DNA from: Naegleria gruberi
Lineage: Eukaryota
DNA: 64,000 nt
Strand: one strand, 5' to 3'
Assembly (NCBI GenBank): GCA_000004985.1
Contig: GG738875.1
A program made the position numbers and the translations under genes. Every line of letters starts with the position of its first letter. Positions within the stretch are counted from its first letter, which is position 1. This document shows, one piece after another, positions 1 to 64,000 of the stretch. The notes beneath the pieces are model-generated. The model did not search any database. It had not been told where the DNA came from and was given only the letters and a program-made list of their open reading frames with translations.

Positions 1-198
1 ACAAAAGTTGAGAATGGATGAAAAGTTGTATGCTTCCACTGTTAAACTTCTTTCCAATACTTGGTGTGCCAAATCTCCAAATGCTCTCAAGGTACCATAT
101 AAATGTCCATTTGCCAGCGATTTGGATCCAAGATGTTTGTGGCTCTATGTTGACAGAATGAATTACAGACTTCCAGATAAGCAATAAGTCAGCCACAC
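1..198 (-). other. Open reading frame running off the window edge (unassigned possible coding fragment)
   Basis: About 77 codons with no stop on the minus strand reaching position 1. This is unusual for ~65% AT DNA. No recognisable domain. It overlaps the 3' end of the upstream glycosyltransferase ORF in another frame. Confidence 0.15.
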
Positions 199-230
199 AA
201 TTTATAAAATAAACCTGAATCACTAATTTA

Positions 231-3077
231 TTATTGATAAGTTTGACCAAAAAGATGACTAATATATTGAGCATTGCTTCCAGTCAATTGTATCAATTCA
301 AATAATCTCTTATAACCACCATAAACAAAGGATGTCATCAACTCTTGATAATAATCTTTTGGAATTGAATGAGCTTGTTTTGGAGTTCTTCCCACCGACA
401 TTGCATATAATGCCTCTGAAACAGAATGCTCATACTCATAGTGTGATTGAATCAAAAATTCGTGTAAATCGAAATTCTTTCTTTCAATTTTGTGATAGAC
501 TGATGGAGGATTGATAAGTTTGGCAAATGCTGTTGGCATGGTATTCTCAATGTATCGATTGGACATAATTTCTGAAGCTCCAGCATTGAATGCAGCTACT
601 ACTTCCTTATCATAGATGACTCCTTGAGCCACTTGTTTTGACCAACCTTCCAAAAGGGCTGGATGAATGAGAACATCTGAAAACTTCACTAAACTGCATT
701 CATCTTTGAAATTTCTATTCAAAAAGAGAACATTATCTGAAACATCATTGTCAATAATTAACTTTTTCACATATTGCTCATACTTGCTGTTAATAAATTG
801 GCCACTTATTATCAAGAGTGGTTGAGCTCCATATTTAATCTTCTTCTTTGCATAGGAAAGAGCAATAATAGAAACATGATGTCCCATTGCTGGACTAATC
901 TCATCATCCATTTGTGAAACAACAACATAACCATTCGTGCTATTGTAAGGTAAAATTTGTGGATTGACAGTGTAGGGTAAAATATTTTTCTCCCATACGA
1001 GGTCTCTCTCATTATATTTCAGTGGTTTGAATGGACAATCTTCTAATTGAGAGTCACTAATTCCATTACTAATCACAACCATCTTGTTAATATCCAATCC
1101 AAGATTCATATCTGAAAATATGGCTACATCTGAAGAGACACTCGTGTACATGGATGTATAATGATCTGCCTTGTAAAATTTTTCCAATAACTTCTTGTGC
1201 TTATCCTCCAAAAGCCACATGTACTGATTGTGAAGAGTTTGAACAATTGGAATGTTCAATTCCTTAGCAATTTCTAATCCAAAGGTCGAGTAGTGTGCAT
1301 TGACCACTGTGAATTTTTCACTTTGCAACAATTGCTTATACTCTGCTTTGGTTTGAACTCGTTTGACTGGAATATTTTCACTCGAGGATTTGATTTCCAA
1401 TTTTCCACAATTAATAATTGTAACACGGGCATTGTGATCTCTCAAGTATTGGGCCAATTCCATGACAATTGCATCCATTCCTTTCAAATGAGCATGGAAA
1501 TCCTCAATTTGAATGGCAACGTTCAGCTTGATTGGCTTTGGATTCTTTCCTTCAAAGTATTGCACATATTCGATTTCATTCTTGATTTCTCTACTGAATA
1601 CCATCACCGGAAGTGCTTTCTGTTTGATGAGAGGTGAAATTGTGAATGCATCTGCTCCTTGAATTCTTGTAAGACAATGCAAATTGGCAGCAATTGATGT
1701 TGATCTCTTCTCCTCCATCAATAACACTTGAGGCATAAAGAGGGCAGCTCTATTATAAATTGTCTTGTCATTGGTAACGAACAAGTTGAATCTCCTTTTC
1801 AAAAAATGTCTAAATCTATACAAGAAGAAGGTAAATGTTTCTTCTAATTTCGTCTTTTCACTTTCGTCAATACTTTCTGGTAAAACCCAACTCAATACAT
1901 TACATTCCGAAAGTTCCTTCAAAATGTCAAATCGTTTAAACTTGTTCAATACTTCCATTTCATTCATATCCTCAATTTCAAATAAAGCATCGAAATGATT
2001 TCGTTGAATAATTTCTTCCATATCTGCCATGTGAAGTGGAGGATCCTCTCTCTGATAAAGCTTCTTTCCAATTCTTTCTACCAAGATATCAGTCCAAAAT
2101 TGAGTGCTCTTTTCAAATCTTTCCTTCCAGGTGCTTGGAATAGTTTGGATATCACTATTTTCGAAAACATCAAATTCCATTCCATCAATCCAATCGAATA
2201 ATTCATTGGAAATCAAATGGTGATAAGGATATACCATTGAAGGAAGTGATGAAAATTTAGATTCTTCAGAACAAACAATCAACCATGCATTTGAATGAGA
2301 TTCCATCAAATTCTTAACAGTTTCCAAATTGACATCTCTATCTTCATGGTTAACAATATGAACTCGAATTTTCTCACTAGTTTTAACATTTTCTGATATG
2401 AATTCACTCAATTTCTTTTGATTAATTGGATCATCTCCACTTGCTGTTCTAAAAACAATTAAATCCAAAATATTATCACTATTCGAAGGTTGAAACTGTT
2501 TCGACCACGTTTGCAACAAGTAATTATTCAATCCTTTAGCATATTCCTTGACCATTGATTGTTTTCTTTTTGCCATTTCGATCTTTTCACTATTCGAAAG
2601 AATCTTTTTTGAATTAATTCTTTCTCTGATAATTCTTTCAACTAGAATACTGTCATCTTTTCTAAAAATTTGCATGATTACCCATAAACCCAGGGCCACG
2701 AACGTGATGGCCACAAGTAAAAACAATCCAATAATTAACCAAAACTTTCGTCTTAGGATTATCTTTACCAGTTTGCTATTCGAAAGGGAACGAGTACTCC
2801 AAGAGTCCCTTTCTGAAAATTGTACAGGGGCATAATCATAGGTTGATGATGAATGGCCAGATTTTTTCCTGCCACTTTCGGAAGGATAAACTTCCTCTTC
2901 ATTACTGTTTCGTCTAGACATTTTGTATCTCGGATTAATATTTGACAAGTTTGTAGAGGATAAATTAATATTTACATGATCTGAAGTGTTTTCCTCTTCT
3001 TCATGAGTTGTTGTTTCTTCTGATAGATTCCTGTCAGTAGTACTACTGTCATGATGACGATTCGAATGGTTGTGCAT
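231..3077 (-). CDS. Type II membrane glycosyltransferase, GT4-like (GT-B fold) C-terminal domain
   Basis: 948-codon ORF. ATG at 3077, TAA at 231-233. One TM segment (FWLIIGLFLLVAITFVALGLWVIM) follows a Ser-rich cytosolic N-terminus. The C-terminal region (LLEGWSKQVAQGVIYDKEVVAAFNAGASE) resembles the EX7E/nucleotide-sugar binding motif of GT4 glycosyltransferases. Confidence 0.5.
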   Translation of the reverse strand: MHNHSNRHHDSSTTDRNLSEETTTHEEEENTSDHVNINLSSTNLSNINPRYKMSRRNSNEEEVYPSESGRKKSGHSSSTYDYAPVQFSERDSWSTRSLSNSKLVKIILRRKFWLIIGLFLLVAITFVALGLWVIMQIFRKDDSILVERIIRERINSKKILSNSEKIEMAKRKQSMVKEYAKGLNNYLLQTWSKQFQPSNSDNILDLIVFRTASGDDPINQKKLSEFISENVKTSEKIRVHIVNHEDRDVNLETVKNLMESHSNAWLIVCSEESKFSSLPSMVYPYHHLISNELFDWIDGMEFDVFENSDIQTIPSTWKERFEKSTQFWTDILVERIGKKLYQREDPPLHMADMEEIIQRNHFDALFEIEDMNEMEVLNKFKRFDILKELSECNVLSWVLPESIDESEKTKLEETFTFFLYRFRHFLKRRFNLFVTNDKTIYNRAALFMPQVLLMEEKRSTSIAANLHCLTRIQGADAFTISPLIKQKALPVMVFSREIKNEIEYVQYFEGKNPKPIKLNVAIQIEDFHAHLKGMDAIVMELAQYLRDHNARVTIINCGKLEIKSSSENIPVKRVQTKAEYKQLLQSEKFTVVNAHYSTFGLEIAKELNIPIVQTLHNQYMWLLEDKHKKLLEKFYKADHYTSMYTSVSSDVAIFSDMNLGLDINKMVVISNGISDSQLEDCPFKPLKYNERDLVWEKNILPYTVNPQILPYNSTNGYVVVSQMDDEISPAMGHHVSIIALSYAKKKIKYGAQPLLIISGQFINSKYEQYVKKLIIDNDVSDNVLFLNRNFKDECSLVKFSDVLIHPALLEGWSKQVAQGVIYDKEVVAAFNAGASEIMSNRYIENTMPTAFAKLINPPSVYHKIERKNFDLHEFLIQSHYEYEHSVSEALYAMSVGRTPKQAHSIPKDYYQELMTSFVYGGYKRLFELIQLTGSNAQYISHLFGQTYQ

Positions 3078-3136
3078 TTTTTTTTAAAGGTTTTTTGAAA
3101 TGAGATTTTACGTTGATTGATGGAATGATGGGGTTT

Positions 3137-3149
3137 GAAATAAAAAGAT
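3137..3149 (-). terminator. Pol III T-run terminator downstream of tRNA-Val
   Basis: TTTTT run immediately 3' of the tRNA on the minus strand. Confidence 0.6.
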
Positions 3150-3223
3150 TACGCCGTAAGGGAGTCGAACCCTTGACCTTCAGCGTGTAAAGCTGACGAT
3201 CTAACCAACTGATCTAACGGCGC
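3150..3223 (-). tRNA. tRNA-Val (anticodon UAC)
   Basis: Reverse complement GCGCCGTTAGATCAGTTGGTTAGATCGTCAGCTTTACACGCTGAAGGTCAAGGGTTCGACTCCCTTACGGCGTA folds as a cloverleaf. Anticodon stem TCAGC/GCTGA, loop TTTACAC gives anticodon TAC. GGTTCGACTCC T-arm. Followed on the coding strand by ATCTTTTTATTT. Confidence 0.85.
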
Positions 3224-3419
3224 TTACATTCAAAACGTGGATGAACCATATTTTGTGTACTTGTTATTTGACTATCTGCGTTGTAAAACTTTTTGCTTGT
3301 GCTACCTTGAAAACAACCCAAACGCAGCTAAATTGCTAAAAACCAACAAAAAAAAAAGTCTACACAAGTGCGTAACAAAAATTCAGCTGAAAATTCAAGA
3401 ATGACTAAATCGTGATCAG

Positions 3420-4712
3420 ATGCCAAGCACAAGAACCAACACCTCCAAGAATCAATCTACCAAGAGAAAACATGAAGAATCAACAAATATCACTGATTCC
3501 GAACCACAAACAAAAAATAGAAAAAAAAATAAAAATCGTGATGAGCGTCATGATGATCAAGAAATTGACAACCAAAGCATTGATGTCCTCTCTGCCAAAA
3601 CCAACTCAACAACAACCAACAAGAAGCAATCAAGAAGAGATCAATGGTACGCTTACGAATCTAGTGTATATCGCATTGATGTGTCCCTCCTGTTGAGTAG
3701 ACATGTAACTCTCTCGCTGACAGACATTTTATTTGATTATCAAAAGATTAGAGATGAAACAATCAAGGTAATTTTGCAGAATTATGAAGAAACTTTGATG
3801 GTAGATGTGAATAATCCTAATTGCCATTCAATGATGAGTCATGGTCAGTTGCATCTCAATGAAAGCATTCAATATAAGAGAAATCAATGCAAAATTATTG
3901 AAGATGAGAAATGTCGTGAAGCTTACTTGTGTGTTCACTCTAAGGAATTCACCAAAGATTCAGTCAAGAAAGCTGACGAAACGCTCATGTTTTCATGTGA
4001 TGGATGGTTAATTTACAGATGTGATAGAATGAAGGGAGACACCCATGCCTTCTCCACAATTCATGGCAAGATGATTGGTGACAAGATCAATACTAAAACT
4101 TTGTATTGGTTGGGAATTCATGATTCTCATTGTACTATTAGAAAAATTGAATGGGAAATTAAGGAAATTGTTGATAAGAAGAAAGAGAATTTTCCAGAAC
4201 CAGCATCCAAGAAGGAAATTGAACAAGAACTTGAAAAGCTAAAGGCAACACCTACCGACTATTTCATTCCAAATAGAGTGTTGGTTGTCGATTATCCCTT
4301 CATTGATGCAAATAGTGGTGTTCAGGGTAATTTACAATTTCAACCGCCACATGCTCAAACAGCTTTCCAAGAATCACCAATTCAAGATAATGAAACCAAT
4401 CCAACCAATTTACCTTTCCAATCGGATGGACATGGAGAATGGACAGATAACTCAGAAACCATTCAATCGGGAGATGATTTTGAGAATAAGAAAAGTCCTT
4501 GTCCATGGGGAAATGATATGTATAGTGCTGTGTTATCACCAATTCAAGATAATACCCAAACTATTTTACCTGCCCAAGTAGATTGCTCTGGAACAGAAGA
4601 ACCTGTAGCCAGTAATTTTGATCTTTTACCGATTCTAGACGAATTCGATAGTGAGATGAAGTTACAATCTAGCGATCTTGTTGATAACATACTAAATATT
4701 CTTTACTGTTGA
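3420..4712 (+). CDS. Hypothetical protein with basic (NLS-like) N-terminus
   Basis: 430-codon ORF, ATG at 3420, TGA at 4710-4712. K/R-rich N-terminal 60 aa, Cys/His-containing middle region. No recognisable domain. Confidence 0.5.
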   Translation: MPSTRTNTSKNQSTKRKHEESTNITDSEPQTKNRKKNKNRDERHDDQEIDNQSIDVLSAKTNSTTTNKKQSRRDQWYAYESSVYRIDVSLLLSRHVTLSLTDILFDYQKIRDETIKVILQNYEETLMVDVNNPNCHSMMSHGQLHLNESIQYKRNQCKIIEDEKCREAYLCVHSKEFTKDSVKKADETLMFSCDGWLIYRCDRMKGDTHAFSTIHGKMIGDKINTKTLYWLGIHDSHCTIRKIEWEIKEIVDKKKENFPEPASKKEIEQELEKLKATPTDYFIPNRVLVVDYPFIDANSGVQGNLQFQPPHAQTAFQESPIQDNETNPTNLPFQSDGHGEWTDNSETIQSGDDFENKKSPCPWGNDMYSAVLSPIQDNTQTILPAQVDCSGTEEPVASNFDLLPILDEFDSEMKLQSSDLVDNILNILYC

Positions 4713-4794
4713 ATTCCATATGTATACGGTATAGCAGAATAAATATTATTTCGTATTTTCTTAGAGAATGTTTAAAGAGCAAGATCTGAATAAT

Positions 4795-6441
4795 TTAATT
4801 ATCAGTAGGTTTATTTAAGAATAGTTTGAAAACTGTTTTCATAGTTTTAACATATGGCTTCTTTTTGTGTTGATCTATACAATCAAATATTTCTTTCTGT
4901 CCAATAATATGAACTGTATGTGATGCATTGACGTCTTCATCATAGGCTGTTGCTTTCTTTTTATATGAATTATACTGTTGTTTAAGAGAGGAAATACTAA
5001 GTGTTTCCATATTTGGAGAAATAAGCAATCTTAGACATGGATTTGATTCTAATTTAAAATTCTTAATGATGTCTTGAGTGTCTAGTTCGGTGTGTGGAAG
5101 ATAGATCTCTTTTTTGGTGATTTGTAAATTTTTGAAATTAGTCGTTTCTAACATTCTACAAGCTTTACAAGGTTGAATTGGATTATTAACAGGATCAGAG
5201 ATTAAGGATATAGCTGAAAGCACTGTGACATGAAGATTCTCCGAATTCTTCAGATAAAATATAAGATCAGGGCCCATTTTGTTATATGGTTTGATACCAG
5301 AATCAAGAAATATGTTGTCTAATTGTGAGTACCACATTCCTAGAATATTATTAGAAAGCTCGAGGTCGGATTTAGATAAAGTTTTATCCCTTATAAAGCT
5401 GTTAAAATTCAAACAACAGTTGTCAAAAGAGAGGTCTTTTAGCTTTCTAAATAAAGGACTGGAGGAATGATTCTTGGATTTGGATTCTGATAATCTCTCA
5501 CTTTCTTCCATCAGCAATAAGGTTATAAATATTTCAAAGGTATCCTCATTAGTGGATGTTTCACATCGTCTGGCAATATAGGTCCATAATTCTTCTCTAT
5601 AATTAGTAAAAACAAATTTGAAATAGCACTTGTAATCTATTGGATCCACAATTTCAAAAAAGTTGTTGGTTCCAATTCGAACTACATGAGCTACCGAGAG
5701 AGTTATTAGCGCATTTTCAATAGTCCCTTCTCCACTACATGAACACGGCTGACCAAACAACATTTTGAATATTGTTTCCAGAAAAACATGTCTATCACCT
5801 GAATCTATAAATTTAACAACCTTACTTTGAGCATGGGCTACTTTCTCTACCACAACATCATCCAAAATGCTCATACACACACTTTTCAATTGTTTGTTGG
5901 TTGGTTTGTGTAAAGTTCTTGAGTTCATAAGGAGAGCCTTATGAAAATCAGTGGTGTGTTGTGGAGGTCCTGATAACAAATAACAAAATAAAGCCATGTT
6001 TTTGGGACTGAGTGAAAGGTTGAATTTGTGTTCCAAAATTGTTTGAACATGAGTTGGTGACCAAGGTTCAAGACTACCCATTACAATTTTTGAAATTAGT
6101 CTCCCATTATCTGAAATACTTAAATCCACTTTAACCAAATTCAATGTGCTGCCTATGAAAACGACATTATTGAAGGGTAATATTGCCTTATAAATTGCGT
6201 GGAAAAGGCTCCCCTTTGTGCCATCAGAAAGATCAATTGAGCCTTTCTTCATATTCAATAATTCTTGAGATTCATCAAAGGCAATTACAATTTTCACTTT
6301 ATACCTGAGTCGAAATTCAAGTGTTAAACGTGAGCAAATTGTTGAGAGTGTTTCATTTTTCATCATGGAAAACAATGGCTTCCATAGCTCCCAACTGGTC
6401 ATAAGTGGCTGTCTTTTTCCTCTCATATATCTATTAATCAA
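4795..6441 (-). CDS. Hypothetical protein (548 aa ORF)
   Basis: Long ORF. The track start is a TTG; the first in-frame ATG is internal. Contains an hhhhDE stretch (KIVIAFDESQ) and an LLSGPP motif but no clear family assignment. May be joined with the ORF at 6471..6917. Confidence 0.4.
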   Translation of the reverse strand: MINRYMRGKRQPLMTSWELWKPLFSMMKNETLSTICSRLTLEFRLRYKVKIVIAFDESQELLNMKKGSIDLSDGTKGSLFHAIYKAILPFNNVVFIGSTLNLVKVDLSISDNGRLISKIVMGSLEPWSPTHVQTILEHKFNLSLSPKNMALFCYLLSGPPQHTTDFHKALLMNSRTLHKPTNKQLKSVCMSILDDVVVEKVAHAQSKVVKFIDSGDRHVFLETIFKMLFGQPCSCSGEGTIENALITLSVAHVVRIGTNNFFEIVDPIDYKCYFKFVFTNYREELWTYIARRCETSTNEDTFEIFITLLLMEESERLSESKSKNHSSSPLFRKLKDLSFDNCCLNFNSFIRDKTLSKSDLELSNNILGMWYSQLDNIFLDSGIKPYNKMGPDLIFYLKNSENLHVTVLSAISLISDPVNNPIQPCKACRMLETTNFKNLQITKKEIYLPHTELDTQDIIKNFKLESNPCLRLLISPNMETLSISSLKQQYNSYKKKATAYDEDVNASHTVHIIGQKEIFDCIDQHKKKPYVKTMKTVFKLFLNKPTDN

Positions 6442-6470
6442 TACTTCTCAGAATAACTATTGAATGATAC

Positions 6471-6917
6471 CTACTTGAAAAAATCAATTCCTGAAATTGT
6501 TTCATCATATTCCAATAATGTTTTAACAATTAACAAAGCTGATAGTACCATCATCAATACGGATTGTGTAACATCTCCATCAAAATCTTTCATTGCATTA
6601 ATAACATTATCTGAATAACAATTGAAGTAAAGGACGAAAAATCTCTCATAAATGGAAGTATTTGTTGGTGTTGAGCTAGCCAAATTGAAAATAGTATATG
6701 TTTTTCCCGATGAACTCAAATCAATAAATTTGATCATAGTGTAACCATCCTGATCCCTTCCGAACATTGTGGGTTCCTCTAACAGATTTCTAAGGTCTTT
6801 CCCCTTTGACTCAGGAACTCGAACAGTGTCAAAGTTGGAAGACCAGACACTAAGAGCTTCCTTATCAAACCCTTCAAGAGAACTTGGCAACAAAGGAGTT
6901 CTGAAAAAACTCCCCAA
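6471..6917 (-). CDS. Hypothetical ORF, possibly the 5' part of the gene at 4795..6441
   Basis: 148-codon ORF (TTG start in the track; first ATG at MFGRDQ). Contains SSSGKT. It lies only ~29 nt upstream of the next ORF on the same strand. Confidence 0.25.
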   Translation of the reverse strand: MGSFFRTPLLPSSLEGFDKEALSVWSSNFDTVRVPESKGKDLRNLLEEPTMFGRDQDGYTMIKFIDLSSSGKTYTIFNLASSTPTNTSIYERFFVLYFNCYSDNVINAMKDFDGDVTQSVLMMVLSALLIVKTLLEYDETISGIDFFK

Positions 6918-7016
6918 TATCGCTCTTTGTTTTTCTGTTTCGTTTGCAATGTTAAGTTTCCCACAACTGCTTGTCTGTTTTGAAATGGTAGACTTGTGCC
7001 CTTTGTGCCTCCAATG

Positions 7017-7529
7017 TTAATAGAATAATGTTAATGTGCTGAATTTTTGTTCGAGAATGTCCTTTGAAATGTAACTCACTAATTGAGGTTTGTGGACCCA
7101 ATAGGCAATCGTGTGACTAGTGGCATTCACAAATGGTTGTTTGTTTTTCTTAAATCTATCACTGATATTTGCTTCAGTTTCTTGTATGTCGGCTCCTCTT
7201 AGAAACTTCAAATCAGATCCCTTAAAATTGTCTAAAAGAAGGAAAATCGCTTTAGTAAAGTCAAGGCTCATTCCTCCCTCAACAAGACCAAGCATTAAAA
7301 CTTTGCAAAAAGTTAAAGAGTCCCACAAATGATAATTTTCAAAATAAATCCTCTCGGAGTTTTTTTCTATTGTAGATTGCATTGTATTATTTACTTCTTT
7401 TGAGGATTGAGTTGTGGTGTTGTTCCTTTCTGTTACGGTTTGGCTTTCATTGTTTTGAGTTGTGTTGAAGAGAAATATTAAAAAAGCGATGAATGCAATA
7501 AACAAAATCAAATAGTCTGTTAAGGTCAT
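7017..7529 (-). CDS. Signal-anchor N-glycosylation-rich hypothetical protein (copy 1, C-terminus frameshifted relative to copy 2)
   Basis: ATG at 7529. N-terminal hydrophobic segment LILFIAFIAFLIFLF. Copy 2 reads on as YTLEAQRAQVYHFKTDK, whereas copy 1 has a 1-nt difference creating TAA at 7017. Confidence 0.45.
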   Translation of the reverse strand: MTLTDYLILFIAFIAFLIFLFNTTQNNESQTVTERNNTTTQSSKEVNNTMQSTIEKNSERIYFENYHLWDSLTFCKVLMLGLVEGGMSLDFTKAIFLLLDNFKGSDLKFLRGADIQETEANISDRFKKNKQPFVNATSHTIAYWVHKPQLVSYISKDILEQKFSTLTLFY

Positions 7530-8153
7530 TTTTTACATATTCTCCCATAAAAAATTGTTAGAACTAAGTACATCCACCATATTAAGACAAAATCTAGCAC
7601 ATTTATCATGCAATTTTATTGCAGTCTGTGAGTGAAGTAAATATGATAAATTGCCACTCTCTATACGTTAGAATTCAACGTCGTGGACTCTTGCTCAGTT
7701 CCAGAGGATTGTGAAACTTGGAATTATTGCTTCCTGTGTGTCAAAACACCATAATCCAAGTCATAATTGTGGTTGTTAAAAGGGAGGGTGGTATGTGGAT
7801 CGGAAGTTCAAATACTCTAATGAACAATCATAAACGACAAAATTTCGAAAATAATATCATCATGAAAAAGGTTAAATACTGTACAAGCTCCTTCCTAGTT
7901 CGTGTTGGTGTTTTTTAATAATGTATCGGGTGAGATTTCACTTACTGTAGTCGTTGGATTATCTACACACGAGGTATACATTTGAATTTCCAACATTTAA
8001 ACCCCACCAACTCCAAAACTTGCTTGAAATTCCGCTCACTCTTCCATTAAGATTCAAAATTAAGGAGTAGATTAGTAGCCGATTAAGGTCACCATCTACA
8101 GCTCAAATATAAAGCTGATTGGAAACCAGGTAACAATACTCCATATCGAAAAA

Positions 8154-8770
8154 ATGTTCAAATTCAACACCATCTATCTTTTAGTTGTTGTGGTAACTCT
8201 TTTCATCGCTTTGATAAACAACAATTCTCATGTCAATGCTCTTCAGTTGCAAACAAGAGCAAATTCCACATGTCAAGTTATGATTAACGGAGCAGAAGTT
8301 AATATTGCATCCATCGATAGACCAAAAGGATATTTTATCATTGCAAGATCTGATCATAATATCAAGTTCCTTCTGTAAGTTGTTTCGTTATGTGACATTT
8401 GCTTAATGTGTGAAAATGTAGTAATCTTTGTAATGCTTCTCCTAATCCATATTACTGGAATTCACTTTGTAAATTCCCAGCTAAATCTGCTGGATATCAA
8501 TTCGCTTTTGAATATAATCTTTGTTATTCACTTTCAACTCCAGAAAATCCAAAAGTTTCTTACAATAGTGAAACTAAAACAGTTACCATTACTCATCCTC
8601 CAAGTGTTATCAATAGAGATGGAGTTTCAAGACAAATGAAAGTTAGCTTAGTGTGTGACAGAAATTCAAGTTTGTGGCCAGAATTGGATTTCGAAGGAGA
8701 ACAAAACTTGTTGTCTATCGTTTCTCTGGAAAGACAAGTTATATTTGTCATTAATGAATCCTTTGCTGAT
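8154..8770 (+). pseudogene. MRH (mannose-6-phosphate receptor homology)-like domain protein, copy 1 with a 10-nt deletion
   Basis: Exon 1 8154..8374 (signal peptide), GTAAGT intron, exon 2 from 8422. Relative to copy 2 the string AGATATGGAG is missing near 8706, causing a frameshift before the last conserved Cys of the domain. Confidence 0.35.
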
Positions 8771-9219
8771 AAAGATCTTTCAATTTGTTTCTAATTGTTA
8801 GTTTACTTTTCGTATTATCCATGTTGGAAAATTCACCATTAGTGAATTTTATTGATGGTTTGATGATGATGATCATATAGATATTTACCTTAATGATCGG
8901 AAGTGAATTTGCTGGTGATCTTTATCATAAACGCTATTCCAAAATGATGATGAGTTCAGTGATGATGTAGAGGAGTGGAAAGTGAGTAGAGAGCAATCAT
9001 TTTGTTTCTACATTGCTGTTGTTGATTTTGTAGCAGTTGTTTATTGCTTCCCAAGGAAAAAATTGATCAATTATGGCTTAATTTTTGATTTTGCATGACC
9101 AATTTGATTGTAAGAAATATCAAGTGATGTTAATTGTTTCATTTCACTTATGAATTTGGCTCCTTCATTATCAATTTCATTGCTACTAATATTAAGTAAT
9201 GTTAATTGTTTCATTTCGC

Positions 9220-9924
9220 TTATAATTTTGATTTTGCATGACCAATTTGATTGTAAGAAATATCAAGTGATGTTAATTGTTTCATTTCACTTATGAATTT
9301 GGCTCCTTCATTATCAATTTCATTGCTACTAATATTAAGTAATGTTAATTGTTTCATTTCACTTATGAATTTGGCTCCTTCATCACCAATTTGATTGTTA
9401 GAAATATCAAGTGATGTTAATTGTTTCATTTCACTTATGAATTTGGCCCCTTCATCATCAATTTCATTGCTACTAATATTAAGTAATGTTAATTGTTTCA
9501 TTTCAGTTATGAATTTGGCTCCTTCAATACCAATTTGATTGTTAGAAATATCAAGTGATGTTAATTGTTTCATTTCAGTTATCGATTTAGCTCCTTCATC
9601 ACCAATTCGATTGCAACCTATATTAAGTGATGTTAATTGTTTCATTTCACTTATGAATTTGGTGTTTTCTATGTCACCAAGCAACCAACCAGAAAAATTA
9701 AGATTAACAATACTATTCACGAATTGACTTTTTCTGAATAGTTCAATTCTTTTCTCTGTAAACTTTTTTTTAAATTCAATTACAAGTTTTGAACGTTCCT
9801 TGATCACATTAAAGAATTGTTTTGAAATTAAAGAACAATTATTCAAAATAAACCATGAATCATCAATCATGGAAATTATTTCAAAGCAAACATCATCCGA
9901 AAATATTTCAATCTTCATCTCCAT
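9220..9924 (-). CDS. F-box / leucine-rich repeat (RNI-like) protein, copy 1, truncated
   Basis: Probable start at MEMKIEIF (ATG ~9924). F-box-like DDVCFEIISMIDDSWFILNNCSLISKQF, then 24-aa repeats ISxNxIGxEGAKFISEMKQLTxL encoded by 72-bp tandem units. A duplicated ~145-bp 3'-end fragment at 9216..9360 introduces the stop at 9220. Confidence 0.55.
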   Translation of the reverse strand: MEMKIEIFSDDVCFEIISMIDDSWFILNNCSLISKQFFNVIKERSKLVIEFKKKFTEKRIELFRKSQFVNSIVNLNFSGWLLGDIENTKFISEMKQLTSLNIGCNRIGDEGAKSITEMKQLTSLDISNNQIGIEGAKFITEMKQLTLLNISSNEIDDEGAKFISEMKQLTSLDISNNQIGDEGAKFISEMKQLTLLNISSNEIDNEGAKFISEMKQLTSLDISYNQIGHAKSKL

Positions 9925-10763
9925 ATTGTTATGATTGATCACAATTATTAATATTAATATTATTAGTATTCTTATATATTTGATATAGTTTGTTGTAACT
10001 TGTTTGTTCTTTGCTTTTCGACTTGACACCTTCTTGATATTTGCTTTTAAATATTTTTTTTGGTTCTAAACTCGAAGAGGAAATGATTCGTGATAATTTT
10101 TCTGGATCGCTGACTTCAAATGATTGGTAAGGTGACACAATATCCAACCATTATCTGTGGATATGAAGTAATATTTCAGATCGTTGTCAGCATTTTTCCT
10201 CAGTGAATCTGTAGTTTCACTCTTGAGAGCCTTATTTATCATTGCTCATGCGAAGAGGAGCTTTGAACAATAGGAGAGGTAGAAATGACAAACCTACAGA
10301 CAGATGCCATCCTTTCCACGTGACATATATCAACTGGAGATGAAAGCACTTGTGTGTCAAAACACCATAATCTAAATCTTAATTCTGAGCTAACCACCCC
10401 TTTCAATTGTTTTGAACACTGAGTAATAATTACTGGTAATAAATAGCTGAATTGGTCAAAATTTAGAAAAGATTCAACACTGCTTCCCATTGAATTTTCA
10501 AAACAATTGTCATTATTAATAAAATCCAATTTAAACATGTCAATCCGTCCTACCAAAGATGGAGATCAAGTTATCAATTCACATACTGGTTAGCCGTTCT
10601 TGTTCAATTACCAAATTATTTCACATGATTCAAAAAACATCAGTGATTAAAATTTACCTGTAGTTCTGACAGAGGCAAATTAGTCAACAAGAATGTCAAA
10701 TGTCTACATCATTTCATTCACAAAAAAATATCAACAAAATAGCAACATCAAAAACACATCAAA

Positions 10764-11029
10764 ATGGGTAACGGTATTTCTAGAGACGAAATGAAACAGC
10801 TTCAAGAGCAAACTAAAAATCGTTTGACCAAGAAGGACATTCAACGTTATCACAAATTCTGGCATGAGCTCTACCCAAGTGGTGACATGACAAGAGAAGG
10901 TTTCAGTAAATTTGCACAAATTGCTCTTCCAAGTGCTCCTCCAGATGCTGATGTTGAATACTTGTTCAGAGCCATGGATGCTAACAAGGATGGTACTATT
11001 ACTGTAAGTGTGTTATATATTTTGAAATA
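10764..11029 (+). CDS. Exon 1 of NCS/recoverin-family EF-hand gene (copy 1, interrupted by the gap)
   Basis: Identical to 14939..15178 (MGNGISRDEMKQL...DANKDGTIT) followed by GTAAGT. Sequence runs into the Ns at 11074. Confidence 0.5.
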
Positions 11030-11073
11030 GTAGTGGTTTTTACGCTAATTGATGATGATGATTTTGATATTAT

Positions 11074-11123
11074 NNNNNNNNNNNNNNNNNNNNNNNNNNN
11101 NNNNNNNNNNNNNNNNNNNNNNN
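11074..11123. other. Assembly gap (50 N)
   Basis: Run of 50 n characters. Confidence 1.
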
Positions 11124-11684
11124 CTTGTCTGTTTTGAAATGGTAGACTTGTGCCCTTTGTGCCTCCAATGTATAATAGAATAATGTTAATGTGCTGAATT
11201 TTTGTTCGAGAATGTCCTTTGAAATGTAACTCACTAATTGAGGTTTGTGGACCCAATAGGCAAGCGTGTGACTAGTGGCATTCACAAATGGTTGTTTGTT
11301 TTTCTTAAATCTATCACTGATATTTGCTTCAGTTTCTTGTATGTCGGCTCCTCTTAGAAACTTCAAATCAGATCCCTTAAAATTGTCTAAAAGAAGGAAA
11401 ATCGCTTTAGTAAAGTCAAGGCTCATTCCTCCCTCAACAAGACCAAGCATTAAAACTTTGCAAAAAGTTAAAGAGTCCCACAAATGATAATTTTCAAAAT
11501 AAATCCTCTCGGAGTTTTTTTCTATTGTAGATTGCATTGTATTATTTACTTCTTTTGAGGATTGAGTTGTGGTGTTGTTCCTTTCTGTTGCGGTTTGGCT
11601 TTCATTGTTTTGAGTTGTGTTGAAGAGAAATATTAAAAAAGCGATGAATGCAATAAACAAAATCAAATAGTCTGTTAAGGTCAT
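11124..11684 (-). CDS. Signal-anchor hypothetical protein, copy 2 (3' end runs into the gap)
   Basis: ATG at 11684. Same protein as 7017..7529 but the frame stays open to the N gap. Confidence 0.45.
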
Positions 11685-12308
11685 TTTTTACATATTCTCC
11701 CATAAAAAATTGTTAGAACAAAGCACATCCTCCATATTAAGACAAAATCTAGCACATTTATCATGCAATTTTATTGCAGTCTGTGAGTGAAGTAAATATG
11801 ATAAATTGCCACTCTCTATACGTTAGAATTCAACGTCGTGGACTCTTGCTCAGTTCCAGAGGATTGTGAAACTTGGAATTATTGCTTCCTGTGTGTCAAA
11901 ACACCATAATCCAAGTCATAATTGTGGTTGTTAAAAGGGAGGGTGGTATGTGGATCGGAAGTTCAAATACTCTAATGAACAATCATAAACGACAAAATTT
12001 CGAAAATAATATCATCATGAAAAAGGTTAAATACTGTACAAGCTCCTTCCTAGTTCGTGTTGGTGTTTTTTAATAATGTATCGGGTGAGATTTCACTTAC
12101 TGTAGTCGTTGGATTATCTACACACGAGGTATACATTTGAATTTCCAACATTTAAACCCCACCAACTCCAAAACTTGCTTGAAATTCCGCTCACTCTTCC
12201 ATTAAGATTCAAAATTAAGGAGTAGATTAGTAGCCGATTAAGGTCACCATCTACAGCTCAAATATAAAGCTGATTGGAAACCAGGTAACAATACTCCATA
12301 TCGAAAAA

Positions 12309-12919
12309 ATGTTCAAATTCAACACCATCTATCTTTTAGTTGTTGTGGTAACTCTTTTCATCGCTTTGATAAACAACAATTCTCATGTCAATGCTCTTCA
12401 GTTGCAAACAAGAGCAAATTCCACATGTCAAGTTATGATTAACGGAGCAGAAGTTAATATTGCATCCATCGATAGACCAAAAGGATATTTTATCATTGCA
12501 AGATCTGATCATAATATCAAGTTCCTTCTGTAAGTTGTTTCGTTATGTGACATTTGCTTAATGTGTGAAAATGTAGTAATCTTTGTAATGCTTCTCCTAA
12601 TCCATATTACTGGAATTCACTTTGTAAATTCCCAGCTAAATCTGCTGGATATCAATTCGCTTTTGAATATAATCTTTGTTATTCACTTTCAACTCCAGAA
12701 AATCCAAAAGTTTCTTACAATAGTGAAACTACAACAGTTACCATTACTCATCCTCCAAGTGTTATCAACAGAGATGGAGTTTCAAGACAAATGGAAGTTA
12801 GCTTAGTGTGTGATAGAAATTCAAGTTTGTGGCCAGAATTGGATTTCGAAGGAGAACAAAACAGATATGGAGTTGTTGTCTATCGTTTCTCTGGAAAGAC
12901 AAGTTATATTTGTCATTAA
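12309..12919 (+). CDS. Secreted MRH-domain (mannose-6-phosphate receptor homology)-like protein
   Basis: Exon 1 12309..12529 (signal peptide MFKFNTIYLLVVVVTLFIAL), intron 12530..12576 (GTAAGT...TAG), exon 2 12577..12919 (TAA). Six-Cys pattern, with C..Y.F.....C, VSLVC and the terminal YRFSGKTSYIC typical of MRH domains. Confidence 0.55.
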
Positions 12920-13246
12920 TGAATCCTTTGCTGATAAAGATCTTTCAATTTGTTAGATTATTGACTTTTCTAATTGTTGGTTTACTTTTCGTATTATCCA
13001 TGTTGGAAAATTCACCATTAGTGAATTTTATTGATGGTTTGATGATGATCATATAGATATTTACCTTAATGATCGGAAGTGAATTTGCTGGTGATCTTTA
13101 TCATAAACGCTATTCCAAAATGATGATGAGTTCAGTGATGATGTAGAGGAGTGGAAAGTGAGTAGAGAGCAATCATTTTGTTTCTACATTGCTGTTGTTG
13201 ATTTTGTAGCAGTTGTTTATTGCTTCCCAAGGAAAAAATTGATCAA

Positions 13247-14101
13247 TTATGGCTTAATTTTTGATTTTGCATGACCAATTTGATTGTAAGAAATATCAAG
13301 TGATGTTAATTGTTTCATTTCACTTATGAATTTGGCTCCTTCATTATCAATTTCATTGCTACTAATATTAAGTAATGTTAATTGTTTCATTTCACTTATG
13401 AATTTGGCTCCTTCATCACCAATTTGATTGTTAGAAATATCAAGTGATGTTAATTGTTTCATTTCACTTATGAATTTGGCCCCTTCATCATCAATTTCAT
13501 TGCTACTAATATTAAGTAATGTTAATTGTTTCATTTCACTTATGAATTTGGCTCCCTCAACACCAATTTCATTGCTACTAATATTAAGTAATGTTAATTG
13601 TTTCATTTCACTTATGAATTTGGCCCCTTCAACACCAATTTGATTGCTAGAAATTTTAATTGATGTTAATTGTTTCATTTCAGTTATGAATTTGGCTCCT
13701 TCAATACCAATTTGATTGTTAGAAATATCAAGTGATGTTAATTGTTTCATTTCAGTTATCGATTTAGCTCCTTCATCACCAATTCGATTGCAACCTATAT
13801 TAAGTGATGTTAATTGTTTCATTTCACTTATGAATTTGGTGTTTTCTATGTCACCAAGCAACCAACCAGAAAAATTAAGATTAACAATACTATTCACGAA
13901 TTGACTTTTTCTGAATAGTTCAATTCTTTTCTCTGTAAACTTTTTTTTAAATTCAATTACAAGTTTTGAACGTTCCTTGATCACATTAAAGAATTGTTTT
14001 GAAATTAAAGAACAATTATTCAAAATAAACCATGAATCATCAATCATGGAAATTATTTCAAAGCAAACATCATCCGAAAATATTTCAATCTTCATCTCCA
14101 T
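13247..14101 (-). CDS. F-box / leucine-rich repeat (RNI-like) protein, copy 2 (~285 aa, 9 repeats)
   Basis: As copy 1 but with two more 72-bp/24-aa repeat units and a different C-terminus (…GHAKSKIKP). Probable ATG at 14101 (MEMKIEIF). Confidence 0.65.
   Translation of the reverse strand: MEMKIEIFSDDVCFEIISMIDDSWFILNNCSLISKQFFNVIKERSKLVIEFKKKFTEKRIELFRKSQFVNSIVNLNFSGWLLGDIENTKFISEMKQLTSLNIGCNRIGDEGAKSITEMKQLTSLDISNNQIGIEGAKFITEMKQLTSIKISSNQIGVEGAKFISEMKQLTLLNISSNEIGVEGAKFISEMKQLTLLNISSNEIDDEGAKFISEMKQLTSLDISNNQIGDEGAKFISEMKQLTLLNISSNEIDNEGAKFISEMKQLTSLDISYNQIGHAKSKIKP
13253..13870. repeat. 72-bp tandem coding repeats (LRR units)
   Basis: Periodic repeats of ...GTTAATTGTTTCATTTCACTTATGAATTTGGC... 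visible directly in the DNA. Repeat number differs between the two copies of the block. Confidence 0.85.
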
Positions 14102-14938
14102 ATTGTTATGATTGATCACAATTATTAATATTAATATTAGTATTCTTATATATTTGATATAGTTTGTTGTAACTTGTTTGTTCTTTGCTTTTCGACTTGA
14201 CACCTTCTTGATATTTGCTTTTAAATATTTTTTTTGGTTCTAAACTAGAGAAGGAAATGATTCGTGATAATTTTTCTGGATCGCTGACTTCAAATGATTG
14301 GTTAGGTGATACAATATCCAACCATTATCTGTGGATATGAAGTAATATTTCAGATCTTTGTTGAGGACTCAGCATTTTTCCTCAGTGAATCTGTAGTTTC
14401 ACTCTTGAGAGCCTTATTTATCATTGCTCATGCGAAGAGGAGCTTTGAACAATAGGAGAGGTAGAAATGACAAACCTACAGACAGATGCCATCCTTTCCA
14501 CGTGACATATATCAACTGGAGATGAAAGCACTTGTGTGTCAAGACACCATAATCTAAATCTTAATTCTGAGCTAACCACCCCTTTCAATTGTTTTGAACA
14601 CTGAGTAATAATTACTGGAAATAATATATAGCTGAATTGGTCAAAATTTAAAAAAGATTCAACACTGCTTCCCATTGAATTTTCAAAACAATTATATCCA
14701 ATATAAACATGTCAATCCGTCCTACCAAAGATGGAGATCAAGTTGATATCAATTCACATACTGGTTAGCCGTTCTTGTTCAATTACCAAATTATTTCACA
14801 TGATTCAAAAAACATCAGTGATTAAAATTTACCTGTAGTTCTGACAGAGGCAAATTAGTCAACAAGAATGTCAAATGTCTACATCATTTCATTCACAAAA
14901 AAATATCAACAAAATAGCAACATCAAAAACACATCAAA

Positions 14939-15973
14939 ATGGGTAACGGTATTTCTAGAGACGAAATGAAACAGCTTCAAGAGCAAACTAAAAATCGTTT
15001 GACCAAGAAGGACATTCAACGTTATCACAAATTCTGGCATGAGCTCTACCCAAGTGGTGACATGACAAGAGAAGGTTTCAGTAAATTTGCACAAATTGCT
15101 CTTCCAAGTGCTCCTCCAGATGCTGATGTTGAATACTTGTTCAGAGCCATGGATGCTAACAAGGATGGTACTATTACTGTAAGTGTGTTATATATTTTGA
15201 AATAGTAGTGGTTTTTACGCTAATTGATGATGATGATTTTGATATTATTATTTGTGTGTATGATGTGTTATAATTTCTTGTTATTGTTGATGTAAATTTG
15301 ATATGATTTGATATATGATCATGGAATATTTCGTTATTATGTTGTTATGAATTGTTTAAAATTATTAATTGGAATGTTAATGATGCAATACGTAATTTTA
15401 CATAACGATCATCATGATGAACTTCTACACTAATTATTACCATTGCTACCACTTGAATATTTTGCATTGATTGTATATATATGAATATTTATAATCGTTT
15501 AATAATAACACATTGATCAAACTCTTCCGAAAACACTCTACAATTCAGTTCAAAGAATTCCTCTTCTTCCAATCTATCACTGCTCCAACAACACAACCTC
15601 TTCAATTCCATGAATTAATTGATTTGGCCTTTGATATGTACGATGAAGACAATGATGGGTATGTTTTTACATCTATTTAACTAATTAATCAATACAATAT
15701 ATATTATTAATATTATCATCATCAATTCATCATCATCAAAATACAACAACAATTATATATAGCTTTGTAACTGCCGAAGAAATGAGAGACAGTTTAAGGA
15801 ACATGTTCAAGGCTAAGGGCATGAATGTAAACTCTTCAGAAATTGAGGGAACCATCAATACTCGTATTGAAAATCTGCTCAAGATTGCCGATAGTAATGG
15901 TGATGGAAAACTCACCCGAGATGAAATTGTTAAGGCTTGCCAAAAAGATCCATCTCTCTTGGTCTTGTTCTAA
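14939..15973 (+). CDS. Neuronal-calcium-sensor / recoverin-family EF-hand protein (3 exons, ~186 aa)
   Basis: Exons 14939..15178, 15549..15658, 15763..15973. Introns begin GTAAGT and GTATGT and end CAG and TAG. Total 561 nt, in frame. N-terminal MGNGIS (myristoylation consensus). EF loops DANKDGTITFKEF, DEDNDGFVTAEEM, DSNGDGKLTRDEI. Similar to NCS-1/frequenin (LTKKDIQRYHKFWHE.PSGDMTREGF). Confidence 0.75.
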
Positions 15974-16133
15974 TTTTTTTTTAAAAACAAACTTGTAAAA
16001 TCATGAATAAATTAAATAATTTCTCTTTTTGGATTATTTAATATTTATGGAAATTTGTAAATTCATTGTAAACTCAAAACCATTTGGAATGAAAAATTAA
16101 ATTTTTATTAATAAATTACGACTATTCCAACAA

Positions 16134-18515
16134 TTATTTAACGAACTTAGTCTTTCTCATATTTCTCACAATATTCGAAATAGGATAAACTCTCTCAACA
16201 GTGCAAGTCTTGGTTGTTGCCTTCATTTGAATTGCAAAACTCTTAAAGTTGAATTTTGCATCACACAACAAGTAGAATTCAACTTTACAATAGTCAGTTT
16301 CCAATACTTTCATTGGAACTCGTTCCTTCTTTTGACTTTCATAATCAAAGATCAATTCAGATAATTCATAACTATTCTCTGCACTCAATGATTTACCTCT
16401 TCCAGTAACGAACGTGGTCAATTGACCTTCTTTTAATTTGATTCCAGCAAAATATTGTTCCTTATTTAGGGTATCGCTACATTCGTCAAAGAAATCAGTG
16501 GAGAGATTTAAATTTTGATTAGTTTGGAATTCTTCTCTTGTTTTCACAACGAGATCGGTGGTTACATAGATTGCCTTGAGGGATTTAGTTCCACCATTCG
16601 TATCTTGGTATGAGATTCGAATAGTGAGTGGATAAGGCAAACTATCTGGAGGTCTAATCATGGCTCTAGCAGAGGTTGGACATGGATCTTCACTATTAGT
16701 TCTAATTAACGAATTGATGTGGTAATAGGACGAAACTTCACCTGGTTTCAAACTTAATGTCAATCCCCAAATATATTTACCATAATAATCGCTCTTCTCA
16801 AAGACAACCTCTTCAGAAAATGGAGCAACTCTTCTGGCAACGAGATCAGGTTCCCAATATCCAACTTGAGTATCCTCCATGGCAATCCATTCCTCTTTAG
16901 AATTAAGATATTCGACCTTAAACTTTTCAAGGGTGATTGCTTGAGAGGAAGAATTTCCAAATGCTAAATTCTGAATTTTGAATTGAGTACTTCCAACAGA
17001 TTGCTTAATTTCATAAATGGATGATCTGATGGTTGGATCCAGTGAGGTAAAACTTGGATGAAGATAGAAACCAACTACTGAACTACCTTCATCAGGATAG
17101 TTGACAATTAAGGAAGGATCATTGTTAACTTGTTGTAAAGCAGTTTTTCCTTCATCGATTGGTTTGTAATTCTCCTTGATATGGTCTTCATAATACTTGG
17201 CAAGTCCATCAAAATCATTTGGTCTGTCACTTTCCAATTGACTTCCCAAGGGAACTAAAGATCCTGATTTGGTTTTTGCTGCAACAAATGGACCATATCC
17301 ATACATTCTCAAGGTACCAAATAAAATTGGTTTCTTTGATAAAAACTTCCATCCACTAACCTCAATTACACCCTCAGTTGACTCGAGTGAAAATCTATTC
17401 AAATGAGGATAAGCTTTCGTTCCTTTAATAATTCCAAATGAAATCCATTTTCCGTGTTCTGTTGCCTTATAAAAGACTTCAATGTTATTACAAAAAGCAA
17501 CTTGATCAGAATCTGTATAGAGAGCATGAGTAAAATATTCCAAGTATTTGAATTGTTGAGCTTGTTTGTACTCGAAAATCATAACTCCACCAGTTGACAA
17601 GGCACCATACTGAGCAGATTCGTCCAATAAACCCTCCAATGTATTATCAGCTCTATTGGCAGTATCTTCAGGAACCATTAAAAGATCGCCATTGACTTTG
17701 AAAATATCTGGAACAAGAACATTGACCTCACCTGTTTTTTGAACTATTGTGGTAGTGGAGGTAGAGGAAGAGGTGGTGCTACTACTTGAACTTGGTTTAA
17801 CTTGTTCCACAATTGGTTTTTCTTGATTGGTGGTTGAGGAATTTTTGTCAACCTTGGAATTTGGTTTGCTAGTGGTCTTGTTTGATTGCTTACTACTTGG
17901 TGTAACTGAAGAAGAACCTTGAGACTTAACAGCACCTTTTTTATCCTCAGTTGATTGACTTGGAATTGAGTTGACTTTAGTGTCAGCACCAACCTTTGGT
18001 TTTTTTTCCTTAATAGGAGGATTGGCTAAACCACTATTGGCATTAATTGGAACATATGGAGCATAACCAAATAATCTGAGCATTCCAAAGAAGATTCTGC
18101 TGTATCTATTCTTGAAAAATCTCCAATATTTGGCCTTGACAGGTTTTTCAAATGGAATTGACATGATGGCAGGTTGTGGAATAATTTCCTTTCCATCAAT
18201 GGTTCTCAAAAGTGTCCATTCATCAGACTCATTCACCTTGTATTGAATTTCTACATCTTCTAACATGGCCCTCTGCCAACTGTCACCAACATTTCCACCC
18301 ATAAACTTCATCTCAGTAAAAAGATAGACATCATCATATTCCAATTGAATAAATCTGTTTGAACCCTCACTTGTGCAAGCACCATTCTTACCAATCTTTT
18401 TATCAATTAGTCCGGCAATAGTGTTATCTCCCCAATTACCAACACAGGACATTTTGAGATTTGCAATGGGGATCAAGTTGACTTCCCCTGAAACATACTT
18501 TGGTTCAGTAGACAT
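16134..18515 (-). CDS. Protein with three discoidin/F5-8 type C-like (galactose-binding-like) domains and S/T-rich linker
   Basis: 793-codon ORF, ATG at 18515, no signal peptide. Three ~150-aa internal repeats each ending in (F/Y)GxLR(L/M)(F/Y)GY(A/G)P(Y/F), resembling the C-terminal strand of discoidin domains. Mucin-like S/T/K linker after the first. Confidence 0.55.
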   Translation of the reverse strand: MSTEPKYVSGEVNLIPIANLKMSCVGNWGDNTIAGLIDKKIGKNGACTSEGSNRFIQLEYDDVYLFTEMKFMGGNVGDSWQRAMLEDVEIQYKVNESDEWTLLRTIDGKEIIPQPAIMSIPFEKPVKAKYWRFFKNRYSRIFFGMLRLFGYAPYVPINANSGLANPPIKEKKPKVGADTKVNSIPSQSTEDKKGAVKSQGSSSVTPSSKQSNKTTSKPNSKVDKNSSTTNQEKPIVEQVKPSSSSSTTSSSTSTTTIVQKTGEVNVLVPDIFKVNGDLLMVPEDTANRADNTLEGLLDESAQYGALSTGGVMIFEYKQAQQFKYLEYFTHALYTDSDQVAFCNNIEVFYKATEHGKWISFGIIKGTKAYPHLNRFSLESTEGVIEVSGWKFLSKKPILFGTLRMYGYGPFVAAKTKSGSLVPLGSQLESDRPNDFDGLAKYYEDHIKENYKPIDEGKTALQQVNNDPSLIVNYPDEGSSVVGFYLHPSFTSLDPTIRSSIYEIKQSVGSTQFKIQNLAFGNSSSQAITLEKFKVEYLNSKEEWIAMEDTQVGYWEPDLVARRVAPFSEEVVFEKSDYYGKYIWGLTLSLKPGEVSSYYHINSLIRTNSEDPCPTSARAMIRPPDSLPYPLTIRISYQDTNGGTKSLKAIYVTTDLVVKTREEFQTNQNLNLSTDFFDECSDTLNKEQYFAGIKLKEGQLTTFVTGRGKSLSAENSYELSELIFDYESQKKERVPMKVLETDYCKVEFYLLCDAKFNFKSFAIQMKATTKTCTVERVYPISNIVRNMRKTKFVK

Positions 18516-18967
18516 TGTTTGTTTTTTTTTGTTGCGTAGTTAGTATACGAAACTGAACTATTTAACGGTCCAAACAAATATCGTGTGGATTCATCCGAAC
18601 TTGAGTATCTCTTGTAAGTTTCTTCGTGTTCTTGAAACCGTCACTGAGCAATTAATAGAATTGGAGGAGTAACAACAAACAGTTACTAACACTCCTGAAC
18701 TGGAACAAAAACATGATATTTCCCTTTGTCGTGATAGGGTTTTTCAATTTTGGTTTCATTAGTTTGTAGTAGTATTAATAGTTTCTCGAATCAGGCAAGC
18801 GCATTGCATTGTTTTGTAAACATGGTTTTAATTGCAATTCGACATTGAGTGTGTTAAATTATCACGACTTGCAACTCTATTTTTGAAAAAGACAATTTAA
18901 GAATTTAAAGTAATTCTAGAATAAACATTTGTTTAATATATTGTACAATTGTTAAATAAATAATAAA

Positions 18968-20012
18968 TTAATAATAACGAGGTTGTTGATAGACAGGTGG
19001 TTGAGGAGGTTGATAAACACTTGTAGTTGGTTGACCAAAAGGTTGAGGTGGTGGCATGTTAGAATTATAAGAATTTGGTTGATAAACACTTGTAGTTGGT
19101 TGACCATAAGGTTGTGGATTATAAACTTGTGGTTGAGGTTGATAATAACTTGGTTGTTGTGATGGAATTGGTTGATAATAGGAAGGTTGTGGTTGTTGAT
19201 ATGTAATATTTTGTTGATAAGTAACTGTTTGTTGTTGTGGAGGTGGTTGATACATTGGTTGAGAATGGGTTGGAACTTGTTGATAAGTTGTAATAGATTG
19301 AGTTGGTTGTTGTTGATATTGGGTTGTTGTGACAGTAACAGTTTGATTTGGTTGGAGTGAGAATGAAGATGGATACATAACTCCACTCATTCCTCTAAAT
19401 CCACATTGTGACAATCCACCTGACATGACAAACAAGTAGGCATTGATAAATTCATCAAGAGTAATCACTCCATTTCTATCAGTATCCATCATAAAGAACA
19501 AGTGCTTGGATTGATGTTTGTGAACACCTAAACATCTCATGGCCAACTTGAAACTTCTCTTATTCAAATAGGTCAATCCCATAGAGTGTTGATAAAAGAG
19601 AGTTTGAGCTTGATTTACCCATGTTCCTCTATTAGAATGATAACTTGATGACTATTCATATTATTATCATCATTAATAATACAAACACATAACAGTATTA
19701 TTATCATCAGAATTAAATTTTTGATCACAATAAATCACAAATATTCACATCATCATCCACCAGATCAGCAAAATATTTAAAATTAACTGAGAAGAATAAA
19801 AAACATACCACTACAAAATTATTAGGTAACCATCTTGGTCTACAACCATGCCAGAAAGTACATGTTGGAGTAGTAGAGACGGTCACAGTTGGACGTGATG
19901 GAGTAGTCAAAACAGCAGCGGTAGCCAATCCCAAGCCTAAACCTAACAATCCAGCTCCAACGGCTCCTCCAATTCCATGATGATGGTGATGATGATGACG
20001 ACGACCGACCAT
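18968..20012 (-). CDS. EF-hand protein with His-run/Gly-Leu-rich N-terminal exon and Q/P/Y-rich C-terminal tail
   Basis: Proposed exon 1 20012..19809 (MVGRRHHHHHHHGIGGAVGAGLLGLGLGLATAAVL...FVV). Intron 19808..19652 (GTATGT...TAG), phases match. Exon 2 19651..18968 holds EF loop DTDRNGVITLDEF and then ~130 aa of YQQPQP-type repeats. Exon 2 alone (ATG 19582) is the conservative model. Confidence 0.4.
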
Positions 20013-20787
20013 ATTGTTGTTGTTTGTTCTAAGAGTTTGATATTTGACTTTTACTACAAAAGAAAAGAATGGGAAAATTCGAGTGTTGCCTTTTTTTTTG
20101 TTTTATTTTTAAAAACTGGAAAATGGAGAGCGGAGTTTTGAAGAATTATTAAGGTTACTGTGTCAAGGTGAAAGCGGGTTACAGTCATGTTAATTGGAAA
20201 GTTATTGGATTGGGAACACGAAAAAATTTGATTTTGTAATCATGTTAATAGTTTACAAAAATACCATGAATTGCAAAGAAGCTTCCAATAATCATTGTTG
20301 AACACAATGAAATGTGTATCTGCTCAATAATAAGGAAAAGTCGCAAAAAGTTAATAATTAATTTCGGTTTTAATTTGAATGATTTCAAAGACTGCAAAAT
20401 ACACATCTTCAAAAATCCAAACACAAAAGCACAAAAACTAGTCAACAAATTGCAAAACTCATTCCAATAGTGGATTTGATTTCCCTCCTAACATTTTATA
20501 CAATCATCATCATCATTGTTATCCAAATCAATGAATTTTTGATTGTCTCTCAGCTTTTTTGATTCAATGAAAGAACAAAAGAAGAATGGATTTAGCAATT
20601 TGATATTCACTCTTGAAAATTATCTCTCGGAAAATCATAGCGAAAGACCAAATTGTTACGAATTTACAATGAAGTTGAGTGCTATTTTTAACTTGGCATT
20701 GGGCCATAAAAAGAACTGTTGGTCTTTTATTCATTTATGAAATTGAAAAAAAATAACAATCAAATAATACTAAGAGAACCACACAAG

Positions 20788-21078
20788 ATGAATACAAAGC
20801 ACGTTCATTGCCAAATTTCTTCAAACAGACAAAACATGTCAATGCCATTATCTAGGAAAAGCATTACAAAGAATACAATGGTTGACAATAGAAAGAGTGT
20901 GAATTTAAAGAAGAACAAGTCCGCCAATGTTTCTTCTTCATCACCAAATAAGAAGGCTTCTGAAATTTCTTCTACAAATCAAATTACTAGTAACAAGCAA
21001 GAGGAACAACAATTAGATCCATTGTTTCAATTAACCTTGCTTTTAACCTTGATTGGCAGTTCTTCATCATCACAGTAA
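20788..21078 (+). CDS. Small S/N/K-rich hypothetical protein with hydrophobic C-terminus
   Basis: ORF from ATG (MNTKHVHCQ...) to TAA at 21078. Low-complexity; weak evidence. Confidence 0.2.
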   Translation: MNTKHVHCQISSNRQNMSMPLSRKSITKNTMVDNRKSVNLKKNKSANVSSSSPNKKASEISSTNQITSNKQEEQQLDPLFQLTLLLTLIGSSSSSQ

Positions 21079-21237
21079 TTGTTTTTCGAATATATGGTCG
21101 TGTTATTTCAACAAGAAACATGATACTAATTGAACCAACCCTAATTTAAAGATTTATCAGGATCAAGAATGATATGAAATCTGTCCAATAAACAAGACAA
21201 AAATCACAACCTACTCGTCGACATTCAGTTTAAAAAT

Positions 21238-24200
21238 TTAAATTCTTTCTTCTTCTGTTCTATCCTCAATACCTGAATAGTCAACCGAATCAACAACTTC
21301 CTGCTCTTGGTGACCTTCCTGTTGTTCTTCATAGGTTTCATCCTCTGGATCTTGATTTTCATCGTGTTGTTCTTCAAAATCATTATCAAAATCCTCAAAC
21401 TCTTCCTCTTCCACTTCTTGGACAACTTGTTGTTGAGGTTGATATTCTTCCTGCTGTTGATCATCATAATAATTATTATTATTATCAGTATTATCCTGTG
21501 AAACATGAACCACTGAAAAATCTTCAGTTCTGAGAGTGTCTGATTGAGGAGCCTCAGAGGTGTCAAAATGAGAATTATCAAACTCTTCAAAATCGCCAAA
21601 AGATGTCTCAGTCTCTCCTGTTGTCTTGATTTCACTAACACCCAAAGAGGCACTAAGTGGGAGATATGCATCCGTTGCAGTCATTATCTCTATTGGATTC
21701 TGGTTGGCTTGAGTTTGGAACATTTGAGATGTATCATGTTGCGGTTCATAGTTTTGATTCTCATTTCCTTCATCATATTGTTTAAGGAAATCTTCTGCTG
21801 ATTGAGGTTGATTTGGAGCATATCCATTGGATTCTTCTTCTTCTTGTGTTTCTTCAACCTCAATAACTGGCGTTGGATCATGATCGCCATGGAATTGAGA
21901 AAATTGATAGCCTTGATCTTCTTCCTCTTCTTGTGTTTCCTCAACCTCAATAACTGGCTTGGTATTGATTTCCTTCTCTTTCTTCTCCTTCTTCTTTTCC
22001 TTTTTATCCTTTTTGTCCTTCTTGTCCTTCTTTTTCTTTTTTTCTTCTTCAGATGAAGATGAAGAGGAAGAGTCTGTACTCTCTTCGACCTCTTCAACTT
22101 TTCTTGGTGATGGTTTTTTCACACTAGACTCTATTATTGGAGATCTCTTTTGACTACTCTTAACGTCCTTCAAGGCTTGCATGCCGTTTTCCTTCTTGAT
22201 TTGATTGTAATTATCTCGTAAGAGTGTTATCAACTTGTTTTGATTCTTCCACAATTCCTTTTCTCTGAATGACATTCCTCTTGTATCAACTCTGGTCATT
22301 GAAGAAAAGAGTTTGTTTGGATTGTCAACAAACTCTTCCATAATAGCTTGATAACTTCTCTGTAAATTATTGTACCTGTCATTATTTTCCTTAATAGTTT
22401 TATACAGTTCTGAGGGTATGGTAATCATTTCCTCTGGTTCTTCCTCTTGTTTTTGGCTCTTTCTTGCCAAAAGTTTAAGTGTATCGGCTAGCTGAGGAAT
22501 GAGGCCACTCATTGTGGTTCCTTCTCTTTCATCATCCTCTTGTTGCTGATGTAAATTTTCCAAAACATGTCTAGCCAATTCCTCCTCCAACCGAACTGAC
22601 TTGTCCACTTTTTTTGAAGTTTTCATACTACTCGTTGCACTTGAGGGGGTTACAGTTTTTTTCTTTGATACAGAAGATTTCGTTGATGAGGAAGCAGATT
22701 GTGGTTTTCTTACTGTTGATGTTCCATGTAAGACATGATACCAATCCTTGGTTGGTTGTTCAAGGTAAGAGTTTGTATTTCTTCCAAGTGTTACGTTTTT
22801 CTTTCTCATACTCAATGAGTCAACTGTCTTTGTACTATTGCTTAGAGAACTGGGTCTGGAAGGGTTTGCTGATGAGGGCCTTTTAATTGGTTGCGTATTT
22901 AAAACCTTTCCTGATGAGGTAATTGATTTTTTCTTGACCTTCTTTTTCGTTTGTCTTTCCTCCACGAAACGTTGAGGCTCCCCTTTCAACTGTCTTGAAA
23001 TATCAGCCAGTTGATTTGCCATCGTATTGATTTGATTCTCTATTTGTCCTCTCATCATGATTGTTTGAGCCTGAGTATCCTTGTAGTGTTGTACAAGAGT
23101 AGACAGTGCTCCCATCTCTCCGTTTGCCATTGTACCTAGCATTGGATTGTATGTATTTTGTACAGGTTGATTTTGGAATGTGTTATCAGTTACAGTAAAC
23201 AGAGGATTTCTTGTGACAGCTCCTGTTTGCATTCTCAATGACTTGTCCATGGTACCAGAGTGTGGACCTCCATCAGTCATTGGTCTCTGTAATGAGAAAC
23301 TCTTGGAAAAGTTTTGAGTCAAGTATTCATTAAAATTATCTATTGGACCTGCCTTAACAAGTGACCTCAATCTCACATCCATATCAATCACTCCAACATC
23401 GTATCCTCTATCATTTTTAATTGTAAATGTTCCACTAATGGTACGTTTCTGTGGTATTCTTTCACCTTTTGGAGCATCAATTTCATCCGAAACTTTCAAT
23501 TCATTGAGAGGTATACTAACACTTCCTATAAGAACTGGTTTCCAATTACCACGACCCATATTAGGATCAGCCATACTTCCTCCGTATGTCATGTCAGTAG
23601 GTGAGGCTGTCAAAATGAATAAAAACACATAGAGGGGTAATGTTTGGATATATTGTCCCAATTCCATTCTTTCCATTGAAAATACTACACTTTTTCCTGT
23701 TCTAAATAACATATTATGTGATGAGACTTTTTCCTGATTCTTCATCATACCAGTTCCATAAAAACTTGTTTGCTTAAATCCTTCTTTAAACATTCTATTT
23801 TCTTGGGTGTCATCTCTTCCATAGGGACCCTCAGGTTTTTGAATGTACATTAGAGGAAACTCCCACAATCTGAATCCTATACAACTGTCATTGGAGAGGA
23901 GTGGATTTGTAGTTTTATAGATGAAATGAGAAACTTCGTGAATGTAGACATCAAGAGACCATAAACTGAGAATAGAGTATGTCACTTTAATTTTAAGTGA
24001 ACCTTGAAACTTACTTTGAGTCAACTTCTGATATTTCTTCCTCTTCATAGTAGTCGTTTTGAGAAGATAAAGATGAGGTGGATCGAGGTGAATCCTCCAC
24101 TAATTGTTGTTGAGAACGAGAAGTGTTTTTCATAGATGATGGTTTCCTTGAAGAGGATGATGAGCCAGCATCTTGTCTGTAATTTGATGAAGAAGGTTCA

Positions 24201-24412
24201 GGTTGTGTTTGATAATTCGTTCCAATAGTTGGCTGTGTTTTTTTCATCTTACTTTGATGAGGTTGATATTCATAGGGAACAGAATCCGATCCTTCTTTCC
24301 TACTTTTTGGTTGTTGTTTTGTATCAAATGACACCATTCCTCCAGTCCAACTCGATTGAGAGGTACTATGATCATTAGGGTATTTATGTATCGATACTTT
24401 AGAATTCATCAT
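21238..24412 (-). CDS. Large (~1050 aa) protein with beta-sandwich (C2-like) region, K/E-rich segment and acidic repeat tail
   Basis: Exon 1 24412..24015 (ATG ATG at 24412; ends ...EVDS-K/N with GTAAGT donor at 24014). Intron ends either at 23966 (49 nt, pyrimidine tract TCTATTCTCAG) or 23870 (145 nt); both keep frame. Exon 2 runs to TAA at 21238. Internal PVIEVEETQEEEE repeat and a (K/E/D)-rich block. Confidence 0.55.
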
Positions 24413-24677
24413 TGAGCGTTTATACTATTTGAATATTATTTCAATAATGAAAAAATCTCTATAGCCCAGTAGTTGATGTACTTTTTTTTAATGTATTTTC
24501 TAAAATTAAGGCGGTAAAATTTAGGCGCCAAAAATAATGTTTTTCAACCTCAAAAAAAATATCTTCACATTGTCCACCCTGAAACATTTTTTCATATTCG
24601 ATCAAAAACAAGCCTCTTCGGAGTGTAAGATAACAATGAAGAATGAAATATTACAAACAAATTAATTTAATTTACAT

Positions 24678-26735
24678 TTAATGGAAAGCACCTCCATTAA
24701 CATTCAAAGTGTTACCACCCAAATTGTAAATGTAACCATACAAGTTGACATTGTTAAAGTTGAAAACACCCTTAGTCAAGACGTTACCATAGAATGGACC
24801 ATTAACAGCAACACTGTTACCAATAACCCAGAAAACATTGTTTTGAGTGGCACCATTGGTGAAAACAAAGTTGATATTGTTGGCATTCAAGTTGGTGCTC
24901 AACTTTAAGACAATCTTACCAGTACCAGAGAAGGTAACCTTGCTGTTACCATTCAAACCTTGTGGGAAACAGTAGACACCAGCAGTGAAAGTCAAACCAG
25001 CACTTGGAATGTTTTGATCCAAATTGCTTTGAGTACAAGTGGCAGCAAACAATTCATCATACTTGGCAATGGCATTTTCAATAACTTCAGCAGATTCACC
25101 ATTAGCAACATTGACAGCATAACCAGAGGCAGCAACGAGTTTTTGAACAGCAAAGGCTCTATCAGTGGCAACACTTCCTGGAACAGTCAATGAGGCAGAG
25201 TTTTGAACCAAGATGGATCCCTTTGAAATGACCTTGTATGGAGTCAAGATAGTACCAAAGGTAGTATCATAGTCACATGGCAAGACATTTGGAACGACAT
25301 ATGAGTCAGTAGTGAACTTCAAGTATGGAATTGTCTTATCTTCAAAGTATCCATCGAAAGTCAATTCAATAGTGAGAGCAGTGTAACCTTGAGCTGGATT
25401 TGGGAAGAAGACTTCATATTCGAATGGGTTTCCAGTAGCCTTTGGAGCAACAGTAACAGCAGTGAAAATTCTACCAATAGTGGTTTGTCTGAAATCTCTA
25501 CCATTTGGATTGTTGGCAGACCACAACTTGACAGCAGTAGGAACCTTACCATTCAAAATGTTCAACTTGACATTAACACCAGCAGCAGTGTAAGTGTGAG
25601 AGAAGGTATATTCAGGAAGTTCAATATTTTTCAAGACAGCATAGTAGAATGAGGCAACAGTCAAGACAACATCGGAACCAGTCATACCGTGACCAGTATT
25701 TGGAATATATCTCAAGTGCTTGTTCTTTCTATTTGGCATATCATTATAACTCAAAGTACTCATATCTGGCCAGAAGAATTCATCACCCATAGAGTTGACC
25801 ATATATTTTCTGTACTTGGCAAGATCTTCCTTCCATTCGAATGGATCAATAACTTCACAGAGCTTGGTAAAACCATAAGAGTTGACGTGTGGAGTGAAAC
25901 CAGCAGCAATATAATCATACATGGCAATTGGGAAGTCACAGAGAGAATTGTAAATGTGCTTGATAGCCTTTTGAGTATTTGGAATTTGAATAACGAGTGG
26001 AATGAGAGCCTTAACTCTTGGATCATTGGCAATACCAACTGTCCAAGTAGTCCAACCTCTCTTTGAGGCACCAGCAACAGTGAATTTTTCAATAGTGACA
26101 CCTGACACTTTGGTTGGCACAAAAGATTGAGTAGTATCCAATGCCAAGAGAGATGCCTTAGTCATAGGAAGTCTTGGAATCCACTTAACGTCCCTTGGGA
26201 AGTCGACTATATGCTTCCAAGCATATCCGATAATACCATCTTCAACTCTAACTTGATGCAATGGATCATTGGCATATGTCAATGGTTGATTAGGAATCAT
26301 CTTGACAGTGACACCAATAGTTTTACCAACAGTAGCCATAGCAATAGTGATTGGATCACCAGTTGGAAGACCATCAGTGGTATCTCCGTTAGTAATATAC
26401 ACAAAAGCTTCCTTTAAGCTTTTATCCAAATTGGTTGGAACAACAACTTCGAGATAGTGGAACCACAATGCACGATAACCAAATTCTTCTGGCAACCATT
26501 CAACTGAGGTCATATTAAGTACATATACAGTAGCACCAGTAACGGTGAATTCACTCAATAATTGATATGAATATTTTGGAGTTGGCTTATTTACATAGTC
26601 GGCCATAACTTTCTTATAGTCGATAATTTTGGTTGGGTCAGCAGCAATGTCAAATTGGTCTTCTGCATTGGAAAGGGCAGCAACAAGAGCCAAAATAACA
26701 GCCAACAAGACAATCAAGCTCTTTGAAAGCTTCAT
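24678..26735 (-). CDS. Secreted PhoPQ-activated-pathogenicity-related (PqaA)-like domain fused to ice-binding-like (DUF3494) domain
   Basis: 685-codon ORF, ATG at 26735, signal peptide MKLSKSLIVLLAVILALVAALSNA. N-terminal ~420 aa has PqaA-like features (YxxLSEF...W, GASKRGWTTW). C-terminal ~200 aa matches the DUF3494/IBP beta-helix pattern (GLTFTAGVYCF ... NVFWVIGNSVAVNG ... GNVLTKGVFNF). Confidence 0.65.
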   Translation of the reverse strand: MKLSKSLIVLLAVILALVAALSNAEDQFDIAADPTKIIDYKKVMADYVNKPTPKYSYQLLSEFTVTGATVYVLNMTSVEWLPEEFGYRALWFHYLEVVVPTNLDKSLKEAFVYITNGDTTDGLPTGDPITIAMATVGKTIGVTVKMIPNQPLTYANDPLHQVRVEDGIIGYAWKHIVDFPRDVKWIPRLPMTKASLLALDTTQSFVPTKVSGVTIEKFTVAGASKRGWTTWTVGIANDPRVKALIPLVIQIPNTQKAIKHIYNSLCDFPIAMYDYIAAGFTPHVNSYGFTKLCEVIDPFEWKEDLAKYRKYMVNSMGDEFFWPDMSTLSYNDMPNRKNKHLRYIPNTGHGMTGSDVVLTVASFYYAVLKNIELPEYTFSHTYTAAGVNVKLNILNGKVPTAVKLWSANNPNGRDFRQTTIGRIFTAVTVAPKATGNPFEYEVFFPNPAQGYTALTIELTFDGYFEDKTIPYLKFTTDSYVVPNVLPCDYDTTFGTILTPYKVISKGSILVQNSASLTVPGSVATDRAFAVQKLVAASGYAVNVANGESAEVIENAIAKYDELFAATCTQSNLDQNIPSAGLTFTAGVYCFPQGLNGNSKVTFSGTGKIVLKLSTNLNANNINFVFTNGATQNNVFWVIGNSVAVNGPFYGNVLTKGVFNFNNVNLYGYIYNLGGNTLNVNGGAFH

Positions 26736-27458
26736 TTGTTATGTGTGGATAGTTGAGTTGTTTTTTTTTGTTATGTTGATTGTTGAGGAGCAATTGACTG
26801 GGTTTTTAAATCTTTGATTGCGCAACTCCAGATTGTGAGACACAGTATTGCGCAAAAATAAATAGTATTGTAAAGTGTGAAATGTAACTTACACAACACT
26901 TTAGACTGCAAACTTCCCTTTTTATCGTTTGCCAAAATTGTGACCAGTTGGTAATTTATAGAAGTGATGTGTAAAATGAAAGTGCTACCTTACCCTATGA
27001 ATGTAAAGAGCGCTATGGTTTTTTGAATTAAATGTAATCTTTGGACAACACTTGGCATGTTTGTAATCTTCAAACCAGATCGAGAATTTCTTCTACTTCG
27101 TATTAGAGAAGGAAATTGAACTGTGTGCCGACTTCAATGTGTCATTGTGTTGAAAATAAATACCAAATGTTGAAGTGTCAACTGATTATTTGAACAAGAA
27201 TGGTTTACAGCTTATTGTAGTGGAGCGATTTAATGGTTTTTGATTGACTAAGAGGGTTAGAAAATTGTTTATGGAACTCTACAGCCATTTCCTAAAGATC
27301 GTTACTAAAGTGTTGGACATGTCTTAGTGCTTTCAGTGAACTGAAGGTGTGGTTAAGGTTATGATTGTAATAATATTGTGGTCAACTGTTTATCCACAAC
27401 AACCGTAGATGCTCAAACAAAATCCAACATAAATGAAGTATGGTTGGCTTTTCAATTA

Positions 27459-28955
27459 TTACCAGAACACATTGAAGTATGGTTCGATTTCATGTTCATA
27501 AAGAAGATCATCATCTTGTTCAATTTTCACAAAGGCAAAACAATTCACCTCCACAATGTGATCCTTGGCTTGCTCTTCATTGTCAACCTGGTAAACTACT
27601 TGATCGCAAACATTGCAAAATCTATTACTATTTTTGTAAACTTGTAGAGATTCAAATTTGAGAGGACATTTGTAGATACATTCGCATTGATTGACTAAAT
27701 TCCATTCATACTCTTTAATTCTGTAATATTTCTTTCGTTCTTTTGAAATATTAATAGTAGGATTATGTATTTTGATGTGATTGATTCTTCTTCTAAGAAC
27801 GCAAAGCCAATTCTTGATATTTAGGTTGTTTCCATTAAAGTTTGGAAAATAAAAACAAACTAATGGTTTCCAAATTTCCAATTGAACTCTTTCAAATGCT
27901 GAACTTTCTTCATTGACGATAGAGGTGATGTTATCGACAACATGACAAAGGGCTCCAGAATTATCTGATTGTGGATCTATTCTTCTATTGAAGAATAGAC
28001 TCAATAATGATTGGTTTACCCATCGCAAATCTATTCAATTCTGATAAATTCAGAAACTTCCAATCAGTATTAGAATCTCAGATGGCAATTCATAGATAGT
28101 AAATTGTGAAATAGATTCTCCAGTACCCAAATCCACATTAATACTACAAATATTCATTAATCCATTTAAAATACTGTGTGGAATAGATGCTGAATTGGGA
28201 ATATCCAATTCTAATCCAATACTTGCCACATTATCCATTGCTTCCTGAACTAACTTATTCAATTCGGGTGTGGTCGTTAAATTCATTAATTTCATATATG
28301 AACGGTTCCAAACCACAGGTGAATTCTCATAGTAATTCAACACCTTCAATCCATATTCAATTACTGGCATCATGTCTAACATTTCCAATAAATCAGCTTG
28401 CATTTTTCCAATTTTCTCTCCCTCACTCAAAATTAAACAATCTCTACAAGATTCCACCTGTCCCACTATTGTTCGAAACACAACTCCCAATTGTTGAAAC
28501 ATTGGAGCAAGTATAGGAACTGGAATGGTGGCGGTGAATCCACTTCTGATGTAAATATTGCGTGGAGATCTTTCTCCAATTTTTGCCCTTGTTTCAAATT
28601 TGAAAGATTGAATTTGTTCAATCAATTCTTCAATTTCTGATGAATTTGTAAAGATTAGTCCAACATTTCCATTCAAATATTCGCAAATTTTGAGTAATGA
28701 CTCTGGATTGTGTTTCCTCTCCGAGGGTTTCACATTAAATTGAATGTCCTGAGCCAAGTTTCGAATAGCACTCTTGATCAATGTATTCTTTCCTTTCAAT
28801 AATATTGCTCTTCCTCTCAATTTCATTCGAATTATTTGCAATTGATCCGATTTCATACGAGTATCTATTTCAACAATAATTACATTCGAATGATCATGAA
28901 AATGTTGAATGACATCCTCGAATTTTACACTATTTTCATCATCATTCATTTTCAC
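27459..28955 (-). pseudogene. P0(uL10)-like / F-box / Cys-His finger gene, paralog B, disrupted by a -1/+1 indel pair
   Basis: ORFs 28050..28955 (P0-like domain ending in ELPSEILILIGSF) and 27459..28028 (rest of F-box + CxxC finger). Compared with paralog A there is a 1-nt deletion near 28041 and a 1-nt insertion near 28006, 35 nt apart, creating two in-frame TGA codons. Both indels lie in short homopolymers. Confidence 0.5.
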
Positions 28956-29273
28956 TTATTATTGATTTTAAAAATATGATGAACGTGCAATTGGTTCCAA
29001 GAGTGAGTTGCCGTATTTTTTTTTAATTTTACAGTAAATTTCAGAATTTACTTTTTTAAAGAGCAATTACAATCTTTGTAATGTGTTAATGAGATTAAAA
29101 TATTCAGATATTTATTAAGGTTCAATGAGATTCTCTTTACAATTTGCACAGAGTTTATTGTGGGTGCTGGTTTAATGTCTGGTTTCACACTTGGTTTACT
29201 TTCCATTGACATACAATGCATTGGATATTCTCAAATCGACTGAAAAGGAGTGAAAGGTTGCTGCTCGTTTGGC

Positions 29274-30689
29274 TCATTCATCCCAATAAATAATTCCCAT
29301 AGCTAAATCATCATCGTATTCATCCCCTCCTTCCACAAAAGCAATGCAATTTCCCTTAATGATATGATGTTTGGCTTGTTCTTCACTACCAACTTGGTAA
29401 ACTATCTTGTTGCAGACATTACACATTCTACTGGAAGAGGTGTGAAGTGGAAGAGAATCGTATTTGAGAGGACATTTGTAGATCCATTCACATTGGTTGA
29501 TGAGATTCCATTCGTAACTCTTAATTGCAAAAGATTCGTTTCTTGCTGATGCAAGGTTGACTGAAGGCATGTGTAGCTTGATATGGTCAATTCTTCTTCT
29601 GAGAACGTGGAGCCAATTCTTGATATTTAAATTATTTTTCCTAAAGTTAGGGAAGTAGAAACAAACTAATGGTTTCCAAATTTCCAATTGAACTCGTGTA
29701 AATAGTTCACTCTCTTCATTTATCATAGCAATTGAATTCTTGAGTGATTTCTCAATTGAATGAGATTGTGAAATAATTCTTCTATTGAAGAATAGACTCA
29801 ATAATGATTGATTACCCATCGCAAATCTATTCAATTCTGATAAATTCAAGAAACTTGCAATTAATATCAAAATTTCAGATGGTAATTCATTTACAGTAAA
29901 TTGTTGAATGGAATTAATTGTTCTCAGTTCTACCAAAACTCGACCGACATTCAATAATCCATTGAAAAGACTATGTGGAATAGATGCTGAATTCGGAATA
30001 TCCAATTCTAATCCAATACTTGCCACATTATCTACTGCTTCCTGAATTATACTATTCAAATTTAGAGATGCTCTCAGGTTTTCATATGTTTGATTCCAAA
30101 CCACGTGTGAATTTTCATAGGAAGCTACCACTTTCAGTCCGTATGCAATCATCGGTTCCATCTTCAACAATTCCAAAAAATCTGCCTTTTCCTTTGTAAT
30201 TTTCTCTCCAGCTCTCAAAAGTAAAAAATCTGTCGATGCATATACATCCTGTTGAGCTATGTCTCCAACCTTTGCCTTTGCTTCAAATTTGAAAGATTGA
30301 ATTTGTTCAATCAATTCTTCAATTTCTGTTGAATTTGTAAAGATTAGTCCAACATTTCCTCTCAAATATTCGCAAATTTGATAAAGAACTTCTGGATTGT
30401 GCTTCCACTCTGATGGTTTCACATTAAATTGAATATCCTGAGCCAAGTTTCGAATAGCACTTCTGATCAATGTATTCTTTCCCACCAATAATTCGGCCTT
30501 CTCTCTCAATTTCATTCGAACTATTTGTAACTGATCCGATTTCATTCGAGGATGTATTTTAATAATAATTACATTCGAATGATCATGAAAATGTTGAATG
30601 ACCTTCTCGAATTTTGCACATTTATGAGAGAGACCCTTCTTTTCGGAATGAAATTGTTGTTTTGAAGCTGATTCGTCCAAGTTTTTCAT
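29274..30689 (-). CDS. Ribosomal stalk protein P0 (uL10)-like domain fused to F-box and C-terminal Cys/His zinc-finger-like domain, paralog A
   Basis: 471-codon ORF, ATG at 30689. The N-terminal ~250 aa matches the P0 core (SDQLQIVRMKLREKAELLVGKNTLIRSAIRNL; LRGNVGLIFTNSTEIEELIEQI; AVDNVASIGLELDIPNSASIPHSLFNGL). It has no acidic P-protein tail. Instead it carries an F-box (LPSEILILIASFLNLSELNRF..SLLSLF) and then CEWIYKCPLK..CNVCNKIVYQV..KHHIIKGNC. Confidence 0.7.
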   Translation of the reverse strand: MKNLDESASKQQFHSEKKGLSHKCAKFEKVIQHFHDHSNVIIIKIHPRMKSDQLQIVRMKLREKAELLVGKNTLIRSAIRNLAQDIQFNVKPSEWKHNPEVLYQICEYLRGNVGLIFTNSTEIEELIEQIQSFKFEAKAKVGDIAQQDVYASTDFLLLRAGEKITKEKADFLELLKMEPMIAYGLKVVASYENSHVVWNQTYENLRASLNLNSIIQEAVDNVASIGLELDIPNSASIPHSLFNGLLNVGRVLVELRTINSIQQFTVNELPSEILILIASFLNLSELNRFAMGNQSLLSLFFNRRIISQSHSIEKSLKNSIAMINEESELFTRVQLEIWKPLVCFYFPNFRKNNLNIKNWLHVLRRRIDHIKLHMPSVNLASARNESFAIKSYEWNLINQCEWIYKCPLKYDSLPLHTSSSRMCNVCNKIVYQVGSEEQAKHHIIKGNCIAFVEGGDEYDDDLAMGIIYWDE

Positions 30690-30807
30690 TCCAACTCAAC
30701 CTCTGAAGGAATATCAATGCATTTCCAGCTGGTTCAGTAACCTTTCTAGTCATCAACTCCATTCGAGAATCGTAAAATATCGTCGATCCACCCTCAAACT
30801 CTCCATC

Positions 30808-31353
30808 CTATTGAGAATTCAGATAAATAATGAGAGTGAGATAACTCTTTGTTTTGTTCTTGTGATCCTCAAAGCTGCCATCGACGTGTTTGTTGAAATA
30901 ATGCCCTGGTTTATACTTGCATAATCTCCAACGAGGATTTATACTTGCTAAGTGCAATGTTCTGCCATCCTTACTCAATGTTTGTGGCAGATGTTGCTTT
31001 ATACGATTCCAGACTATTTCAGTAAATTTTGGATCGTCACTCATTAAACGATCATTAAATCGATCATTATAGGCATAGCAAAACTTATCCGCATCCTCAT
31101 ATCCCATCTTTTCACTCAACTCTATCATTAATTTACATTCGTCTTTTGAAAGCACTTGATCCAATACGAAACATGGTTTCTTTACTTGTTCAACCTCCTC
31201 AACTGTTTTTCTTGAAACTCGTGGACACCAATTATTCGAATCCATCAGAAGCATATTTTTTTGTATTTGTGAAATATTCTCATCATTAGAATCATTCAGT
31301 ATTGGTGCATAGACCATCTCGTTCCATCCTGTAGGAGCAGAAAGTAAAGTCAT
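30808..31353 (-). CDS. 2OG-Fe(II) oxygenase, prolyl-4-hydroxylase-like, with in-frame TAG and degenerate C-terminus (possible pseudogene)
   Basis: ATG at 31353. HxD motif (NKHVDGSFED) and the YLN region are present. TAG at 30808..30810 falls exactly where P4H has YLNdvEeGGeT. The same frame continues DGEFEGGSTIFYDS...ALIF to ~30622 but lacks the distal His and Arg, and it overlaps the start of the downstream gene. Confidence 0.5.
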   Translation of the reverse strand: MTLLSAPTGWNEMVYAPILNDSNDENISQIQKNMLLMDSNNWCPRVSRKTVEEVEQVKKPCFVLDQVLSKDECKLMIELSEKMGYEDADKFCYAYNDRFNDRLMSDDPKFTEIVWNRIKQHLPQTLSKDGRTLHLASINPRWRLCKYKPGHYFNKHVDGSFEDHKNKTKSYLTLIIYLNSQ

Positions 31354-31516
31354 TTTTTTTTAATTTTGTGTGCTTTTTTTATTTTGCACTTTTAATTATT
31401 TTACAAAGTTATTAATAGAATTTTTACTTTTTTTAGAATGATTTCAAAGTTCATCATCAAATAACCAGTTATTAGTTTACAATATTTACAATATTTACAA
31501 TGAGGTGCTGATTAAG

Positions 31517-31855
31517 TTACATTAGTTTTTCAGCCACTTTATCCCTTAGTTCTTCAAGTTGCTCTGCACCTAATACTCGCTTTTGTGTCTTGTTTGAAAC
31601 AAGAACAGTTGGTTTAGTCCCGATGGCACCTCCTTCTACATTTCCAATTCTAAATGTAGTCATCACAATTCCTGCAACGTTTGGTTGACCATTGACAGTT
31701 CTGTCATCATTCAACATTTCTTCGTTATCTTCTTCTTCTTGAGAACTTGATTCGTCCACAGTTTTGAAAACAGTTGCTTGGTCACCAATAGCACATTCTC
31801 TTGCTTTCTTTATATCAAAAACTGAAACCTCATCCTTGCATTCTTGTCCTGTCAA
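31517..31855 (-). CDS. Hypothetical acidic protein sharing AIGxxPTVLV motif with the divergent neighbour
   Basis: 112-codon ORF. ...GAIGTKPTVLVSNKTQKR. Possible upstream exon near 31897..32000. Confidence 0.35.
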   Translation of the reverse strand: MTGQECKDEVSVFDIKKARECAIGDQATVFKTVDESSSQEEEDNEEMLNDDRTVNGQPNVAGIVMTTFRIGNVEGGAIGTKPTVLVSNKTQKRVLGAEQLEELRDKVAEKLM

Positions 31856-32432
31856 TTGAGGAATGTTTACAATTTCGTCATCTTCGCTGCTATCCTTTAC
31901 AACATAGCAAGAATTTGTTCCAACTGCAGCTTGCTTACACTGGTTGATTTCAAATACTGAAGAAACAGAGGAGGAGTAGCACTCTTACAGTTTGAATTTC
32001 TCTTCATTTTGAGTTGTGGTGGTTTTTTATTTTGTTTGGTTATTGGAATGTGGACCTCGAAATAATTTGATTCAGATTTAAACAATTGAATGCTGGTGTT
32101 TATTTCGAGGTCAATACAATGAGATATTTATAATTTATCACGGTTATTATAATTTACCAATTAATTACCTTCTGCTTTTAGAAAGTAACTTGTTTTTAAT
32201 GTCAACTGATCCCAAGTTTACAATAAATATTCTCCTCATTATTTCCGGATTCTTTAACAATTTGAAAAATCGCTTGTTTAATGACTGTACAATATAGAGA
32301 AGAGAGAGAGCTATTATACAAACGTGCATTATATAAATAATACAATAGTTGAAGATTTTTCATTATTAACCACCAAAAAAAACATGTGCATTTCCTTCTT
32401 GATGAAATATTCCAACAACAACAGTAGCAGAA

Positions 32433-33368
32433 ATGACTTGTTCATCAGCAGAAACCAACGAAAATATCACAGATAATGAAACCAATGAAAAACACATTCA
32501 TTATCATTCAAATTATTACATTAGGAAAGTTAGTCACTCAGCCATAGGTTCGAATCCAACTGTCTTGGTTGACAAGAAGAACCATCAACAAGAGAATAAA
32601 GATAACGAACACATATTTATCGACTCGAGAATAAACGAAAAGGTTACAGAAATTAATGTGCAAACTATGAACCAAATAAGAAATTGTCCATCAAGTCACA
32701 AAGATACAATCACAGAATTATCAACAAGATATCAAACCCTCATCGAGACTTTGAATGTAAAAGGAACAGATTTGCAAACACTTGACGCAAAAAGGCAGTT
32801 AATAGTATTGAAATCGTATTTGGCCGTAGGCAAAACATTGAATGAAAGTCAACTGTCCTCCTGCTTGAAAGCTATCAAAAATTGTCAAGCAAATGTGAGA
32901 CCTCCCTTGCTTCTGAAGTATTACATGGTCTATTGCTGTGTAAAGAAGGTGTCAGGTATGGAGCAAGATTGCTTAATGATATCTGACATGTTAAAGGAAA
33001 TTCCTAAAAGTGCAGCAGATGAAAAAGAACTCGAGTTTTACTTTGCATTAATGGAATGGGAGTCTGACATGCATTCGATTTCCTCAGAGAGAATGTGTGA
33101 TATTTATCGTGTTTTTGACAGAACTCTTGATGAATTTATGAAGGAAGGTAGGATTGACTCAGTTCAAAGAATATCTTTCAAGTTGATCGATGTGGCTAAG
33201 AGGATCGAAAGTACCATTAAAAGAAACACTTTAAACAAAGTGAACTGTCTGAGAAGGAAACAAGTTGTGCAGGAAAATTACTATAATGCAGCTCCTGCAA
33301 ACATGCATGTTGATATTCGAGAGAGTTTGAGAGAGGTATTACAATATAATTACTTTCAAGAGGAATAA
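32433..33368 (+). CDS. Hypothetical protein (311 aa)
   Basis: ATG at 32433, TAA at 33366-33368. Contains SAIGSNPTVLVDKKN, similar to the motif in the divergently transcribed gene. Confidence 0.45.
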   Translation: MTCSSAETNENITDNETNEKHIHYHSNYYIRKVSHSAIGSNPTVLVDKKNHQQENKDNEHIFIDSRINEKVTEINVQTMNQIRNCPSSHKDTITELSTRYQTLIETLNVKGTDLQTLDAKRQLIVLKSYLAVGKTLNESQLSSCLKAIKNCQANVRPPLLLKYYMVYCCVKKVSGMEQDCLMISDMLKEIPKSAADEKELEFYFALMEWESDMHSISSERMCDIYRVFDRTLDEFMKEGRIDSVQRISFKLIDVAKRIESTIKRNTLNKVNCLRRKQVVQENYYNAAPANMHVDIRESLREVLQYNYFQEE

Positions 33369-33688
33369 ATCTGTATATACAGAGAGCCAAAGTTTCATTT
33401 CAAAACAGACAGTAAATCATACAAGGAATGAATTTGTTCACATAGGCAATAAATCACATCCAAAACAAGGTACTTTCTTATAATTTGAATTCATCTTTAA
33501 AAACTGTAACGTTCAAGTAGCCGACATGGCCTTAATTTCGCCTCCATTTCACTCCAAAATTATGCCTTAATAACTCAACGGTGGAATTTTCCTCTCACAC
33601 CAGAAAAAAATACCCATCGAACAGACCATATATCATCAACCACACCAATAATACCACAACCTGGGTGCGTTTTAAACACATTGTTATT

Positions 33689-36600
33689 TTATTGTTGCTC
33701 CAAATAGTTATCAGTGGATGGTTTCTTAATACGTAGAGTGTCTAACGAAGTGGAAGAATCATCAGGGACGAGACCGACAATAGAAGCTCCCACAGACATG
33801 AGTAATCGATTTTCAAAATCATTGAATTTTTGTTTTAACAGATAGGTCATCATTAAACCCTTTCCTTTCACTTCGACTTCTCTTGGTTCGTAATCATAGA
33901 GGTCGTGCACTCTTTCATAGGTTGAACGTGAAATTTGTATTCTTCCTGGTAAACTTGTTGATTCCATTCTTGAAGCAGTCTGTGAAATATGATTAATGAA
34001 AACTAACAACATTACACAACTTACATTTACAGCATCTCCCCACAAATCAAAAGCAAACTTTTTGGTTCCAATAACACCTGCAACAACACTGCCTGTGTGA
34101 ATACCCACACGGATATTGAGTTGATTGGAATATAAATTTCCAGTACTTTCATTGTAATCTTTCAATACCTTAAACATGTCAATGGCAAAATTAAGAGTTC
34201 TTTCAGGGTGGTCACTTTCTTTAGCGTCCAAATATAATCCTCCAGCAACAAAGTATGCATCTCCAATGGTCTTGATTTTTTCCAATTTGTAAATATCACA
34301 CAATGCGTCAAATCCATTTACAATGTAATTTAACATTTGAACAAGCTCAGTTGGAGAGCAATATGAAGATCGTGAGGTGAACCCAACCATATCACTGAAT
34401 AGACATGTAACATCATCAAATTTTTCTGAAATTGTTGTCTCTCCAGCTTTCAATCTATTAGCAACAGCCACTATTAAGGTTGTTCGAATTGACTATAAAA
34501 TTCAAACGACTTACCTGGCAAGATATTTAACAATAAATTCTCAGATTTCTTCTTTTCAATATTCAACAGCTCAACCGATTTCTTCTCTGATGTAATATCT
34601 CTAAAGATGGCTGTGAAAATCTTCTTTTGTTTCTTCTCCATCATTACCTCATTCTGCTGGACTTCAATTTGGGCAACTGAAATACTCATCACTATTGGGA
34701 AGGATTTACTTGCATCGAGAGTATTTGTCGAGATGGCATGTCCTCTCTTGGCATTCAACTCGACAACTTCTCCAGATGATTCAGATTGTTGAAGGTAGCT
34801 CAACTTTTCTTCCAACTTTTCCCTTTCATTTGTTGAAAAGAGAGAAGTTACAGGCGTACCGATTACTTCACTCGATGATTTGATACCCATCATTCTCAGT
34901 GCAGAAGTATTGATCATTTCAACAGTTCCTTGTGCATCAAATTGAATAACTCCTTCAATGGCAGTTGACAAGATTGCAGTCAAATTGTCAACTCTTTCTC
35001 TAGAATCAACTAAAAACTTCTTTTGTTTGGATCTTCTAAACATGTTTAAAGTGGAATACAACTGGTCATTCAGGATATATCGACTCACTTTCTGATTATT
35101 ATCCAAAACTTCCCAAGAGACATGATTAAACATTTGTCTCAATTGATAAATTTCTTGTTCATATCTAATAATTGAAGAGTATCCAATATAAGCGCATATT
35201 AAAAAAATGACAAAGAATATGACTGAAATTGAAATGGTTAACGAAAGATTCGACAGCTTGGAAAATGTTGTAATGAAAATTTCCAATGAAGTCTTGACTT
35301 TGTAATTGAATGAAGCGGCCATTTCCCAAGAAACCGAATGAAACTGTGGTAATAAAACCTGAGGAATGTATGTCTTTCTATAAGCCAATTGATTATATAA
35401 GTCAATATACACAATAAACAATTGTAATAATTGAGTAACCGACAAACATTCGAAATATTGTCGATTATTGGTAATTGTGTTATTTTCCAAAAACGATGAA
35501 AGGTCGGTAATGTTTCCACTATTTTGAAATCGAGAACAATTAGCTGGTAATATCAACTTGTCTATGTCATCACTCACCCCCAGAAGTGAAAAGTATCCTT
35601 TTGAACTATCCCCGTACAAGTAAGATTTCATATAGGTTTCAACTTCTCTCGAATGGGTCGTAATGTCCTTGTGAATTCTATCAATTTCACAGGAAAGTCC
35701 TCCCCACAATGGTTTCCAATCATTCATGAGAAGTAATTCTCCCAACTTGAACATGATTCTATTGAAAATTACCTTAATCTTTGAAGCTTGATACAATTTG
35801 TTTAGAGCCATATCTTGATTCTTCAGATTATTGTTTGTATCTACCAAGTATAAAATGATGGCCAATAAAGCAGTTAAGAAAATGATAATCACAAGCGAGA
35901 TGAGTGTTCTGGTTGGAGTGAAATAAGTGCCAATAGCAAGCGAGGTTCTATCAGAGTCAATGTTATGGGAAACTTTGGAGGTGGATGCCTTTTCAAGTGT
36001 GTGATAAATCTTTCCTGATTCTTCCTTTGCTAATCCAAAGAATAAGTGAGCTATACGTTGTTGTTTTTTGAAATAGTCAATTAGGACAACTAGAGTAATC
36101 AAACCAAGTATAAAGAAAACTCCAATCGATGCACCCATGACATACAAGAATAAATTCAGAATATTGCTCACCTTGTTGGATTTAGCTGTCAAGACATCAG
36201 AACAGACATTTTCTAAAGCATAGGCATTGTACTTTCTATTTTGCCAGAAAAAGAGAAACGACGGATTGTCCAATGTTTGTTTCACTTGAGTTTCTGTAAA
36301 ATCCTTTACTCTGTCAACATGAACATCCATCAATTCGACAATTTCCTTGATAGTTACATTTCTCTTTTCATAATTCATTGTTGAATTTTCATTAAAAGTT
36401 GTGGAGATTACTGGCATGAAAATTTCAGTTTCCTGACCTTCCCACAAATCCAAATAACCAGTCTTGTCAGTTTCTGACATTTGTTCCAAGAATGATTTGA
36501 GGTAACCCTTGTAAGTTTTCAATTTTTCTTGTTGAGTTTTTTTATAAGTTCTGGAAAAAGTCGAATTGTCCTTATCGAAATAGTAATGCCTTTGTAAAAG

Positions 36601-39144
36601 ACGAATTTCACATAGAATCAAGAAAGGATAAGGAGAGGTAGCACATAAATTCTGATAAGCAGAAAGTTCTGGATTGCTTCCAGAGCTGAGACTTCCTGTA
36701 AAAGAGTTTGAAATCATGACAGCAGCAATTAATCCACCAATCACAACCAACAAGCTCACCCATGGAAAGAACGAGGTAAAAATAATTGTAGTAGTCAAGT
36801 GACTCCTTCTTTGAATACTCTTAGTATAAGTATCTTGTTGTTTCTTGCTGAATTGCTCTTCATCATGTTGATTTTCAAATTCACAAATGTCATCAAATTT
36901 GATCTTTTTCTCTTCCTCCAATTGACTCATGCTTTCAGATACAATGATAGCTGGCACTACCCTAGAACGTCTCTTCTTTAAAGATCTCTCAGAGAAAGTT
37001 TCCAATATAGTTGGTTGTTTTGATTTGAGTTTTTGACTTTCTTCCTCTTCAATCACTGCTACAAGTTGAAGTATTTCCTTGCTCTTTTCCTTATCAAAGA
37101 TGAATTCTTCAACGAACATGGCATAGGGACGAAGTGCTGATTTGTTGTAGGAATGGAGAGCAACCAAACTTTCAAATTTGGATTTACAATGAGAGGTCAA
37201 TTTGGTAATTTTTCTATTAATGATGATGAGCTCATTCAAACTATTTTCATTATTAGTAATAACTACTTTCCAGAAGCTTTTGTGAAATTCTCTCAATTTG
37301 GATTGTTTCTTTGACAAATGTTGTAAAGTTTTTGAAATTGACTTTTCAGAATCAGCTGAAATATTCAAACTTGCCATAAGTTGAGTTTCAATTTCAGATC
37401 TTCTCACAGAGCCAACATATTTTTCAAATATTGATGGCTTGCACATGTACATTCTCTTGAGTAAATACAGTGCAATATTCAAATTTGTCTTGGCATGATG
37501 TTGTGTTTGATCCAATTTATGATATCTGACATAATTGACAATTGCTAAACAAATAGATGCAGAGCTGTATTCACTTTTGTGACGAATTGATCCTCTAATG
37601 ATGGCACTTATAATTCTACATTTGGTCGAAGGTGGATTATCGTTGTTCTCATCAACAATAGTTCTCTGTCGTGAATTGTATTCTGATGAACAGAATCGAA
37701 TGGCCATTTCCAAGTTTGCTTCACCAATTTCTTCTAATAAATCAGGTGTGAGAGCAATTTCACTTGTATTACCAGAATCTAATAGAGGTGAGCATATTTT
37801 CTTCACTACTTTTGTGGCTCTTCTTGTATAAATGTCCATAATTGTAACACCAACTGTTAAGAATATTAAGAAACCACCAATGGCAGCTCCCCAATAAATT
37901 ACACCATTCGTGGACAGGACATCTACTGTGTTAGTGTCAATATTTACAATTGAACATGTCAAGCTCACAATATTCTGTCCAACTATTCCAAACATGATGC
38001 CGGCCATGTAAGAATTCTCAGATCTAACATTGAATGGAACAATAATGAAAATCAAAACAGCCAATATAAGGAATAGAAAGAGTGAAAATGATGGAAACAG
38101 GTATGGAAATGATGAATAATTTGGAATCATTTGAGAGTACCAATAGAACAGCATCATGACCAAATTGACCACCGAAATGAACACTGGACTTTTCGATGAG
38201 AAGAATGAAGCTCTCCTCTTCAGCAAACCATGCCCACTCCCTGATGTTGAGTACAGTAATGAATCTGTCTCTATAACTCCGAATAGGAACAATAAGACAA
38301 TCAACACTTGTGGCCAAATGTGAATAACAGAGAGGGCAGCAAACACAGCATTCATTGGTCCCCAACATTCAACTTGTGAATAATCCCTCAAGTAGAATGT
38401 ACCTCCATCACTTCCAGAGGAATTTATCTTCTCCGTATAATCACAACTCCAAAAAGAACTGAACAAGTGAGTGATTGGCAAGTTAAGGATGAAAAGGGCA
38501 ATTACCAGGAATCGGCTTAATTGTTTAGACCTACGCTTAAATTTCACAAATCCAACCAGATATCCCTTGTATTCAATATAGGTGTGAAGTATCAGAAACC
38601 AGTGGATAACAAACACTATCACCGACAAGACAACCACAGCCACATGAGGAATAAAGTGGAATCCAAACGTGATGAGTGTTTTGAAAAAGTAGAGATTAAT
38701 GTCGTGTGCAATTTGACCCCACTGCACAAATGGAATGAATCCTAGTGCAATTAACTGCAACGGAAGTAAAATTCCATGTGTGAAGAGTGGTAACAAGTGT
38801 GGAATGATTGATTTACCCAATTGATGATGTAAAGTACTAGAATTTGAAAATTTAAAAGTTTGAATGAGGGAGGTGATTCTCTCCTCGACTCTTGGCTTGG
38901 AAGATATCAGCAAATCTGAAGAAAAGGACATTGAAGTATCGGCAAGTGATATAGTATCATCCTGTTGATAACTAGCAGTTCCAGTATTATTATTAATCAT
39001 ATTAGCATTTGATGAAGAACTATTGAAGGGAGTAAAATCATTATTTGAATCCACAAGTAATTGATTTGAAGATGAGGAGGAAACTAGTGCAGCAGTAGCA
39101 GCAGTTGCATTAGTGGTTGAGAATGAACTACTTGAACGATGCAT
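33689..39144 (-). CDS. Multi-pass membrane PAS-domain class III nucleotidyl cyclase (predicted adenylate cyclase), ~1788 aa
   Basis: Exons 39144..34515, 34470..34025, 33979..33689. Intron 1 34514..34471 (44 nt, GTAAGT...AATAG) restores LLNILP-V-AVANRLKAGE. Intron 2 34024..33980 (45 nt, GTAAGT...CACAG) restores GDAVN-TASRMES. About 12 predicted TM helices in the N-terminal 1300 aa, then a PAS-like segment (LSTAIEGVIQFDAQGTVEMINTSALRMMGI). CHD catalytic motifs: FSDMVGFT, KTIGDAYF (Lys), FDLWGDAVNTASRMES (Asp, Asn, Arg). Confidence 0.8.
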
Positions 39145-39800
39145 CGCTTTAAACTCCAATTAAGAATAGAGAGAGAAGACAACAGTAGTGTGTGACTGGG
39201 TTGTTTCTTCTCAATTTATTAAGGTTGTGTAATGTTTTTTAAAAGTGAACAAGTTTGTGTGTTTATTACGTTGATGATTCGCGTTCTGAAACTTCTTTAA
39301 GACCATTAGCACCAAAAAAGGAACAAAATGGTAAACAATAAGGAATACAAGCTTGTCGGTAAAACCCATGAAAGCGCCGACAACAACGAACGCGTTTTGA
39401 AGCATGCTTTGAAGAACAAAGAGGCGCAGAATGGAGAGGGAAAAGCTATTAAGGGAATCTGAGATGTTGAAAAATCTAGCTTTCAAAATTTCTGCTGATT
39501 ACTACGAACGGGAATACTATGGATTCAATTTCATTGTAAATTCTCAAATTTTTCCAATAAAGTTTAATCTCCATGATCAGACTCTATTTGGACCTGTACG
39601 AACTTCAGTTTATTTCAGTTTATTTCATATTATATTGGATATTGTTTCATGTTTCCTCTTAGATTCATTCTTCAACAGTTGTGGTAAATACAATCCAATC
39701 GATCTCCACTTGGAAGCACACAAGTTCATCTCTATTTGGAAGAGAGCAGGATTACAACCTGTCCGTCACTTGTCTGACACAGAAACCAAATCTCAAAAAA

Positions 39801-40085
39801 ATGTCTTTTGGTTGGAAGTTCTACCACTTTTGTTGTGCCGTCATGTCTTTCATCATATGCTTCATCCTTCCGTTCTTTATTGTGGTTTGGGAACAGTTTG
39901 TTTGTGCATTCTATAACAACAAGGCAAATGCAAAAAATACAACCACATGTTCAATATGGTCATCTGTTTCAACAAAGTGGACAATTGCAATATTTATTCT
40001 AACTCTATGTGGTTATTTACCTGGAGTGATTGCAGCTTTTATTTATGCGTTTGTGGCTGGAAGAGTATCATGGATTCCACAATAA
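39801..40085 (+). CDS. Pmp3/UPF0057-like small proteolipid (~94 aa, 2 TM)
   Basis: ATG at 39801, TAA at 40083-40085. C-terminal ILTLCGYLPGVIAAFIYAFVAG resembles the Pmp3/RCI2 signature LTILGYIPGIIHAIYVI. Confidence 0.4.
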   Translation: MSFGWKFYHFCCAVMSFIICFILPFFIVVWEQFVCAFYNNKANAKNTTTCSIWSSVSTKWTIAIFILTLCGYLPGVIAAFIYAFVAGRVSWIPQ

Positions 40086-40112
40086 AAAGTTCATATGTAA
40101 AATTGTTTGGGG

Positions 40113-40119
40113 ACAAAAA
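40113..40119 (-). terminator. Pol III T-run terminator downstream of tRNA-Ala
   Basis: TTTTT immediately 3' of the tRNA on the minus strand (plus-strand AAAAA at 40115..40119). Confidence 0.6.
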
Positions 40120-40155
40120 TGGAGTCATAGGGAATCGAACCCTAGACCTTCTGCA

Positions 40156-40186
<31 letters not shown>

Positions 40187-40192
40187 AACCCC
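40120..40192 (-). tRNA. tRNA-Ala (anticodon UGC)
   Basis: Reverse complement GGGGTTATAGCTCAGTTGGTAGAGCGTCTGCTTTGCATGCAGAAGGTCTAGGGTTCGATTCCCTATGACTCCA. G3:U70 Ala identity pair, anticodon loop TTTGCAT, T-arm GGTTCGATTCC. Confidence 0.85.
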
Positions 40193-41249
40193 CTCATGTT
40201 CGAGTTACAAAAGCAATAAGTAAACCCATGGAGTGTTGTTGGATTCGGAAAACTTTGCTCATTGCCCCTGAATTGGTATGAATGCAATAGCTTATTTGTT
40301 TAGGGAAATAGTAGTTGTATGGACTTAGTATAAAGAAATATTTTGTAAATTACGCGAAAAAGAACCTCAAAATTGAGGTTTGACCAGAGCCATTTGAAGT
40401 TGGGTGGGTTATATTAATAAACGAACCAGAAATTCATTAAAAACCTATTACGAAGATGGTGCTCAATTAATAATTAATCATTGAGCCACATTCATATGTT
40501 TTTTCTCAATTTTCAAAATTAGAAAAAATTTGATTCGGATTACTTGTGAAACGAGTTATCAATAATTTGTGTGGATTGAATCATCAGTAACATTACTATA
40601 ATTTGTAATATTATTATTATTTATTAAATATAATTGAATCAAAATAATGAGGAAATTTTCGCAAGCCTCCTCCTCTCTTTTAAAGTGGAGTTGCAAGAGC
40701 TCTAAATCCCGATTCATTCCATCATCATTCTCTCATTTAAAAACATCCAATAATAATATTAATATTATTAATAATCATGAAAGTAAGAGAAATCTCTCCA
40801 ACAATACCAACAACTCGCCTCCATCACTCTGTAAGTTTTCATCAATTAATTTTAGAAATTTGGAGAATTAAACACTTTTCCACTCAATTCCAAAAACCTA
40901 CCCACACCTCTTCAATCCAAATAATATCAAATGATGAATTTAAATTCTTCAAGACCAACCTTGCACCATCAACAATACCTCAAACAACACCCAAAATTCT
41001 ATTATTATTATTGAAAGCCTCCTTCAACAACAATTTCAGCCAACTAATTTAAAGCGCGAGACCTCTTTCGGTACTGATGCACCAACAACACTTCGAAAAA
41101 ATATTTCCAAACAACTCTTGAAGGAATACTCTCTCGCCGCTGCTAATCATCGTTCAGTGCAAGAATTATCCACTATTACTTCTAGAGGTCAAATACGTAG
41201 TTACAGTTCATCTTCATCATCATCAAAATATACAATTTGGATACCTCCA

Positions 41250-44200
41250 ATGTCTAATACAAATTATATTAATCCAGCCACAAATCAAGTGTGGACATCA
41301 AAGGAAATTCGTAAGCAATTTGTCGAATTCTTTGAAAAGAAGTATGAACATACATTCGTTCCAAGTAGTTCTGTCGTTCCACATGAAGATCCAACCTTGT
41401 TGTTCACCAATGCTGGGTAAGTTTTAAAGCTAGCACACCTATATTTATATTTCTTTACCATCTATTTACTATTGGATTACACATATTCACAATCTTGAAT
41501 TCCGGAATTGAACAAATTATTGAACAATAATATTATACAATAACTCTTCACAGTATGAATCAATTCAAGGCTATTTTCCTTGGTCAAGCTAGTCCAGACT
41601 CTAGTTTGGCTAAATTGAAGCGTGCTGCTAACTCTCAAAAGTGTATCCGTGCTGGTGGTAAACATAACGATCTCGATGATGTCGGTAAGGACACTTATCA
41701 CCACACCTTCTTTGAAATGTTAGGTAACTGGTCATTTGGTGACTATTTCAAGAGAGAAGCTATTACATGGGCTTGGGAATTGCTCACTGAGGTTTATGGA
41801 TTGGAAAAGGATAGACTCTATGTCACATATTTTGGTGGTAATGAAAAGCTCAACTTGCCAGCTGACGAAGAAGCTAAACAAATTTGGGGACAATTTGTTC
41901 CAGATGATCATATTTTGCCAGGTTCTATGAAGGATAACTTCTGGGAAATGGGTGATACTGGTCCATGTGGTCCTTGCAGTGAAATTCACTACGATCGTAT
42001 TGGTGGACGTAATGCTGCTCATCTCGTAAATATGGATGATCCAAACGTTTTGGAAATTTGGAACAATGTTTTTATGGAATTCAACAGAAAGGAAGATCAA
42101 ACATTGGAATATTTGCCAGCCAAGCACGTCGATACTGGTATGGGTCTCGAAAGATTAGTTTCCATCTTGCAAAACAAGATGAGTAACTATGATACCGATG
42201 TTTTCATGCCAATCTTTGAAGCTATTCAAAAGGAAACTGGTTCTCGTCCATACACTGGTAAATTGGGTGCTGAAGATGTTGACCACATTGATACTGCTTA
42301 TCGTGTCATTGCTGATCACATTCGTACCCTCGTTATTGCTCTCTCCGATGGTGGTTATCCAGACAATACTGGTAGAGGATATGTTCTTCGTCGTATTGTT
42401 CGTCGTGCTGTCAGATTTGGTGAATTTATGAATGCCAAGAAGGGTTTCCTTACTCGTTTGGCTTCTTGTGTCGTTGAACTTATGGGTGATTTCTTCCCAG
42501 AATTGAAGAAGAATTCTGAAAAGGTTGAAGAACTCATTCAAAGTGAAGAAGTTTTGTTCGCCAAGACTCTCCGTGTTGGTTTGAAATTCTTTAACAGAAT
42601 TGCTGAAAAGATGAAGAGCAATGGTGAAAGTGTTGTTTCTGGTCCTGATGCTTTCAAGTTATATGCTACCTATGGTTTCCCAGTTGACTTGACTTTAATT
42701 ATGGCTCAAGAACAAGGTATGACTGTCGATATGGTTGAATACAAGAAGGAAATGGAAAAGCACGCTACTGCTTCTCAAGGTACTAAGCAAGAAGCTACTG
42801 ACATGAAGCTTGGTGTTATTGAAACTGACAAGTTACAAAATGAACTTAAGATTGAACCAACTCAAGATGATATCAAATATGTTTGGGAAAATATTCAAGC
42901 TAAGGTTGTTGCTATCTTTAGTGAATCTAGCGGATTTGTTGAAGAATTGAACACTGAATGTGAAGAAGTCAATATTGGTATTATTTTGGATCAAACCAAC
43001 TTTTATGCTGAAGGAGGTGGTCAAGCTCCAGATAATGGTGTTTTGAGAATTGGTGAAACTGAATTGAAGGTTGTCAATGTTCAAAAGTTTGCTGGTTATA
43101 TTTTACATATTGTTAACGTTTCTGAATCCAAGCTTGCTGGTAACGTTACTGTTGGTACTACTGTTTCTTCAGAAGTTAACTATGAAAGAAGAGAACCAAT
43201 CGCTGCTAACCACACCTCTACTCACATGCTCAACTTTGCTTTGAGAAAGGTTTTGGGTACTGACTGTGACCAACAAGGTTCCATTGTTAAGGAAGAAGAA
43301 TTGTGCTTTGACTTCTCTGCTGCTAAGGCTCCATCTGTTGAACAAGTTGCTGAAGTTGAAAAGATTGTTAATGATCTCATTGTTGCTGATCATCCAGTCT
43401 TCTCTAAGGTTCAAGAACGTGATGCTGCTTATGAAATTAATGGTCTCAGAGCCATGTTCAGTGCTAACTATGGCGAACAAGTTCGTGTTGTTTCCATCGG
43501 TCAAGACAGTGATAGCATCATGACTGATAGATCAAATGAAAAGTGGCGTTTGATTTCAGTTGAATTCTGTGGTGGTACTCACTTGAAGCAAACCAGTCAA
43601 GCTCAAACCTTTGTCATTCTCTCTGAAAAGAGTATTTCAACTGGTAAGAGACGTATTGTTGCTTTGACTAGAAAGGCTGCTAAGGAAGCTGTTGAAAGAG
43701 CTCAAAAGTTCTCTGTCAAGATTGACGAATTAGAAAAACTCTCAGACGAATTGTTCTGTCCTCGTTACTATGAACTCACTTCTGAACTTACTTTGCTCAC
43801 TGATATTCCATTGCTTTCCAAGAAGGCTTTCGAAAAGAGATTGGAAGCATGCCAAACTAAGGTTCGTAAGATCCAACAATCTCAAAAGAAGGATGATGCT
43901 GAAAAGGCCAATCAACTCATTTCTCAACTCAAGGAGTCTATTGAACAAAAGTCATTGAAGTCCCTTGTCTACCAATTGGAAGATGGTTCTGATCAAAAGT
44001 TCGTCAAGAAGGTTATTGATGCTTTGACCACCATTCCAGTTTGTCTCATTTCTAAGGCTGATGATAAGACTATCATTGTCCTTGCCAGCGTTCCACAAGA
44101 ACAAACTGCTACTTTGTCTGCTAATACTTGGGTTACTGAAGTTTGTAAGGTTGTTTCTGGTAAGGGTGGTGGTAAGCCAATCTTTGCTCAAGGACGTGGT

Positions 44201-44260
44201 TCTGATGTCTCAAAGGTTGCTGAAGCTGTCAAGTTGGCTGAAGAAATGGCTAAATTCTAA
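41250..44260 (+). CDS. alaS: Alanyl-tRNA synthetase (class II), 2 exons, ~957 aa
   Basis: Exon 1 41250..41416 (ATG at [28 protein letters not shown]). Intron 41417..41553 (GTAAGT...CACAG, 137 nt). Exon 2 41554..44260 (TAA). Junction gives the canonical ...[15 protein letters not shown]. Frame stays open upstream to ~41076 with an R/S-rich presequence-like stretch but no in-frame ATG. Confidence 0.9.
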
Positions 44261-44312
44261 ATTGTATTAATTTTGTAAAAATTTGATAAATTATTTTATT
44301 CTAGAAACTTAA

Positions 44313-45322
44313 TCATTTTTTAAGACTATCCAAGTAGGCATAGTAATCTGAAAATTCCCAGTAAAAGTAATCTCCACCATCTAGGAATGACGTATCAGAG
44401 TTTATGCTCAACTTCCAACTATCCTCTTCTAAATCAACCTTACTCAATCCACAAATTCCAGCCTTTACATTATGTCTATCTGCTTCTGGAAGAATTACTT
44501 CAATTTCTTTAATGACACTTGCTGCATGTGAAACTAGTAACACAAGAGTATTTTCATCACTCTCATCTTTTACAAAATTCCAAACATTATCCATAGCAAC
44601 CTTTGCTCGTTGTTCCAAATCCTCAACTGTTTCAATTGGTTTTTCATCTAGAAAATATTTAAAAGGATTACCATCTTTTGAAATGTAGGTGGTTTCGAAT
44701 TGTTTTCCTGTTATATATTCTCCTTGTTGAGAAATATTATTAGCTCTCGAAAATAATTCTTTAAATTGAGTTGAACTGGTTATTTCTTCCAAAGGTTGAG
44801 GTATATTCTCAATAGTAAATGACTTTTTCTCTCCAAACCATTCAGAAATTCCATATTCAACATATAGTTCATATTCTGCCTCCTTTTGAAAATCTCCATG
44901 ATTAGTATGTATTTCATTAACTCCTTTCAAAATGTATTGTGTAGTTTCCAAACATCTTCTATAAGGTGATGTAAATACTATTAATCTCTTCACTCCTCCA
45001 TTCAATTGATTATCCTTTCCAATATTAGCATTATCACAACAAGTCGATAATGATTCATTGTTTTTAATCAAAAAATTACAAGCCAAATGCTTTCCGAGTC
45101 TGAAAGCCAAATCAAATCCTCTACTTGATAATGATGGATTATGTAATGTATTTCCCTCAATTGTTATCCATTGATTAAATTCATCAGATCCTCTAATAAA
45201 ATCTATTTAAATTCATGATCAACACCATAACAACAACCATTCAATACATATTACAATAATTCCGATGATCATTAATACTATTATTATAAAATACAATCAA
45301 TACAAACCAATTCTTTCGCCAT
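44313..45322 (-). CDS. Histidine phosphatase superfamily (PGAM branch)-like protein lacking the RHG nucleophile His
   Basis: Main exon 45202..44313 carries SPYRRCLETTQYI and LVSHAASV motifs. Its N-terminal motif reads FIRGSDEFNQW where family members have RHGE. An in-frame TAA lies immediately upstream, so a short 5' exon is proposed (ATG at 45322, donor GTATTG/GTATTT, acceptor AAATAG at 45203). Confidence 0.45.
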
Positions 45323-45527
45323 GTCTTGTAATGAAGAGTTGTTTCATTTTTTTCAATCAATATTATGGCTACACTGCATTGAAATGAAATACATTATGAA
45401 ATTGAACTGTTTTAATGCATTGGATAATGATGAGAATAAATTATGAACAACAATAGTAGAAAAGGGATCATTGTGAAACAAATAGTAGCAATATATAGTA
45501 GAAAAAACAAAATGGTTCAACATTTCT

Positions 45528-46727
45528 TTAATCAGCAGTAAAGACACAAATTTTACCATCCTCACCTGCAGTCATTAATGTAGTTGGATTTAAAACCTTA
45601 ACAGTTCTAATCAAGGAATCTTGAGAGTGACCACCTTTCATGACAGCAATCAATTCTTGACTCTTCAAAGAATCAGTCATCTTGAAAACATAGACAGCAC
45701 CCAATGAGCTAGCATGTAGCATGACACTATCATCACCAACAGAACCAGTTACTTCAATGAATGATAAATTATCTTGAGCATTCATATCCAAAAGTTCAGT
45801 ATAAGTTTGACTATATTGTCTAAAGTTGTGCCATTCCTCTTCACGTTTCATTACTCTATAATCAGCATATTCATCTTCTGTAGCATCATAAAGCCAAAAG
45901 TGAAGGTGATTAGTACTAGAGAGAGCATATAAACAATTGGTTGTTCCCAAAAATCCAAATCTTTCAACAGAATCCTCAATATTCAAGACACCATCAAGTG
46001 AATCTTCCAATTCTTCATAAACTTGTTTTTGATTAGACTCGGAAATATCATAAATATGTATCAGACCATCATCAGCACAAGAGTACAACATGTTATTGGA
46101 ACCAAATGAAACTTGATTAATGCAATCACTGTGAATTTCTTCCATCATTAAATAGGAAGACAATGGTGGATTCTTACGTAAATCACCAACAGCAATTGAA
46201 CCAGCTTGTGTGGTAGAACCACTTCCGACAGCATACAAGTGTCCATTACCAAAGGAAAGATCAATGGAATTTAATTGTGGAGCAAGTGGAGTAAATTGGA
46301 AAGATTGTGTACTCACACAACAAGATTGATCAGGCAATCTCAAATCCCACAAACGAACAGAGGAATCATGAGAGCAGGAAATTAACATATTTTCATTGGT
46401 TTTAGAGAAGGAAAGTCCACTGATTTGATTGCTGTGTCCCTTCAGGGTTCTGGTGTGAAGAATTTGTGGTGCTTGAATTTCATGAATTAAAATATCCGAA
46501 TTGGAGTGAGTAAAACTAAATGTTTTAAATCCTGTAAGAGGTGAAAATTGAATGTTGTAAATGTAGGTTGGTGTTTGGAATGGAGAGAGGTTGATTCTCA
46601 AATTGAGAGCAGGTGGAGAGGCATCTGTTGGTTGTTGTGTTGAGAGCATTTTTTTAAAACTGGGCAACTTTTTGTAAGCTTCAACAATATTAGAGAAGAT
46701 TGGTTCCGATTTTCTATCTGTCTCCAA
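45528..46727 (-). CDS. WD40-repeat protein
   Basis: 399-codon ORF (track start is TTG; first ATG 26 codons in). Canonical WD repeats, e.g. LKGHSNQISGLSFS...SCSHDSSVRLWDL. Confidence 0.6.
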   Translation of the reverse strand: METDRKSEPIFSNIVEAYKKLPSFKKMLSTQQPTDASPPALNLRINLSPFQTPTYIYNIQFSPLTGFKTFSFTHSNSDILIHEIQAPQILHTRTLKGHSNQISGLSFSKTNENMLISCSHDSSVRLWDLRLPDQSCCVSTQSFQFTPLAPQLNSIDLSFGNGHLYAVGSGSTTQAGSIAVGDLRKNPPLSSYLMMEEIHSDCINQVSFGSNNMLYSCADDGLIHIYDISESNQKQVYEELEDSLDGVLNIEDSVERFGFLGTTNCLYALSSTNHLHFWLYDATEDEYADYRVMKREEEWHNFRQYSQTYTELLDMNAQDNLSFIEVTGSVGDDSVMLHASSLGAVYVFKMTDSLKSQELIAVMKGGHSQDSLIRTVKVLNPTTLMTAGEDGKICVFTAD

Positions 46728-46878
46728 TGCAATTGATATTAGCTTGCAGAATTTCTATTACCTATGTATCCATTAACAACTAAAATCTTGACATAATCTT
46801 GTAAGTGTGGTATTTGAAGAAAAAGAATAAATATTATTTTTTAGAATTTTATATTTTAATGTAAAAATGGAGGGCAAT

Positions 46879-47211
46879 TTACTTCTTTTCAGCTTGCTTG
46901 GTTTGTTCAGCAATTCTTTCTTGTTGTCTCTTTCTGATTCTTCTCTTGAGATCTTCAATAGCTCTGATCTTTTTCTTGGCACGAGTAAGATCACCGAGTC
47001 TTCTCTTGGCGAATCTCAAAGCTCTCTTTTCAGAAACTTCAACGAGATCGACGAGTCTAGCTTCGTATGGGGCAACACCGATGGCTTCTTCGACGATATC
47101 CTTGACAACTCTGTGCTTGGATGGCTTTTGGGTCTTGGTGACCTTAGCTCTCTTGGTGGTTGGGAAACCCTTTCTACCAATTCTACCAACGGAAATTCCT
47201 GTAGCGACCAT
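46879..47211 (-). CDS. rpl36: 60S ribosomal protein eL36
   Basis: 110-codon ORF, ATG at 47211, TAA at 46879-46881. MVATGISVGRIGRKGF...VKDIVEEAIGVAPYEARLVDLVEVSEKRALRFAKRRLG matches eL36. Confidence 0.9.
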   Translation of the reverse strand: MVATGISVGRIGRKGFPTTKRAKVTKTQKPSKHRVVKDIVEEAIGVAPYEARLVDLVEVSEKRALRFAKRRLGDLTRAKKKIRAIEDLKRRIRKRQQERIAEQTKQAEKK

Positions 47212-47855
47212 TATATGATGTATTTTTTTTCAACAAAACTTTTTAAATTTTTGCGGTTAACCACCAAGTCTAGAGTTTACAACCAATATTTTTACATGCT
47301 AAATTTTGCTCTCACAACAAGAAAAGAATGGTGTGAGCGGATATCATCTGGTGGCTTCGTTCGCTTGCTGAAAAAGCTCATCAATTATTGGCACTCTTCG
47401 CCTTGTCTTTAATAATACGGAAAGAATTCATCTCCTGATAGTGAATTAACTCGAAAATTACTACTAACTCAATTCAAGAAGATCGATCAATGAGAGTCAA
47501 ATGTACAATAATAATTCATGCTAAGAAGCTTCTTCAATGAGCAAGAAGTTATATTATCGTGATGTTATCATGTACATCATTTATTATAATAACGTACAAC
47601 AATATTACACAATTCTCACTTTCATCAACATCAACACCATCAATGGTTTCTTCTCATCATCACCACACAATAACAACGAATACTTTCCGCATCATCATTA
47701 ATAATCCTCCTCCGACATGCTTAATTCCTTCCTCGTGTGTCGATACACAAACGGTCTTTAGAATAATAATAACCATCACATCTATTATTGTGTAGGCGCA
47801 TAATTTAGAAAAAAACAAATTAATTCTTTCCCTTCAGCATTATCAAAACATCACA

Positions 47856-48968
47856 ATGACATTGGTTGAAGCTGTTCATCTTGACAATCATGGAGAAAAT
47901 AATAGTATTATGAATACGATTAGTTATCATACTATTGATGCAATATTTGGACTGTATGGTTCTAATAATTCTTTCAGATATACTGTTCATCCTCATAATA
48001 CCTCTTCTCCACCTCATAACTTTCCTCTCATTATGGGAAGTGAGGAGCCAGCACCATTTAGAAGAGTTAATTGGTCTATTCATGATACTATTACCATGTT
48101 AACAATGGCCATTGTTATATTCATGACAAGGAAAATATTATATGAGAAAGTCCTCAATCCAATGATGAGAAATAACAGATTTAATGTTATTGCACCACTT
48201 ACTAGAGCCAGATTCAAGGAGAATGTTTGGTTCTTTTCCTACTACTTGTTTGCAACAATTCTAGGTTATTCAATTTTGAGTGAAACCTCATGGTTTAATA
48301 ATGCATCATTTTGTGTGTTGGAGTATCCACATGGTCATACTGGATACGAAACACCTTACTTTAGATATTACATGTTGATGGGATGTGCTTTTTATGTGCA
48401 AGCTCTCTTTACTTTACTGTTTGTGGATGAAAAATTGTCAGACTTTTTGGAAATGGTAGTACATCACATTGCAACAATCATGTTAATTTCCTTCTGTTTA
48501 ACTTCTAGTCATCATCGTGTTGGAAGTATAGTATTGATTTTACATGATTTTGTAGATATTTTCCTCTATGGAGCTAAAGCTTTCCATCACTTGAAAAACG
48601 AAACCATGTCAACAGTTCTCTTTATTGCCTTTACACTTGCCTTCTTTTGCATGAGATTGGTTCTCTTACCTTACATTATTTATTTGGCAGCTGCCAATTT
48701 TCATGGATGGGACGATCCTTCAAGATATTACATTTTCCGATATGTTTCAGACTCTATCTTTCCAGCTGAAGTTAGTGATTATGGATGTTGTATTCTGAAA
48801 TATTGTGCAAGCACTTACTGGTTATTAATTGTATTGTTATGTTTATTGGTTTTGTTGCATGTATTTTGGTTTTATTTGGTTTTGAGAATATTGGTAAGGA
48901 CTATTAGAGGTACTACATTGGCTGACATTCGTGAGGATGATGGAGAGGGACATGAACATCAGGATTAA
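47856..48968 (+). CDS. Ceramide synthase (TLC / Lag1 domain)
   Basis: 370-codon ORF, ATG at 47856. Multi-TM. Lag1 motif HHIATIMLISFCLTSSHHRVGSIVLILHDFVDIFL with the conserved HH and HD. Confidence 0.8.
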   Translation: MTLVEAVHLDNHGENNSIMNTISYHTIDAIFGLYGSNNSFRYTVHPHNTSSPPHNFPLIMGSEEPAPFRRVNWSIHDTITMLTMAIVIFMTRKILYEKVLNPMMRNNRFNVIAPLTRARFKENVWFFSYYLFATILGYSILSETSWFNNASFCVLEYPHGHTGYETPYFRYYMLMGCAFYVQALFTLLFVDEKLSDFLEMVVHHIATIMLISFCLTSSHHRVGSIVLILHDFVDIFLYGAKAFHHLKNETMSTVLFIAFTLAFFCMRLVLLPYIIYLAAANFHGWDDPSRYYIFRYVSDSIFPAEVSDYGCCILKYCASTYWLLIVLLCLLVLLHVFWFYLVLRILVRTIRGTTLADIREDDGEGHEHQD

Positions 48969-49080
48969 ATGGATTTTGTTCATTAAAATTCATTGTTTAT
49001 TAATCCCAACTCCTCTTCGCACATTTAACAAAATGGCAGAAACCCTGTTGACTTTACCTTCTTTAGATTAGAGAATGTAA

Positions 49081-49161
49081 GTTGAGGTGGCCGAGTGGTT
49101 AAGGCGCCAGCCTGCTAAGTTGGTGGAGTAATCCGCGTGGGTTCGAATCCCATCCTCAACG
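49081..49161 (+). tRNA. tRNA-Ser (anticodon GCU)
   Basis: GTTGAGGTGGCCGAGTGGTTAAGGCGCCAGCCTGCTAAGTTGGTGGAGTAATCCGCGTGGGTTCGAATCCCATCCTCAACG. Long variable arm, anticodon loop CTGCTAA, G73 discriminator. Confidence 0.85.
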
Positions 49162-49165
49162 TTTT
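49162..49165 (+). terminator. Pol III T-run terminator downstream of tRNA-Ser
   Basis: TTTT immediately 3' of the tRNA. Confidence 0.6.
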
Positions 49166-49467
49166 CTTCTAGTAACTTTTTTTGAAAATTCACAATATAA
49201 AGGACATTCATCATTCTGTCTGTAAATTTAATTATTAAAAAATATACATTCAAACTGATCAACTAGTTCATCTTACTTGATATGTTTATCATGATAAACA
49301 CATGTTGCATGGTGGAGAGAAGGTCTTTAAGGGTGTGAAGTATATTATGAGATCAGATATAATGTATTCGAAACGTGAAGAATTAAAATACTAATTTCTT
49401 CTCTTGAATAATGATAAACTTGACAAACTATTCGAATCATAGTATTGAATATTCCAATAAAACTAAT

Positions 49468-50025
49468 TTACTTTCTATTCTTTTTACAATAAACTGGAAT
49501 ATCAAACAAATTCTTATTTTGATTTCCTGCCTTAAAAGTTCCAGAAATGAAATTCCACACAAAAAAGTCACTTTCATTAACCTTAACAGGAGTTCCATCA
49601 GTTTCATCTTCCCAATAAGTAGAAGTCAATCTCTTCCACACTCTACAATTAACTCCATTTACAACTTGATTTCCAGCAAATGTTGCATTTTGTAACCAAT
49701 TATATGGAAGTGGATTGAAACCCAACTCAACAACATTGCACGTATTATTATGTGGATAGAATGAATATTGAGTGAAACCTGCATGGATTTGGATGAGTAA
49801 TGGTTCGTTGAAGAATTGGATTTCAATTCTTTCGGCTTTTAATTGATAGGAATTGAAGATACGATAGGTGGCAAGTTTGGAAGGATTGGTATCGACAAAA
49901 CCACCTGAATTTTGATAGGCAAGGGTTGACCATTCGTATGGCCAAATTGGTCCTGTTTGGAAAGATGATGAAATAAACAAGACGAAAGTTAAACTAAAGA
50001 GAAGGAATGTGACGAGTTTGATCAT
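49468..50025 (-). CDS. Secreted hypothetical protein (~185 aa)
   Basis: ATG at 50025 (MIKLVTFLLFSLTFVLFISSSFQTG signal peptide). Trp/Tyr-rich mature region. No family assigned. Confidence 0.5.
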   Translation of the reverse strand: MIKLVTFLLFSLTFVLFISSSFQTGPIWPYEWSTLAYQNSGGFVDTNPSKLATYRIFNSYQLKAERIEIQFFNEPLLIQIHAGFTQYSFYPHNNTCNVVELGFNPLPYNWLQNATFAGNQVVNGVNCRVWKRLTSTYWEDETDGTPVKVNESDFFVWNFISGTFKAGNQNKNLFDIPVYCKKNRK

Positions 50026-50564
50026 GGTGTTTGCTATTTTTTTTTTGAATCTTGTTTTGTTTGATTCGCGTGTTAATTGATAACGAATCATGGTTGATAC
50101 GGAGATAATACGGGCGGTCTTTGGAGTTGATTGATGCTCAACTTCGGAGATGATAATGAAAATTCCAAAGACAAATTCACTGTTTCTGCAATGTAGCTCA
50201 ACAACATTTATTACAACAGAAAAGATGACAATATGATATTATGCCACGTTTTGAGAATCAATAGTTAGATTGATTACACTAGATTACACAATTTCATTTT
50301 TTTATTTTTATATGACACTTCAAATTGATGTAATGTTTTTGATGCAATATTTTTGAAATACACGCACTGAAAACCTTCAATTCATTGTTGCATTTTCAAT
50401 ATACATGTGAAACAAATAGTTCAATGTGTAAATACCCAACTTGTTTTTTTTGGAAATTCACTTTATTCATTTTGTTTCTTTTGTGAAATGCTGTATTTTC
50501 GGTTTGTCCGTTCCAATATAAAAGGATCAAAGTTTTTGACTCAATCTAAACAACACTAAAGAAA

Positions 50565-51044
50565 ATGATGCAAGGTATTAAAAATTTGATATCATCTTCA
50601 AGCAGTAGTTCAAGCTCCTCACCTCCTCCAGCAGGAATGCACCAAGCAGAGCAAAACATTAGCGACCTTCATTCCACTTACAATGCCAATGTTCAATCTG
50701 TACAAAGTGGATCACGACCTGGTCATAGTAGTAGTGGCAGCAGTGCACCTTTTGATCACCATGCTGTTGAAGTTACCGCTAACGGCAGAACCTTCCAAGT
50801 AGAGAAAGGCCCTGGTTATGGAACAGAAGGTGGTGATACCATTGTAAAATCGTCCAATATGCAAAATCCAAACTCTGGATGGAAAATGGAGGGTGAAAAG
50901 CAATCAGTTCAGGGAGCAAATGTTGGAGATTTTGTTAAGGCAGGAGGAACTGACTATAAACTTCCAGGAGATACCTGTATTCAAGCTAAGGATAGAATGA
51001 TGAATGTTGGTAAAGAAGATACAACTAGTAGTGACGCCAAGTAA
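50565..51044 (+). CDS. Hypothetical S/G-rich small protein
   Basis: 159-codon ORF, ATG at 50565, TAA at 51042-51044. Confidence 0.4.
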   Translation: MMQGIKNLISSSSSSSSSSPPPAGMHQAEQNISDLHSTYNANVQSVQSGSRPGHSSSGSSAPFDHHAVEVTANGRTFQVEKGPGYGTEGGDTIVKSSNMQNPNSGWKMEGEKQSVQGANVGDFVKAGGTDYKLPGDTCIQAKDRMMNVGKEDTTSSDAK

Positions 51045-51387
51045 TCTCAATATATATCCTCAATAAATCTATATATATGTAAAACAATCAATATTATTTG
51101 ATTTGTAATAAACACAAATCTATAACATGATTACTGGTGTAATATCATGATCATGATTCTGTCTTTTGTGGTGGAAGTGTTTGCAGTTTCCCTCATTGAC
51201 ACAATTATTCAAAAAAGTGGATGAAAAAAGACCAGATTATTTCACCTTGAAGAATTCCAAGTTTGAATTGTCCAAATTAAGACAAATTTACAGCAAAATT
51301 CCTTTGCCTTAAACAATTTTAACAACAAGGAAATTAAAATTCCTCATCTTTATCAACTCGGGTTAAAAAAACAACAGAAAACAACAT

Positions 51388-52824
51388 ATGGTCAAGACAT
51401 TGCTCTCTGCTGCTGCTTGTGTTTTGTTCTTCATCACTACGACTGCTTGCATGGTTAGTGCCATTGCACTTCCTTCTATCCCAGTCAGCACACGAATTTA
51501 TATTGGTAAGTATATAGAGAAAAGGATATATAATATATTACTAACTAATTTATTCAATGTCATCATCATGATCATCATTAAATTTGTGTCATGATTGTTT
51601 GCACCAGGTGGTTCTTTCACTACCTTGAACGATACAAGATATAATAATGTTGCCTACTATGATTTGAAGGAAAAATCCTTTAAGGCCATGGAAAATGGTA
51701 CTAATGATGAAGTTAAGGTTCTTACTACTGATTCATATGGTAATGTTTATATTGGTGGTGCTTTCACTCAATTGGGAACCAAAAAGAGTGGTCCACTTGC
51801 TGTCTGGAATGTTTATCACTCTAAATGGGTTGATACTGGTCTTTCTTCATCAGATTTCACTCCTGGATCTGTGGTTACTGCCATCAGTACTGAATGTACA
51901 AACTCATATGATTTTGATTCGACACAAGGTCTTTTTCCTTGTGATATTTATATTGCTGGTAATTTCAAAGCTTCTGTCTCTGGTAGTAATGCAACAAACA
52001 TCTTGTACTATCACCACAAGAATAAGAAATGGGAAACACAAGCAACCTTGAATGCAACCTATATAACAGTTATTTCCAAGGTTGTCAATAACAATATGGT
52101 ATTTTATGGTGGTAAATTCCATGATGCCAATGGTAAAGAGTATGGTCTTGCCATGTATGACACTTCAAGTAGTTCGTGGATTATGATTGATGGTGTCAGT
52201 GGTGTTACTGATATCTATTATAATTCACATATTTACAGCTCAGATAACATGTTTATTTCTGCTTCTATTTTCGCTTATTCTCAATGTAAGGGTATATGTA
52301 ACTTCAATCTAAGGGATGGATCTTGGACAACACGTTCTGGTATTATTTCCACAGGTTCAGTTAACAAGATTAGATACATTAATGGTTTGTCTGCCTCAAA
52401 TGTTGGTTCAATATTTGTTGGTGGAAGTTTCATGAGTGAATCCTCTGTTGGGAGACGTGATGGAACTGGCGAGTACAGTGCCATTAGTACTAACTATCCT
52501 AAAGAAACTGTTCTAGGTATGGATATTTGTGGTTTGAAAGCTTATGACGTTACTGGTTGCAAAGGTGGATCAGTAGCTGTTGTTGGACAAAACTTCTTCA
52601 AGTTCTATGATGCTAATGATAACATGTGGAAGTCTCTCCTTTCTGAAAATGGGTTCGTATTGAACAGTATTAGTATTACCAATATTCCAGAAATGCCAAT
52701 ACCTTCACCAATACCCTCACCATTTCCAAGCAGTGTACAAGCTAAAATAAGCTCAAGTGAATGCAATAGTTTTAAGGTTCTTTTATTCATTACATTCCTT
52801 TTCATTTTTCATTTAATAAATTAA
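51388..52824 (+). CDS. Cell-surface kelch-type beta-propeller protein, probably GPI-anchored
   Basis: Exon 1 51388..51505 (signal peptide). Intron 51506..51607 (GTAAGT...CACCAG, 102 nt). Exon 2 51608..52824. Repeated YIGGAF / VFYGGKF / IFVGGSF blade motifs. C-terminal SSSECNS followed by hydrophobic FKVLLFITFLFIFHLIN. Confidence 0.6.
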
Positions 52825-53059
52825 ACCTATTCGACAAAGTTGCTGCCTCATGAACAATTCCAAATCAATACAAGATGAATAATGATGAATTGATTCGATT
52901 ATTGTGTACTTATTGTTTAAATTGTGGAATTATAAGGATCCATTCCCAAAAGAATTGGAAATGATTACAATGTAGTAATTGAAAAATCCTATTTCAATGA
53001 AGAGTGGTTGCACTTTCTCATATAATATATCAAATGATTACAATTTATCAAAAATTGGA

Positions 53060-54697
53060 TTAACATTTATTTAAAAAGTTGGCCAAAGTACCACGAAGAG
53101 CATTATTTGTTCGTGAATTTCCGTGCATCTGTCTCCACACACTGAGAGAGGCTGGAGCAGACTTGTCAACTTCAACTCTTTGAGGAATGGCCAATTGTTG
53201 CTTCCATTCGGCTACTTCAACACTCTTTGGGATGGCTTTGGAAAGAGATTCAACCTGCTTCTTGAGCATTGCATTTTCTTGCATAATTCTTTGATTTTCC
53301 AATTCCTTTTGGTGGAGTAAATTTAAAAGTTCTTCTTCGCGAGATGTAGACTTTTTCAACAAGTCTTGTTCCTCAATCTTCTTTGTTTCCAAAAGTTGTT
53401 GAATAGTTTTGAATGTCTCCTTTAAACTTGTAACTTCTTCAGTTCTTGCTTGGACAATCTTTTCCAAATCTGAACGCAATGAGAGTTCAGTTTGAAGAGC
53501 TGTTTGTTGTTCCTTTTGCACCAATTCTAATTTTGTTGCAAAATCCAATTCCTTTTCATTCAAAATACGTTTCCATGAAATTTCATCATGGTCATGTTGC
53601 TCCTTCAATTGGGTCTTCATTGATTCAATAATTGCCTCAAATTCAGCACTCTTCTTTTCCAATGATTGACGAAGTGGAGTAATTACACTAACTTCAATTT
53701 GATCCAATTCTTCTCTTGTCTTCTTCATTTTGGCCTTGAAGTGTTGAGTTCTATCAATCAAAATATCAATCTTCTTGGTGGAAGAAGTCTTGGATTCTTC
53801 CAATTGCTTTTCAAAATTGGTCTTTAATGAGACCAATTCTTCTTGAAGCTTGGAAAGCTGTTCCAATGCTGCATTGTGTTCTTCAGTCAAGGTTTGAACA
53901 CGTTTTTTCAACTTTTGATTGGACTTTTTCAATTTGACATTCGAAGTCTTGGCTTGATATTCCTCTTCTTCATCCAAAGAAGCAAGTTTAGCTTTTTGTG
54001 CACTCTGATAAGCTTCACTGCTACAATCATCAGAGGATGTAGATGAAGCCAAAGAGAGTGAGCTTCTTGGTGAGGTTAATGTTGTACTGTATTTTGAACG
54101 TGCAGAGAGGAGAATTACAGTAGCTCTATCTTCCAACTCCTCACAATCACTGAATACTTCTTGATCGGAGTTGTGTTTTCCTTTAAGGTCCTTAGGAGTG
54201 GAAGGAGATTTTTCAAGGGCAATTTGAGGAACAGCTGTTTCCTTAGTTTGTTTCTTCTTCTTTGGTGTATTCTTAGTCTTTGTTGAGGTAGTAGTTTGTG
54301 GAGATTTAACTGTTGTTGATGCATTATTACTAGTTGTGGTGGATGAAGACATTTGCAACTTTTCCTCCAGTGAAATAAGGTGAAGACCTGTTGGCTTTTT
54401 AGCAGCAAATGATGAAGTGGATGTATTGTTGTTATTATTGGTAGTTGTAGTAGTATATTGATTATGGCTCGATGTAGTGTTATTATTAGTCTTGTTATTA
54501 GTAGATGTGGAAGTAGATTTGTTCATTGGTAAAGTCTTCTTATTATTGACTTGATTCTTCTTCTCTTGAACAAATGCTGACTTGGCAAGGGAGGAAAGAG
54601 ATGTTTCGGCAAGGAAAGAGGCAGGAATTGTAAAAACTGGCTTATTTACATTGGTAGTAGTAGTAGAATTGGATGTTGTAGAATTTGTCTTTATCAT
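53060..54697 (-). CDS. S/T/N-rich N-terminal region plus long coiled-coil protein
   Basis: 545-codon ORF, ATG at 54697. C-terminal ~300 aa has heptad-like K/E/L/Q composition. Confidence 0.55.
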   Translation of the reverse strand: MIKTNSTTSNSTTTTNVNKPVFTIPASFLAETSLSSLAKSAFVQEKKNQVNNKKTLPMNKSTSTSTNNKTNNNTTSSHNQYTTTTTNNNNNTSTSSFAAKKPTGLHLISLEEKLQMSSSTTTSNNASTTVKSPQTTTSTKTKNTPKKKKQTKETAVPQIALEKSPSTPKDLKGKHNSDQEVFSDCEELEDRATVILLSARSKYSTTLTSPRSSLSLASSTSSDDCSSEAYQSAQKAKLASLDEEEEYQAKTSNVKLKKSNQKLKKRVQTLTEEHNAALEQLSKLQEELVSLKTNFEKQLEESKTSSTKKIDILIDRTQHFKAKMKKTREELDQIEVSVITPLRQSLEKKSAEFEAIIESMKTQLKEQHDHDEISWKRILNEKELDFATKLELVQKEQQTALQTELSLRSDLEKIVQARTEEVTSLKETFKTIQQLLETKKIEEQDLLKKSTSREEELLNLLHQKELENQRIMQENAMLKKQVESLSKAIPKSVEVAEWKQQLAIPQRVEVDKSAPASLSVWRQMHGNSRTNNALRGTLANFLNKC

Positions 54698-55136
54698 TTT
54701 CTCTATTGTTATGTGTTCTAATAAATTATATATGATACAATTATATGATTATATTCGCTCGGGATACTAAGTGTTATTGGTTTGTGTACAATTAAATTCT
54801 CTAAACAAGTTTTGCTATTCGTTTGTCTTGCTGTTTTGTGTTGTTGGTCAGAGAATCCTCAGAGTTTAGGAAGGATAATGATTTGGATTGTTTTTTTAAT
54901 GAAAAATGTTGTTCAGGATTCTCATCACAAACGTTTCACTATCAATTTGATAATAAAATTATTTTTATATTTTTAAAATGTGCAACGGCTGCGATTTGTC
55001 AGCTTTCGCACATAATGATCAATTGGCGCCAAAAAAAATTCTACAGTAAAATACAAAATTTGCTTCACCCTTGTTCCTTAATAATGCTTTGATTTTTTCA
55101 TTATCATCATCACTCGAATATGTATTAATATATTAA

Positions 55137-56283
55137 TTATTTATGATGAATATGAATTTCTGTTCGGGTTGAATTGAAATATTGCTGAGCAGATGAAAAA
55201 CCCTTATCAATCATATCACTAATTTCCTTAGCATTAAATCCGATGAAGTAACCTGGAAGCCAATGTTTAGGTAGGAAGGCTCTTATTTGCACATTTGGAT
55301 CGTCCTTGTAAATTAATCGAGCATTTTCCAAATCTCTCAACAAGATATCCATTGCAGAGTTATAAATTGTTTCTAATAGAATGAAAGGTGTGGTATTGAA
55401 TTCGAATAATTTCGGATAAGGAACTGAATTGATAGCTAGAATCACATCAATTGTAATCCTACCCTGAACCTTTTCATGGGGAGACAATCTGTCTCCATTG
55501 GATTTTAATGAAGTGTAATTATTGTAAACTTTCCTAGTGAGATTCTTACACTTTTCAATGGCATCACTTATTGGAGTCATGTATTTCATTCCACCATCAA
55601 CGTACAACTCTCCATCAATATCAACAGCTGGGAATATTCCAGGAATAGCTGAGGATGCAACAATTGCTCGAATCAAATCCTTTTTCGTTTTGACATTGTC
55701 ATTAGTAAAGACACGATATGAGAATTTTCTAAGATTTGAGGCACCAATTCGCCAATATCTATTCGAAGTTGGAATTGGGGATGTGTGGAGAAGTGTGGAA
55801 TCATTAATGTTTTGATATAGATATTGGTAGAGAGGAGCAGTGTTGAATAGTCCTGATTCGTATAGGAAACCTTGTGCTAATCCGAATGGTTTCCACTCTG
55901 TGTATACATCTGAGGATTTGATGGAATGCCACTTGTCCAGAATGAATTGAATGGCATCTTTCTCTTTTCCTATTGGAAATTGAGCGAAAGAAAGAGCATT
56001 AATTGAACCACATGAATTTCCAGTTACTACATTATACTGAGTTTCTTCTTTCGGCCTATTTTCTACCAAATATTTCAAAACACCAACTGTTTGCATTTTC
56101 CATGCATCAGAATAGATTCGAATAAGTTTAAATTGTAAAATTTAGACAATGCTTACTCTCAAACGATCCTCTATCACCTCCTGATCCCAATGCAATTGCT
56201 CTACAATGATCCAAAACTTGAGAATGGGACACATTTATCAATAGAACCAAAAACACAACAAGTAATGGAATTAATCTTTGCAT
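55137..56283 (-). CDS. Patatin-like phospholipase with signal peptide (2 exons)
   Basis: Exon 1 56283..56157 (MQRLIPLLVVFLVLLINVSHS...ALGSGGDRGSFE). Intron 56156..56087 (GTAAGC...AACAG, 70 nt). Exon 2 56086..55137. Junction gives GGDRGSFEIGVLKYL (oxyanion GGxRG). GNSCG (GxSxG) and YVDGGMKY (DGG) catalytic motifs. Confidence 0.75.
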
Positions 56284-56629
56284 TTTTTTGATTTTTTCAT
56301 CAAGAGAGCAACTTTCTTAATTTGAACAATTTCCAATAATGAAACTTGTGATATTAAGAATTTGAGAAATGTGAAGATCAGAAACAATGGATCTATTTTA
56401 CAACAATAATTGCTCTTTGTTATTCGGTTCCTGTTGACAATCCTAGATTTCTATAGAAATGAAAATTTCTCGACATGCATTTCGGATATTTATTTTTTAT
56501 TATTTTGAAAACAATCAAAATAGTTAATAGTTAATTCATTGTAAACTCAACAATTAAAAATTCACCAAATTTAGTCAATTGAAAATTTCCTAATTGACCA
56601 AAAAGTTCTTTGAAAACAACACCAAAAAA

Positions 56630-57470
56630 ATGTCATCACCAGAACCTATCCTCCACATCAAACCAAACCTTCTCCAAGAGAGCGAAGCCTTTTCCTCCAA
56701 ATTATATTCGCATCCAAACGAACGTGAATTATTTTCCTATTTTTCAATCATGAGGAAATGTGCACAGAAATCTCATCACCTGAATATTAAACAATTTGAT
56801 AGGGATTTAGTTAAAGAAGGACAATCAAAGTATCCACACGCTATGGAGGAGATTTTTGAGAGTGTTTGTGTTGGTAAGTTTCTGCATTGAAATAGTTTGG
56901 AATAGTTTGGAAGTGAATGAATTATTGGAAAGTGTTCCTTGTATTGGAAAGAAGTATCCGAGTGTTTTGGATGAAAGTGTGGACGAGAGAAGAGCTGAAT
57001 TTCTTCAGGATTTGAAATCTTGTGCAGAGTTTAAAACAGCTGCCGATAACAAGTTTAAATTAGTTTCGAATGATGAAGTTTTAACAAGAAATAATCATCT
57101 CGTGCAGAAATATGATCAAATGCTGGAACAAAACGGATCCATTACAAGATTTCCAACACTATACAGTCATTTACAACATTCTTCCACTACTGTAGATCAC
57201 TCAACAACAGTTGATCAACTTGTGAAAAAGCTCAACATTGAAGAACCAGTGAAGGAAGTTGCTAAGGATTTGCATTCATCAAGTCCTAACATGGTTTCTC
57301 TCATCTACAATTTATCAACTGCATTCTGTAGAGAACAAATCTTGGATTGTATCAAGAGAAGTTCTGCAAAATCATTGGATCAGGCATCATTTGTCAATTT
57401 GAGTACTTGCTTGGGAGGATCCTGCACTGCAAAAGTATTGGAATATTTGAGTGAAAAATCTCGTGAGTAA
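56630..57470 (+). CDS. Hypothetical protein (2 exons)
   Basis: Exon 1 56630..56873. GTAAGT donor at 56874. In-frame acceptor at 56913 (40-nt intron) or 56895 (22 nt). Exon 2 to TAA at 57470. Confidence 0.4.
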
Positions 57471-57534
57471 ATCTCTAATTGAGCATTTAATTGGATTCAT
57501 GTCGAATTTATTGAACTGTCGGAAATGTTTCGAA

Positions 57535-57999
57535 TTATTTTACTACATCCGCTACTTCATAACTTGATATGTAACTCTCTTGAACTTTCCTTCTTGCCAT
57601 TTTGCAATAATCATTTGCTTGTTCCAATTTATAATAATTTTCACAATATTTACTTCCACTTTCATTTCTTTGTAATTTGTAATTTTCTAATTGAGTTGGA
57701 AATTGTTCAAAATCAATCTTGACAACAGACATGGCTTTTCCCATGATAGAAGATAGTTTTAATTGGAATATCTTATAGTAATTGACAAATAATTGATTAT
57801 TACTTTTCATTTCCTGATAGAGAGGTTTTGAAATTAGAAATAATTTTGGTATTTCATAAAGTGGAAGAAATGACATGGTGTGAACTTGTATTTCTATTGG
57901 AATTTGTTTTGGAAAGTTTGCTAGTGTTGGTGGCAGTTTGTCACTGATAATTGTTTGCTCTGGTGAGCGAGTTGGTTCCTTCTTATTTGTATTTCCCAT
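57535..57999 (-). CDS. Small N-myristoylation-consensus protein with F-box-like motif
   Basis: 154-codon ORF starting MGNTNKK. IPIEIQVHTMSFLPLYEIPKLFLISKPLYQ resembles an F-box. Confidence 0.35.
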   Translation of the reverse strand: MGNTNKKEPTRSPEQTIISDKLPPTLANFPKQIPIEIQVHTMSFLPLYEIPKLFLISKPLYQEMKSNNQLFVNYYKIFQLKLSSIMGKAMSVVKIDFEQFPTQLENYKLQRNESGSKYCENYYKLEQANDYCKMARRKVQESYISSYEVADVVK

Positions 58000-58371
58000 T
58001 TTTTTTAGTTATTTTTATTCGAAATGTCATATCGGTTCGGCAGGCCTGAGAACTTGAGATGAAATAGGTAACTTTGCTAATATTTACACAGCCATTAACT
58101 CTCTTTCCTTTGGGAGTTCTTTCTAGCAACAGATAACTGAAACAATGCCAACCACAATAACCGGAGTCTCAGTATATGTGGTGAGTGGTTGTCTTCTCAA
58201 TTAAAACCAACGATGAAACTGAACTGGAATAGTTCCCAATTATGCTTGAATTTGAATAAACAATGGACCAATTTCAGATTTCTTTCTTCGAGTAATTATT
58301 TTGGAGTGTTTTTCCACTCTTTACTTGAAAATAAATAGTTACCATTCCATCGCATTGTAACATTAAAAAAA

Positions 58372-59502
58372 ATGTCTCAACAACCAGAAATGAATCACAC
58401 AACTTGGTTTGATCAAGATTTGCTGTTGGCCAATGTGTTTCTCTATTTACATCCGTATGAATTATTTAATAATTCTATTAAATCATCTACATGTAGAAAT
58501 GTTTGCCGATCATGGAACGGTTTAATTTGTGGTGAAGAATTTTGTAAATTTTATTTTGAAAACTCGTTTTGTTGTTATTCGTCCGAACCTTTTATTAATA
58601 AGTTAAATTGTAATCAATTGTTTGATACTTTAGATGGTGCACAATTTAATTGTTTTATGGATGAGGATGATGATGATGAAGAGAGAGAATTAGTTGACCT
58701 TGGGGATGATGATGAGGATGAGGATGATATTCAAGAGGAGTTTAAGCCTATTAATAATTTAACAGTTCAAGAATCTATTAAACAATTTGAACATGAGGCA
58801 ATTACTAAAATTGGATATGAATTCAATAATTTAAATTGGAAAAATAATTTCTACAAACGATTTCTAACACTAATTGCATATTTAAAAGATATTGATTCTG
58901 CAATTTGGGGTGTAACTGAATCGTTATTAAAACCATTAGATGATTCAAAAGTATTTAAATTAAATAATTTATTGAAAAAGTGGAAATTATCAAAATTATT
59001 ATCCAGTAATATATTTGAAATCAATGAAAAGACAATATTATTTTTTAATGATGATGGAATACCATATGTATTAAGATCCATTCGTAAAAGATTAATTCTT
59101 GACAATACTGAGATTATGAAAAATATTAAATTTGGATTTGACAAGGAAAGGATCACTAAAGTCCTTCCACAACTTGACAATCAACAAGACCAACAAGTGT
59201 TGTGTGATGTAATGTGTGGATTATTTCCAAGCTTAGTAGAACAAAAGAAGAAACTGCTAATTAAAAGGCCACCATCAGCATATATTATATTTGTAAAGAG
59301 AGCAAGAGAAAAAATTACACAAGAAAATCCTACAATGACTGTTATGGAAATTTCTAAAAAAATGGCATACATTTGGAAAGATATGAATGGTGATGACAAG
59401 CAATTTTATGTAGAACAAGCAATTCAAGAAAAATTGAAATATCAAAAACAAAAAGAAGAATTCGTATATTGTATTAGTGGATTAGATGAAAATGTTAATT
59501 AA
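58372..59502 (+). CDS. F-box + HMG-box protein
   Basis: 376-codon ORF, ATG at 58372. N-terminal F-box (DQDLLLANVFLYLHPYELFNNSIKSSTCRNVCRSWNGLI), acidic DE-rich linker. C-terminal HMG box (IKRPPSAYIIFVKRAREKITQENPTMTVMEISKKMAYIWKDMNGDDKQFYVEQAIQEKLKYQK). Confidence 0.7.
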   Translation: MSQQPEMNHTTWFDQDLLLANVFLYLHPYELFNNSIKSSTCRNVCRSWNGLICGEEFCKFYFENSFCCYSSEPFINKLNCNQLFDTLDGAQFNCFMDEDDDDEERELVDLGDDDEDEDDIQEEFKPINNLTVQESIKQFEHEAITKIGYEFNNLNWKNNFYKRFLTLIAYLKDIDSAIWGVTESLLKPLDDSKVFKLNNLLKKWKLSKLLSSNIFEINEKTILFFNDDGIPYVLRSIRKRLILDNTEIMKNIKFGFDKERITKVLPQLDNQQDQQVLCDVMCGLFPSLVEQKKKLLIKRPPSAYIIFVKRAREKITQENPTMTVMEISKKMAYIWKDMNGDDKQFYVEQAIQEKLKYQKQKEEFVYCISGLDENVN

Positions 59503-60199
59503 CAAGAGGATGGCAAGAATTAACATTGAGGGATCAATAATTAATAAATGGATTTCATTCATCAACAGATTCTTTTGGAGTGGTTTTTAGAACTATTTAC
59601 GACTATTGTGATTGATTAGATTGTTCAATCAATTCTCAAACATTGATAAGGATTTTGTAATATTTCTAAATTGAAATTGCATATTTATGGTTGGGATGAT
59701 TATCTGTTAGAAGGATGGCTCTCTGATACAGTGGAATAGTTTTGAGTATTTGATTTTTTTTTTCTTGTTTTACATTGTACAATTTTGGCAAATGATTAAG
59801 GCTATTCCTATTCGTCTCACTACTTTTTCGTTATTTTTTATTCTTTCAATATTAGCTAAAGTTCAAATATTTTGATCTCCAAAACGAGAGGGTAATACCT
59901 TAACTCCAATTTTTGCAATCTTCTTACTCACATAATTTTCTCCTTCCTCAACAAGTAATCGTTCTCCATTGTAAATAACTTCATTGTAAGGAAGATAGGT
60001 AGCCCTACTCAAATAAAGTGAAATACTGTGTGCACTGTGAATGAAATGAGATCCCTTTTCAAAGACAATATAGAGTTGGACAAATAATTCGAATAGTTCC
60101 ATGACGAATGTTTGTGTTGGTGTTTCATCATGATCATGATCATTTCTATAAATTTAATTGGTAGATTGTTATATTCATGTACAATAAATATTGGAAACT

Positions 60200-60852
60200 T
60201 TACCTTTGATAGGCCTTAACTAAGAATACAAAGTGAACCAACACAATAATTACTGAATATAATACATAGGTAAAGTAAATTCCACCCTCAACCCAATTTA
60301 GCTTTGTATTGAGAGGTTTCTTCATTTTCAGAGAAACCAACTCTTTAATATATCGAGCTGTGAACAAGATGAGAAGAATGGCCATATAAGAATAGGAAAA
60401 TACTTTGAGAACAACTTGAAAATCAATCTCACTCTGAGGCATTCCCTCATAGGAGTGAACTGTTCTATTCGCTTGCATGTACGTAATTGTCACAACCTTA
60501 ATCAACAAGAATGGTCCATCATGGTCGGAGAATTTTCAAAGAGAATTAGAGTTAAATGGCAGATCACACTTACCTTCATCATTGTGTAGAGATACATATT
60601 TAATCGACGATTACCGAGTGAGTATTTGAAAATCTTGCCCAGAATATCCTTCACCTGTTGAAATCTATTTGTGTGATCATGTTGATCCGAAATGGGCAAA
60701 TCATGATATTCCAATGTATCTGTTGAACCACTTCTTTCCCTTTGCTGCCTTATTGAATGGTTCTCACCCTCTTCCAGAGGTACTTCCCCTCTCATGGAGG
60801 AGGCATTGAATGGTACATTCATTTGACTATGATAATATTCATGGGTCGTCAT
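60200..60852 (-). CDS. Hypothetical small membrane protein (2 exons, ~191 aa)
   Basis: Exon 1 60852..60574 (...YLYTMMK). Intron 60573..60497 (GTAAGT...TTAAG, 77 nt). Exon 2 60496..60200 with two C-terminal TM segments. Confidence 0.45.
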
Positions 60853-61016
60853 ATTTTTTAATATTTTGTTTATAAATTAGGTAGAATGTTAAAATTATGT
60901 TAATTTTCAATAGAAAGTGTTGGAGGATGAGTGTTTAATCCACATATTTTACCTTAATTCCCATTACTATAACATAATAATTAACATAATTGTGATCCGA
61001 GAGCTCGAGTGAAAAT

Positions 61017-62867
61017 TTAGAAACCACCTTGATTTCCAAAGACTTGTTGAATTTGAGTATTGTAGGAATTGATTGGTCCAATCCATTGTGGCTTGTTGAT
61101 GGTGAGCCAATCCCATATAATACCAGCTTCAATCTTATCAGCAAAATTAATACTAGTGTGGAAACCATCGAAAGCTTCAATCAACAAGTATGGTGGAATG
61201 TTATTCTTTGCACAATAGTCAAGCATCTTATCGAGTGGGAAATCCATGTAACCCAATTCAATATTTTGCAATTTGACAGTTTCAGAAACCTTTTTAGCAA
61301 CCATGGATAAATCTTGAGCTCTTTGTGAGGCAGCATTTCTACGAGTGGCATTGGATGTGAGCCATGTTGGACATGGATTAGCACCAGAGCAAGAAAGGAA
61401 GTTATAGAGACCTTCATAAGTACAACCCAATGGGTGAGTTCTGTTGTGCATTTGATTGAACAAGATTCTACCATCAACCAATCCCATCAATAATAATTTG
61501 CTGTTTGGTGGAGATCTCTTATCGAGAACATTCAAACCACTAATAAGTCTTTCATAATATTGATCTGTAGTGGTCATTTCACTCAATTCATCCTTACAGA
61601 CATCATTACCAATATAAGCCAAAAATCCAAGATATGGCAATGAATTTGGAGTCATGGAAAGTCCAGGAATTTGATCACTCAAAAAGTTTTCAATCTTACC
61701 ACCATTGTGGCCAACATTTTGATATTGTCTATGCATACACAAGTTACGTTGTCTCATTCTCAAATAGACAGAACCATCATCACCAATCAAGGAAGAATTC
61801 CAACCAGTTGACCAACACTTTTGTGGCCAATCAAATTCATCTTCCAAAACAAATCCTAAATCAGACATGTTATCAACATCCAACCATTCAGGTGGAACGT
61901 GGAAACCACTTGAAGCACTATCACCAAACATGATAACTTGTCTAGTAGTAACATTACAGTACAAACTTTCATAGGACTCGCCAGTCTTTGGTTCAGTTCC
62001 ATAAACTCCATTACAGTTCATATCTCTGTTATTTTGATTGTTATCATAGATACCTGGCTTGATTCCAGGATTCTTGTCATCACAATCCATACCTCTCCAA
62101 TCAGCATTTCTAAGCAACATGTGACTGCCAGGGAACAAGTCGTGATCATCATCACCAGCTGTTGGAACAACAGGTTGACCTCTCACATTCAAACCACCAG
62201 CTTTAGCAGGTGCCATCTTTTTCTTTAACAAGACCAAAGAAACAATCCAAGCTCTCAAAAGGGCAACAACTTGTGCCTTCTTTTCCTTTTGTAATTGAGC
62301 AGCATCCTTGTTATTTTCCTTTTGAGCTAACTTTTCAAATTTGGCAGTGACCATATCCTTGACAAGTTGATTCATCATTTCCTTGTTCTTTGTAAGTGCT
62401 GGAAGTTGGAGAGCATTCAATTGTGCCAAAACTTCACCCAATTCTCTCTTTGCATTTTCAGCATATTCAACACTGTATTTTCCAGTGAGTGTGCTATTAT
62501 CCAATCTACATCCATTACAACTGGCAAATTTCATAGCGACACAAATTTCAGTTGCAGGATAATCCTTCAACAACATATTTACAATCACATCAAGAGCTCC
62601 CTTGACCAACAAGTCACAAACCAACTTGTATTTCGAATAGTGTTCAGGAATGGCATCACAAATCTTTTCAGCAAACAAGTCGAGTCTTGGATTTTCCTTA
62701 TGGATTTCATTTTCAACCATTGTCAACAAGACATTGCAAATGGTACAATCAAAATTGTTTGCCCTCAGTTTATCAGCAGCTTCCGAACTGATTTTAACAT
62801 TTCCAAAACCTGCAACTTGATGATATGAAATGACAAGAATCATCATGATCATTGCCAAAATACACAT
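61017..62867 (-). CDS. Acyloxyacyl hydrolase-like (saposin-like domain + GDSL/SGNH lipase domain), secreted
   Basis: 616-codon ORF, ATG at 62867, signal peptide. Saposin-like Cys pattern (NFDCTICNVLLTMVENEIHKEN...ICD...C..L). GDSL motif FGDSASSGF. Overall AOAH architecture. Confidence 0.75.
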   Translation of the reverse strand: MCILAMIMMILVISYHQVAGFGNVKISSEAADKLRANNFDCTICNVLLTMVENEIHKENPRLDLFAEKICDAIPEHYSKYKLVCDLLVKGALDVIVNMLLKDYPATEICVAMKFASCNGCRLDNSTLTGKYSVEYAENAKRELGEVLAQLNALQLPALTKNKEMMNQLVKDMVTAKFEKLAQKENNKDAAQLQKEKKAQVVALLRAWIVSLVLLKKKMAPAKAGGLNVRGQPVVPTAGDDDHDLFPGSHMLLRNADWRGMDCDDKNPGIKPGIYDNNQNNRDMNCNGVYGTEPKTGESYESLYCNVTTRQVIMFGDSASSGFHVPPEWLDVDNMSDLGFVLEDEFDWPQKCWSTGWNSSLIGDDGSVYLRMRQRNLCMHRQYQNVGHNGGKIENFLSDQIPGLSMTPNSLPYLGFLAYIGNDVCKDELSEMTTTDQYYERLISGLNVLDKRSPPNSKLLLMGLVDGRILFNQMHNRTHPLGCTYEGLYNFLSCSGANPCPTWLTSNATRRNAASQRAQDLSMVAKKVSETVKLQNIELGYMDFPLDKMLDYCAKNNIPPYLLIEAFDGFHTSINFADKIEAGIIWDWLTINKPQWIGPINSYNTQIQQVFGNQGGF

Positions 62868-63200
62868 TCTTCCCCATCCTATAGTAGTAATGCATTTTCC
62901 ACAGTAACAATAATAATATCATCATGTTTAAATATTTCATCAAATGAAATTTCATAAAGATAACAAGAAATATAAAATCATTTTGTGTGGTTGGAAGAAT
63001 ATGAACCAAGCTGTTGAAAACACAATTACTTACTCGATGATGATGTTCGCTGTTGTTGTAGAGACATTTTTTTCAGCTTGGTGAAAGGCTTATCCACAAC
63101 AAGAATCGCCCTTTGTGATTCTTCAACAATCTATGAAGAGTTACAGTTTACTAGATTTTGAGATATATTGGAATAGATATTTATATTTTGCATCCATATT

Positions 63201-64000
63201 TTACATGACAAGGCAGTTCAATAATCCTTGCCTTTGAGGTGGCTGTGGTTGCGGATTGTTTGGTTGTGGTTGCTGTAGTTGTTGTGGTTGTGGAGGAATA
63301 ATGAGAGGCCTTATTCTGGCTGGCACTGGTTGAGGGTTTGGTTGCGGAATTAATTGAAGAGGTATTTGATTATTCACAGGAGGATTTACTTGTCTTGGAC
63401 GAATAATTTCAGGAGGAACATCAAAAGTAAGGCAAGAACCAGCTCTAAAATGTGCATAAGTTGCTTGTCCTGTTGCAAATCCTTTCAAACATAACCAACA
63501 AAAATGTTGTCCGCAATAACAACAAGCTAAAATAAGTGAACAAGTGAGCTCACTAATAAATAGATTCAAAAACTTACTCATATGATTGCATCCTTCACTC
63601 TTTTCAATTCGTTGGGAACAACTTGGGCATGGCTTTGTTTTGGTATTCATCCACTCTCTTGTTTTGTCCTCGTCTCCACATTTTTGTCCCTTGTGTGATT
63701 TCTTTTCACATTCCTTACAAAAACTCAAGTTACAGGTTTGGCAAATAATGTCTGAACCATCAATTCGACAAACAGATCCACAATTTTTTGGGCAATACTT
63801 GTATGATTCTGGATTTTCTAGCAAAAAGTCCTCTAATGCTTTTGTATATGTCTTCTCTTGTTTGGTTTCGAGGTACATCAATATTTCAGAAATGGATAAA
63901 TCCATTTCACAACATGAACAAACAAAGCTATTTGGATTTTGAATTTGAAAACGAAAACAATCTTTGCAAATCTCGTGGTTACATCCTATTGTTCTGAAAG
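63201..64000 (-). CDS. RBR-type E3 ubiquitin ligase (IBR + RING2/Rcat), 5' part outside the window
   Basis: Exon 2 63526..63201. Intron 63577..63527 (GTAAGT...TTTTAG, 51 nt). Upstream exon ends at 63578 and continues past 64000. Splicing gives EGCNHM-T-CCYCGQHFCWLCLKGF (Rcat). IBR CPKNCGSVC...CQTCNLSFCKEC...H. P/Q-rich C-terminal tail. Confidence 0.7.
   Translation of the reverse strand, partial: FRTIGCNHEICKDCFRFQIQNPNSFVCSCCEMDLSISEILMYLETKQEKTYTKALEDFLLENPESYKYCPKNCGSVCRIDGSDIICQTCNLSFCKECEKKSHKGQKCGDEDKTREWMNTKTKPCPSCSQRIEKSEGCNHMSKFLNLFISELTCSLILACCYCGQHFCWLCLKGFATGQATYAHFRAGSCLTFDVPPEIIRPRQVNPPVNNQIPLQLIPQPNPQPVPARIRPLIIPPQPQQLQQPQPNNPQPQPPQRQGLLNCLVM

What the first reader, a model, noticed from the sequence alone, without database searches (positions are those of the whole stretch)
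6970..15233. ~4.1 kb block present twice on either side of the 50-N gap, with the upstream copy degraded
6970..11073 and 11124..15233 are ~98-99% identical (offset ~4155). The first copy stops exactly at the N run and the second starts right after it. That is the signature either of an uncollapsed haplotig or overlap joined by scaffolding, or of a real recent tandem duplication. The copies differ in ways that matter. Copy 1 has a 1-nt indel truncating the 7017..7529 ORF. It has a 10-nt deletion (AGATATGGAG) that frameshifts the MRH-like gene before its last Cys. Its F-box/LRR gene has 7 rather than 9 repeat units and an inserted ~145-bp segment that brings in a premature stop. Three disruptions in one copy suggests a decaying paralogous copy or a lower-quality allele.
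Basis: seen in the sequence. Interest (0 to 1): 0.6.

Follow-up and report, generated by a model that had tools for sequence, protein, structure and literature searches.

The report
Two alleles assembled as tandem copies
The 4.1-kb "duplication" around the gap in this Naegleria gruberi scaffold is most likely the two parental versions of one locus, laid end to end by the assembler rather than a real duplicated gene block, so it is an ordinary assembly artefact.

Summary
Window 6970-11073 and 11124-15248 align end to end: 4037 identical columns, 48 substitutions, 10 indel events. Both copies sit flush against the only gap, the 50 N at 11074-11123.

The window is Naegleria gruberi NEG-M, which the literature describes as a heterozygous diploid. 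The layout is a dovetail overlap: the last 4.1 kb of one contig equals the first 4.1 kb of the next. That is the known signature of a false "heterotype" duplication.

An independent environmental contig of a near-identical strain (L003) supports this. It carries copy-1-type sequence at 9 of 11 sites that distinguish the copies. It then runs straight through the block's right end into the DNA that follows copy 2 in the window.

"Copy 1 degraded" is only partly right:
- The 10-nt frameshift is real.
- The LRR arrays have equal DNA length, with an out-of-register replacement.
- The effect of the 1-nt indel is unresolved.
- In the tail of the block, copy 2 is the more divergent copy.

The "MRH" and "F-box" labels found no support. 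I put the artefact at about 0.85 and a real recent tandem duplication at about 0.1. Interest is low.

The parts
6970..11073 (.). Copy 1: the last 4104 nt of the contig left of the gap. Read here as haplotype A of the locus.
   Evidence: Aligns end to end with 11124-15248. Ends on the last base before the N run.
11074..11123 (.). 50-N scaffold gap, the only one in the window. Probably a placeholder for a negative gap, i.e. an overlap.
   Evidence: sequence.
11124..15248 (.). Copy 2: the first 4125 nt of the contig right of the gap. Read here as haplotype B of the same locus.
   Evidence: It continues without a break into 15249 onward, as does the independent contig L003.
7017..7529 (-). N-terminal ORF of 'gene X', copy 1 (170 aa, ends at TAA 7017-7019). 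The copy-2 equivalent is 11684 down to 11124 and runs into the gap.
   Evidence: There is weak similarity (TIAxWV) to the N-terminal parts of paralogues P0023 and P0027, and clear similarity for the next ORF, 6917-6475. The 1-nt indel at 7017/11172 is.
8154..8794 (+). Small secreted Cys-containing protein gene, copy 1. Exons 8154-8374 and 8422-8794, 197 aa, with a tail frameshifted by the 10-nt deletion after 8707.
   Evidence: The spliced translation is identical to database protein P0015, a N. gruberi predicted protein.
12309..12919 (+). The same gene, copy 2. Exons 12309-12529 and 12577-12919, 187 aa, ending ...RYGVVVYRFSGKTSYICH*.
   Evidence: This version is not in the protein collection.
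9220..9924 (-). LRR (RNI-type, 24-aa units) gene, copy 1, counted from the ATG of MEMKIEIF. It has 7 units in frame and a stop in hybrid unit U9'. The 72-nt array is 9094-9662.
13247..14098 (-). LRR gene, copy 2. It has 9 units. The 72-nt array is 13270-13839.
   Evidence: Pfam LRR_6 E = 2.6e-42. Units.
10764..11003 (+). Exon 1 of the EF-hand (MGNG...) gene, copy 1. It is followed by 70 nt of intron 1 and then the gap.
   Evidence: It is identical to the copy-2 exon.
14939..15973 (+). The complete EF-hand gene, found only after copy 2. Exon 1 is 14939-15178, and the last exon ends at 15973. The block ends at 15248, which is 70 nt into intron 1.

Best explanation
This is a false ("heterotype") duplication in the N. 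gruberi NEG-M draft assembly.

NEG-M is a heterozygous diploid. At this locus the two homologues differ by about 0.5% substitutions, nine small indels and a rearranged LRR array. On this reading, that was enough for the assembler to keep their reads apart.

- The left contig was extended along one haplotype up to 11073.
- The right contig was started on the other haplotype at the position that corresponds to 6970.
- Mate pairs ordered the two contigs correctly, but their 4.1-kb overlap could not be merged.
- The scaffold therefore shows the overlap twice, with a placeholder gap of 50 N in between.

The genome would then hold one copy of the block per homologue, and the differences between "copies" are allelic.

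Shown: the geometry, the identity of the organism, and the behaviour of an independent haplotype.
Inferred: the assembler's history, and single-copy status in NEG-M itself.
For: 1. **Dovetail geometry.** The homology starts on the first base after the gap and ends on the last base before it. An overlap model requires this. A real duplication would show it only if the contig break fell exactly on the junction.
2. **Both ends cut genes at arbitrary points.**
   - The right end lies 70 nt into intron 1 of the EF-hand gene.
   - The left end lies inside gene X.
   - There is no flanking repeat or microhomology.
3. **Organism.** Ten window ORFs are exact matches to N. gruberi NEG-M proteins on a 396,166-bp scaffold. 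[quoted passage not shown] It also states that heterozygosity was found in N. gruberi.
4. **Independent contig L003** (ENA ERZ929261).
   - It matches copy 1 at 9 of the 11 sites that distinguish the copies in 10133-11073. It matches copy 2 at the other 2 sites and has 3 private changes.
   - It continues across the position of 11073/15248 into the sequence that follows copy 2: 615 matches, 8 mismatches, 7 gap events.
   - So copy-1-type sequence is joined to the right flank, as expected of an allele. It is not joined to the start of another copy.
5. **Level of divergence.** The copies are no more diverged than single-copy DNA is between NEG-M and that strain.
   - Between strains: L001 97.4%, L004 97.8%.
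   - Between copies, outside the LRR tract: 21 substitutions in about 3.84 kb.
6. **Match to published criteria.** A gap between duplicates on one scaffold, in a region of elevated heterozygosity, in a Sanger-era assembly, fits Ko et al. 2022 (PMC9516828).
7. **Contrast.** The one clear old tandem pair in the window (27525-28935 / 29331-30623) is 76-89% identical and has no gap.
Against: - No reads were available. Depth of each copy and junction-spanning reads, which are the decisive data, were not examined.
- L003 comes from another strain, so it does not show what NEG-M carries.
- Several potentially disabling changes sit in copy 1: the 10-nt frameshift, an 8-nt deletion, and a premature stop in the LRR gene. 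A decaying paralogue would also give this pattern.
- I could not retrieve the original genome paper to confirm how the assembler writes unresolved or negative gaps, or what genome-wide heterozygosity it reports.
Confidence: 0.85

Rival explanations
1. A real, recent tandem segmental duplication of 4.1 kb in NEG-M. The contig break happens to lie at the junction, and the upstream copy is starting to decay.
For: - The two copies are on one scaffold, in tandem and in the same orientation.
- Copy 1 carries a 10-nt frameshift, an 8-nt deletion that both copy 2 and L003 lack, and a premature stop in the LRR gene.
- Assemblers do tend to break near repeat boundaries.
Against: - Both sides are flush with the gap to the base.
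- The junction of a tandem duplication is unique sequence and should assemble. There is no obvious reason for a break there.
- L003 groups with copy 1 yet is joined to the right flank. Under this model the duplication would predate that split and then have collapsed again in the L003 lineage.
- The upstream copy would hold only exon 1 of the EF-hand gene, and the downstream copy only the 5' part of gene X.
- In the block's tail, copy 2 is the more diverged copy, not copy 1.
Confidence: 0.1
2. A mis-scaffolded paralogue or an unresolved multi-copy array. One copy belongs elsewhere in the genome, or the gap hides further copies.
For: The region is structurally variable. A third haplotype lacks two segments of it. 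LRR genes of this type are generally believed to form a large family in Naegleria (my own recollection, not tested here).
Against: - Copy 1 is continuous with the left flank and copy 2 with the right flank.
- The independent contigs L004, L003 and L001 cover the left flank (to 6870) and the right flank, including the block's right end, in the same order. No contig covers the left boundary.
- A dispersed paralogue would not end flush with both contig ends.
Confidence: 0.03
3. A "homotype" false duplication. The same haplotype was assembled twice because of read errors.
For: There is a gap between the copies.
Against: - The differences include multi-nucleotide indels of 8, 10, 13 and 14 nt.
- A 270-bp tract was replaced by units that are 72/72 identical to units two positions further along the array. 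This is not an error pattern.
- At all 11 variable sites covered by L003, it carries the state of one copy or the other.
Confidence: 0.02

Closest known systems
Heterotype false duplication (uncollapsed haplotypes / haplotig overlap), as catalogued by Ko et al. 2022, Genome Biol 23:205 (PMC9516828)
   Same: - Two near-identical blocks lie on one scaffold with an assembly gap between them.
- The locus is more heterozygous than its surroundings.
- The assembly is Sanger-era (own knowledge) and of a diploid.
- Genes are partly duplicated as a result.
   Different: Read depth, read-pair discordance and 1-copy k-mers are the other criteria of that study. They could not be checked here. The organism is a protist, not a vertebrate.
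Recent tandem segmental duplication with pseudogenisation of one copy
   Same: Head-to-tail copies of several genes, with frameshifts in one copy.
   Different: No junction sequence is present. The copies end exactly at the contig ends. An independent haplotype links copy-1-type sequence to the distal flank.
Out-of-register gene conversion or unequal exchange in LRR arrays (a general property of tandem LRR-coding repeats)
   Same: Copy-1 units 4-6 are 72/72 identical to copy-2 units 6-8. A hybrid unit follows, and the total array length is kept.
   Different: On the reading given here it distinguishes two alleles of one gene, not two paralogues. The direction of the event is unknown.

Membership tests
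Heterotype false duplication (assembly artefact) | An assembly gap lies between the two copies on the same scaffold. | tested here: met
   The 50-N run at 11074-11123 lies exactly between the copies. The criterion is from PMC9516828.
Heterotype false duplication (assembly artefact) | Dovetail geometry: the homology reaches the very end of one contig and the very start of the next. | tested here: met
   6970-11073 aligns with 11124-15248, flush on both sides.
Heterotype false duplication (assembly artefact) | The source organism is heterozygous and not haploid. | tested here: met
   The window is N. gruberi NEG-M by exact protein matches. The literature describes a heterozygous diploid (PMC9928731). 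I did not measure this myself.
Heterotype false duplication (assembly artefact) | Haploid-level (half) read depth over each copy, and haplotype-specific k-mers. | not testable with these tools
   No reads are available. Exact-protein look-ups returned only the ENA metagenome contigs (L001, L003, L004), no other assembly of this strain.
Heterotype false duplication (assembly artefact) | The variants that separate the copies behave as alleles of one locus in independent samples. | tested here: met
   L003 shares 9 of 11 states with copy 1 and 2 of 11 with copy 2, and it is contiguous with the distal flank. This rests on one contig from another strain, covering only the last 0.94 kb of the block.
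True tandem duplication | A junction sequence joins the end of copy 1 to the start of copy 2. | not testable with these tools
   The junction would be hidden by the gap. In L003 the block end is followed by the distal flank, not by a block start. Two scans of JGI metagenomes found nothing.
MRH (mannose-6-phosphate receptor homology) domain | A significant match to MRH-type Pfam families or to solved MRH-domain proteins. | tested here: not met
   No MRH-type family appears in Pfam at E <= 1. There is no MRH protein in the PDB sequence search at E <= 10. The AlphaFold model is unusable, with mean pLDDT 37.7.
F-box protein | An F-box domain match in the N-terminal region. | tested here: not met
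   A Pfam scan of the 90 N-terminal residues at E <= 1 gave no F-box family.
LRR_6 / RNI-type leucine-rich repeat protein | Repeated 24-residue LRR units that match the Pfam LRR families. | tested here: met
   LRR_6 E = 2.6e-42 and LRR_8 E = 6.2e-32. The 72-nt period is present 7.9 times.

The most novel reading that the evidence does not exclude
The block really is duplicated in tandem in NEG-M. The duplication would be very young and strain-specific, and it would be caught while the upstream copies of three genes are being disabled. Even under the artefact reading there is a lesser point of interest. The locus is a hotspot of structural polymorphism in N. gruberi:
- a frameshift allele of a secreted protein;
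- an LRR array remodelled out of register;
- a wild haplotype that lacks both exon 2 of that secreted-protein gene and the whole LRR gene.
Probability: 0.1. Interest if true: 0.3.

Novelty: not a real feature. Interest (0 to 1): 0.12.

Why it matters
The main value is as a warning about the reference. The N. gruberi NEG-M scaffold shows 4.1 kb twice, which can inflate counts of LRR genes and create truncated gene fragments.

The reference proteome also carries the frameshifted allele of one gene (P0015, 197 aa). The apparently intact 187-aa allele is absent from the protein collection.

Once the two copies are read as alleles, they give a phased view of 4.1 kb of both NEG-M homologues:
- about 0.5% substitutions outside the LRR tract;
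- many small indels;
- one out-of-register replacement inside an LRR array.

This adds no new biology beyond known heterozygosity.

Tried and rejected
**Searches that led nowhere**
- Exact-protein look-ups for several window ORFs, to find other assemblies of the locus. Most were not on record.
- Homologue search with the gene-X N-terminal ORF: no hit.
- Two exact-pattern scans of JGI metagenome contigs, one at the block start and one in EF-hand exon 1: nothing.
- The ENA contig on the left side (L004) stops at window 6870, 100 nt short of the block start. The left boundary therefore has no independent witness.
- The N. lovaniensis locus of the 793-aa neighbour (L002) shows no sign of shared gene order with the window and gave no help.
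- The original genome paper and the 2011 review are not in the held library. The project id PRJEB11402 is not mentioned in any held paper.
- tRNA and Rfam scans of 6000-16200 were empty. Base composition is unremarkable.

**Tests that failed to support a label**
- "MRH-like": Pfam, a PDB sequence search and a single-sequence AlphaFold model gave no support or were uninformative.

**Ideas I dropped**
- I first read L003 as a recombinant mosaic of the two copies. With three haplotypes, the pattern of 9 + 2 + 3 sites fits a simple tree, ((copy 1, L003), copy 2), so it is not evidence of recombination.
- I considered that the two segments missing from L003 were precisely lost introns. The junctions do not fit GT...AG boundaries.
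Full report
**1. The observation**

The window has one N run, 11074-11123, of 50 N, and 34% G+C. BLASTN and a global alignment pair 6970-11073 with 11124-15248. The alignment has 4144 columns: 4037 identical, 48 substitutions and 10 indel events. The repeat finder shows the offset drifting from 4155 to 4182.

Copy 1 ends on the last base before the gap, and copy 2 begins on the first base after it. A 4.1-kb match at this identity is far beyond chance. The only other duplication in the window is an old pair at 76-89% identity, 27525-28935 against 29331-30623.

**2. Whose genome it is**

Ten long ORFs of the window are exact matches to proteins of Naegleria gruberi strain NEG-M on a 396,166-bp scaffold. 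Examples are EFC43227/XP_002675971, EFC43147 and EFC43230.

[quoted passage not shown] Citing the 2010 genome paper, it also says that heterozygosity was found in N. gruberi. I could not read the genome paper itself.

**3. What the block contains (coordinates of copy 2, then copy 1)**

- **Gene X, N-terminal ORF, minus strand** (11684->11124; 7529->7017). The next ORF of the gene (6917->6475) lies left of the block. It is clearly homologous to paralogues P0023 and P0027. The N-terminal ORF is only weakly similar to them.
- **A small secreted Cys-containing protein, plus strand.** Exons 12309-12529 and 12577-12919, 187 aa. In copy 1 the exons are 8154-8374 and 8422-8794, 197 aa.
- **An RNI-type LRR gene, minus strand** (14098->13247; 9924->9220). 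Pfam LRR_6 gives E = 2.6e-42.
- **Exon 1 of an EF-hand gene, plus strand** (14939-15178; 10764-11003). Its remaining exons exist only after copy 2, up to 15973.

The block's right end lies 70 nt into intron 1 of the EF-hand gene, and its left end lies inside gene X. No repeats or microhomology flank the block. There are no tRNA or Rfam matches.

**4. The differences, one by one**

- **The 1-nt indel** (A at 11172, absent after 7017).
  - In copy 1 it makes a TAA that ends the ORF. That TAA is in the same frame as the downstream homologous ORF.
  - In copy 2 the ORF reads on to the gap, but in a frame that does not match the downstream exon.
  - A candidate intron would contain the indel: GTGAGT at 7079-7074, with AG at about 6993 or 6978. 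This is inference.
  - The reference annotation's model of the gene (P0019, 522 aa) starts further downstream and says nothing about it.
- **The 10-nt deletion in copy 1.** It frameshifts exon 2 after ...EGEQN and removes ...RYGVVVYRFSGKTSYICH. My spliced copy-1 translation is identical to the database protein P0015. This validates the intron and shows that the reference proteome carries the frameshifted version.
- **The LRR arrays.** They have equal DNA length, 7.9 x 72 nt each.
  - Copy-1 units 1-3 equal copy-2 units 1-3.
  - Copy-1 units 4-6 equal copy-2 units 6-8, at 72/72 each.
  - Unit 7 is a 71-nt hybrid: the first 45 nt of terminal unit 9 plus a normal unit tail. It brings a stop.
  - Units 8 and 9 then follow again.
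  - The copy-1 protein therefore loses two LRRs and ends ...GHAKSKL* instead of ...GHAKSKIKP*.
  - 27 of the 48 substitutions belong to this shifted tract. Outside it the copies differ by 21 substitutions and 9 indels in about 3.84 kb.
- **Other indels.** These are 14, 8 and 13 nt, plus four of 3 nt.

**5. Independent sequence**

An ENA metagenome (ERZ929261, run ERR1078381) contains a very close N. gruberi-like strain.

- L001 equals window 15890-19886 at 97.4%.
- L004 equals window 3152-6870 at 97.8%.
- L003 (1701 nt) equals window 14307-15897.

Eleven sites distinguish the two copies in 10133-11073. L003 has the copy-1 state at 9 of them and the copy-2 state at 2. It also has 3 private changes. 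It then continues across the block's right end into the sequence that follows copy 2, with 615 matches, 8 mismatches and 7 gap events.

The simplest tree is ((copy 1, L003), copy 2). Copy-1-type sequence is thus found joined to the distal flank, which is what an allele does. The upstream member of a tandem pair would instead be followed by the start of the next copy.

**6. Interpretation**

The layout is a dovetail overlap of two contigs that the assembler could not merge. The scaffolder placed them in the right order, with a placeholder gap between them. Ko et al. 2022 (PMC9516828) list the hallmarks of heterotype false duplications:

- a gap between duplicates on one scaffold;
- locally elevated heterozygosity;
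- half read depth;
- discordant read pairs.

They found such duplications most often in Sanger-era assemblies. The first criterion is met here and the second is compatible with what I measured. The last two cannot be tested without reads.

A real tandem duplication would need three things. The contig break would have to fall exactly on the junction. The junction, which is unique sequence, would have had to fail to assemble. And the duplication would have to be older than the copy-1/L003 split and then have collapsed again in the L003 lineage.

I put the artefact at about 0.85 and a real duplication at about 0.1. Other artefacts share the rest.

**7. Labels**

"MRH-like" and "F-box" are not supported. 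No Pfam match of either kind appears at E <= 1. No MRH protein turns up in a PDB sequence search. The structure model is unusable, with pLDDT 37.7. The secreted protein has no detectable homologue other than its own allele. The LRR label stands. The EF-hand label rests on weak, sub-threshold Pfam hits.

**8. Verdict**

The "decaying copy" reading is not needed, although copy 1 does carry at least one genuine frameshift allele. This is an ordinary assembly artefact with small practical consequences for the N. gruberi reference annotation.

Noticed in passing
L003 1-118 versus window 12489-12521, 13060-13129 and 14307 onward (copy-1 equivalents 8334-8366, 8884-8953 and 10133 onward): The environmental haplotype joins three pieces: the end of exon 1 of the P0015 gene, then 15 unmatched nt, then 13060-13129, then 14307 onward. 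It therefore lacks 12522-13059 (exon 2 of that gene) and 13130-14306 (the whole LRR gene). One ORF reads through both junctions. The junctions do not fit GT...AG boundaries.
   Followed up: partly
window 8154-8794 (P0015) versus 12309-12919: The reference proteome entry for this gene (P0015, 197 aa) is the allele with the 10-nt frameshift. The 187-aa version, which ends in the sixth Cys, is not in the protein collection.
   Followed up: yes
window 4795-7529, minus strand: The annotated model of gene X (P0019, 522 aa) starts at an internal Met. Paralogues P0023 (800 aa) and P0027 (700 aa) align well to the upstream ORF 6917-6475, and P0023 also weakly to ORF 7529-7017. A GTAGGT...AG intron links 6475 to about 6431. 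The gene is probably much longer than annotated.
   Followed up: partly
window 27459-28955 and 29274-30689, minus strand: This is a genuine older tandem pair of "ribosomal P0-like" genes, 76-89% identical at the nucleotide level. The first member is split into two ORFs (301 aa + 189 aa), against a single 471-aa ORF in the second.
   Followed up: no
window 14291-14451 plus strand (copy 1: 10117-10270): A plus-strand ORF segment, ...QYPTIICGYEVIFQIFVEDSAFFLSESVVSLLRALFIIAHAKRSFEQ*, is intact in copy 2 and in L003. In copy 1 the 8-nt deletion after 10186 frameshifts it. It overlaps a minus-strand ORF (14675->14421). Which strand codes is unknown.
   Followed up: no
L001, L003, L004 (ENA ERZ929261 / ERR1078381, project PRJEB11402): A sample labelled as a metagenome holds contigs 97.4-97.8% identical to N. 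gruberi NEG-M, over at least 9 kb of this window. It may be a useful second strain for checking other suspect regions of the reference.
   Followed up: partly

What the first reader, a model, noticed from the sequence alone, without database searches (positions are those of the whole stretch)
24678..26735. Secreted fusion of a PqaA-like domain with an ice-binding-like (DUF3494) beta-helix
The N-terminal 420 aa look like the PhoPQ-activated pathogenicity-related family, which is bacterial but also expanded in dictyostelids. The last ~200 aa match the DUF3494/IBP right-handed beta-helix (GLTFTAGVYCF; NVFWVIGNSVAVNG; GNVLTKGVFNF). I am not aware of this two-domain combination having been described. 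It could be a surface-binding or adhesin-like module attached to a hydrolase-like domain.
Basis: partly seen in the sequence, partly recalled or inferred. Interest (0 to 1): 0.6.

Follow-up and report, generated by a model that had tools for sequence, protein, structure and literature searches.

The report
Amoeba hydrolase fused to ice-binding-like domain
A gene of the soil amoeba Naegleria gruberi encodes a secreted enzyme-like protein whose tail folds like microbial ice-binding proteins; the combination is real and apparently unique to this species, but the tail is more likely a general surface-binding module than an antifreeze.

Summary

The organism is Naegleria gruberi NEG-M, not a dictyostelid. 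The protein is XP_002675978.1 / UniProt D2VJ80, annotated only as 'predicted protein'. The same ORF occurs on an independent metagenome contig, so it is not an assembly artefact.

No other protein examined shares the fusion: 119 PqaA-like homologues, 126 module relatives and 75 metagenome loci were checked, including the closest N. fowleri and N. lovaniensis homologues.

The module belongs to a divergent Naegleria-type DUF3494 subfamily that Pfam mostly misses. It is also inserted in three giant adhesion-like N. gruberi proteins (EGF/REJ, cadherin-like/VWA) and follows a subtilase on a Naegleria-like metagenome contig.

Most likely it is a non-catalytic binding or targeting module on a secreted or phagolysosomal serine hydrolase. 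Its ligand, any ice binding and the enzyme's substrate are untested. This is a new domain combination of two known families, of moderate interest.

The parts
24678..26735 (-). Complete single-exon CDS, 685 aa plus stop. It is N. gruberi NAEGRDRAFT_49989 / XP_002675978.1 / UniProt D2VJ80.
   Evidence: ORF list and translation. Exact-sequence look-up names the organism and accessions. The same 2058-nt ORF lies on an independent ENA metagenome contig, with 5 nt and 2 aa differences.
26664..26735 (-). Predicted signal peptide, aa 1-24 (MKLSKSLIVLLAVILALVAALSNA).
   Evidence: This is the only Kyte-Doolittle hydrophobic window above 1.6 in the protein. It has small residues at -3/-1 (S-N-A). No other transmembrane segment and no hydrophobic C-terminus. 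It is an inference from sequence; no dedicated predictor was run.
25488..26603 (-). PhoPQ_related (PF10142; MEROPS S82) alpha/beta-hydrolase domain, aa 45-416.
   Evidence: Pfam E=4e-94 with full profile coverage. There are 477 homologues, the best from Naegleria at 43-46% identity and then bacteria at 33-38%. The model has pLDDT mostly above 90. Fold matches are to alpha/beta-hydrolases.
26064..26066 (-). Ser224 codon, the putative nucleophile in the invariant G-x-S-K-R-G-W-T motif.
   Evidence: Invariant in a 28-sequence alignment. Codon checked.
25782..25784 (-). Asp318 codon, the putative catalytic acid in the G-D-x-F-F-x-P-D motif.
   Evidence: Invariant in a 28-sequence alignment. Codon checked.
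25689..25691 (-). His349 codon, the putative catalytic base in the P-N-x-x-H motif.
   Evidence: Invariant in a 28-sequence alignment. Codon checked.
25278..25613 (-). C-terminal beta-sandwich of the PqaA-like unit, aa 375-486. It is still part of the family, not of the added module.
   Evidence: Stand-alone homologues align to about aa 486, with invariant or near-invariant T475, T476, P482 and P486. The model shows eight beta-strands here.
25239..25277 (-). Short inter-domain linker, aa 487-499.
   Evidence: Residues 491-500 form one of the two 10-residue blocks with mean pLDDT below 70 (mean 67); the other is at the signal-peptide end. Homology to PqaA-like proteins ends just before the linker.
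24681..25238 (-). DUF3494 / ice-binding-like right-handed beta-helix module, aa 500-685. It has the long flanking alpha-helix at aa 546-563 and a subfamily-conserved Cys567/Cys589 pair.

Best explanation
The gene encodes a secretory-pathway, two-unit protein of Naegleria gruberi. The N-terminal unit (aa 25-486) is a PqaA/AprA-type (PF10142, MEROPS S82) alpha/beta-hydrolase with an intact Ser224-Asp318-His349 set, so it is probably a catalytically competent serine hydrolase. The C-terminal unit (aa 500-685) is a DUF3494 beta-helix of a divergent Naegleria-type subfamily. That subfamily has been shuffled as an extracellular module into several N. gruberi surface and adhesion proteins. I infer that the module is here a non-catalytic binding or targeting domain. 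It would hold the hydrolase on a repetitive solid surface (prey or own cell wall, glycan matrix, or cyst material), in the way a carbohydrate-binding module serves an esterase; ice is the less likely target. The fusion arose in the N. gruberi lineage by adding the module to the 3' end of a PqaA-like gene. Shown: the ORF, both domains, both folds, residue conservation, the module's recurrence in other architectures, and the absence of the fusion elsewhere in what was searched. Inferred: secretion, catalytic activity, the binding role and the ligand.
For: The architecture rests. Two independent assemblies carry the same ORF. The catalytic residues are invariant. The module recurs in N. gruberi D2UZF2 (EGF + module + PKD/REJ), D2VUR0 (Big_9/cadherin-like repeats + module + VWA) and D2VPE3 (4968 aa, teneurin-type EGF repeats with at least 4 modules). 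A Naegleria-like contig (35.5% GC) carries a Peptidase_S8 gene followed by the most similar module found, at 49-55% identity. Multi-domain, adhesion-type DUF3494 architectures, including a DUF3494-REJ combination, are documented in prokaryotes (PMC9957290). [quoted passage not shown] A Dictyostelium PF10142 protein is a major component of secreted, lysosome-derived multilamellar bodies, which fits a secretory or phagolysosomal location for this family in amoebae (PMC4920372).
Against: There is no direct evidence for any ligand, for secretion or for catalysis. The substrate class is open. The nearest solved folds are a mix of lipases, acetyl-xylan and glucuronoyl esterases and S9 peptidases at only 8-17% identity, whereas the one characterised eukaryotic family member, AprA, is reported to have DPPIV-like peptidase activity and to act as a signalling ligand (PMC8326840). 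The subtilase parallel is weakened by a frameshift and a deletion of about 18 aa inside its module on that contig. Absence of the fusion elsewhere is bounded by search sensitivity: only the top 120 of 477 PqaA hits were listed, and only 118 module hits were detectable with this divergent query.
Confidence: 0.6

Rival explanations
1. The module is a genuine ice-binding domain. The protein would adsorb to ice (ice adhesion, recrystallisation inhibition) and so contribute to freeze tolerance of N. gruberi in soil, with the hydrolase carried along or acting at the ice/cell interface.
Against: From general knowledge, N. gruberi NEG-M is a mesophilic soil and freshwater amoeba. The same module type sits inside giant EGF, cadherin-like and VWA adhesion-type proteins, which points to a general extracellular binding or structural role. 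The family is widespread in non-ice organisms where its function is unknown. No reason is apparent for tethering an alpha/beta-hydrolase to ice.
Confidence: 0.1
2. The protein is an AprA-like extracellular signal (chalone or chemorepellent). The module would mediate receptor, partner or matrix binding and shape the signal's range, with hydrolase chemistry secondary or dispensable.
For: AprA of Dictyostelium, a PF10142/S82 member, is a secreted autocrine proliferation repressor and chemorepellent. It acts through the GPCR GrlH and requires the partner CfaD (PMC5821085; PMC11878206). The target is also an amoeba protein with a signal peptide.
Against: The closest relatives are Naegleria and bacterial PqaA-like proteins, and no dictyostelid protein is among the top 120 hits. 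AprA orthology and the presence of GrlH or CfaD counterparts were not tested. Strict invariance of the Ser/Asp/His set argues that the family is under selection for catalysis.
Confidence: 0.15
3. The module is a C-terminal extension needed only for folding, secretion or latency, like the C-terminal pro- or PPC-type extensions of secreted proteases. It would be removed on maturation, so the mature enzyme is an ordinary PqaA-like hydrolase.
For: The same module follows a subtilase, a family well known from general knowledge for cleavable C-terminal extensions. The lower-confidence linker at aa 487-499 could be a processing site.
Against: In three other N. gruberi proteins the module is internal, flanked by EGF, cadherin-like or REJ domains. 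That does not fit a removable terminal pro-domain. The overall pTM of 0.80 suggests a defined two-domain arrangement.
Confidence: 0.12
4. The fusion is an artefact: two adjacent genes merged by mis-assembly or by reading through a missed stop or intron.
For: None was found. This is only the general prior for unique architectures in draft eukaryotic genomes.
Against: There is one uninterrupted ORF with no frame change. The identical architecture lies on an independently assembled metagenome contig that is 98.8% identical in DNA. The CDS diverges less (5 of 2058 nt) than the 9.2-kb region as a whole (1.16%). The junction is a 13-residue linker directly after the family's normal C-terminus.
Confidence: 0.02

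Closest known systems
PhoPQ_related family (PF10142; MEROPS S82): Salmonella PqaA and Dictyostelium AprA
   Same: The Pfam match is full-length (E=4e-94). The protein has the alpha/beta-hydrolase fold plus a C-terminal beta-sandwich and the invariant GxSKRGW / GDxFF / PNxxH residues. Like AprA it has an N-terminal signal peptide.
   Different: It carries an extra module of about 200 aa after the family's normal C-terminus. Stand-alone members are about 450-500 aa. Other C-terminal additions seen in bacteria are PKD, RCC1-type or other domains, never PF11999. Identity to the best homologues is only 43-46%.
Canonical single-domain DUF3494 ice-binding proteins (AnpIBP 7BWX, ColAFP 3WP9, FfIBP 4NU2, TisAFP 5B5H)
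   Different: Identity is only 18-23%. The host is not ice-associated. The module is appended to an enzyme. It belongs to a divergent Naegleria-type subfamily with a conserved Cys pair, and most members of that subfamily fall below Pfam's threshold. Ice binding is untested.
Multi-domain DUF3494 adhesin-like proteins (Shewanella SfIBP_1 6BG8, Flavobacteriaceae IBPv 5UYT; Arctic metagenome architectures with Ig-like, REJ and thrombospondin repeats)
   Different: The partners there are non-catalytic tethering or adhesion repeats. Here the partner is an alpha/beta-hydrolase. Those proteins are bacterial and mostly from ice.
Eukaryotic DUF3494 fusion: ice-binding protein with a root-cap domain in a glacier ice alga (PMC10796529)
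   Same: It is a precedent for a eukaryotic DUF3494 domain fused to an unrelated domain (title and abstract).
   Different: The partner domain differs (PF06830 root cap, non-enzymatic), the host is an obligate ice organism, and I did not read that paper beyond its abstract.
Carbohydrate esterases and other secreted hydrolases with appended non-catalytic binding modules (functional analogy only)
   Same: The logic is the same: catalytic alpha/beta-hydrolase, short linker, C-terminal beta-rich module. CE7 and CE15 esterases are among the nearest solved folds of the N-terminal domain.
   Different: There is no homology between DUF3494 and any CBM family. The similarity to CE7/CE15 is only at the generic alpha/beta-hydrolase level (8-17% identity). 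Substrate and ligand are unknown.

Membership tests
PhoPQ_related / PqaA-like (PF10142, MEROPS S82) | Match to the family HMM above the curated gathering score, over the whole model | tested here: met
   315.8 bits against a cut-off of 20.3, E=4e-94, profile positions 2-367 of 367.
PhoPQ_related / PqaA-like (PF10142, MEROPS S82) | Alpha/beta-hydrolase fold | tested here: met
PhoPQ_related / PqaA-like (PF10142, MEROPS S82) | Conserved putative Ser/Asp/His catalytic residues | tested here: met
   S224, D318 and H349 are invariant in 28 aligned family members including the target. The three-dimensional geometry of the triad could not be inspected because no coordinates were available.
PhoPQ_related / PqaA-like (PF10142, MEROPS S82) | Hydrolase (DPPIV-like peptidase) activity, as reported for AprA | not testable with these tools
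   The activity is claimed for AprA in PMC8326840. Testing it here needs a biochemical assay.
AprA-type chalone / chemorepellent system | Acts through a GrlH-type GPCR together with a CfaD-type partner; represses proliferation and repels cells | not tested
   The system is known only from Dictyostelium (PMC5821085).
DUF3494 / Ice_binding (PF11999) | Match to the family HMM above the curated gathering score | tested here: met
   41.9 bits against a cut-off of 28.7, E=1.2e-10, profile positions 15-185 of 208.
DUF3494 / Ice_binding (PF11999) | Right-handed beta-helix with one long alpha-helix packed alongside | tested here: met
Functional ice-binding proteins | Binds ice (ice shaping, thermal hysteresis, recrystallisation inhibition); flat, regularly spaced ice-binding face | not testable with these tools
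   Testing needs recombinant protein.
Functional ice-binding proteins | Host lives in an ice-associated habitat | not tested
   The host was identified as N. gruberi NEG-M. That it is a mesophilic soil and freshwater amoeba is general knowledge, not a result obtained here.

The most novel reading that the evidence does not exclude
Naegleria has domesticated the DUF3494 'ice-binding' beta-helix as a general, non-ice extracellular recognition module. It forms a divergent subfamily largely invisible to Pfam, shuffled into giant adhesion receptors and onto at least two kinds of secreted serine hydrolase. In this protein it would tether an AprA/PqaA-type hydrolase to a specific solid surface such as prey bacteria or cyst wall. 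That would give the first defined non-ice ligand and function for the large population of DUF3494 domains found in temperate organisms.
Probability: 0.35. Interest if true: 0.55.

Novelty: new variant of a known kind. Interest (0 to 1): 0.35.

Why it matters
DUF3494 is the commonest microbial ice-binding fold, yet most of its members occur in organisms that never meet ice, and no function is known for them. A DUF3494 module attached to an enzyme in a culturable mesophilic amoeba, and recurring in that amoeba's adhesion-type proteins, offers a concrete and experimentally tractable case for asking what else this fold binds. It also adds a lineage-specific variant to the barely characterised S82/PqaA/AprA family, whose substrates are unknown. 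The practical impact is modest: this is one lineage-restricted gene and no phenotype is attached to it.

Tried and rejected
1. Exact look-ups of four window proteins give N. gruberi NEG-M.

2. Word-indexed homologue searches with the C-terminal 201 aa and with an 8-sequence module alignment found almost nothing. Only the exhaustive phmmer run revealed relatives.

3. Synteny test: the closest N. lovaniensis homologue (P0004) lies in an unrelated neighbourhood and has no module remnant in the 225 bp before the next gene. Orthology versus paralogy therefore stays open. The N. fowleri protein could not be located on a contig.

4. No second copy of either domain occurs in the 64-kb window.

A rerun with 4 sequences gave 75 loci. 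These proved to be mostly canonical bacterial DUF3494 proteins, some with Ig-like repeats, and none had a PqaA-like sequence.

6. The AFDB fold library, which could have shown other two-domain proteins, was unavailable.

7. Model coordinates were not exposed, so triad geometry, the domain interface and the putative binding face could not be analysed.

8. NCBIfam gave only noise hits.

9. A dN/dS estimate between the two strains was abandoned because only 5 differences fall in the CDS.

10. I first took the subtilase+module protein P0132 to be cut by its contig end. That was wrong. Its module continues in the next called gene (P0134) after a frameshift and a deletion of about 18 aa.

Full report
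**1. What is there**

Window 24678..26735 on the minus strand is one uninterrupted ATG-to-stop ORF of 685 aa.

An exact-sequence look-up identifies the protein as Naegleria gruberi NAEGRDRAFT_49989. Its accessions are XP_002675978.1, EFC43234.1 and UniProt D2VJ80, it is annotated only as 'predicted protein', and it lies on a 396-kb scaffold. Three other window proteins are also N. gruberi NEG-M proteins. The neighbours are ordinary eukaryotic genes: alanyl-tRNA synthetase, a TLC-domain protein, a MAP10-like protein and ribosomal-P0-like proteins. The host is therefore a heterolobosean amoeba, not a dictyostelid.

**2. Domain claims**

Pfam gives two hits above its curated cut-offs:

| Family | Residues | Profile positions | E-value | Bits (cut-off) |
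|---|---|---|---|---|
| PF10142 PhoPQ_related | 45-416 | 2-367 of 367 | 4e-94 | 315.8 (20.3) |
| PF11999 Ice_binding (DUF3494) | 503-662 | 15-185 of 208 | 1.2e-10 | 41.9 (28.7) |

The C-terminal part also hits solved ice-binding proteins directly by sequence: 3WP9, 7BWX/7BWY and 6A8K, with E=2e-6 to 6e-5.

A full-length AlphaFold2 model was built on a 63-sequence alignment. It has mean pLDDT 92 and pTM 0.80. Only two 10-residue blocks average below 70: the signal-peptide end, and residues 491-500, which form the inter-domain linker.

Both domain assignments are therefore confirmed by sequence and by fold.

**3. Anatomy**

- **Signal peptide, aa 1-24.** The only hydrophobic segment is aa 1-26, followed by S-N-A|E-D. 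There is no other transmembrane segment and no hydrophobic C-terminus, so I infer a signal peptide and a soluble secretory-pathway protein.
- **PqaA-like unit, to about aa 486.** In a 28-sequence alignment, homology to stand-alone PqaA-like proteins (about 450-500 aa) extends to about aa 486. The family unit thus includes an eight-stranded beta-sandwich (aa 375-486) beyond the Pfam model.
- **Catalytic residues.** S224 (in G-x-S-K-R-G-W-T), D318 (G-D-x-F-F-x-P-D) and H349 (P-N-x-x-H) are invariant. The protein therefore keeps the residues expected of an active serine hydrolase. Their geometry could not be inspected because model coordinates are not exposed.
- **Linker and module.** After a 13-residue linker, the module occupies aa 500-685, with its long helix at aa 546-563. 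Cys567 and Cys589 are invariant within the subfamily. This fits a disulfide in an extracellular protein, which is an inference.

**4. Is the fusion real, and is it shared?**

The same ORF lies on an independently assembled ENA metagenome contig (ERZ929261, 9.4 kb) that is 98.8% identical in DNA. Within the CDS there are only 5 nucleotide differences, giving 2 amino-acid differences. The 9.2-kb region as a whole diverges by 1.16%. An assembly or gene-model artefact is therefore excluded.

No other protein examined shares the fusion:

- Among 477 whole-protein homologues, the 120 listed carry PF10142 without PF11999 and cover only 61-75% of the query. The best are N. fowleri (46% identity, 461 aa) and N. 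lovaniensis (43%, 496 aa).
- The N. lovaniensis gene has no module remnant and only 225 bp before the next gene. Its neighbourhood is not syntenic, so orthology is unresolved.
- A local phmmer search finds no PqaA-like domain in 126 module-related proteins and no module in 119 PqaA-like proteins.
- 75 module-bearing metagenome loci (474 kb) contain no PqaA-like sequence.

Full-text searches for DUF3494+Naegleria and for PF10142+PF11999 return nothing. The search for Naegleria+ice-binding returns only one unrelated perspective article.

Within these limits the fusion is restricted to N. gruberi. The limits are that only the top 120 PqaA hits were displayed, that a divergent query reduces sensitivity, and that the AFDB library was unavailable.

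**5. What the module is**

Word-indexed searches found no relatives. An exhaustive phmmer run against 1.84 billion representatives found 118 hits. The closest are not canonical ice-binding proteins:

- **N. gruberi D2UZF2** (1082 aa): EGF repeats, the module at aa 212-395, then PKD/REJ.
- **N. gruberi D2VUR0** (2816 aa): many Big_9 and cadherin-like repeats, the module at aa 1502-1684, then VWA.
- **N. gruberi D2VPE3** (4968 aa): teneurin-type EGF repeats with at least four modules.
- **An ENA protein** (446 aa) with a signal-peptide-like N-terminus and one module.
- **A subtilase** on a JGI contig of 35.5% GC.

Identities to the target's module are 40-45%. The subtilase-linked copy is the most similar, at 49-55%. 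In that contig the module is split by a frameshift and lacks about 18 residues, so it may be a pseudogene or a sequencing error.

Pfam does not detect the module in D2VUR0 or D2VPE3 at all, and detects it only below threshold (21.4 bits) in D2UZF2. Naegleria therefore has a divergent DUF3494 subfamily that behaves as a mobile extracellular module. The target's copy happens to be the one Pfam can see.

More distant hits and the metagenome loci are canonical DUF3494 proteins, single- or multi-domain, often with bacterial Ig-like repeats.

**6. Most likely function**

- **What is known of PF10142.** It equals MEROPS S82 and is described as 'barely characterised' (PMC11878206). Dictyostelium AprA is a secreted proliferation repressor and chemorepellent that acts through GrlH together with CfaD (PMC5821085). 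It is reported to have DPPIV-like protease activity (PMC8326840). Another Dictyostelium member is a major protein of secreted, lysosome-derived multilamellar bodies (PMC4920372).
[quoted passage not shown] In prokaryotes the domain is frequently combined with adhesion, tethering and REJ domains (PMC9957290).
- **Preferred reading (confidence about 0.6).** The protein is a secreted or phagolysosomal serine hydrolase, and the C-terminal DUF3494 beta-helix is a non-catalytic binding or targeting module for a repetitive solid surface. The logic is that of enzyme plus binding module.
- **Rivals.** True ice binding, about 0.1. An AprA-like signalling ligand whose module mediates partner or matrix binding, about 0.15. 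A cleavable C-terminal extension, about 0.12. An artefact, about 0.02.
- **Status.** Secretion, catalysis, substrate class and ligand are all inferred, not shown.

**7. Comparison and novelty**

The protein passes the testable membership criteria of both families: HMM score, fold and conserved residues. Functional criteria (enzyme activity, ice binding) cannot be tested here.

The two families are known, and multi-domain DUF3494 proteins are known, including one eukaryotic fusion to a root-cap domain (PMC10796529). The protein itself sits in public databases with both Pfam hits precomputed. What is new is the specific pairing of an S82 alpha/beta-hydrolase with DUF3494, its restriction to N. 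gruberi, and the recognition of a Naegleria-type module subfamily shuffled among adhesion-like proteins.

I classify this as a new variant of a known kind, with interest 0.35. It is a sound and tractable lead on the non-ice role of DUF3494, but it concerns a single lineage-specific gene without functional data.

Noticed in passing
window 6970-11073 and 11124-15248: A 4.1-kb tandem segmental duplication at 97.5% identity. Each copy contains an internal tandem-repeat array of roughly 72-bp period, at 9094-9662 and 13270-13839.
   Followed up: partly
window 27459-28955 (-) and 29274-30689 (-): Tandem paralogues (76-89% DNA identity) of a 'ribosomal P0-like' gene: a PF00466 Ribosomal_L10 domain joined to an F-box-like motif (LPSEILILI) and a Cys-rich C-terminus. 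The downstream copy is split into two ORFs (301 + 189 aa) in the window, but is called as one 496-aa gene on the ENA strain's contig L001.
   Followed up: no
L001 1-202 vs window 49085-49275: The first 202 nt of the ENA contig match a place 18 kb away from the collinear region, at 89% identity. This is either a dispersed repeat or a chimeric contig end.
   Followed up: no
N. gruberi proteins P0130 (D2VUR0), P0133 (D2VPE3), P0128 (D2UZF2): DUF3494-like modules in these giant EGF, cadherin-like, VWA and REJ proteins are missed (P0130, P0133) or scored below threshold (P0128, 21.4 bits) by Pfam PF11999. phmmer with the target's module nevertheless finds them at E from 2.5e-14 (P0133) to 3.5e-37 (P0128). 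The family model under-detects a Naegleria-type subfamily.
   Followed up: partly
L078 860-2738 (JGI metagenome 3300002220, contig MLSBCLC_10142330, 35.5% GC): A Peptidase_S8 (subtilase) gene is followed by the module most similar to the target's (49-55% identity). The module is interrupted by a frameshift and lacks about 18 residues, so it was called as two genes (P0132 + P0134). It is either a decaying copy or a sequencing error.
   Followed up: partly
window 21238-24048 (-) and 24011-24412 (-): The downstream neighbour is a 936-aa protein with a MAP10_N domain and very long acidic and lysine-rich low-complexity tracts. A 133-aa Ser-rich ORF overlaps its 5' end, so it may be an upstream exon or a mis-split start.
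   Followed up: no

What the first reader, a model, noticed from the sequence alone, without database searches (positions are those of the whole stretch)
27459..30689. Tandem pair of genes fusing a ribosomal stalk P0 (uL10)-like domain to an F-box and a Cys/His finger
Both genes encode ~250 aa with clear similarity to the ribosomal protein P0 core (rRNA/GTPase-associated-centre binding domain plus the P0-specific second domain: VDNVASIGLELDIPNSASIPHSLFNGL against P0 [27 protein letters not shown]). They lack the acidic P1/P2-binding tail. Instead they carry a canonical F-box (LPSEILILIASFLNLSELNRF) and a conserved CxxxxxC...CNVCxxxVYQV...HH....C module. A P0 mimic that recruits Skp1/SCF could target ribosomal stalk assembly, or ribosome-associated substrates, for ubiquitination. 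I am not aware of this architecture having been described. Paralog B is split by a -1/+1 indel pair 35 nt apart, which is either a pseudogene or homopolymer sequencing errors.
Basis: partly seen in the sequence, partly recalled or inferred. Interest (0 to 1): 0.8.

Follow-up and report, generated by a model that had tools for sequence, protein, structure and literature searches.

The report
Ribosomal-stalk P0 copy fused to F-box
Two neighbouring genes of the amoeba Naegleria gruberi join a diverged copy of the ribosomal stalk protein P0 to an F-box and a zinc-finger-like module. The P0 copy still has the sites that dock the stalk proteins P1/P2, so the product is probably a ubiquitin-ligase adaptor aimed at the ribosomal stalk, an arrangement found nowhere else.

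Summary
The window is Naegleria gruberi nuclear DNA.

- **Gene A** (29274-30689, minus strand) is one uninterrupted 471-aa ORF: a P0/uL10-like module, then an F-box, a helical linker and a five-cysteine module.
- **Gene B** (27459-28955) has the same architecture but is broken by a -1/+1 indel pair. A 98.8%-identical environmental strain carries B as an intact 496-aa ORF.
- **A canonical P0** with its acidic tail lies on another scaffold, so this is not a mis-joined stalk gene.
- **Selection:** A and B are under purifying selection in every part (dN/dS 0.12-0.39).

The motif it called a "P0-specific second domain" is the pair of spine helices that dock P1/P2 dimers. It is the best-conserved part of the P0 module. 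Only the factor-recruiting acidic tail is missing.

The F-box and cysteine half belongs to a family so far named only from Naegleria, usually about 200-290 aa. Another member carries a CCT-delta apical-domain-like N-terminus.

My best reading is an SCF substrate receptor that uses P0 mimicry to engage P1/P2 stalk dimers, and possibly the stalk base. This is inferred, not shown. It is a new variant of a known kind. In the reference strain, B is broken and an inversion ends 8 nt upstream of A.

The parts
29274..30689 (-). Gene A: intact 471-aa ORF (P0-like module, F-box, helical linker, Cys module); NCBI XP_002675980.1
   Evidence: A 99%-identical copy (P0045) sits on metagenome contig L001. Between strains dN/dS is 0.19.
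30293..30628 (-). Gene A, uL10/P0 domain I (aa 22-133), with the SxQ..R..LR..GKNT and GNVGLIFT motifs retained
   Evidence: Pfam PF00466 at 4.1e-13; PDB uL10 at 2.5e-21; pLDDT above 90. Identity to N. gruberi P0 peaks at 60-67% here against a 34% mean.
30080..30292 (-). Gene A, remnant of P0 insertion domain II plus the rest of domain I (aa 134-204); 33 aa are deleted relative to gene B and canonical P0
   Evidence: PF17777 reaches only 13.4 bits against a cut-off of 29.1. The alignment gap is visible.
29930..30079 (-). Gene A, spine helices I and II with the inter-helix loop (aa 205-254). These are the P1/P2 heterodimer docking sites of P0.
   Evidence: Alignment A1, mapped onto Bombyx F215/G218/V222/L225 and I241/G244/L248/I251 (PMC3616719), gives I,A,V,I and L,G,V,V in A. 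This is the segment most similar to canonical P0, at 67-73%.
29777..29893 (-). Gene A, F-box (aa 267-305, LPSEILILIASFLNLSELNRFAMGNQSLLSLFF)
29570..29710 (-). Gene A, family-specific helical linker (aa 328-374) with the motifs WKPLVCFYFPNF and NIKNWLHVLRRR
   Evidence: Nearly invariant W, K, P, N and RR columns across the family. Helices are predicted with pLDDT 83-95.
29336..29506 (-). Gene A, C-terminal five-cysteine (probably zinc-binding) module (aa 396-452): C400, C406, C423-x2-C426, C448
27459..28955 (-). Gene B: a paralogue with the same architecture, 67% identical to A and with a full domain II. It is broken in this assembly into 28050-28955 and 27459-28028. The likely ATG is at 28949.
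   Evidence: The intact 496-aa allele P0046 is on L001.
28019..28056 (-). The two frame-disrupting differences in gene B: T3 against T4 at 28054-28056 (-1, creating TGA at 28050-28052) and GCGATGGG against GCAAAGG at 28019-28026 (+1). They fall inside the F-box.
   Evidence: DNA alignment of the window against L001; sequence read.
30690..30698 (.). Rearrangement breakpoint 8 nt upstream of gene A's ATG. In the other strain the upstream flank is the tRNA-Ser spacer that lies at 49085-49275 in this window.

Best explanation
Genes A and B encode substrate receptors of an SCF-type (Skp1-Cullin-F-box) ubiquitin ligase. Their targeting module is a fast-evolved paralogue of the ribosomal stalk scaffold P0.

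**Shown**
- The P0-derived module keeps the uL10 fold, the core rRNA-contact motifs and both spine helices, which in genuine P0 each dock one P1-P2 heterodimer.
- It has lost the flexible linker and acidic tail that recruit translation GTPases.
- An F-box starts about 12 residues after helix II. A helical linker and a five-cysteine module follow.
- The F-box/cysteine half is shared by dozens of small F-box proteins, the named ones all from Naegleria.
- All parts are under purifying selection.

**Inferred**
- The F-box binds Skp1.
- The spine helices capture P1-P2 dimers, which brings them, or proteins bound to their tails, to the ligase for ubiquitination. Control of the free or unassembled stalk-protein pool is one example.
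- Direct docking on the GTPase-associated-centre rRNA is possible for A. It is less likely for B, whose domain I has lost its net positive charge.

In the sequenced NEG-M reference the pair looks compromised: B is frameshifted and A is cut off from its native upstream flank by an inversion. An environmental strain keeps both intact.
For: **Architecture and continuity**
- Gene A is one ORF in two strains, and B is intact in the second strain.

**P0 origin**
- Pfam, PDB and fold evidence all point to uL10/P0.
- The module is closest to Naegleria P0s: 35-39% identity against 29-32% for animal and plant P0.
- A canonical P0 is present elsewhere in the genome.

**P1/P2 sites retained**
- All eight hydrophobic or small positions that define the docking helices are kept in A and B.
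- The highest local identity to canonical P0 falls on helix I, the loop and the start of helix II: 67-73% against a mean of 34%.

**F-box**
- Family-level Pfam hits.
- Profile hits to the AnkB, Fbw7, FBXL2 and Skp2 F-boxes.
- Structural neighbours are Skp1-F-box complexes.
- It has the lowest dN/dS of the protein, 0.12.

**Selection**
- Omega is 0.38 (domain I), 0.38 (domain II plus spine), 0.12 (F-box) and 0.23 (linker plus Cys module). At most 0.2% of bootstrap replicates reached 1 in any of these parts.

**Modular use of borrowed domains in the same family**
- N. gruberi NAEGRDRAFT_75352 has a CCT-delta apical-domain-like N-terminus. It scores 7.8e-7 against PDB and 6.6e-9 against Pfam Cpn60_TCP1.

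**Reduced rRNA-binding character**
- Domain I net charge is +5 in A and 0 in B, against +7 to +12 in canonical P0s.
- A has lost half of domain II.

**Background**
- Free P1 and P2 have regulated, distinct half-lives in yeast (PMC3089481 abstract).
- P0 truncations change where and how P0 assembles (PMC3794597).
Against: - There is no direct evidence of expression, Skp1 binding, P1/P2 binding or ubiquitination.
- The spine-helix segment alone has a wide dN/dS interval (0.18-1.03).
- In most F-box proteins the substrate-binding domain lies C-terminal to the F-box. Here the family-wide C-terminal Cys module could be the real substrate binder, with the P0 part serving localisation or regulation.
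- The fusion was found only in N. gruberi and one close strain. It is absent from the annotated N. fowleri and N. lovaniensis proteomes and from two metagenome scans. It is therefore not essential to the genus.
- The reference strain seems to tolerate damage to both genes.
Confidence: 0.45

Rival explanations
1. Ribosome-docked ligase. The P0-like module takes P0's place at the stalk base, on H43/H44 rRNA next to uL11 and with P1-P2 dimers attached, on pre-60S or a subset of mature 60S subunits. The SCF ligase would then be tethered at the GTPase-associated centre. There it could mark stalk-defective or stalled ribosomes, translation factors or nascent chains.
For: - The rRNA-contact motifs (SxQ, R..LR, GKNT, GNVGLIFT) are among the best-conserved stretches, at 60-67% identity.
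- The fold is confidently P0-like.
- A's domain I is still basic, with pI 9.3.
- P0 lacking its C-terminal domain behaves like the placeholder Mrt4 in yeast (PMC3794597).
Against: - Net positive charge of domain I is reduced in A (+5) and gone in B (0), against +7 to +12 in canonical P0s.
- B lacks most of the N-terminal helix extension, and A lacks half of domain II.
- Overall identity to P0 is only about 35%.
Confidence: 0.15
2. Integrated decoy. The P0-like module mimics a frequent target of toxins or effectors. Ribosome-inactivating proteins, for example, dock on stalk proteins. The F-box protein would trap such foreign proteins and send them for degradation. Other family members with CCT-like or eEF1A-like pieces would work the same way.
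For: - The F-box family looks lineage-specific and expanded, with tandem copies: A/B here and three in a row in N. lovaniensis.
- Different members carry pieces of different housekeeping hubs.
- The borrowed P0 domain has evolved fast.
- The genes appear damaged in a long-term axenic laboratory strain but are intact in an environmental strain.
Against: - There is no sign of positive selection; omega is 0.2-0.4.
- The known toxin-docking element is the acidic tail of P proteins, and that is exactly what is missing from the P0 module.
- The eEF1A-like fusion may be a gene-model artefact.
- The idea is entirely inferential.
Confidence: 0.1
3. Evolutionary accident with no present function. A duplicated P0 fragment landed in front of an F-box family gene, was duplicated once more, and is now decaying.
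For: - B is frameshifted with two in-frame stops in the reference.
- An inversion breakpoint sits 8 nt upstream of A's start.
- The fusion is known only from one species.
- A has a 33-aa deletion in domain II.
Against: - dN/dS is significantly below 1 in every segment over a divergence of dS about 0.7.
- Both ORFs are intact in a second strain.
- Conservation is concentrated on functional motifs rather than spread evenly.
- The deletion in A is in frame.
Confidence: 0.12
4. SCF-independent role. The protein acts as an Mrt4-like assembly placeholder or a P1/P2 chaperone or storage factor. Its F-box would bind Skp1 only as a structural partner, or would no longer bind it at all.
For: - A's F-box is sub-threshold.
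- Tail-less P0 derivatives act like Mrt4.
- Non-SCF Skp1/F-box complexes are known (my own background knowledge; not checked here).
Against: - The F-box is the most strongly constrained segment, with omega 0.12.
- The proteins resemble P0 far more than Mrt4 (2.5e-21 against 0.03). They also keep the spine helices, which to my knowledge Mrt4 lacks (not tested here).
- A canonical Mrt4 role would be expected to be conserved across Naegleria, but the fusion is not.
Confidence: 0.08

Closest known systems
Ribosomal stalk protein P0 (uL10; Pfam PF00466 + PF17777 + PF00428)
   Same: - uL10 fold, with core motifs GKNT and GNVGxxFT.
- Insertion domain II, complete in B.
- Both spine helices with the hydrophobic -5/-2/+2/+5 pattern that docks P1-P2 dimers.
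- An inter-helix loop nearly identical to that of Naegleria P0 (LDIPNSASIPHS against LDIPNEASIPHS in N. fowleri P0; LDMPNEASIPHS in N. gruberi P0).
   Different: - No flexible linker or acidic factor-binding tail. An F-box, helical linker and Cys module follow helix II instead.
- Only about 35% identical to the organism's own P0.
- Reduced basic charge in domain I.
- Half of domain II is deleted in A.
- The genuine P0 is encoded elsewhere in the genome.
Mrt4 (nuclear placeholder paralogue of P0)
   Same: A P0 paralogue without the acidic tail that could compete for P0's partners.
   Different: - Sequence similarity to Mrt4 is marginal (E 0.03-0.1), against 1e-21 for P0.
- To my knowledge Mrt4 lacks the P1/P2-binding helices and has no F-box (background knowledge, not tested here).
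F-box proteins / SCF substrate receptors (e.g. Skp2, Fbw7, FBXO31, Legionella AnkB)
   Same: - An LPxEIL-type F-box of three short helices followed by a helical linker.
- The closest structural neighbours are Skp1-bound F-box proteins.
- Modular combination with a protein-interaction domain.
   Different: - The large added domain lies N-terminal to the F-box and derives from a ribosomal protein.
- The C-terminal domain is an unclassified five-cysteine module rather than WD40, LRR or another known class.
Unnamed F-box/Cys-module family, named members all from Naegleria (e.g. N. lovaniensis C9374_001344, C9374_013188-90; N. gruberi NAEGRDRAFT_48965, _75352, _50526)
   Same: - F-box, WKPLVCYYFPxF...NVKNWMHVLRRR linker and ENCEWIYKCPL...CxxCxKxVYxV...GxCVAF module.
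- A C-terminal 'MG' motif, present in gene A but not in gene B.
- 35-48% identity to the C-terminal half of A.
   Different: - Most members are 200-290 aa, with only a short N-terminal leader.
- Only A and B carry a P0-derived domain.
- One member carries a CCT-delta apical-like domain, and another an unknown 400-aa domain.
Polerovirus P0 silencing suppressor (F-box-like motif)
   Same: Only the name 'P0' and the presence of an F-box-like motif. It appears in literature searches for these terms.
   Different: As far as I know it is unrelated to ribosomal P0. No sequence comparison was run here.

Membership tests
Ribosomal protein uL10/P0 | Ribosomal_L10 domain (PF00466) above the curated threshold | tested here: met
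   A scores 49.7 bits and B 42.2 bits against a cut-off of 22.8. PDB uL10 matches at 2.5e-21. Foldseek gives 6e-13 with TM(target) about 0.7.
Ribosomal protein uL10/P0 | Archaeal/eukaryotic insertion domain II (PF17777) | tested here: inconclusive
   B scores 34.4 bits against a cut-off of 29.1 (met). A scores 13.4 bits (not met) because of a 33-aa in-frame deletion.
Ribosomal protein uL10/P0 | Two spine helices with hydrophobic positions that dock P1-P2 dimers | tested here: met
   At sequence level only. A has I,A,V,I and L,G,V,V. B has V,A,V,I and I,G,I,I. These sit at the positions equivalent to Bombyx F215/G218/V222/L225 and I241/G244/L248/I251. Binding itself was not tested.
Ribosomal protein uL10/P0 | C-terminal acidic tail (Ribosomal_60s, PF00428) that recruits translation GTPases | tested here: not met
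   No PF00428 hit in A or B, while canonical Naegleria P0s have it. A's acidic end...DDDLAMGIIYWDE, aligns with a family-wide 'MG' motif of the F-box family and not with the stalk tail.
Ribosomal protein uL10/P0 | Basic rRNA-binding surface, and being the organism's stalk base protein | tested here: inconclusive
   The motifs are kept, but net charge is +5 in A and 0 in B against +7 to +12 in canonical P0s. The genuine stalk P0 is P0051 on another scaffold. rRNA binding is not testable with these tools.
Mrt4 | Closer to Mrt4 than to P0 | tested here: not met
   Mrt4 chains score E 0.03-0.11, against 2.5e-21 for P0. The spine helices that define P0's P1/P2 docking region are present in A and B. 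The absence of spine helices in Mrt4 is background knowledge and was not tested here.
F-box proteins (SCF substrate receptors) | F-box sequence motif (PF00646/PF12937) above threshold | tested here: inconclusive
   A scores 18.7 bits against a cut-off of 24.3. 12 of 53 family homologues match, best 8.1e-8. The family profile hits the AnkB F-box at 0.0077 and Fbw7 at 0.035. hhalign against Skp2 aligns the correct 25 residues but at E 0.016 and probability 2.9%.
F-box proteins (SCF substrate receptors) | Three-helix F-box fold followed by a helical linker | tested here: inconclusive
F-box proteins (SCF substrate receptors) | Binding to Skp1 and assembly with Cullin-1/Rbx1 | not testable with these tools
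   No complex prediction or experiment was available.
F-box/Cys-module family (unnamed; named members all Naegleria) | WKPLVCYYFP / NWMHVLRRR linker motifs and five invariant cysteines (C-x5-C ... C-x2-C ... C) | tested here: met
   HMMER against 1.84 billion representatives gives 96 hits, 45 of them below 1e-10. The invariant columns appear in alignment A2. Members are named from N. gruberi, N. lovaniensis and N. fowleri.

The most novel reading that the evidence does not exclude
The P0-like F-box proteins replace P0 at the stalk base of a subset of (pre-)60S subunits, with P1-P2 dimers attached. This would create ribosomes that carry a tethered SCF ubiquitin ligase at the GTPase-associated centre. 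It would be a built-in device for ubiquitinating translation factors, stalled nascent chains or the ribosome itself.
Probability: 0.1. Interest if true: 0.9.

Novelty: new variant of a known kind. Interest (0 to 1): 0.6.

Why it matters
To my knowledge, P0 has had only one known paralogue, the assembly placeholder Mrt4. These genes show that the stalk scaffold can be re-used as a targeting module of a ubiquitin ligase. It has kept the P1/P2 docking helices and discarded the factor-recruiting tail.

If the inferred mechanism holds, it would be a dedicated E3 receptor for stalk proteins or stalk-bound factors. How the free pool and stoichiometry of P1/P2 are controlled would then become directly testable in a culturable organism.

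The wider family suggests a general strategy in Naegleria. The same F-box/Cys chassis occurs with a chaperonin apical-like domain and other N-terminal additions. F-box receptors may be built by capturing fragments of abundant housekeeping complexes.

There is also a practical point. The reference NEG-M assembly shows gene B frameshifted and an 18.6-kb inversion abutting gene A. Experiments should therefore check the strain used.

Tried and rejected
- **Mis-joined gene model or only P0 gene: rejected.** A is one continuous ORF in two strains. A canonical P0 with its tail exists on another scaffold.
- **Mrt4 identity: rejected**.
- **A's acidic C-terminus (DDDLAMGIIYWDE) as a degenerate stalk tail: rejected as the main reading.** MAFFT aligned it to the tail. 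However, the 'MG' motif is shared by family members that have no P0 part.
- **A 27-nt GT..AG mini-intron that would rejoin B's two ORFs in frame: rejected.** I considered this by eye. It would remove the F-box core and is very short for a spliceosomal intron. The intact allele in L001 also needs no splicing.
- **Simple gene conversion from A as the cause of B's indels: unresolved.** The three changed bases at the second site are all A-like. A gap-free conversion tract, however, cannot change the length (reasoned).
- **More orthologues: none found.** Two scans of JGI metagenome contigs returned nothing. The profile search of the 5.8-billion set returned only 6 proteins. An exact look-up of A's product found no further contigs.
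- **Expression evidence: none obtained.** Literature searches by accession or locus tag found nothing. The one N. gruberi RNA-seq paper tried has no supplementary tables held.
- **N-terminal 400 aa of family member NAEGRDRAFT_50526:** no Pfam or PDB match.


Full report
**What is there.** The window is Naegleria gruberi nuclear DNA. The product of the ORF at 29274..30689 (-) is 100% identical to XP_002675980.1, 'ribosomal large P0-like protein [Naegleria gruberi]'. The ORF at 28050..28955 (-) corresponds to XP_002675979.1, 'predicted protein' NAEGRDRAFT_49990. Gene A is a single uninterrupted 471-aa ORF. Gene B is split into a 301-aa ORF and a downstream 189-aa ORF. The downstream ORF continues the homology to A after a -1 and a +1 difference about 35 nt apart.

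**The P0-like half.**
- Pfam gives Ribosomal_L10 at 4.1e-13 for A and 8.8e-11 for B, both above the curated threshold.
- The P0-type insertion domain scores 2.1e-8 in B. It is sub-threshold in A, which has a 33-aa in-frame deletion there.
- phmmer against PDB sequences puts uL10/P0 chains at 2.5e-21 and Mrt4 at only 0.03-0.1.
- An AlphaFold model of A has pLDDT above 90 over about residues 30-190. Its best PDB neighbours are ribosome-bound uL10/P0 at 6e-13, with Mrt4 further down.
- The organism's genuine P0 is on another scaffold. It is P0051, 328 aa, with the PF00428 acidic tail, and is 83-89% identical to other Naegleria P0s over the trimmed alignment.
- The P0-like module is only about 35% identical to that P0. 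It is somewhat closer to Naegleria P0s (35-39%) than to animal or plant P0s (29-32%). This fits a lineage-specific duplicate that evolved fast.

**A correction that changes the interpretation.** In Bombyx P0, helix I (F215, G218, V222, L225) and helix II (I241, G244, L248, I251) each bind one P1-P2 heterodimer. The YPT loop lies between them (PMC3616719).
- Aligned to human and Naegleria P0, A has I,A,V,I and L,G,V,V at these positions. B has V,A,V,I and I,G,I,I.
- A sliding-window comparison with N. gruberi P0 shows three peaks over a mean of 34% identity. These are the R..LR..GKNT stretch (60-67%), GNVGLIFT (60-67%) and, highest of all, helix I, the loop and the start of helix II (67-73%).
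- So the proteins have lost the linker and the acidic factor-recruiting tail. They appear to have kept the docking sites for P1/P2.
- The rRNA-binding domain I has lost positive charge. Its net charge is +5 in A and 0 in B, against +7 to +12 in canonical P0s.

**The F-box and cysteine half.** An exhaustive HMMER search used residues 255-471 of A against 1.84 billion representative proteins. It found 96 relatives, 45 of them below 1e-10.
- Most are 200-290 aa: a short leader, an F-box, a linker with the motifs WKPLVCYYFPxF and NVKNWMHVLRRR, and a module with five invariant cysteines (C400, C406, C423, C426 and C448 in A).
- Named members come from N. gruberi, N. lovaniensis (including three in tandem) and N. 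fowleri. The rest are unnamed environmental sequences.
- A's own F-box is below Pfam's cut-off (E 0.0015). However, 12 of 53 relatives match Pfam F-box models, down to 8e-8.
- The family profile's best PDB sequence hits are the F-boxes of AnkB, Fbw7, FBXL2 and Skp2.
- The cysteine module, predicted as beta-beta-beta-alpha-beta around a CxxC knuckle, matched nothing.

**Is the fusion functional?** I compared A with the intact B allele.
- dN/dS is 0.38 for domain I, 0.38 for domain II plus spine, 0.12 for the F-box and 0.23 for the linker plus Cys module. At most 0.2% of bootstrap replicates reached 1 in any of these parts.
- A compared between the two strains gives 0.19.
- dS is much lower in the first about 360 nt (0.30 against 1.2 in the 3' part; about 90% against 75% DNA identity). 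This suggests gene conversion between the paralogues at the 5' end.

**Gene B's disruption.** A metagenome contig, L001 (ENA ERZ929261, 9.4 kb), is 98.8% identical to the window and has the same gene order. It carries A as a 471-aa ORF and B as an intact 496-aa ORF.
- Relative to it, the window has TTT instead of TTTT at 28054-28056. This creates a TGA immediately afterwards.
- The window also has GCGATGGG instead of GCAAAGG at 28019-28026.
- Only the first difference is a plain homopolymer change. All three changed bases at the second site match gene A's sequence.
- I cannot tell whether these are assembly errors, for example mixed reads from the paralogues, or real lesions in NEG-M. Either way, a functional B allele exists in nature.

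**Rearrangement next to gene A.** The 206 nt upstream of A in L001 do not match the window upstream of A. They match 49085-49275 (+), which is tRNA-Ser plus a spacer.
- This is what an inversion of about 30698-49275 would produce.
- A 2OG-Fe(II) oxygenase gene is split by it. Its 5' part runs from 31353 to 30698 (-) and has an in-frame TAG at 30808-30810. Its 3' end lies at about 49280-49395 (+).
- The rejoined protein matches PF13640 over almost the full model, at 1.3e-9.
- The L001 arrangement is therefore probably ancestral. In the reference, A has lost its native 5' flank 8 nt before the ATG, unless the assembly is wrong.

**Family context.** The same chassis occurs with other added domains.
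- NAEGRDRAFT_75352 has an N-terminal region resembling the apical domain of CCT-delta (PDB 7.8e-7; Pfam Cpn60_TCP1 6.6e-9). A 442-aa cluster relative (at least 90% identical) sits on a 1.5-kb metagenome contig, which argues that this is a real single ORF.
- NAEGRDRAFT_50526 has an unknown 400-aa N-terminus.
- An N. fowleri model joins the module to eEF1A-like domains 2 and 3. It may be a mis-fused gene model.
- The P0 fusion itself was found only in N. gruberi and the close strain.

**How it most likely works.**
- Shown: the architecture, the P0 origin, the retained docking-helix pattern, the loss of the tail, family membership and purifying selection.
- Inferred: the F-box binds Skp1, and the spine helices bind P1-P2 dimers. 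These dimers, or proteins bound to their tails, would then be presented to an SCF ligase. I give this about 0.45.
- Rivals:
  - docking on the ribosome in place of P0 (0.15);
  - a decoy for stalk-targeting toxins (0.10);
  - a decaying accident (0.12), which the selection data argue against;
  - an SCF-independent Mrt4-like or chaperone role (0.08).

**Novelty.** Four literature searches found no description of a P0/F-box fusion or of this F-box family. The genes carry only automatic names in NCBI. This is a new variant of known kinds, namely an F-box receptor and a P0 paralogue. It is not a new category.

Noticed in passing
window 30698 and 49275-49280 (breakpoints); 30698-31353 (-) and about 49280-49395 (+): The reference and the 98.8%-identical strain L001 appear to differ by an 18.6-kb inversion. 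It splits a 2OG-Fe(II) oxygenase (prolyl-hydroxylase-like) gene, which also has an in-frame TAG at 30808-30810. The rejoined protein matches PF13640 at 1.3e-9. One breakpoint is 8 nt upstream of gene A's ATG. This is either a real lesion in NEG-M or a misassembly.
   Followed up: partly
other N. gruberi loci (proteins P0199 = NAEGRDRAFT_75352, P0180 = NAEGRDRAFT_50526) and N. fowleri FDP41_004214 (P0222): Other members of the same F-box/Cys family carry different added domains. These are a CCT-delta apical-domain-like N-terminus, an unknown 400-aa N-terminus, and (possibly a gene-model artefact) eEF1A-like domains 2/3 at the C-terminus. The chassis may repeatedly capture pieces of housekeeping proteins.
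   Followed up: partly
window 30330-30690 against 28590-28950 (5' thirds of genes A and B): The first about 360 nt of A and B are about 90% identical, against about 75% for the rest (dS 0.30 against 1.2). This suggests gene conversion between the tandem paralogues at the 5' end.
   Followed up: partly
window 29274-29330 (C-terminal 19 aa of gene A): A ends in EGGDEYDDDLAMGIIYWDE. This is an acidic run, then MG, then hydrophobic residues, and loosely recalls the stalk tail (..EEEMGFGGLF). Some family members without a P0 part also end in acidic-MG motifs (e.g. SEEEEMGEMAEFY). It is probably a family motif, but its meaning is unexplained.
   Followed up: partly
window 24678-26735 (-): A 685-aa secreted-looking protein combines a PhoPQ-activated pathogenicity-related domain (4e-94) with an ice-binding-like domain (1.2e-10). 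It is conserved in position downstream of gene B in the other strain.
   Followed up: no
N. lovaniensis contig of 79,915 bp (C9374_013188, _013189, _013190): Three members of the F-box/Cys family carry consecutive locus tags on one N. lovaniensis contig. The family apparently expands by local duplication, as with A/B here.
   Followed up: no
window 3150-3223 (-), 40120-40192 (-), 49081-49161 (+); 41555-44260 (+); 34474-39159 (-): Ordinary context genes: tRNA-Val, tRNA-Ala and tRNA-Ser, an alanyl-tRNA synthetase, and a 1561-aa protein with TPR and PAS domains.
   Followed up: no

What the first reader, a model, noticed from the sequence alone, without database searches (positions are those of the whole stretch)
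30622..31353. Prolyl-4-hydroxylase-like 2OG oxygenase with an in-frame TAG at a conserved position, abutting the F-box genes
The N-terminal 181 aa are well conserved, including the HxD iron ligands. TAG at 30808 falls within the conserved YLN..EGGET region. The same frame continues but lacks the distal His and Arg(Lys), and it runs into the start of paralog A. This is either a decaying gene or a sequence error. The position is notable because in dictyostelids Skp1 prolyl hydroxylation by a P4H (PhyA) regulates F-box protein binding, and this locus sits beside two F-box genes.
Basis: partly seen in the sequence, partly recalled or inferred. Interest (0 to 1): 0.5.

Follow-up and report, generated by a model that had tools for sequence, protein, structure and literature searches.

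The report
Hydroxylase gene broken by an inversion
This is a dead copy of a prolyl-hydroxylase-like gene in Naegleria gruberi: an 18.6-kb inversion moved its last 33 codons to the other strand, a TTG-to-TAG change adds a premature stop, and its position next to the "F-box" genes results from that inversion, not from a functional link.

Summary
An in-frame TAG (30808-30810, minus strand) sits in the YLNSQ-x-DG..GG loop of a 2OG/P4H-like ORF. The continuing frame lacks the distal His and the basic 2OG-binding residue, and it runs into paralog A.

The window is Naegleria gruberi: paralog A is 100% identical to an annotated N. gruberi protein. A 97.6%-identical metagenome contig (L001) carries the intact 250-aa gene. 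It has TTG (Leu) where the window has TAG.

L001 matches window 31452..30702 (minus strand) and then jumps to 49291..50139 (plus strand). The missing C-terminus (NDKHMLHGGEKVFKGVKYIMRSDIMYSKREEL) therefore lies at 49291-49394 on the opposite strand. Joining the two pieces restores a 251-codon frame.

The gene is split by an inversion of 30702..49290. A more distant relative (L007) keeps the un-inverted gene order, TLC gene then MAP10-like gene on one strand. Both junctions lie in continuous sequence with no long inverted repeats. A perfect 9+9 palindrome marks the right junction.

The protein resembles small collagen-type P4Hs (Bacillus anthracis, PBCV-1), not PhyA/PHD. N. gruberi keeps an intact paralog (P0002).

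Verdict: an ordinary, recent pseudogene. The link to Skp1 and F-box genes is not supported.

The parts
30702..31353 (-). 5' fragment of the P4H-like 2OG oxygenase gene: codons 1-217 plus the first base of codon 218. It includes the HxD motif (H156, D158).
   Evidence: 97.6% identical to L001 1-751. Pfam PF13640 match. Aligned with five Naegleria homologues.
30808..30810 (-). Premature TAG at codon 182. The closest relative has TTG (Leu) here.
   Evidence: The column is Leu in 4 of 5 homologues.
30622..30701 (-). Non-homologous read-through tail of the P4H frame. It is really the 12-nt leader and 5' coding region of paralog A, read in another frame.
   Evidence: Homology to L001 ends at 30702. 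The tail has no distal His or Lys.
49291..49394 (+). Detached 3' fragment of the same gene: codons 218-251 plus the TAA stop. It encodes (N)DKHMLHGGEKVFKGVKYIMRSDIMYSKREELKY, with the distal His and the 2OG-binding Lys.
   Evidence: L001 from position 752 matches window 49291 onwards. Joining 31353..30702 to 49291.. gives an in-frame 251-codon ORF that is 242/250 identical to P0001.
30702..49290 (.). Inverted segment, 18,589 bp. It carries the P4H 5' fragment, an adenylate/guanylate cyclase, alanyl-tRNA synthetase, a histidine phosphatase, a WD40 gene, RPL36e and the TLC gene.
   Evidence: There is no N-run nearer than 11074-11123.
49283..49300 (.). Perfect 9+9 palindrome TGTTTATCA|TGATAAACA at the right junction. 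The right arm is P4H sequence.
   Evidence: (only 3 such palindromes in 64 kb).
29274..30689 (-). Paralog A: a P0-like (Ribosomal_L10) domain with a weak F-box-like motif. Its native upstream region is now replaced by the P4H 5' fragment.
   Evidence: It is 100% identical to the N. gruberi 'ribosomal large P0-like protein' P0006.
47856..48968 (+). TLC-domain gene. It is the last gene inside the inverted segment and the inferred former upstream neighbour of paralog A.
   Evidence: Pfam TRAM_LAG1_CLN8. L006 is colinear at 98.9% up to 49163. Gene order in L007.
21241..24099 (-). MAP10_N-domain gene outside the inversion, used as a synteny anchor. In L007 its homologue lies 4.8 kb downstream of the TLC gene on the same strand.
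49468..50091 (-). Gene convergent with the P4H 3' end. It has the same position in the intact relative L001.

Best explanation
The locus is a recently inactivated, lineage-specific paralog of a small prolyl-4-hydroxylase-like 2OG/Fe(II) oxygenase in Naegleria gruberi.

Two lesions disable it:
1. An 18.6-kb chromosomal inversion (window 30702..49290) has one breakpoint inside codon 218. The promoter and codons 1-217 are now on the minus strand next to paralog A. The last 33 codons, which carry the third iron ligand (His224) and the 2OG-binding Lys234, are on the plus strand at 49291-49394.
2. A TTG-to-TAG nonsense change at codon 182.

Neither fragment can make an active enzyme. The position next to the P0-like/'F-box' genes is a by-product of the inversion. 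Before it, paralog A most likely lay downstream of the TLC gene.

What is shown: both gene fragments, their exact in-frame fit, and the ancestral junction in a close relative. What is inferred: that the rearrangement is a simple two-break inversion (the reciprocal junction is supported by gene order only), that it is real in the organism, and that the gene is not expressed as a functional product.
For: - Organism: paralog A is 100% identical to an annotated N. gruberi protein.
- Ancestral junction: the intact relative L001 matches window 31452..30702 (minus strand, 97.6%) and then 49291..50139 (plus strand) with no base lost at the join.
- Frame: the joined window fragments give a 251-codon frame that is 242/250 identical to P0001. 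His224 and Lys234 are invariant in the family.
- Nonsense codon: TTG in L001 against TAG in the window.
- Gene order: L007 has RPL36e(-), TLC(+), SMC(+), MAP10_N homologue(+). This is the order and orientation obtained when the window segment is un-inverted.
- Assembly: the only N-run is at 11074-11123, so both junctions lie in continuous sequence. There are no long inverted repeats at the junctions that could mislead an assembler.
- Age: the 3' fragment is still an open frame, with 2 synonymous and 0 non-synonymous differences. pN/pS of the 5' part is 0.17, so inactivation is recent.
- Annotation: no annotated N. gruberi protein covers the fragment.
- Redundancy: an intact N. gruberi paralog, P0002, exists. 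It groups with the N. fowleri and N. lovaniensis genes at 62-63% identity, while this copy is about 50% identical to all of them.
Against: - Only one assembly of this strain was available and no reads, so neither the junctions nor the TAG could be verified independently.
- The reciprocal ancestral junction (TLC intergenic region to paralog A) was not recovered at nucleotide level. L006 stops 127 nt short, and two metagenome scans were empty.
- Naegleria is at least diploid and heterozygous (PMC9928731), so an intact allele may exist in the same strain.
- pN/pS of 0.17 shows no long neutral decay, so the gene was under constraint until recently. Alternatively, the lesions may be confined to this lab strain.
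Confidence: 0.8

Rival explanations
1. Assembly or sequencing artefact. The gene is intact in the organism. The inversion would be a mis-join in the draft assembly, and the TAG a base-calling error.
For: There is a single draft assembly and no reads available here. The close relative has an intact gene. The 3' fragment is still a perfect ORF and pN/pS is low.
Against: - Both junctions lie in gap-free sequence far from the only N-run.
- The two junctions share nothing longer than a 9-nt palindrome, so there is no repeat that could cause a mis-join.
- The left junction carries 12 nt (GGTTGAGTTGGA) that are absent from L001.
- Two independent artefacts would have to hit the same 750-bp gene.
Confidence: 0.1
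2. The lesions are real but heterozygous or specific to the strain. The assembly captured a broken haplotype, while an intact allele or wild strains keep a working gene.
For: Naegleria genomes show heterozygosity and variable ploidy (PMC9928731). An environmental relative about 2% diverged is intact. Inactivation is recent.
Against: Nothing in the window speaks for a second allele. This is a refinement of the main explanation, not a contradiction of it.
Confidence: 0.25
3. The gene is functional through recoding. TAG is read as an amino acid (stop-codon read-through or a variant code), and the ORF ending at 30622 is the true product.
For: The TAG falls at a tolerant loop position where relatives have Leu or Ser. 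TAG is a rare terminator in the window, ending 2 of 40 long ORFs.
Against: - Even if read through, the product lacks the distal His and the Lys and stops matching the family at codon 217.
- The true C-terminus is on the other strand 18.6 kb away.
- Long conserved ORFs such as the 1561-aa cyclase and the 901-aa AlaRS contain no in-frame TAG.
- The relative has an ordinary TTG.
Confidence: 0.01
4. One reading: a PhyA-type Skp1 prolyl hydroxylase functionally coupled to the neighbouring F-box genes.
For: It has a P4H-type fold and lies next to genes with an F-box-like motif.
Against: - The adjacency was created by the inversion that truncates the gene.
- In the close relative the gene lies next to a different gene.
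- N. fowleri and N. lovaniensis homologues have no P0-like or F-box neighbours within 10 kb.
- There is no PhyA or PHD2 hit at E<=10 with a family profile, and DdPhyA ranks 43rd by fold.
- The basic residue is Lys, 10 residues after the distal His, as in collagen-type P4Hs. PHD-type enzymes have Arg at +9 (own knowledge of those families).
- The F-box call itself is below the Pfam threshold.
Confidence: 0.02

Closest known systems
Small monomeric collagen-type prolyl 4-hydroxylases (Bacillus anthracis P4H 5hv0/3itq, PBCV-1 vCPH 5c5t, Chlamydomonas Cr-P4H-1 2jig/3gze)
   Same: These are the best sequence-profile and fold matches for the intact family: 2e-5 by profile and Foldseek 1e-9. They share HxD...H...K with the Lys 10 residues after the distal His. 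The Pfam family is 2OG-FeII_Oxy_3.
   Different: Identity is only 20-24%. The Naegleria family has its own roughly 60-residue variable N-terminus, and its substrate is unknown. The window copy is split and carries a nonsense codon, so it is not an enzyme at all.
Dictyostelium/Toxoplasma PhyA (Skp1 prolyl 4-hydroxylase) and animal PHD2
   Same: They share the same double-stranded beta-helix superfamily and a generic P4H fold (6t8m at Foldseek E 1.3e-5).
   Different: No sequence-level match at E<=10, and a lower fold rank than about 40 other P4H, PiuC and P3H chains. The basic residue is Lys rather than Arg. There is no evidence for a Skp1 link.
Genes disrupted by chromosomal inversion breakpoints (for example Drosophila inversion breakpoints, human F8 intron-22 inversion)
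   Same: A two-break inversion splits a gene into a promoter-proximal part and a detached 3' part on opposite strands.
   Different: No long inverted repeats mediate it. The junction instead shows a 9+9 palindrome and a 12-nt filler, which suggests end-joining or hairpin processing rather than homologous recombination.

Membership tests
2OG-Fe(II) oxygenase, P4H-like (Pfam PF13640 2OG-FeII_Oxy_3) | Profile match above the curated cut-off | tested here: met
   32.5 bits against a cut-off of 27 for the read-through translation, covering profile positions 3-73 of 98 only. The intact relative scores 41.1 bits over positions 3-93.
2OG-Fe(II) oxygenase, P4H-like (Pfam PF13640 2OG-FeII_Oxy_3) | HxD iron ligands | tested here: met
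   H156-V-D158, invariant in all six sequences.
2OG-Fe(II) oxygenase, P4H-like (Pfam PF13640 2OG-FeII_Oxy_3) | Distal His and 2OG-binding Lys/Arg in the same reading frame | tested here: not met
   Absent from the frame that continues to 30622. His224 and Lys234 are encoded at 49291-49394 on the other strand.
2OG-Fe(II) oxygenase, P4H-like (Pfam PF13640 2OG-FeII_Oxy_3) | Double-stranded beta-helix fold | tested here: met
   Tested on the intact relative P0001 only. The AlphaFold model has pLDDT 67 and pTM 0.71. Foldseek best hits are P4Hs at E 1e-9. The window copy cannot complete the fold.
PhyA / PHD-type cytoplasmic prolyl hydroxylase (Skp1 or HIF hydroxylase) | Closer to PhyA/PHD2 than to other P4H subfamilies | tested here: not met
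   A profile search of the PDB finds B. anthracis and PBCV-1 P4Hs, with no PhyA or PHD2 at E<=10. 6t8m ranks 43rd and PHD2 45th by Foldseek.
PhyA / PHD-type cytoplasmic prolyl hydroxylase (Skp1 or HIF hydroxylase) | Arg as the 2OG C5-carboxylate ligand, 9 residues after the distal His (own knowledge of PHD2: H374/R383) | tested here: not met
   The family has an invariant Lys234, 10 residues after His224. That is the collagen-P4H pattern (H483/K493 in human C-P4H, own knowledge).
PhyA / PHD-type cytoplasmic prolyl hydroxylase (Skp1 or HIF hydroxylase) | Hydroxylates Skp1 Pro; co-occurs with the Gnt1 glycosyltransferase | not testable with these tools
   No biochemical data. The literature search found no paper linking Naegleria, Skp1 and Gnt1.
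Simple two-break chromosomal inversion | Ancestral junction 1 (inside P4H) is contiguous in a relative and split onto opposite strands here | tested here: met
   L001 1-751 matches window 31452..30702 (minus strand) and 752-1558 matches 49291..50139 (plus strand).
Simple two-break chromosomal inversion | Reciprocal ancestral junction (TLC downstream region joined to paralog A upstream) | tested here: inconclusive
   Gene order and orientation in L007 fit. No relative gives the junction at nucleotide level.
Simple two-break chromosomal inversion | Junctions lie in continuous sequence, not at scaffold gaps or repeats | tested here: met
   The only N-run is at 11074-11123. There are no long inverted repeats at the junctions.
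F-box proteins (neighbouring paralogs A and B) | F-box domain match above the curated cut-off | tested here: inconclusive
   Paralog A scores 18.7 bits for F-box-like against a cut-off of 24.3, E 0.0015, over 23 residues. Paralog B has no hit, and its motif is interrupted by a frameshift.

The most novel reading that the evidence does not exclude
The inversion may have done more than kill a gene, in two ways.

- It placed the P4H promoter and a 181-codon upstream ORF directly in front of paralog A, 12 nt before its ATG. Paralog A (the P0-like/F-box-like gene) might now be transcribed from a captured promoter. The TAG would then end the upstream ORF 116 nt before that ATG instead of overlapping it.
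- The perfect 9+9 palindrome and the near-duplicate GAATGAAAAAC at the two junctions may be the footprint of a hairpin-opening or template-switching repair pathway not yet described in Heterolobosea.
Probability: 0.1. Interest if true: 0.4.

Novelty: new member of a known kind. Interest (0 to 1): 0.2.

Why it matters
The value is mainly practical.

- **Annotation:** it explains an unannotated, apparently truncated oxygenase ORF in the N. gruberi reference. It also locates the "missing" catalytic C-terminus 18.6 kb away.
- **Neighbourhood inference:** it removes a tempting but false gene-neighbourhood argument (P4H next to F-box genes implying Skp1 regulation).
- **Structural variation:** it documents a precisely resolved inversion between N. 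gruberi NEG-M and a wild relative about 2% diverged. The junction footprints could inform how double-strand breaks are repaired in this lineage.

It does not reveal a new system.

Tried and rejected
- **Intron hiding the TAG or supplying a different C-terminus.** Rejected. The window is colinear with the uninterrupted ORF of L001 across the TAG, with no extra sequence. The real C-terminus is on the other strand.
- **Variant genetic code or read-through.** Rejected. Long conserved ORFs have no in-frame TAG, and the relative has TTG.
- **Inversion mediated by long inverted repeats, for example a third P0/F-box paralog at the far breakpoint.** None found.
- **Scaffold-gap orientation error.** The only N-run is 19.6 kb away.
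- **Synteny with N. fowleri and N. lovaniensis around their P4H genes.** No shared neighbours within 10 kb, so it is uninformative.
- **Using the upstream region of tandem paralog B as a proxy for paralog A's ancestral upstream.** A/B homology starts only at about codon 22 of A.
- **Recovering the reciprocal junction.** L006 ends 127 nt short. An exact-DNA scan and a protein-based scan of JGI metagenomes found nothing. The contig with the distant A-like protein P0008 was uninformative.
- **Exact-protein look-ups for independent assemblies of the 181-aa ORF, the TLC protein and paralog A.** Nothing on record.
- **A templated source for the 12-nt filler at the left junction.** Not found.
- **Literature link between Naegleria and Skp1/PhyA/Gnt1.** None in the searchable library.
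Full report
**1. Observation**

The minus strand of 31353..30811 encodes a 181-aa ORF that ends in TAG at 30808-30810. If the TAG is read through, the frame continues to TAA at 30622-30624.

Pfam's 2OG-FeII_Oxy_3 domain matches residues 144-217, across the TAG. The score is E 1.7e-7 and 32.5 bits against a cut-off of 27. The match ends at profile position 73 of 98.

In an alignment with five homologues, the HxD motif (H156, D158) is invariant. The TAG column lies in YLNSQ-x-(D/E)G..GG and is Leu in four homologues and Ser in one. Similarity to the family stops abruptly after ...AGNALIFLQ at codon 217. The tail RLSWNEKLGRISFK... has neither the distal His nor the basic residue. It overlaps the ATG of paralog A (30689) in a different frame.

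**2. Organism**

The ORF of paralog A (29274-30689, minus strand) is 100% identical over 471 aa to the annotated "ribosomal large P0-like protein" of Naegleria gruberi, on a 396-kb contig. The window is therefore N. gruberi. The one N. gruberi genome used in the pangenome paper I read is strain NEG-M, ATCC 30224.

No annotated N. gruberi protein corresponds to the oxygenase fragment.

The N. gruberi hit P0002 is 48-50% identical to this gene and lies on another scaffold, so it is an intact paralog. It groups with the N. fowleri and N. lovaniensis genes at 62-63% identity. The window gene and its close relative are about 50% identical to all of them.

**3. Where the C-terminus went**

The best hit, P0001, is a 250-aa protein that is 97% identical. 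It is encoded on a 1558-bp ENA metagenome contig, L001.

BLASTN of L001 against the window gives two blocks:
- L001 1-751 matches window 31452..30702 on the minus strand at 97.6%.
- L001 752-1558 matches window 49291..50139 on the plus strand.

The base-by-base alignments show that the join in L001 (...CCTTCAGA|ATGATAAACACATG...) is split in the window with no base lost.

Window 49291-49394 (plus strand) encodes (N)DKHMLHGGEKVFKGVKYIMRSDIMYSKREELKY*. This carries His224 and Lys234, both invariant in the family. Concatenating 31353..30702 with 49291.. restores a 251-codon frame that is 242/250 identical to P0001. The only interruption is the TAG.

The intact protein reaches Pfam profile position 93 of 98. 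The same alignment shows TTG in L001 where the window has TAG, a single T-to-A change.

**4. Nature of the rearrangement**

The simplest reading is an inversion of 30702..49290 (18,589 bp) with one breakpoint inside codon 218.

The reciprocal junction could not be recovered at nucleotide level. L006 comes from the same metagenome and is colinear with window 47121-49163 at 98.9%, but it ends 127 nt before the breakpoint. Two JGI metagenome scans found nothing.

Gene order in a more distant relative does support the inversion. L007 has RPL36e(-), TLC(+), an SMC gene(+), and then, 4.8 kb downstream of TLC on the same strand, a homologue of window ORF 21241-24099 (MAP10_N domain, 59% identity over 331 aa).

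In the window, TLC (47856-48968, plus strand) and the MAP10_N gene (minus strand) point away from each other, 24 kb apart. Un-inverting the segment restores the L007 order and orientation. Paralogs A and B and a PhoPQ-related gene then sit in place of SMC.

**5. Real or artefact?**

Several points argue against an assembly artefact:
- The only run of N in the window is at 11074-11123, so the segment is not a mis-oriented contig between scaffold gaps.
- No long inverted repeats flank the junctions.
- The two junctions share only a 9-nt palindrome, too short to mislead a read-overlap assembly.
- The left junction carries 12 nt (GGTTGAGTTGGA) that are absent from L001.
- A second, independent lesion (the TAG) hits the same 750-bp gene.

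I could not examine reads. Look-ups for independent assemblies found nothing. An artefact, or a heterozygous state with an intact second allele, therefore stays possible. Naegleria genomes are heterozygous and vary in ploidy (PMC9928731).

**6. Age**

Against L001, the 5' fragment has pS 0.08 and pN 0.013, a ratio of 0.17. The detached 3' fragment has two synonymous and no non-synonymous differences and is still an open frame. The TLC gene has pS 0.022. Inactivation is therefore recent relative to the roughly 1-2% divergence from the environmental relative.

**7. Junction footprints (unexplained)**

The right junction is a perfect zero-spacer palindrome, TGTTTATCA|TGATAAACA (49283-49300). Its right arm is P4H sequence. 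Only three palindromes of this size exist in the 64-kb window, and the 9-mer occurs seven times on both strands.

At the left junction, 12 nt beyond the break, lies GAATGAAAAAC. It matches GAATGATAAAC, the sequence that spans the break in L001, at 10 of 11 positions, and it contains the ATG of paralog A.

Possible causes are hairpin opening (P-nucleotide-like addition), fold-back or template switching, or pre-existing sequence. The ancestral intergenic sequence is needed to tell them apart. No templated source for the 12-nt filler was found.

**8. What kind of hydroxylase, and the Skp1/F-box idea**

A profile of the five intact homologues finds Bacillus anthracis P4H (2e-5) and PBCV-1 collagen P4H (3.6e-4) in the PDB. 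It finds no PhyA or PHD2 even at E<=10.

An AlphaFold model of P0001 (pLDDT 67, pTM 0.71) matches B. anthracis P4H best (Foldseek 1e-9). PBCV-1 vCPH, PiuC and Chlamydomonas P4H follow. Dictyostelium PhyA (6t8m) is 43rd.

The invariant Lys 10 residues after the distal His is the collagen-P4H pattern, not the Arg at +9 of PHD-type enzymes. That comparison rests on my own knowledge of those families.

The neighbours are P0-like (Ribosomal_L10) proteins. Their F-box-like match is below threshold in A and absent in B. The homologous genes in N. fowleri and N. lovaniensis have no such neighbours. In the close relative the gene is followed by a different, convergent gene. Most importantly, the adjacency to paralog A exists only because of the inversion that truncates the gene. 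The proposed functional link is therefore not supported.

**9. Verdict**

This is a recent pseudogene of a lineage-specific P4H-like paralog, broken by an inversion and a nonsense mutation, with an intact paralog elsewhere in the genome. It is a clean, well-resolved example of a known kind of event, so interest is low. The only points of curiosity are two. One is the junction footprint. The other is the possibility that paralog A now sits behind the captured P4H promoter.

Noticed in passing
window 27459-28955 (-), around 28052 and 28017: Paralog B has a 1-nt deletion inside the F-box-like motif and a compensating 1-nt insertion about 45 nt later, with a TGA in the shifted stretch. It is either a second decaying gene in this cluster or sequencing errors. 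NCBI annotates only the first 299 aa (P0007).
   Followed up: partly
window 29274-30689 (-) and 28050-28955 (-): Paralogs A and B have an unusual architecture. The ribosomal P0/uL10 N-terminal domain (plus the RL10P insert in B) is fused to a weak F-box-like motif and a Cys-containing C-terminal region with no Pfam match. Apart from the two N. gruberi copies and one distant metagenome protein (P0008), the database hits were ordinary ribosomal P0 proteins.
   Followed up: partly
window 49283-49300 and 30681-30701: A perfect 9+9 palindrome lies at the right inversion junction. A 10/11 copy of the breakpoint-spanning P4H sequence lies 12 nt beyond the left junction. These may be a repair footprint.
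   Followed up: partly
window 6471-7532 (-): Two ORFs of 171 and 181 codons are contiguous in one frame and separated by a single TAA. The downstream one ends in the rare TAG. Neither has a Pfam match.
   Followed up: no
window 33689-39159 (-): A large membrane adenylate/guanylate cyclase is split into a 1561-aa ORF and a 260-aa ORF with the catalytic domain in another frame. This is probably an intron, but a frameshift is not excluded.
   Followed up: no
window 24681-26738 (-): One ORF combines a PhoPQ-activated pathogenicity-related domain (E 4e-94) with an ice-binding-like domain. Both domain names point to bacterial proteins, so the pairing looks unusual for a eukaryotic gene.
   Followed up: no
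window 30702-31353 and 49291-49394 versus 47856-48968: Synonymous divergence from the same environmental relative is about four times higher in the P4H fragments (0.08-0.12) than in the TLC gene (0.022), although both lie in or next to the inverted segment.
   Followed up: no

What the first reader, a model, noticed from the sequence alone, without database searches (positions are those of the whole stretch)
58372..59502. F-box protein with a C-terminal HMG box
A canonical F-box (…VCRSWNGLI) at the N-terminus and a sequence-nonspecific-type HMG box (KRPPSAYIIF…W…Y) at the C-terminus are separated by an acidic linker. An SCF adaptor that binds DNA or chromatin directly is an unusual combination. 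This is the fourth F-box-type gene in this 64-kb window.
Basis: partly seen in the sequence, partly recalled or inferred. Interest (0 to 1): 0.55.

Follow-up and report, generated by a model that had tools for sequence, protein, structure and literature searches.

The report
Naegleria F-box-like / HMG-box protein
This is a real, intron-less Naegleria gruberi gene for a protein with a certain DNA-binding HMG box at one end and a divergent, below-threshold F-box-like motif at the other. It belongs to a small species-restricted family, and the public annotation mis-splices it so that the F-box-like part is lost.

Summary
The ORF at 58372..59502 (+), 376 aa, is real. The window is Naegleria gruberi.

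- **HMG box (aa 297-364):** beyond doubt. Pfam gives 68.6 bits against a cut-off of 25.4, AF2 pLDDT is 82-92, and Foldseek matches HMG structures.
- **F-box:** not canonical. It fails both Pfam gathering scores (15.7/24.3 and 13.1/20.5; N-terminus alone 20.2 and 17.2). It also lacks the Leu-Pro start; the family has W-F-D-Q-D-L there.
- **F-box, profile-profile test:** the family N-terminus against ten Pfam-verified F-boxes gives 94% probability, score 39. Three hundred column shuffles gave 9.6 +/- 1.9, maximum 16.3. So it is probably a diverged F-box homologue. Skp1 binding is untested.
- **Architecture:** F-box-like, middle domain, HMG box and a YxISGL tail recur in at least three N. gruberi paralogues. 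The F-box-like part is the best conserved (57-59% identity; HMG 23-31%).
- **Distribution:** no relatives were found outside N. gruberi-like sequences.
- **Public model:** NAEGRDRAFT_50001 is a chimera that treats the F-box-like codons as part of a 1,171-nt intron.

Likely function is a DNA- or chromatin-tethered adaptor, possibly for SCF; this is inferred. Interest is modest: a new combination of known domains in a protist, with no functional data.

The parts
58372..59502 (+). Complete single-exon coding sequence, 376 aa plus TAA stop
   Evidence: ORF list. First ATG after the in-frame stop at 58336, in an A-rich context. Colinear with paralogues P0007 and P0009 over its whole length.
58405..58563 (+). 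F-box-like N-terminal module, aa 12-64: conserved WFDQDL, helix 1 LLLANVFLYL, helix 2 HPYELF, an ~8-residue insert, helix 3 VCRSWNGLI, then EFCKFYFE
   Evidence: Pfam F-box-like E=0.013 and F-box E=0.096, both below cut-off. N-terminus alone: 5.2e-4 and 4.8e-3. hhalign against 10 verified F-boxes: 94.3%, score 39, matching aa 18-56; shuffles reach at most 16.3. Best conserved part among paralogues, 57-59%. AF2 is uninformative here, pLDDT ~30.
58372..58635 (+). First 88 codons, which the public model NAEGRDRAFT_50001 treats as intron
   Evidence: 56% identical, E=6e-24, to the N-terminus of paralogue P0009. Stop-free by chance with P~3e-4, and a positive codon-usage score only in this frame.
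58657..58740 (+). Acidic linker, aa 96-123 (MDEDDDDEERELVDLGDDDEDEDDIQEE)
   Evidence: Read directly. Poorly conserved in sequence among paralogues, 23-30%; P0009 and P0004 also carry acidic runs here, P0007 much less.
58759..59241 (+). Family-specific middle region, aa ~130-290; helices plus a small beta-sheet; no known family
   Evidence: No Pfam hit. Conserved in paralogues, 34-39%, with the motif WKNNFY.KFL. AF2 pLDDT 54-63 for aa 190-240 only.
59260..59463 (+). HMG box, aa 297-364, preceded by the basic QKKKLLIKR
   Evidence: PF00505 E=6.4e-19, 68.6 bits against 25.4. HMGB1 box B 40 bits. AF2 pLDDT 82-92. Foldseek to Sox, HMGB and HMG-D structures, target TM-score 0.6-0.87.
59467..59499 (+). 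Conserved C-terminal tail YCISGLDENVN (family motif Y-x-I-S-G-L)
   Evidence: Alignment A1. 62-75% identity with P0007 and P0009.
58000..58371 (.). 372-bp intergenic spacer shared head-to-head with the antisense ORF 57535..57999; presumed promoter region
   Evidence: Negative coding score in all six frames. Function as a promoter is inferred.

Best explanation
Positions 58372..59502 (+) are one intron-less Naegleria gruberi gene for a 376-aa nuclear-type protein. It belongs to a small, apparently lineage-restricted paralogue family with a fixed layout:
- a diverged F-box-like module at the N-terminus
- an acidic linker
- a family-specific middle domain
- a basic stretch followed by an HMGB-type HMG box
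- a conserved YxISGL tail

The most likely mode of action is a DNA- or chromatin-tethered adaptor:
- The HMG box binds and bends DNA through the minor groove.
- The conserved F-box-like module binds one partner common to all paralogues, most probably Skp1. That would bring a Cul1-Rbx1 ubiquitin ligase to chromatin.
- The middle domain, or a DNA-bound neighbour, would present the substrate.

Shown here: the gene structure, the HMG box, the family, and the profile-level homology of the N-terminus to F-boxes. Inferred: DNA binding, Skp1 binding, and any ubiquitylation.
For: **Gene structure**
- The ORF is as stated.
- The 88 N-terminal codons are coding-like and stop-free (P~3e-4).
- They are 56% identical to the N-terminus of paralogue NAEGRDRAFT_67815 (E=6e-24).
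- The exhaustive HMMER hit P0002 aligns over query aa 11-289, across the public model's splice site.

**HMG box**
- Pfam 68.6 bits.
- PDB sequence hits to HMGB1, NHP6A, Abf2 and SSRP1.
- AF2 pLDDT 82-92.
- Foldseek matches to HMG structures.

**F-box-like module**
- Weak Pfam hits recur in the same register in the target, P0002, P0007, P0009 and P0006.
- The top two PDB hits of the family profile are the KDM2B and KDM2A F-box peptides.
- hhalign gives 94.3%, P=1e-7, score 39. Three hundred column shuffles gave 9.6 +/- 1.9 (max 16.3), and other family regions gave 7.6-8.5.

**Adaptor logic**
- The F-box-like part is the most conserved region among paralogues (57-59%), and the HMG boxes are the most diverged (23-31%).
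- That pattern is expected when a constant module docks on a shared partner and a variable module chooses targets.
Against: - Both Pfam F-box models stay below their gathering scores in every family member.
- The Leu-Pro motif that starts F-boxes is replaced by W-F-D-Q-D-L and is not part of any alignment. From my own knowledge this motif is important for Skp1 contact.
- An ~8-residue insertion lies before helix 3.
- AF2 gives no confident fold for aa 1-187 (pLDDT ~30).
- No Skp1, DNA-binding, localisation or expression data were available.
- No orthologue was found outside N. gruberi-like sequences, so there is no deep conservation to argue for function.
Confidence: 0.5

Rival explanations
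1. The protein is an HMG-box chromatin or transcription factor. Its N-terminal module descends from an F-box but no longer binds Skp1. It serves instead as a family-specific interaction or dimerisation domain, with no ubiquitin-ligase role.
For: The F-box match is sub-threshold and lacks the Leu-Pro start. There is an insertion before helix 3. The conserved block extends beyond the F-box into EF[AC]K[YF]YFE.SFC, which is family-specific. One paralogue has Asn at HMG position 10, as in sequence-specific factors (the rule is my own knowledge).
Against: Profile-profile homology to F-boxes is strong relative to controls. The N-terminal position and the high conservation fit a docking module. Several working F-boxes lack the proline (my own knowledge; FBXL3 has LL in place of LP and still scores 43-45 bits).
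Confidence: 0.33
2. The F-box resemblance is chance. The N-terminus is an unrelated cysteine-rich helical domain.
For: It fails the Pfam gathering thresholds. AF2 gives no confident fold. The best PDB profile hit is only E=0.033. The region holds several cysteines at positions 41, 45, 53, 58, 67 and 68.
Against: hhalign score is 39, against a maximum of 16.3 in 300 composition-preserving shuffles. Independent weak Pfam hits occur in the same register in diverged paralogues. The only Pfam families hitting the region at E<=10 are the two F-box models. The top two of 177,635 PDB sequences are F-box peptides.
Confidence: 0.12
3. The public gene model NAEGRDRAFT_50001 (509 aa) is right. On that reading the F-box-like codons are intronic, and the HMG box belongs to a protein whose N-terminus is encoded at 56630..57462.
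For: The model has consensus GT..AG sites, GTGAGT at 57463 and TTTAG at 58633, and it is the sequence on record.
Against: The 'intron' is 1,171 nt against an N. gruberi mean of 203 nt (PMC8296547). It contains a coding-like antisense ORF and 88 in-frame codons 56% identical to a paralogue's N-terminus. The upstream exons have no similarity to any paralogue. The upstream ORF reaches its own stop three codons after the 'donor'.
Confidence: 0.03

Closest known systems
N. gruberi paralogues NAEGRDRAFT_46309 (XP_002681452, 427 aa), NAEGRDRAFT_67815 (XP_002676925, 359 aa) and NAEGRDRAFT_70799 (XP_002674151, 304 aa)
   Same: Same layout from end to end: WFDQDL...VCK.W F-box-like module, the WKNNFY middle domain, an HMG box and a YxISGL tail. 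All are annotated only as 'predicted protein'.
   Different: About 40% identity overall. 46309 has a 76-aa N-terminal extension. 70799 as annotated starts inside the F-box-like module (MVCRKW), and its HMG box is below the Pfam cut-off. 67815 has Asn rather than Ser at HMG position 10.
KDM2A / KDM2B (FBXL11 / FBXL10)
   Same: One polypeptide combines an F-box with a direct DNA-binding domain. Their F-box peptides (6byh_E, 6bva_E) are the best PDB matches of the family N-terminal profile.
   Different: Their DNA binding uses a CXXC zinc finger, and they also carry JmjC, PHD and LRR domains with an internal, canonical F-box (my own knowledge). None of these domains is found here. The match is marginal (E=0.033) and covers helices 2-3 only.
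HMGB1 box B, NHP6A, HMG-D and Abf2 (non-sequence-specific HMG-box proteins)
   Same: Best sequence matches of aa 296-364. Ser at position 10 and a hydrophobic wedge at position 13 (KRPPSAYIIF). An acidic stretch elsewhere in the protein, as in HMGB1.
   Different: These proteins have no F-box. Here there is a single box at the C-terminus of a larger protein, and the acidic run lies about 170 residues upstream rather than forming a C-terminal tail.
Canonical F-box receptors (Skp2, FBXW7, beta-TrCP, Cdc4, TIR1)
   Same: N-terminal position of the module. Helix 1-2-3 pattern LL..VF.YL.P.EL...VC+.W..L, aligned by hhalign at 94%.
   Different: Those score 33-67 bits on Pfam, against 15-20 here. The Leu-Pro start is absent and there is an 8-residue insert. 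The C-terminal partner is an HMG box rather than LRR, WD40 or Kelch.
Ctf13 in the yeast CBF3 complex, and the FBH1 F-box helicase
   Same: F-box proteins that act on DNA (my own knowledge). They are conceptual precedents for an F-box module operating at DNA.
   Different: No sequence relation was tested or expected. Their DNA contact comes from other domains or subunits.

Membership tests
HMG box (Pfam PF00505) | Profile score above the curated gathering score | tested here: met
   68.6 bits against 25.4, E=6.4e-19, full-length match to profile positions 1-68 of 69.
HMG box (Pfam PF00505) | L-shaped three-helix fold | tested here: met
   AF2 helices 303-318, 324-337 and 340-362 at pLDDT 82-92. 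Foldseek to Sox, HMGB, HMG-D and SSRP1 structures, target TM-score up to 0.87.
HMG box (Pfam PF00505) | Minor-groove DNA binding and bending | not testable with these tools
   Needs a gel-shift or circularisation assay.
HMGB-type (non-sequence-specific) subclass | Ser rather than Asn at box position 10; closest to HMGB/NHP6 rather than SOX/LEF | tested here: met
   KRPPSAYIIF has Ser. HMGB1 box B scores 40 bits, against 28 for SRY and 33 for SOX2. The rule itself is from my own knowledge and is a rule of thumb.
F-box (Pfam PF00646 / PF12937) | Profile score above the curated gathering score | tested here: not met
   Whole protein: 15.7/24.3 and 13.1/20.5. N-terminus alone: 20.2/24.3 and 17.2/20.5. 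Paralogues are also below threshold.
F-box (Pfam PF00646 / PF12937) | Homology detectable at profile-profile level | tested here: met
   hhalign 94.3%, P=1e-7, score 39 over 32 columns. Controls reach at most 16.3.
F-box (Pfam PF00646 / PF12937) | Leu-Pro motif at the start of helix 1 | tested here: not met
   The family has the conserved W-F/H-D/E-Q-D/E-L instead. Pfam and hhalign alignments begin after this point.
F-box (Pfam PF00646 / PF12937) | Three-helix F-box fold | tested here: inconclusive
   AF2 predicts helices 12-23, 28-32 and 39-52, but at pLDDT ~30.
SCF substrate receptor | Binds Skp1 and assembles with Cul1-Rbx1 | not testable with these tools
Needs AF-Multimer or a pull-down.
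SCF substrate receptor | Separate substrate-recognition domain C-terminal to the F-box | tested here: inconclusive
   A conserved middle domain (aa ~130-290) and the HMG box lie C-terminal to the module. Nothing shows either binds a substrate.
KDM2A/B-type DNA-binding F-box proteins | CXXC zinc finger, JmjC and LRR domains | tested here: not met
   No such Pfam hits at E<=10. The resemblance is one of concept only.

The most novel reading that the evidence does not exclude
This may be a Naegleria-specific family of DNA-templated ubiquitin-ligase receptors, in which an HMG box takes the place of the usual protein-binding LRR, WD40 or Kelch module. On that reading the SCF complex is positioned by DNA shape or sequence, and the paralogues, whose HMG boxes have diverged (Ser or Asn at position 10), address different genomic sites.
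Probability: 0.25. Interest if true: 0.55.

Novelty: new variant of a known kind. Interest (0 to 1): 0.35.

Why it matters
If the N-terminal module binds Skp1, this family would be a natural case of a cullin-RING ligase receptor targeted by a generic DNA-bending domain. It comes from a deeply branching eukaryote (Heterolobosea). That bears on how often chromatin-directed ubiquitylation has been invented by domain shuffling. Practically, the work corrects a public gene model: NAEGRDRAFT_50001 fuses two genes and hides the N-terminal module. It also defines a small uncharacterised family: NAEGRDRAFT_50001 (C-terminal part), 46309, 67815 and 70799. Without functional data it remains a modest curiosity among the many lineage-specific domain combinations in protist genomes.

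Tried and rejected
- **AF2, single sequence:** mean pLDDT 35, with even the HMG box unfolded, so it was useless.
- **AF2, 7-sequence alignment:** folded only the HMG box, so it could not judge the F-box.
- **Foldseek against PDB:** returned only HMG-box structures, all at E>=2.8e-3, and nothing for the N-terminus or middle region.
- **Word-indexed homologue searches:** the whole protein, aa 1-295 and the family alignment found only the public model and one paralogue. The exhaustive HMMER search was needed to find the family.
- **Exact-sequence look-ups:** the 376-aa ORF and the antisense 154-aa ORF are not on record. The loci of P0001 and P0005 could not be fetched.
- **Scans with family motifs:** JGI metagenome contigs and IMG/VR viral contigs held no relatives, so a giant-virus origin has no support.
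- **Metagenome contig L002:** it is chimeric with bacterial DNA and was not used.
- **Literature:** no paper on an F-box/HMG-box fusion or on this family. No usable statement on Naegleria Skp1.
- **Zinc-binding reading of the N-terminal cysteines:** considered, but only C67 is invariant in the full-family alignment (C41 and C45 are shared by most members) and no zinc-finger family hits.

Full report
**1. What is in the sequence**

The window is Naegleria gruberi. The only strong database match of the ORF is 'predicted protein [Naegleria gruberi]' at 100% identity. The neighbouring genes are ordinary eukaryotic ones: AlaRS, a TLC-domain protein, patatin and WD40.

The ATG is the first after an in-frame stop at 58336 and sits in an aaaaaaaATG context. 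The quoted motifs are present: VCRSWNGLI at aa 44-52 and KRPPSAYIIF at aa 297-306. Between them lies a 28-residue acidic run at aa 96-123.

**2. Gene model**

The public protein (EFC43155 / XP_002675899 / NAEGRDRAFT_50001, 509 aa) is not this ORF. I reproduced it exactly from exons 56630..56723, 56896..57462 and 58634..59502. It therefore joins an upstream ORF to residue 89 of the ORF and discards the first 88 codons, the whole putative F-box, inside a 1,171-nt intron.

Five observations show this model to be a chimera of two genes:

- **Intron size.** N. gruberi introns average 203 nt and genes have 1.7 exons (PMC8296547).
- **Upstream stop.** The upstream ORF reaches its own TAA at 57468-57470, three codons after the supposed donor.
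- **Content of the 'intron'.**
  - It holds a 154-aa antisense ORF with coding-like codon usage.
  - It also holds the 88 in-frame codons. They are stop-free (P~3e-4 for that composition) and score as coding only in that frame.
  - The true spacer 58000..58371 scores as non-coding in all six frames.
- **Paralogue comparison (decisive).**
  - The 88 codons are 56% identical (E=6e-24) to the N-terminus of paralogue NAEGRDRAFT_67815, which begins MANWFDQDL....
  - The upstream exons resemble no paralogue; the best E-value is 13.
- **Alignment across the splice site.** The best family hit aligns over query aa 11-289, straight across the supposed acceptor.

**3. The HMG box**

- Pfam HMG_box gives E=6.4e-19, 68.6 bits against a cut-off of 25.4, over the full profile.
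- The best solved relatives by sequence are HMGB1 box B (40 bits), HMGB2/3, Abf2, SSRP1 and NHP6A. SOX and SRY score lower.
- With a 7-sequence alignment AF2 folds aa 300-360 at pLDDT 82-92.
- Foldseek finds only HMG-box structures.
- The box has Ser at position 10 (KRPPSAYIIF). By the textbook rule (my own knowledge) this marks the non-sequence-specific class.
- Paralogue 67815 has Asn there (RRPLNTYMLF).

**4. The F-box**

| Query | F-box-like PF12937 (cut-off 24.3) | F-box PF00646 (cut-off 20.5) |
|---|---|---|
| Whole target protein | E=0.013, 15.7 bits | E=0.096, 13.1 bits |
| Target N-terminus alone | E=5.2e-4, 20.2 bits | E=4.8e-3, 17.2 bits |
| Ten textbook F-boxes | 33.6-66.9 bits | 28.0-47.0 bits |

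The hits begin at profile position 8, after the Leu-Pro motif. So 'canonical' is wrong.

The resemblance is nevertheless not chance:

- **Recurring weak hits.** The paralogues give independent weak hits in the same register: P0002 0.023, P0006 0.024, P0009 0.029, and P0009 N-terminus alone 0.0017.
- **PDB profile search.** A profile of the family N-terminus, searched against all 177,635 PDB sequences, puts the F-box peptides of KDM2B (E=0.033) and KDM2A first.
- **Profile-profile comparison.**
  - hhalign of that profile against an alignment of the ten verified F-boxes gives 94.3% probability, P=1e-7 and score 39.
  - It aligns LLANVFLYLHPYELF...VCRSWNGLICGEE with Skp2 LLLGIFSCLCLPELLK..GVCKRWYRLASDES.
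  - An ~8-residue insertion sits before helix 3.
- **Controls.**
  - Three hundred column shuffles of the family alignment scored 9.6 +/- 1.9, maximum 16.3.
  - The reversed alignment scored 10.4.
  - The other three regions of the family scored 7.6-8.5.

AF2 gives no confident structure for aa 1-187 (pLDDT ~30), so the fold is untested.

My reading is that this is a diverged homologue of the F-box core, helices 1 to 3. In it the Leu-Pro start is replaced by a family-conserved W-F-D-Q-D-L. Whether it still binds Skp1 cannot be decided here.

**5. The family**

Word-indexed searches found nothing. The exhaustive HMMER search with aa 1-295 found six representatives. They resolve to:

- N. gruberi NAEGRDRAFT_46309 (427 aa)
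- N. gruberi NAEGRDRAFT_67815 (359 aa)
- N. gruberi NAEGRDRAFT_70799 (304 aa, apparently N-terminally truncated by annotation)
- Unnamed contigs from ENA metagenomes and Logan assemblies, some about 97% identical to 46309

46309 and 67815 share the whole layout with the target: WFDQDL...VCK.W, then EFAKYYFE.SFC, an acidic or variable linker, a middle domain with WKNNFY.KFL, an HMG box and a YxISGL tail. A metagenome contig (L001) carries a shorter, more diverged member with the F-box-like part and an HMG-like part in adjacent frames.

No relatives were found in JGI metagenome contigs or viral contigs, and none outside N. gruberi-like sequences in 1.84 billion representatives.

Identity of the target to the paralogues, by region:

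| Region | Identity |
|---|---|
| F-box-like module | 57-59% |
| YxISGL tail | 43-75% |
| Middle domain | 23-39% |
| HMG box | 23-31% |

**6. How it most likely works**

A constant N-terminal module with a diverging DNA-binding module is the pattern of an adaptor family. On that reading the constant part docks on a shared partner and the variable part selects targets.

The best-supported partner, by homology, is Skp1. Skp1 and Cul1 are general eukaryotic components (my own knowledge; not checked here for Naegleria). The HMG box would then place the complex on DNA or chromatin. The middle domain would be the candidate substrate-binding part. By analogy with HMGB1, the acidic run may fold back on the basic HMG box and modulate DNA binding. 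All of this is inference.

The main rival is that the module has lost Skp1 binding, and that the proteins are simply HMG-box chromatin or transcription factors with a family-specific interaction domain. My confidence is about 0.5 for the adaptor reading against 0.33 for this rival.

**7. Comparison with what is known, and novelty**

- DNA-binding F-box proteins exist: KDM2A/B via CXXC, the FBH1 helicase, and Ctf13 within CBF3 (my own knowledge). The concept is therefore not new.
- None of their other domains is present here.
- I found no paper describing an F-box/HMG-box fusion or this family. I could not query domain-architecture databases.
- I rate this a new variant of a known kind: a new combination of two known modules, restricted as far as I can see to the N. 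gruberi lineage.

**8. The remark about other F-box genes in the window**

| Locus | What is there | Evidence |
|---|---|---|
| 57535..57999 (-) | Antisense neighbour with IPIEIQVHTMSFLPLYEIPKLFLISKPLYQE | hhalign 33%, no Pfam hit |
| 29274..30689 (-) and 28050..28955 (-) | Two ribosomal-L10-like ORFs carrying ELPSEILILI | Pfam F-box-like E=0.0015 for the first |
| 9220..10029 (-) and 13247..14203 (-) | Two LRR genes with an F-box-like string | No Pfam F-box hit |

None is significant alone.

**Verdict**

- Interest is 0.35.

Noticed in passing
window 56630..59502: The public model NAEGRDRAFT_50001 (XP_002675899.1, 509 aa) fuses two genes. The upstream gene is 56630..56723 + 56896..57470, with its own TAA stop. 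The second is the HMG-box gene, whose first 88 codons the model drops inside a 1,171-nt 'intron'.
   Followed up: yes
window 57535..57999 (-): This 154-aa ORF is not on record as a protein and lies inside that 'intron'. Its codon usage is coding-like. It has a weak F-box-like stretch (IPIEIQVHTMSFLPLYEIPKLFLISKPLYQE; hhalign 33%, no Pfam hit). It is arranged head-to-head with the HMG-box gene across a 372-bp spacer.
   Followed up: partly
window 29274..30689 (-) and 28050..28955 (-): Two adjacent ORFs each have a Ribosomal_L10 / P0-like N-terminal domain followed by an 'ELPSEILILI' F-box-like start. Pfam F-box-like gives E=0.0015 for the first, below cut-off. This is an odd pairing that may reflect unresolved exon structure.
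   Followed up: partly
window 9220..10029 (-) and 13247..14203 (-): Two LRR_6-rich genes about 4 kb apart have identical N-terminal ~70 residues (MEMKIEIFSDDVCFEIISMIDD...ISKQFFNVI). This looks like a recent local duplication. The F-box-like string is not detected by Pfam.
   Followed up: partly
window 40120..40192 (-) and 41555..44260 (+): A tRNA-Ala(TGC) gene lies about 1.4 kb from the alanyl-tRNA synthetase gene, on the opposite strand.
   Followed up: no
window 24678..26735 (-): A 685-aa ORF combines a PhoPQ-activated pathogenicity-related domain (E=4e-94) with a C-terminal ice-binding-like domain (E=1e-10).
   Followed up: no
P0009 (NAEGRDRAFT_67815) HMG box; compare window 59260..59290: At HMG-box position 10, paralogue 67815 has Asn (RRPLNTYMLF, the sequence-specific type). 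The target and 46309 have Ser. This hints that the paralogues differ in DNA-recognition mode.
   Followed up: no
L001 1..809 (ENA ERZ929261 metagenome contig): The contig carries a short, diverged family member. An F-box-like ORF (13..459) and an HMG-like ORF ending in the family tail FIISL (414..809) sit in different frames, so there is an intron or frameshift. The same sample holds a ~97% copy of NAEGRDRAFT_46309, so an N. gruberi-like amoeba is present in it.
   Followed up: partly
L002 1..1334 (ENA ERZ724101 contig): This metagenome contig looks chimeric. About 350 nt of a Naegleria-family fragment are joined to GC-rich bacterial-looking sequence that encodes a DUF998 membrane protein.
   Followed up: no
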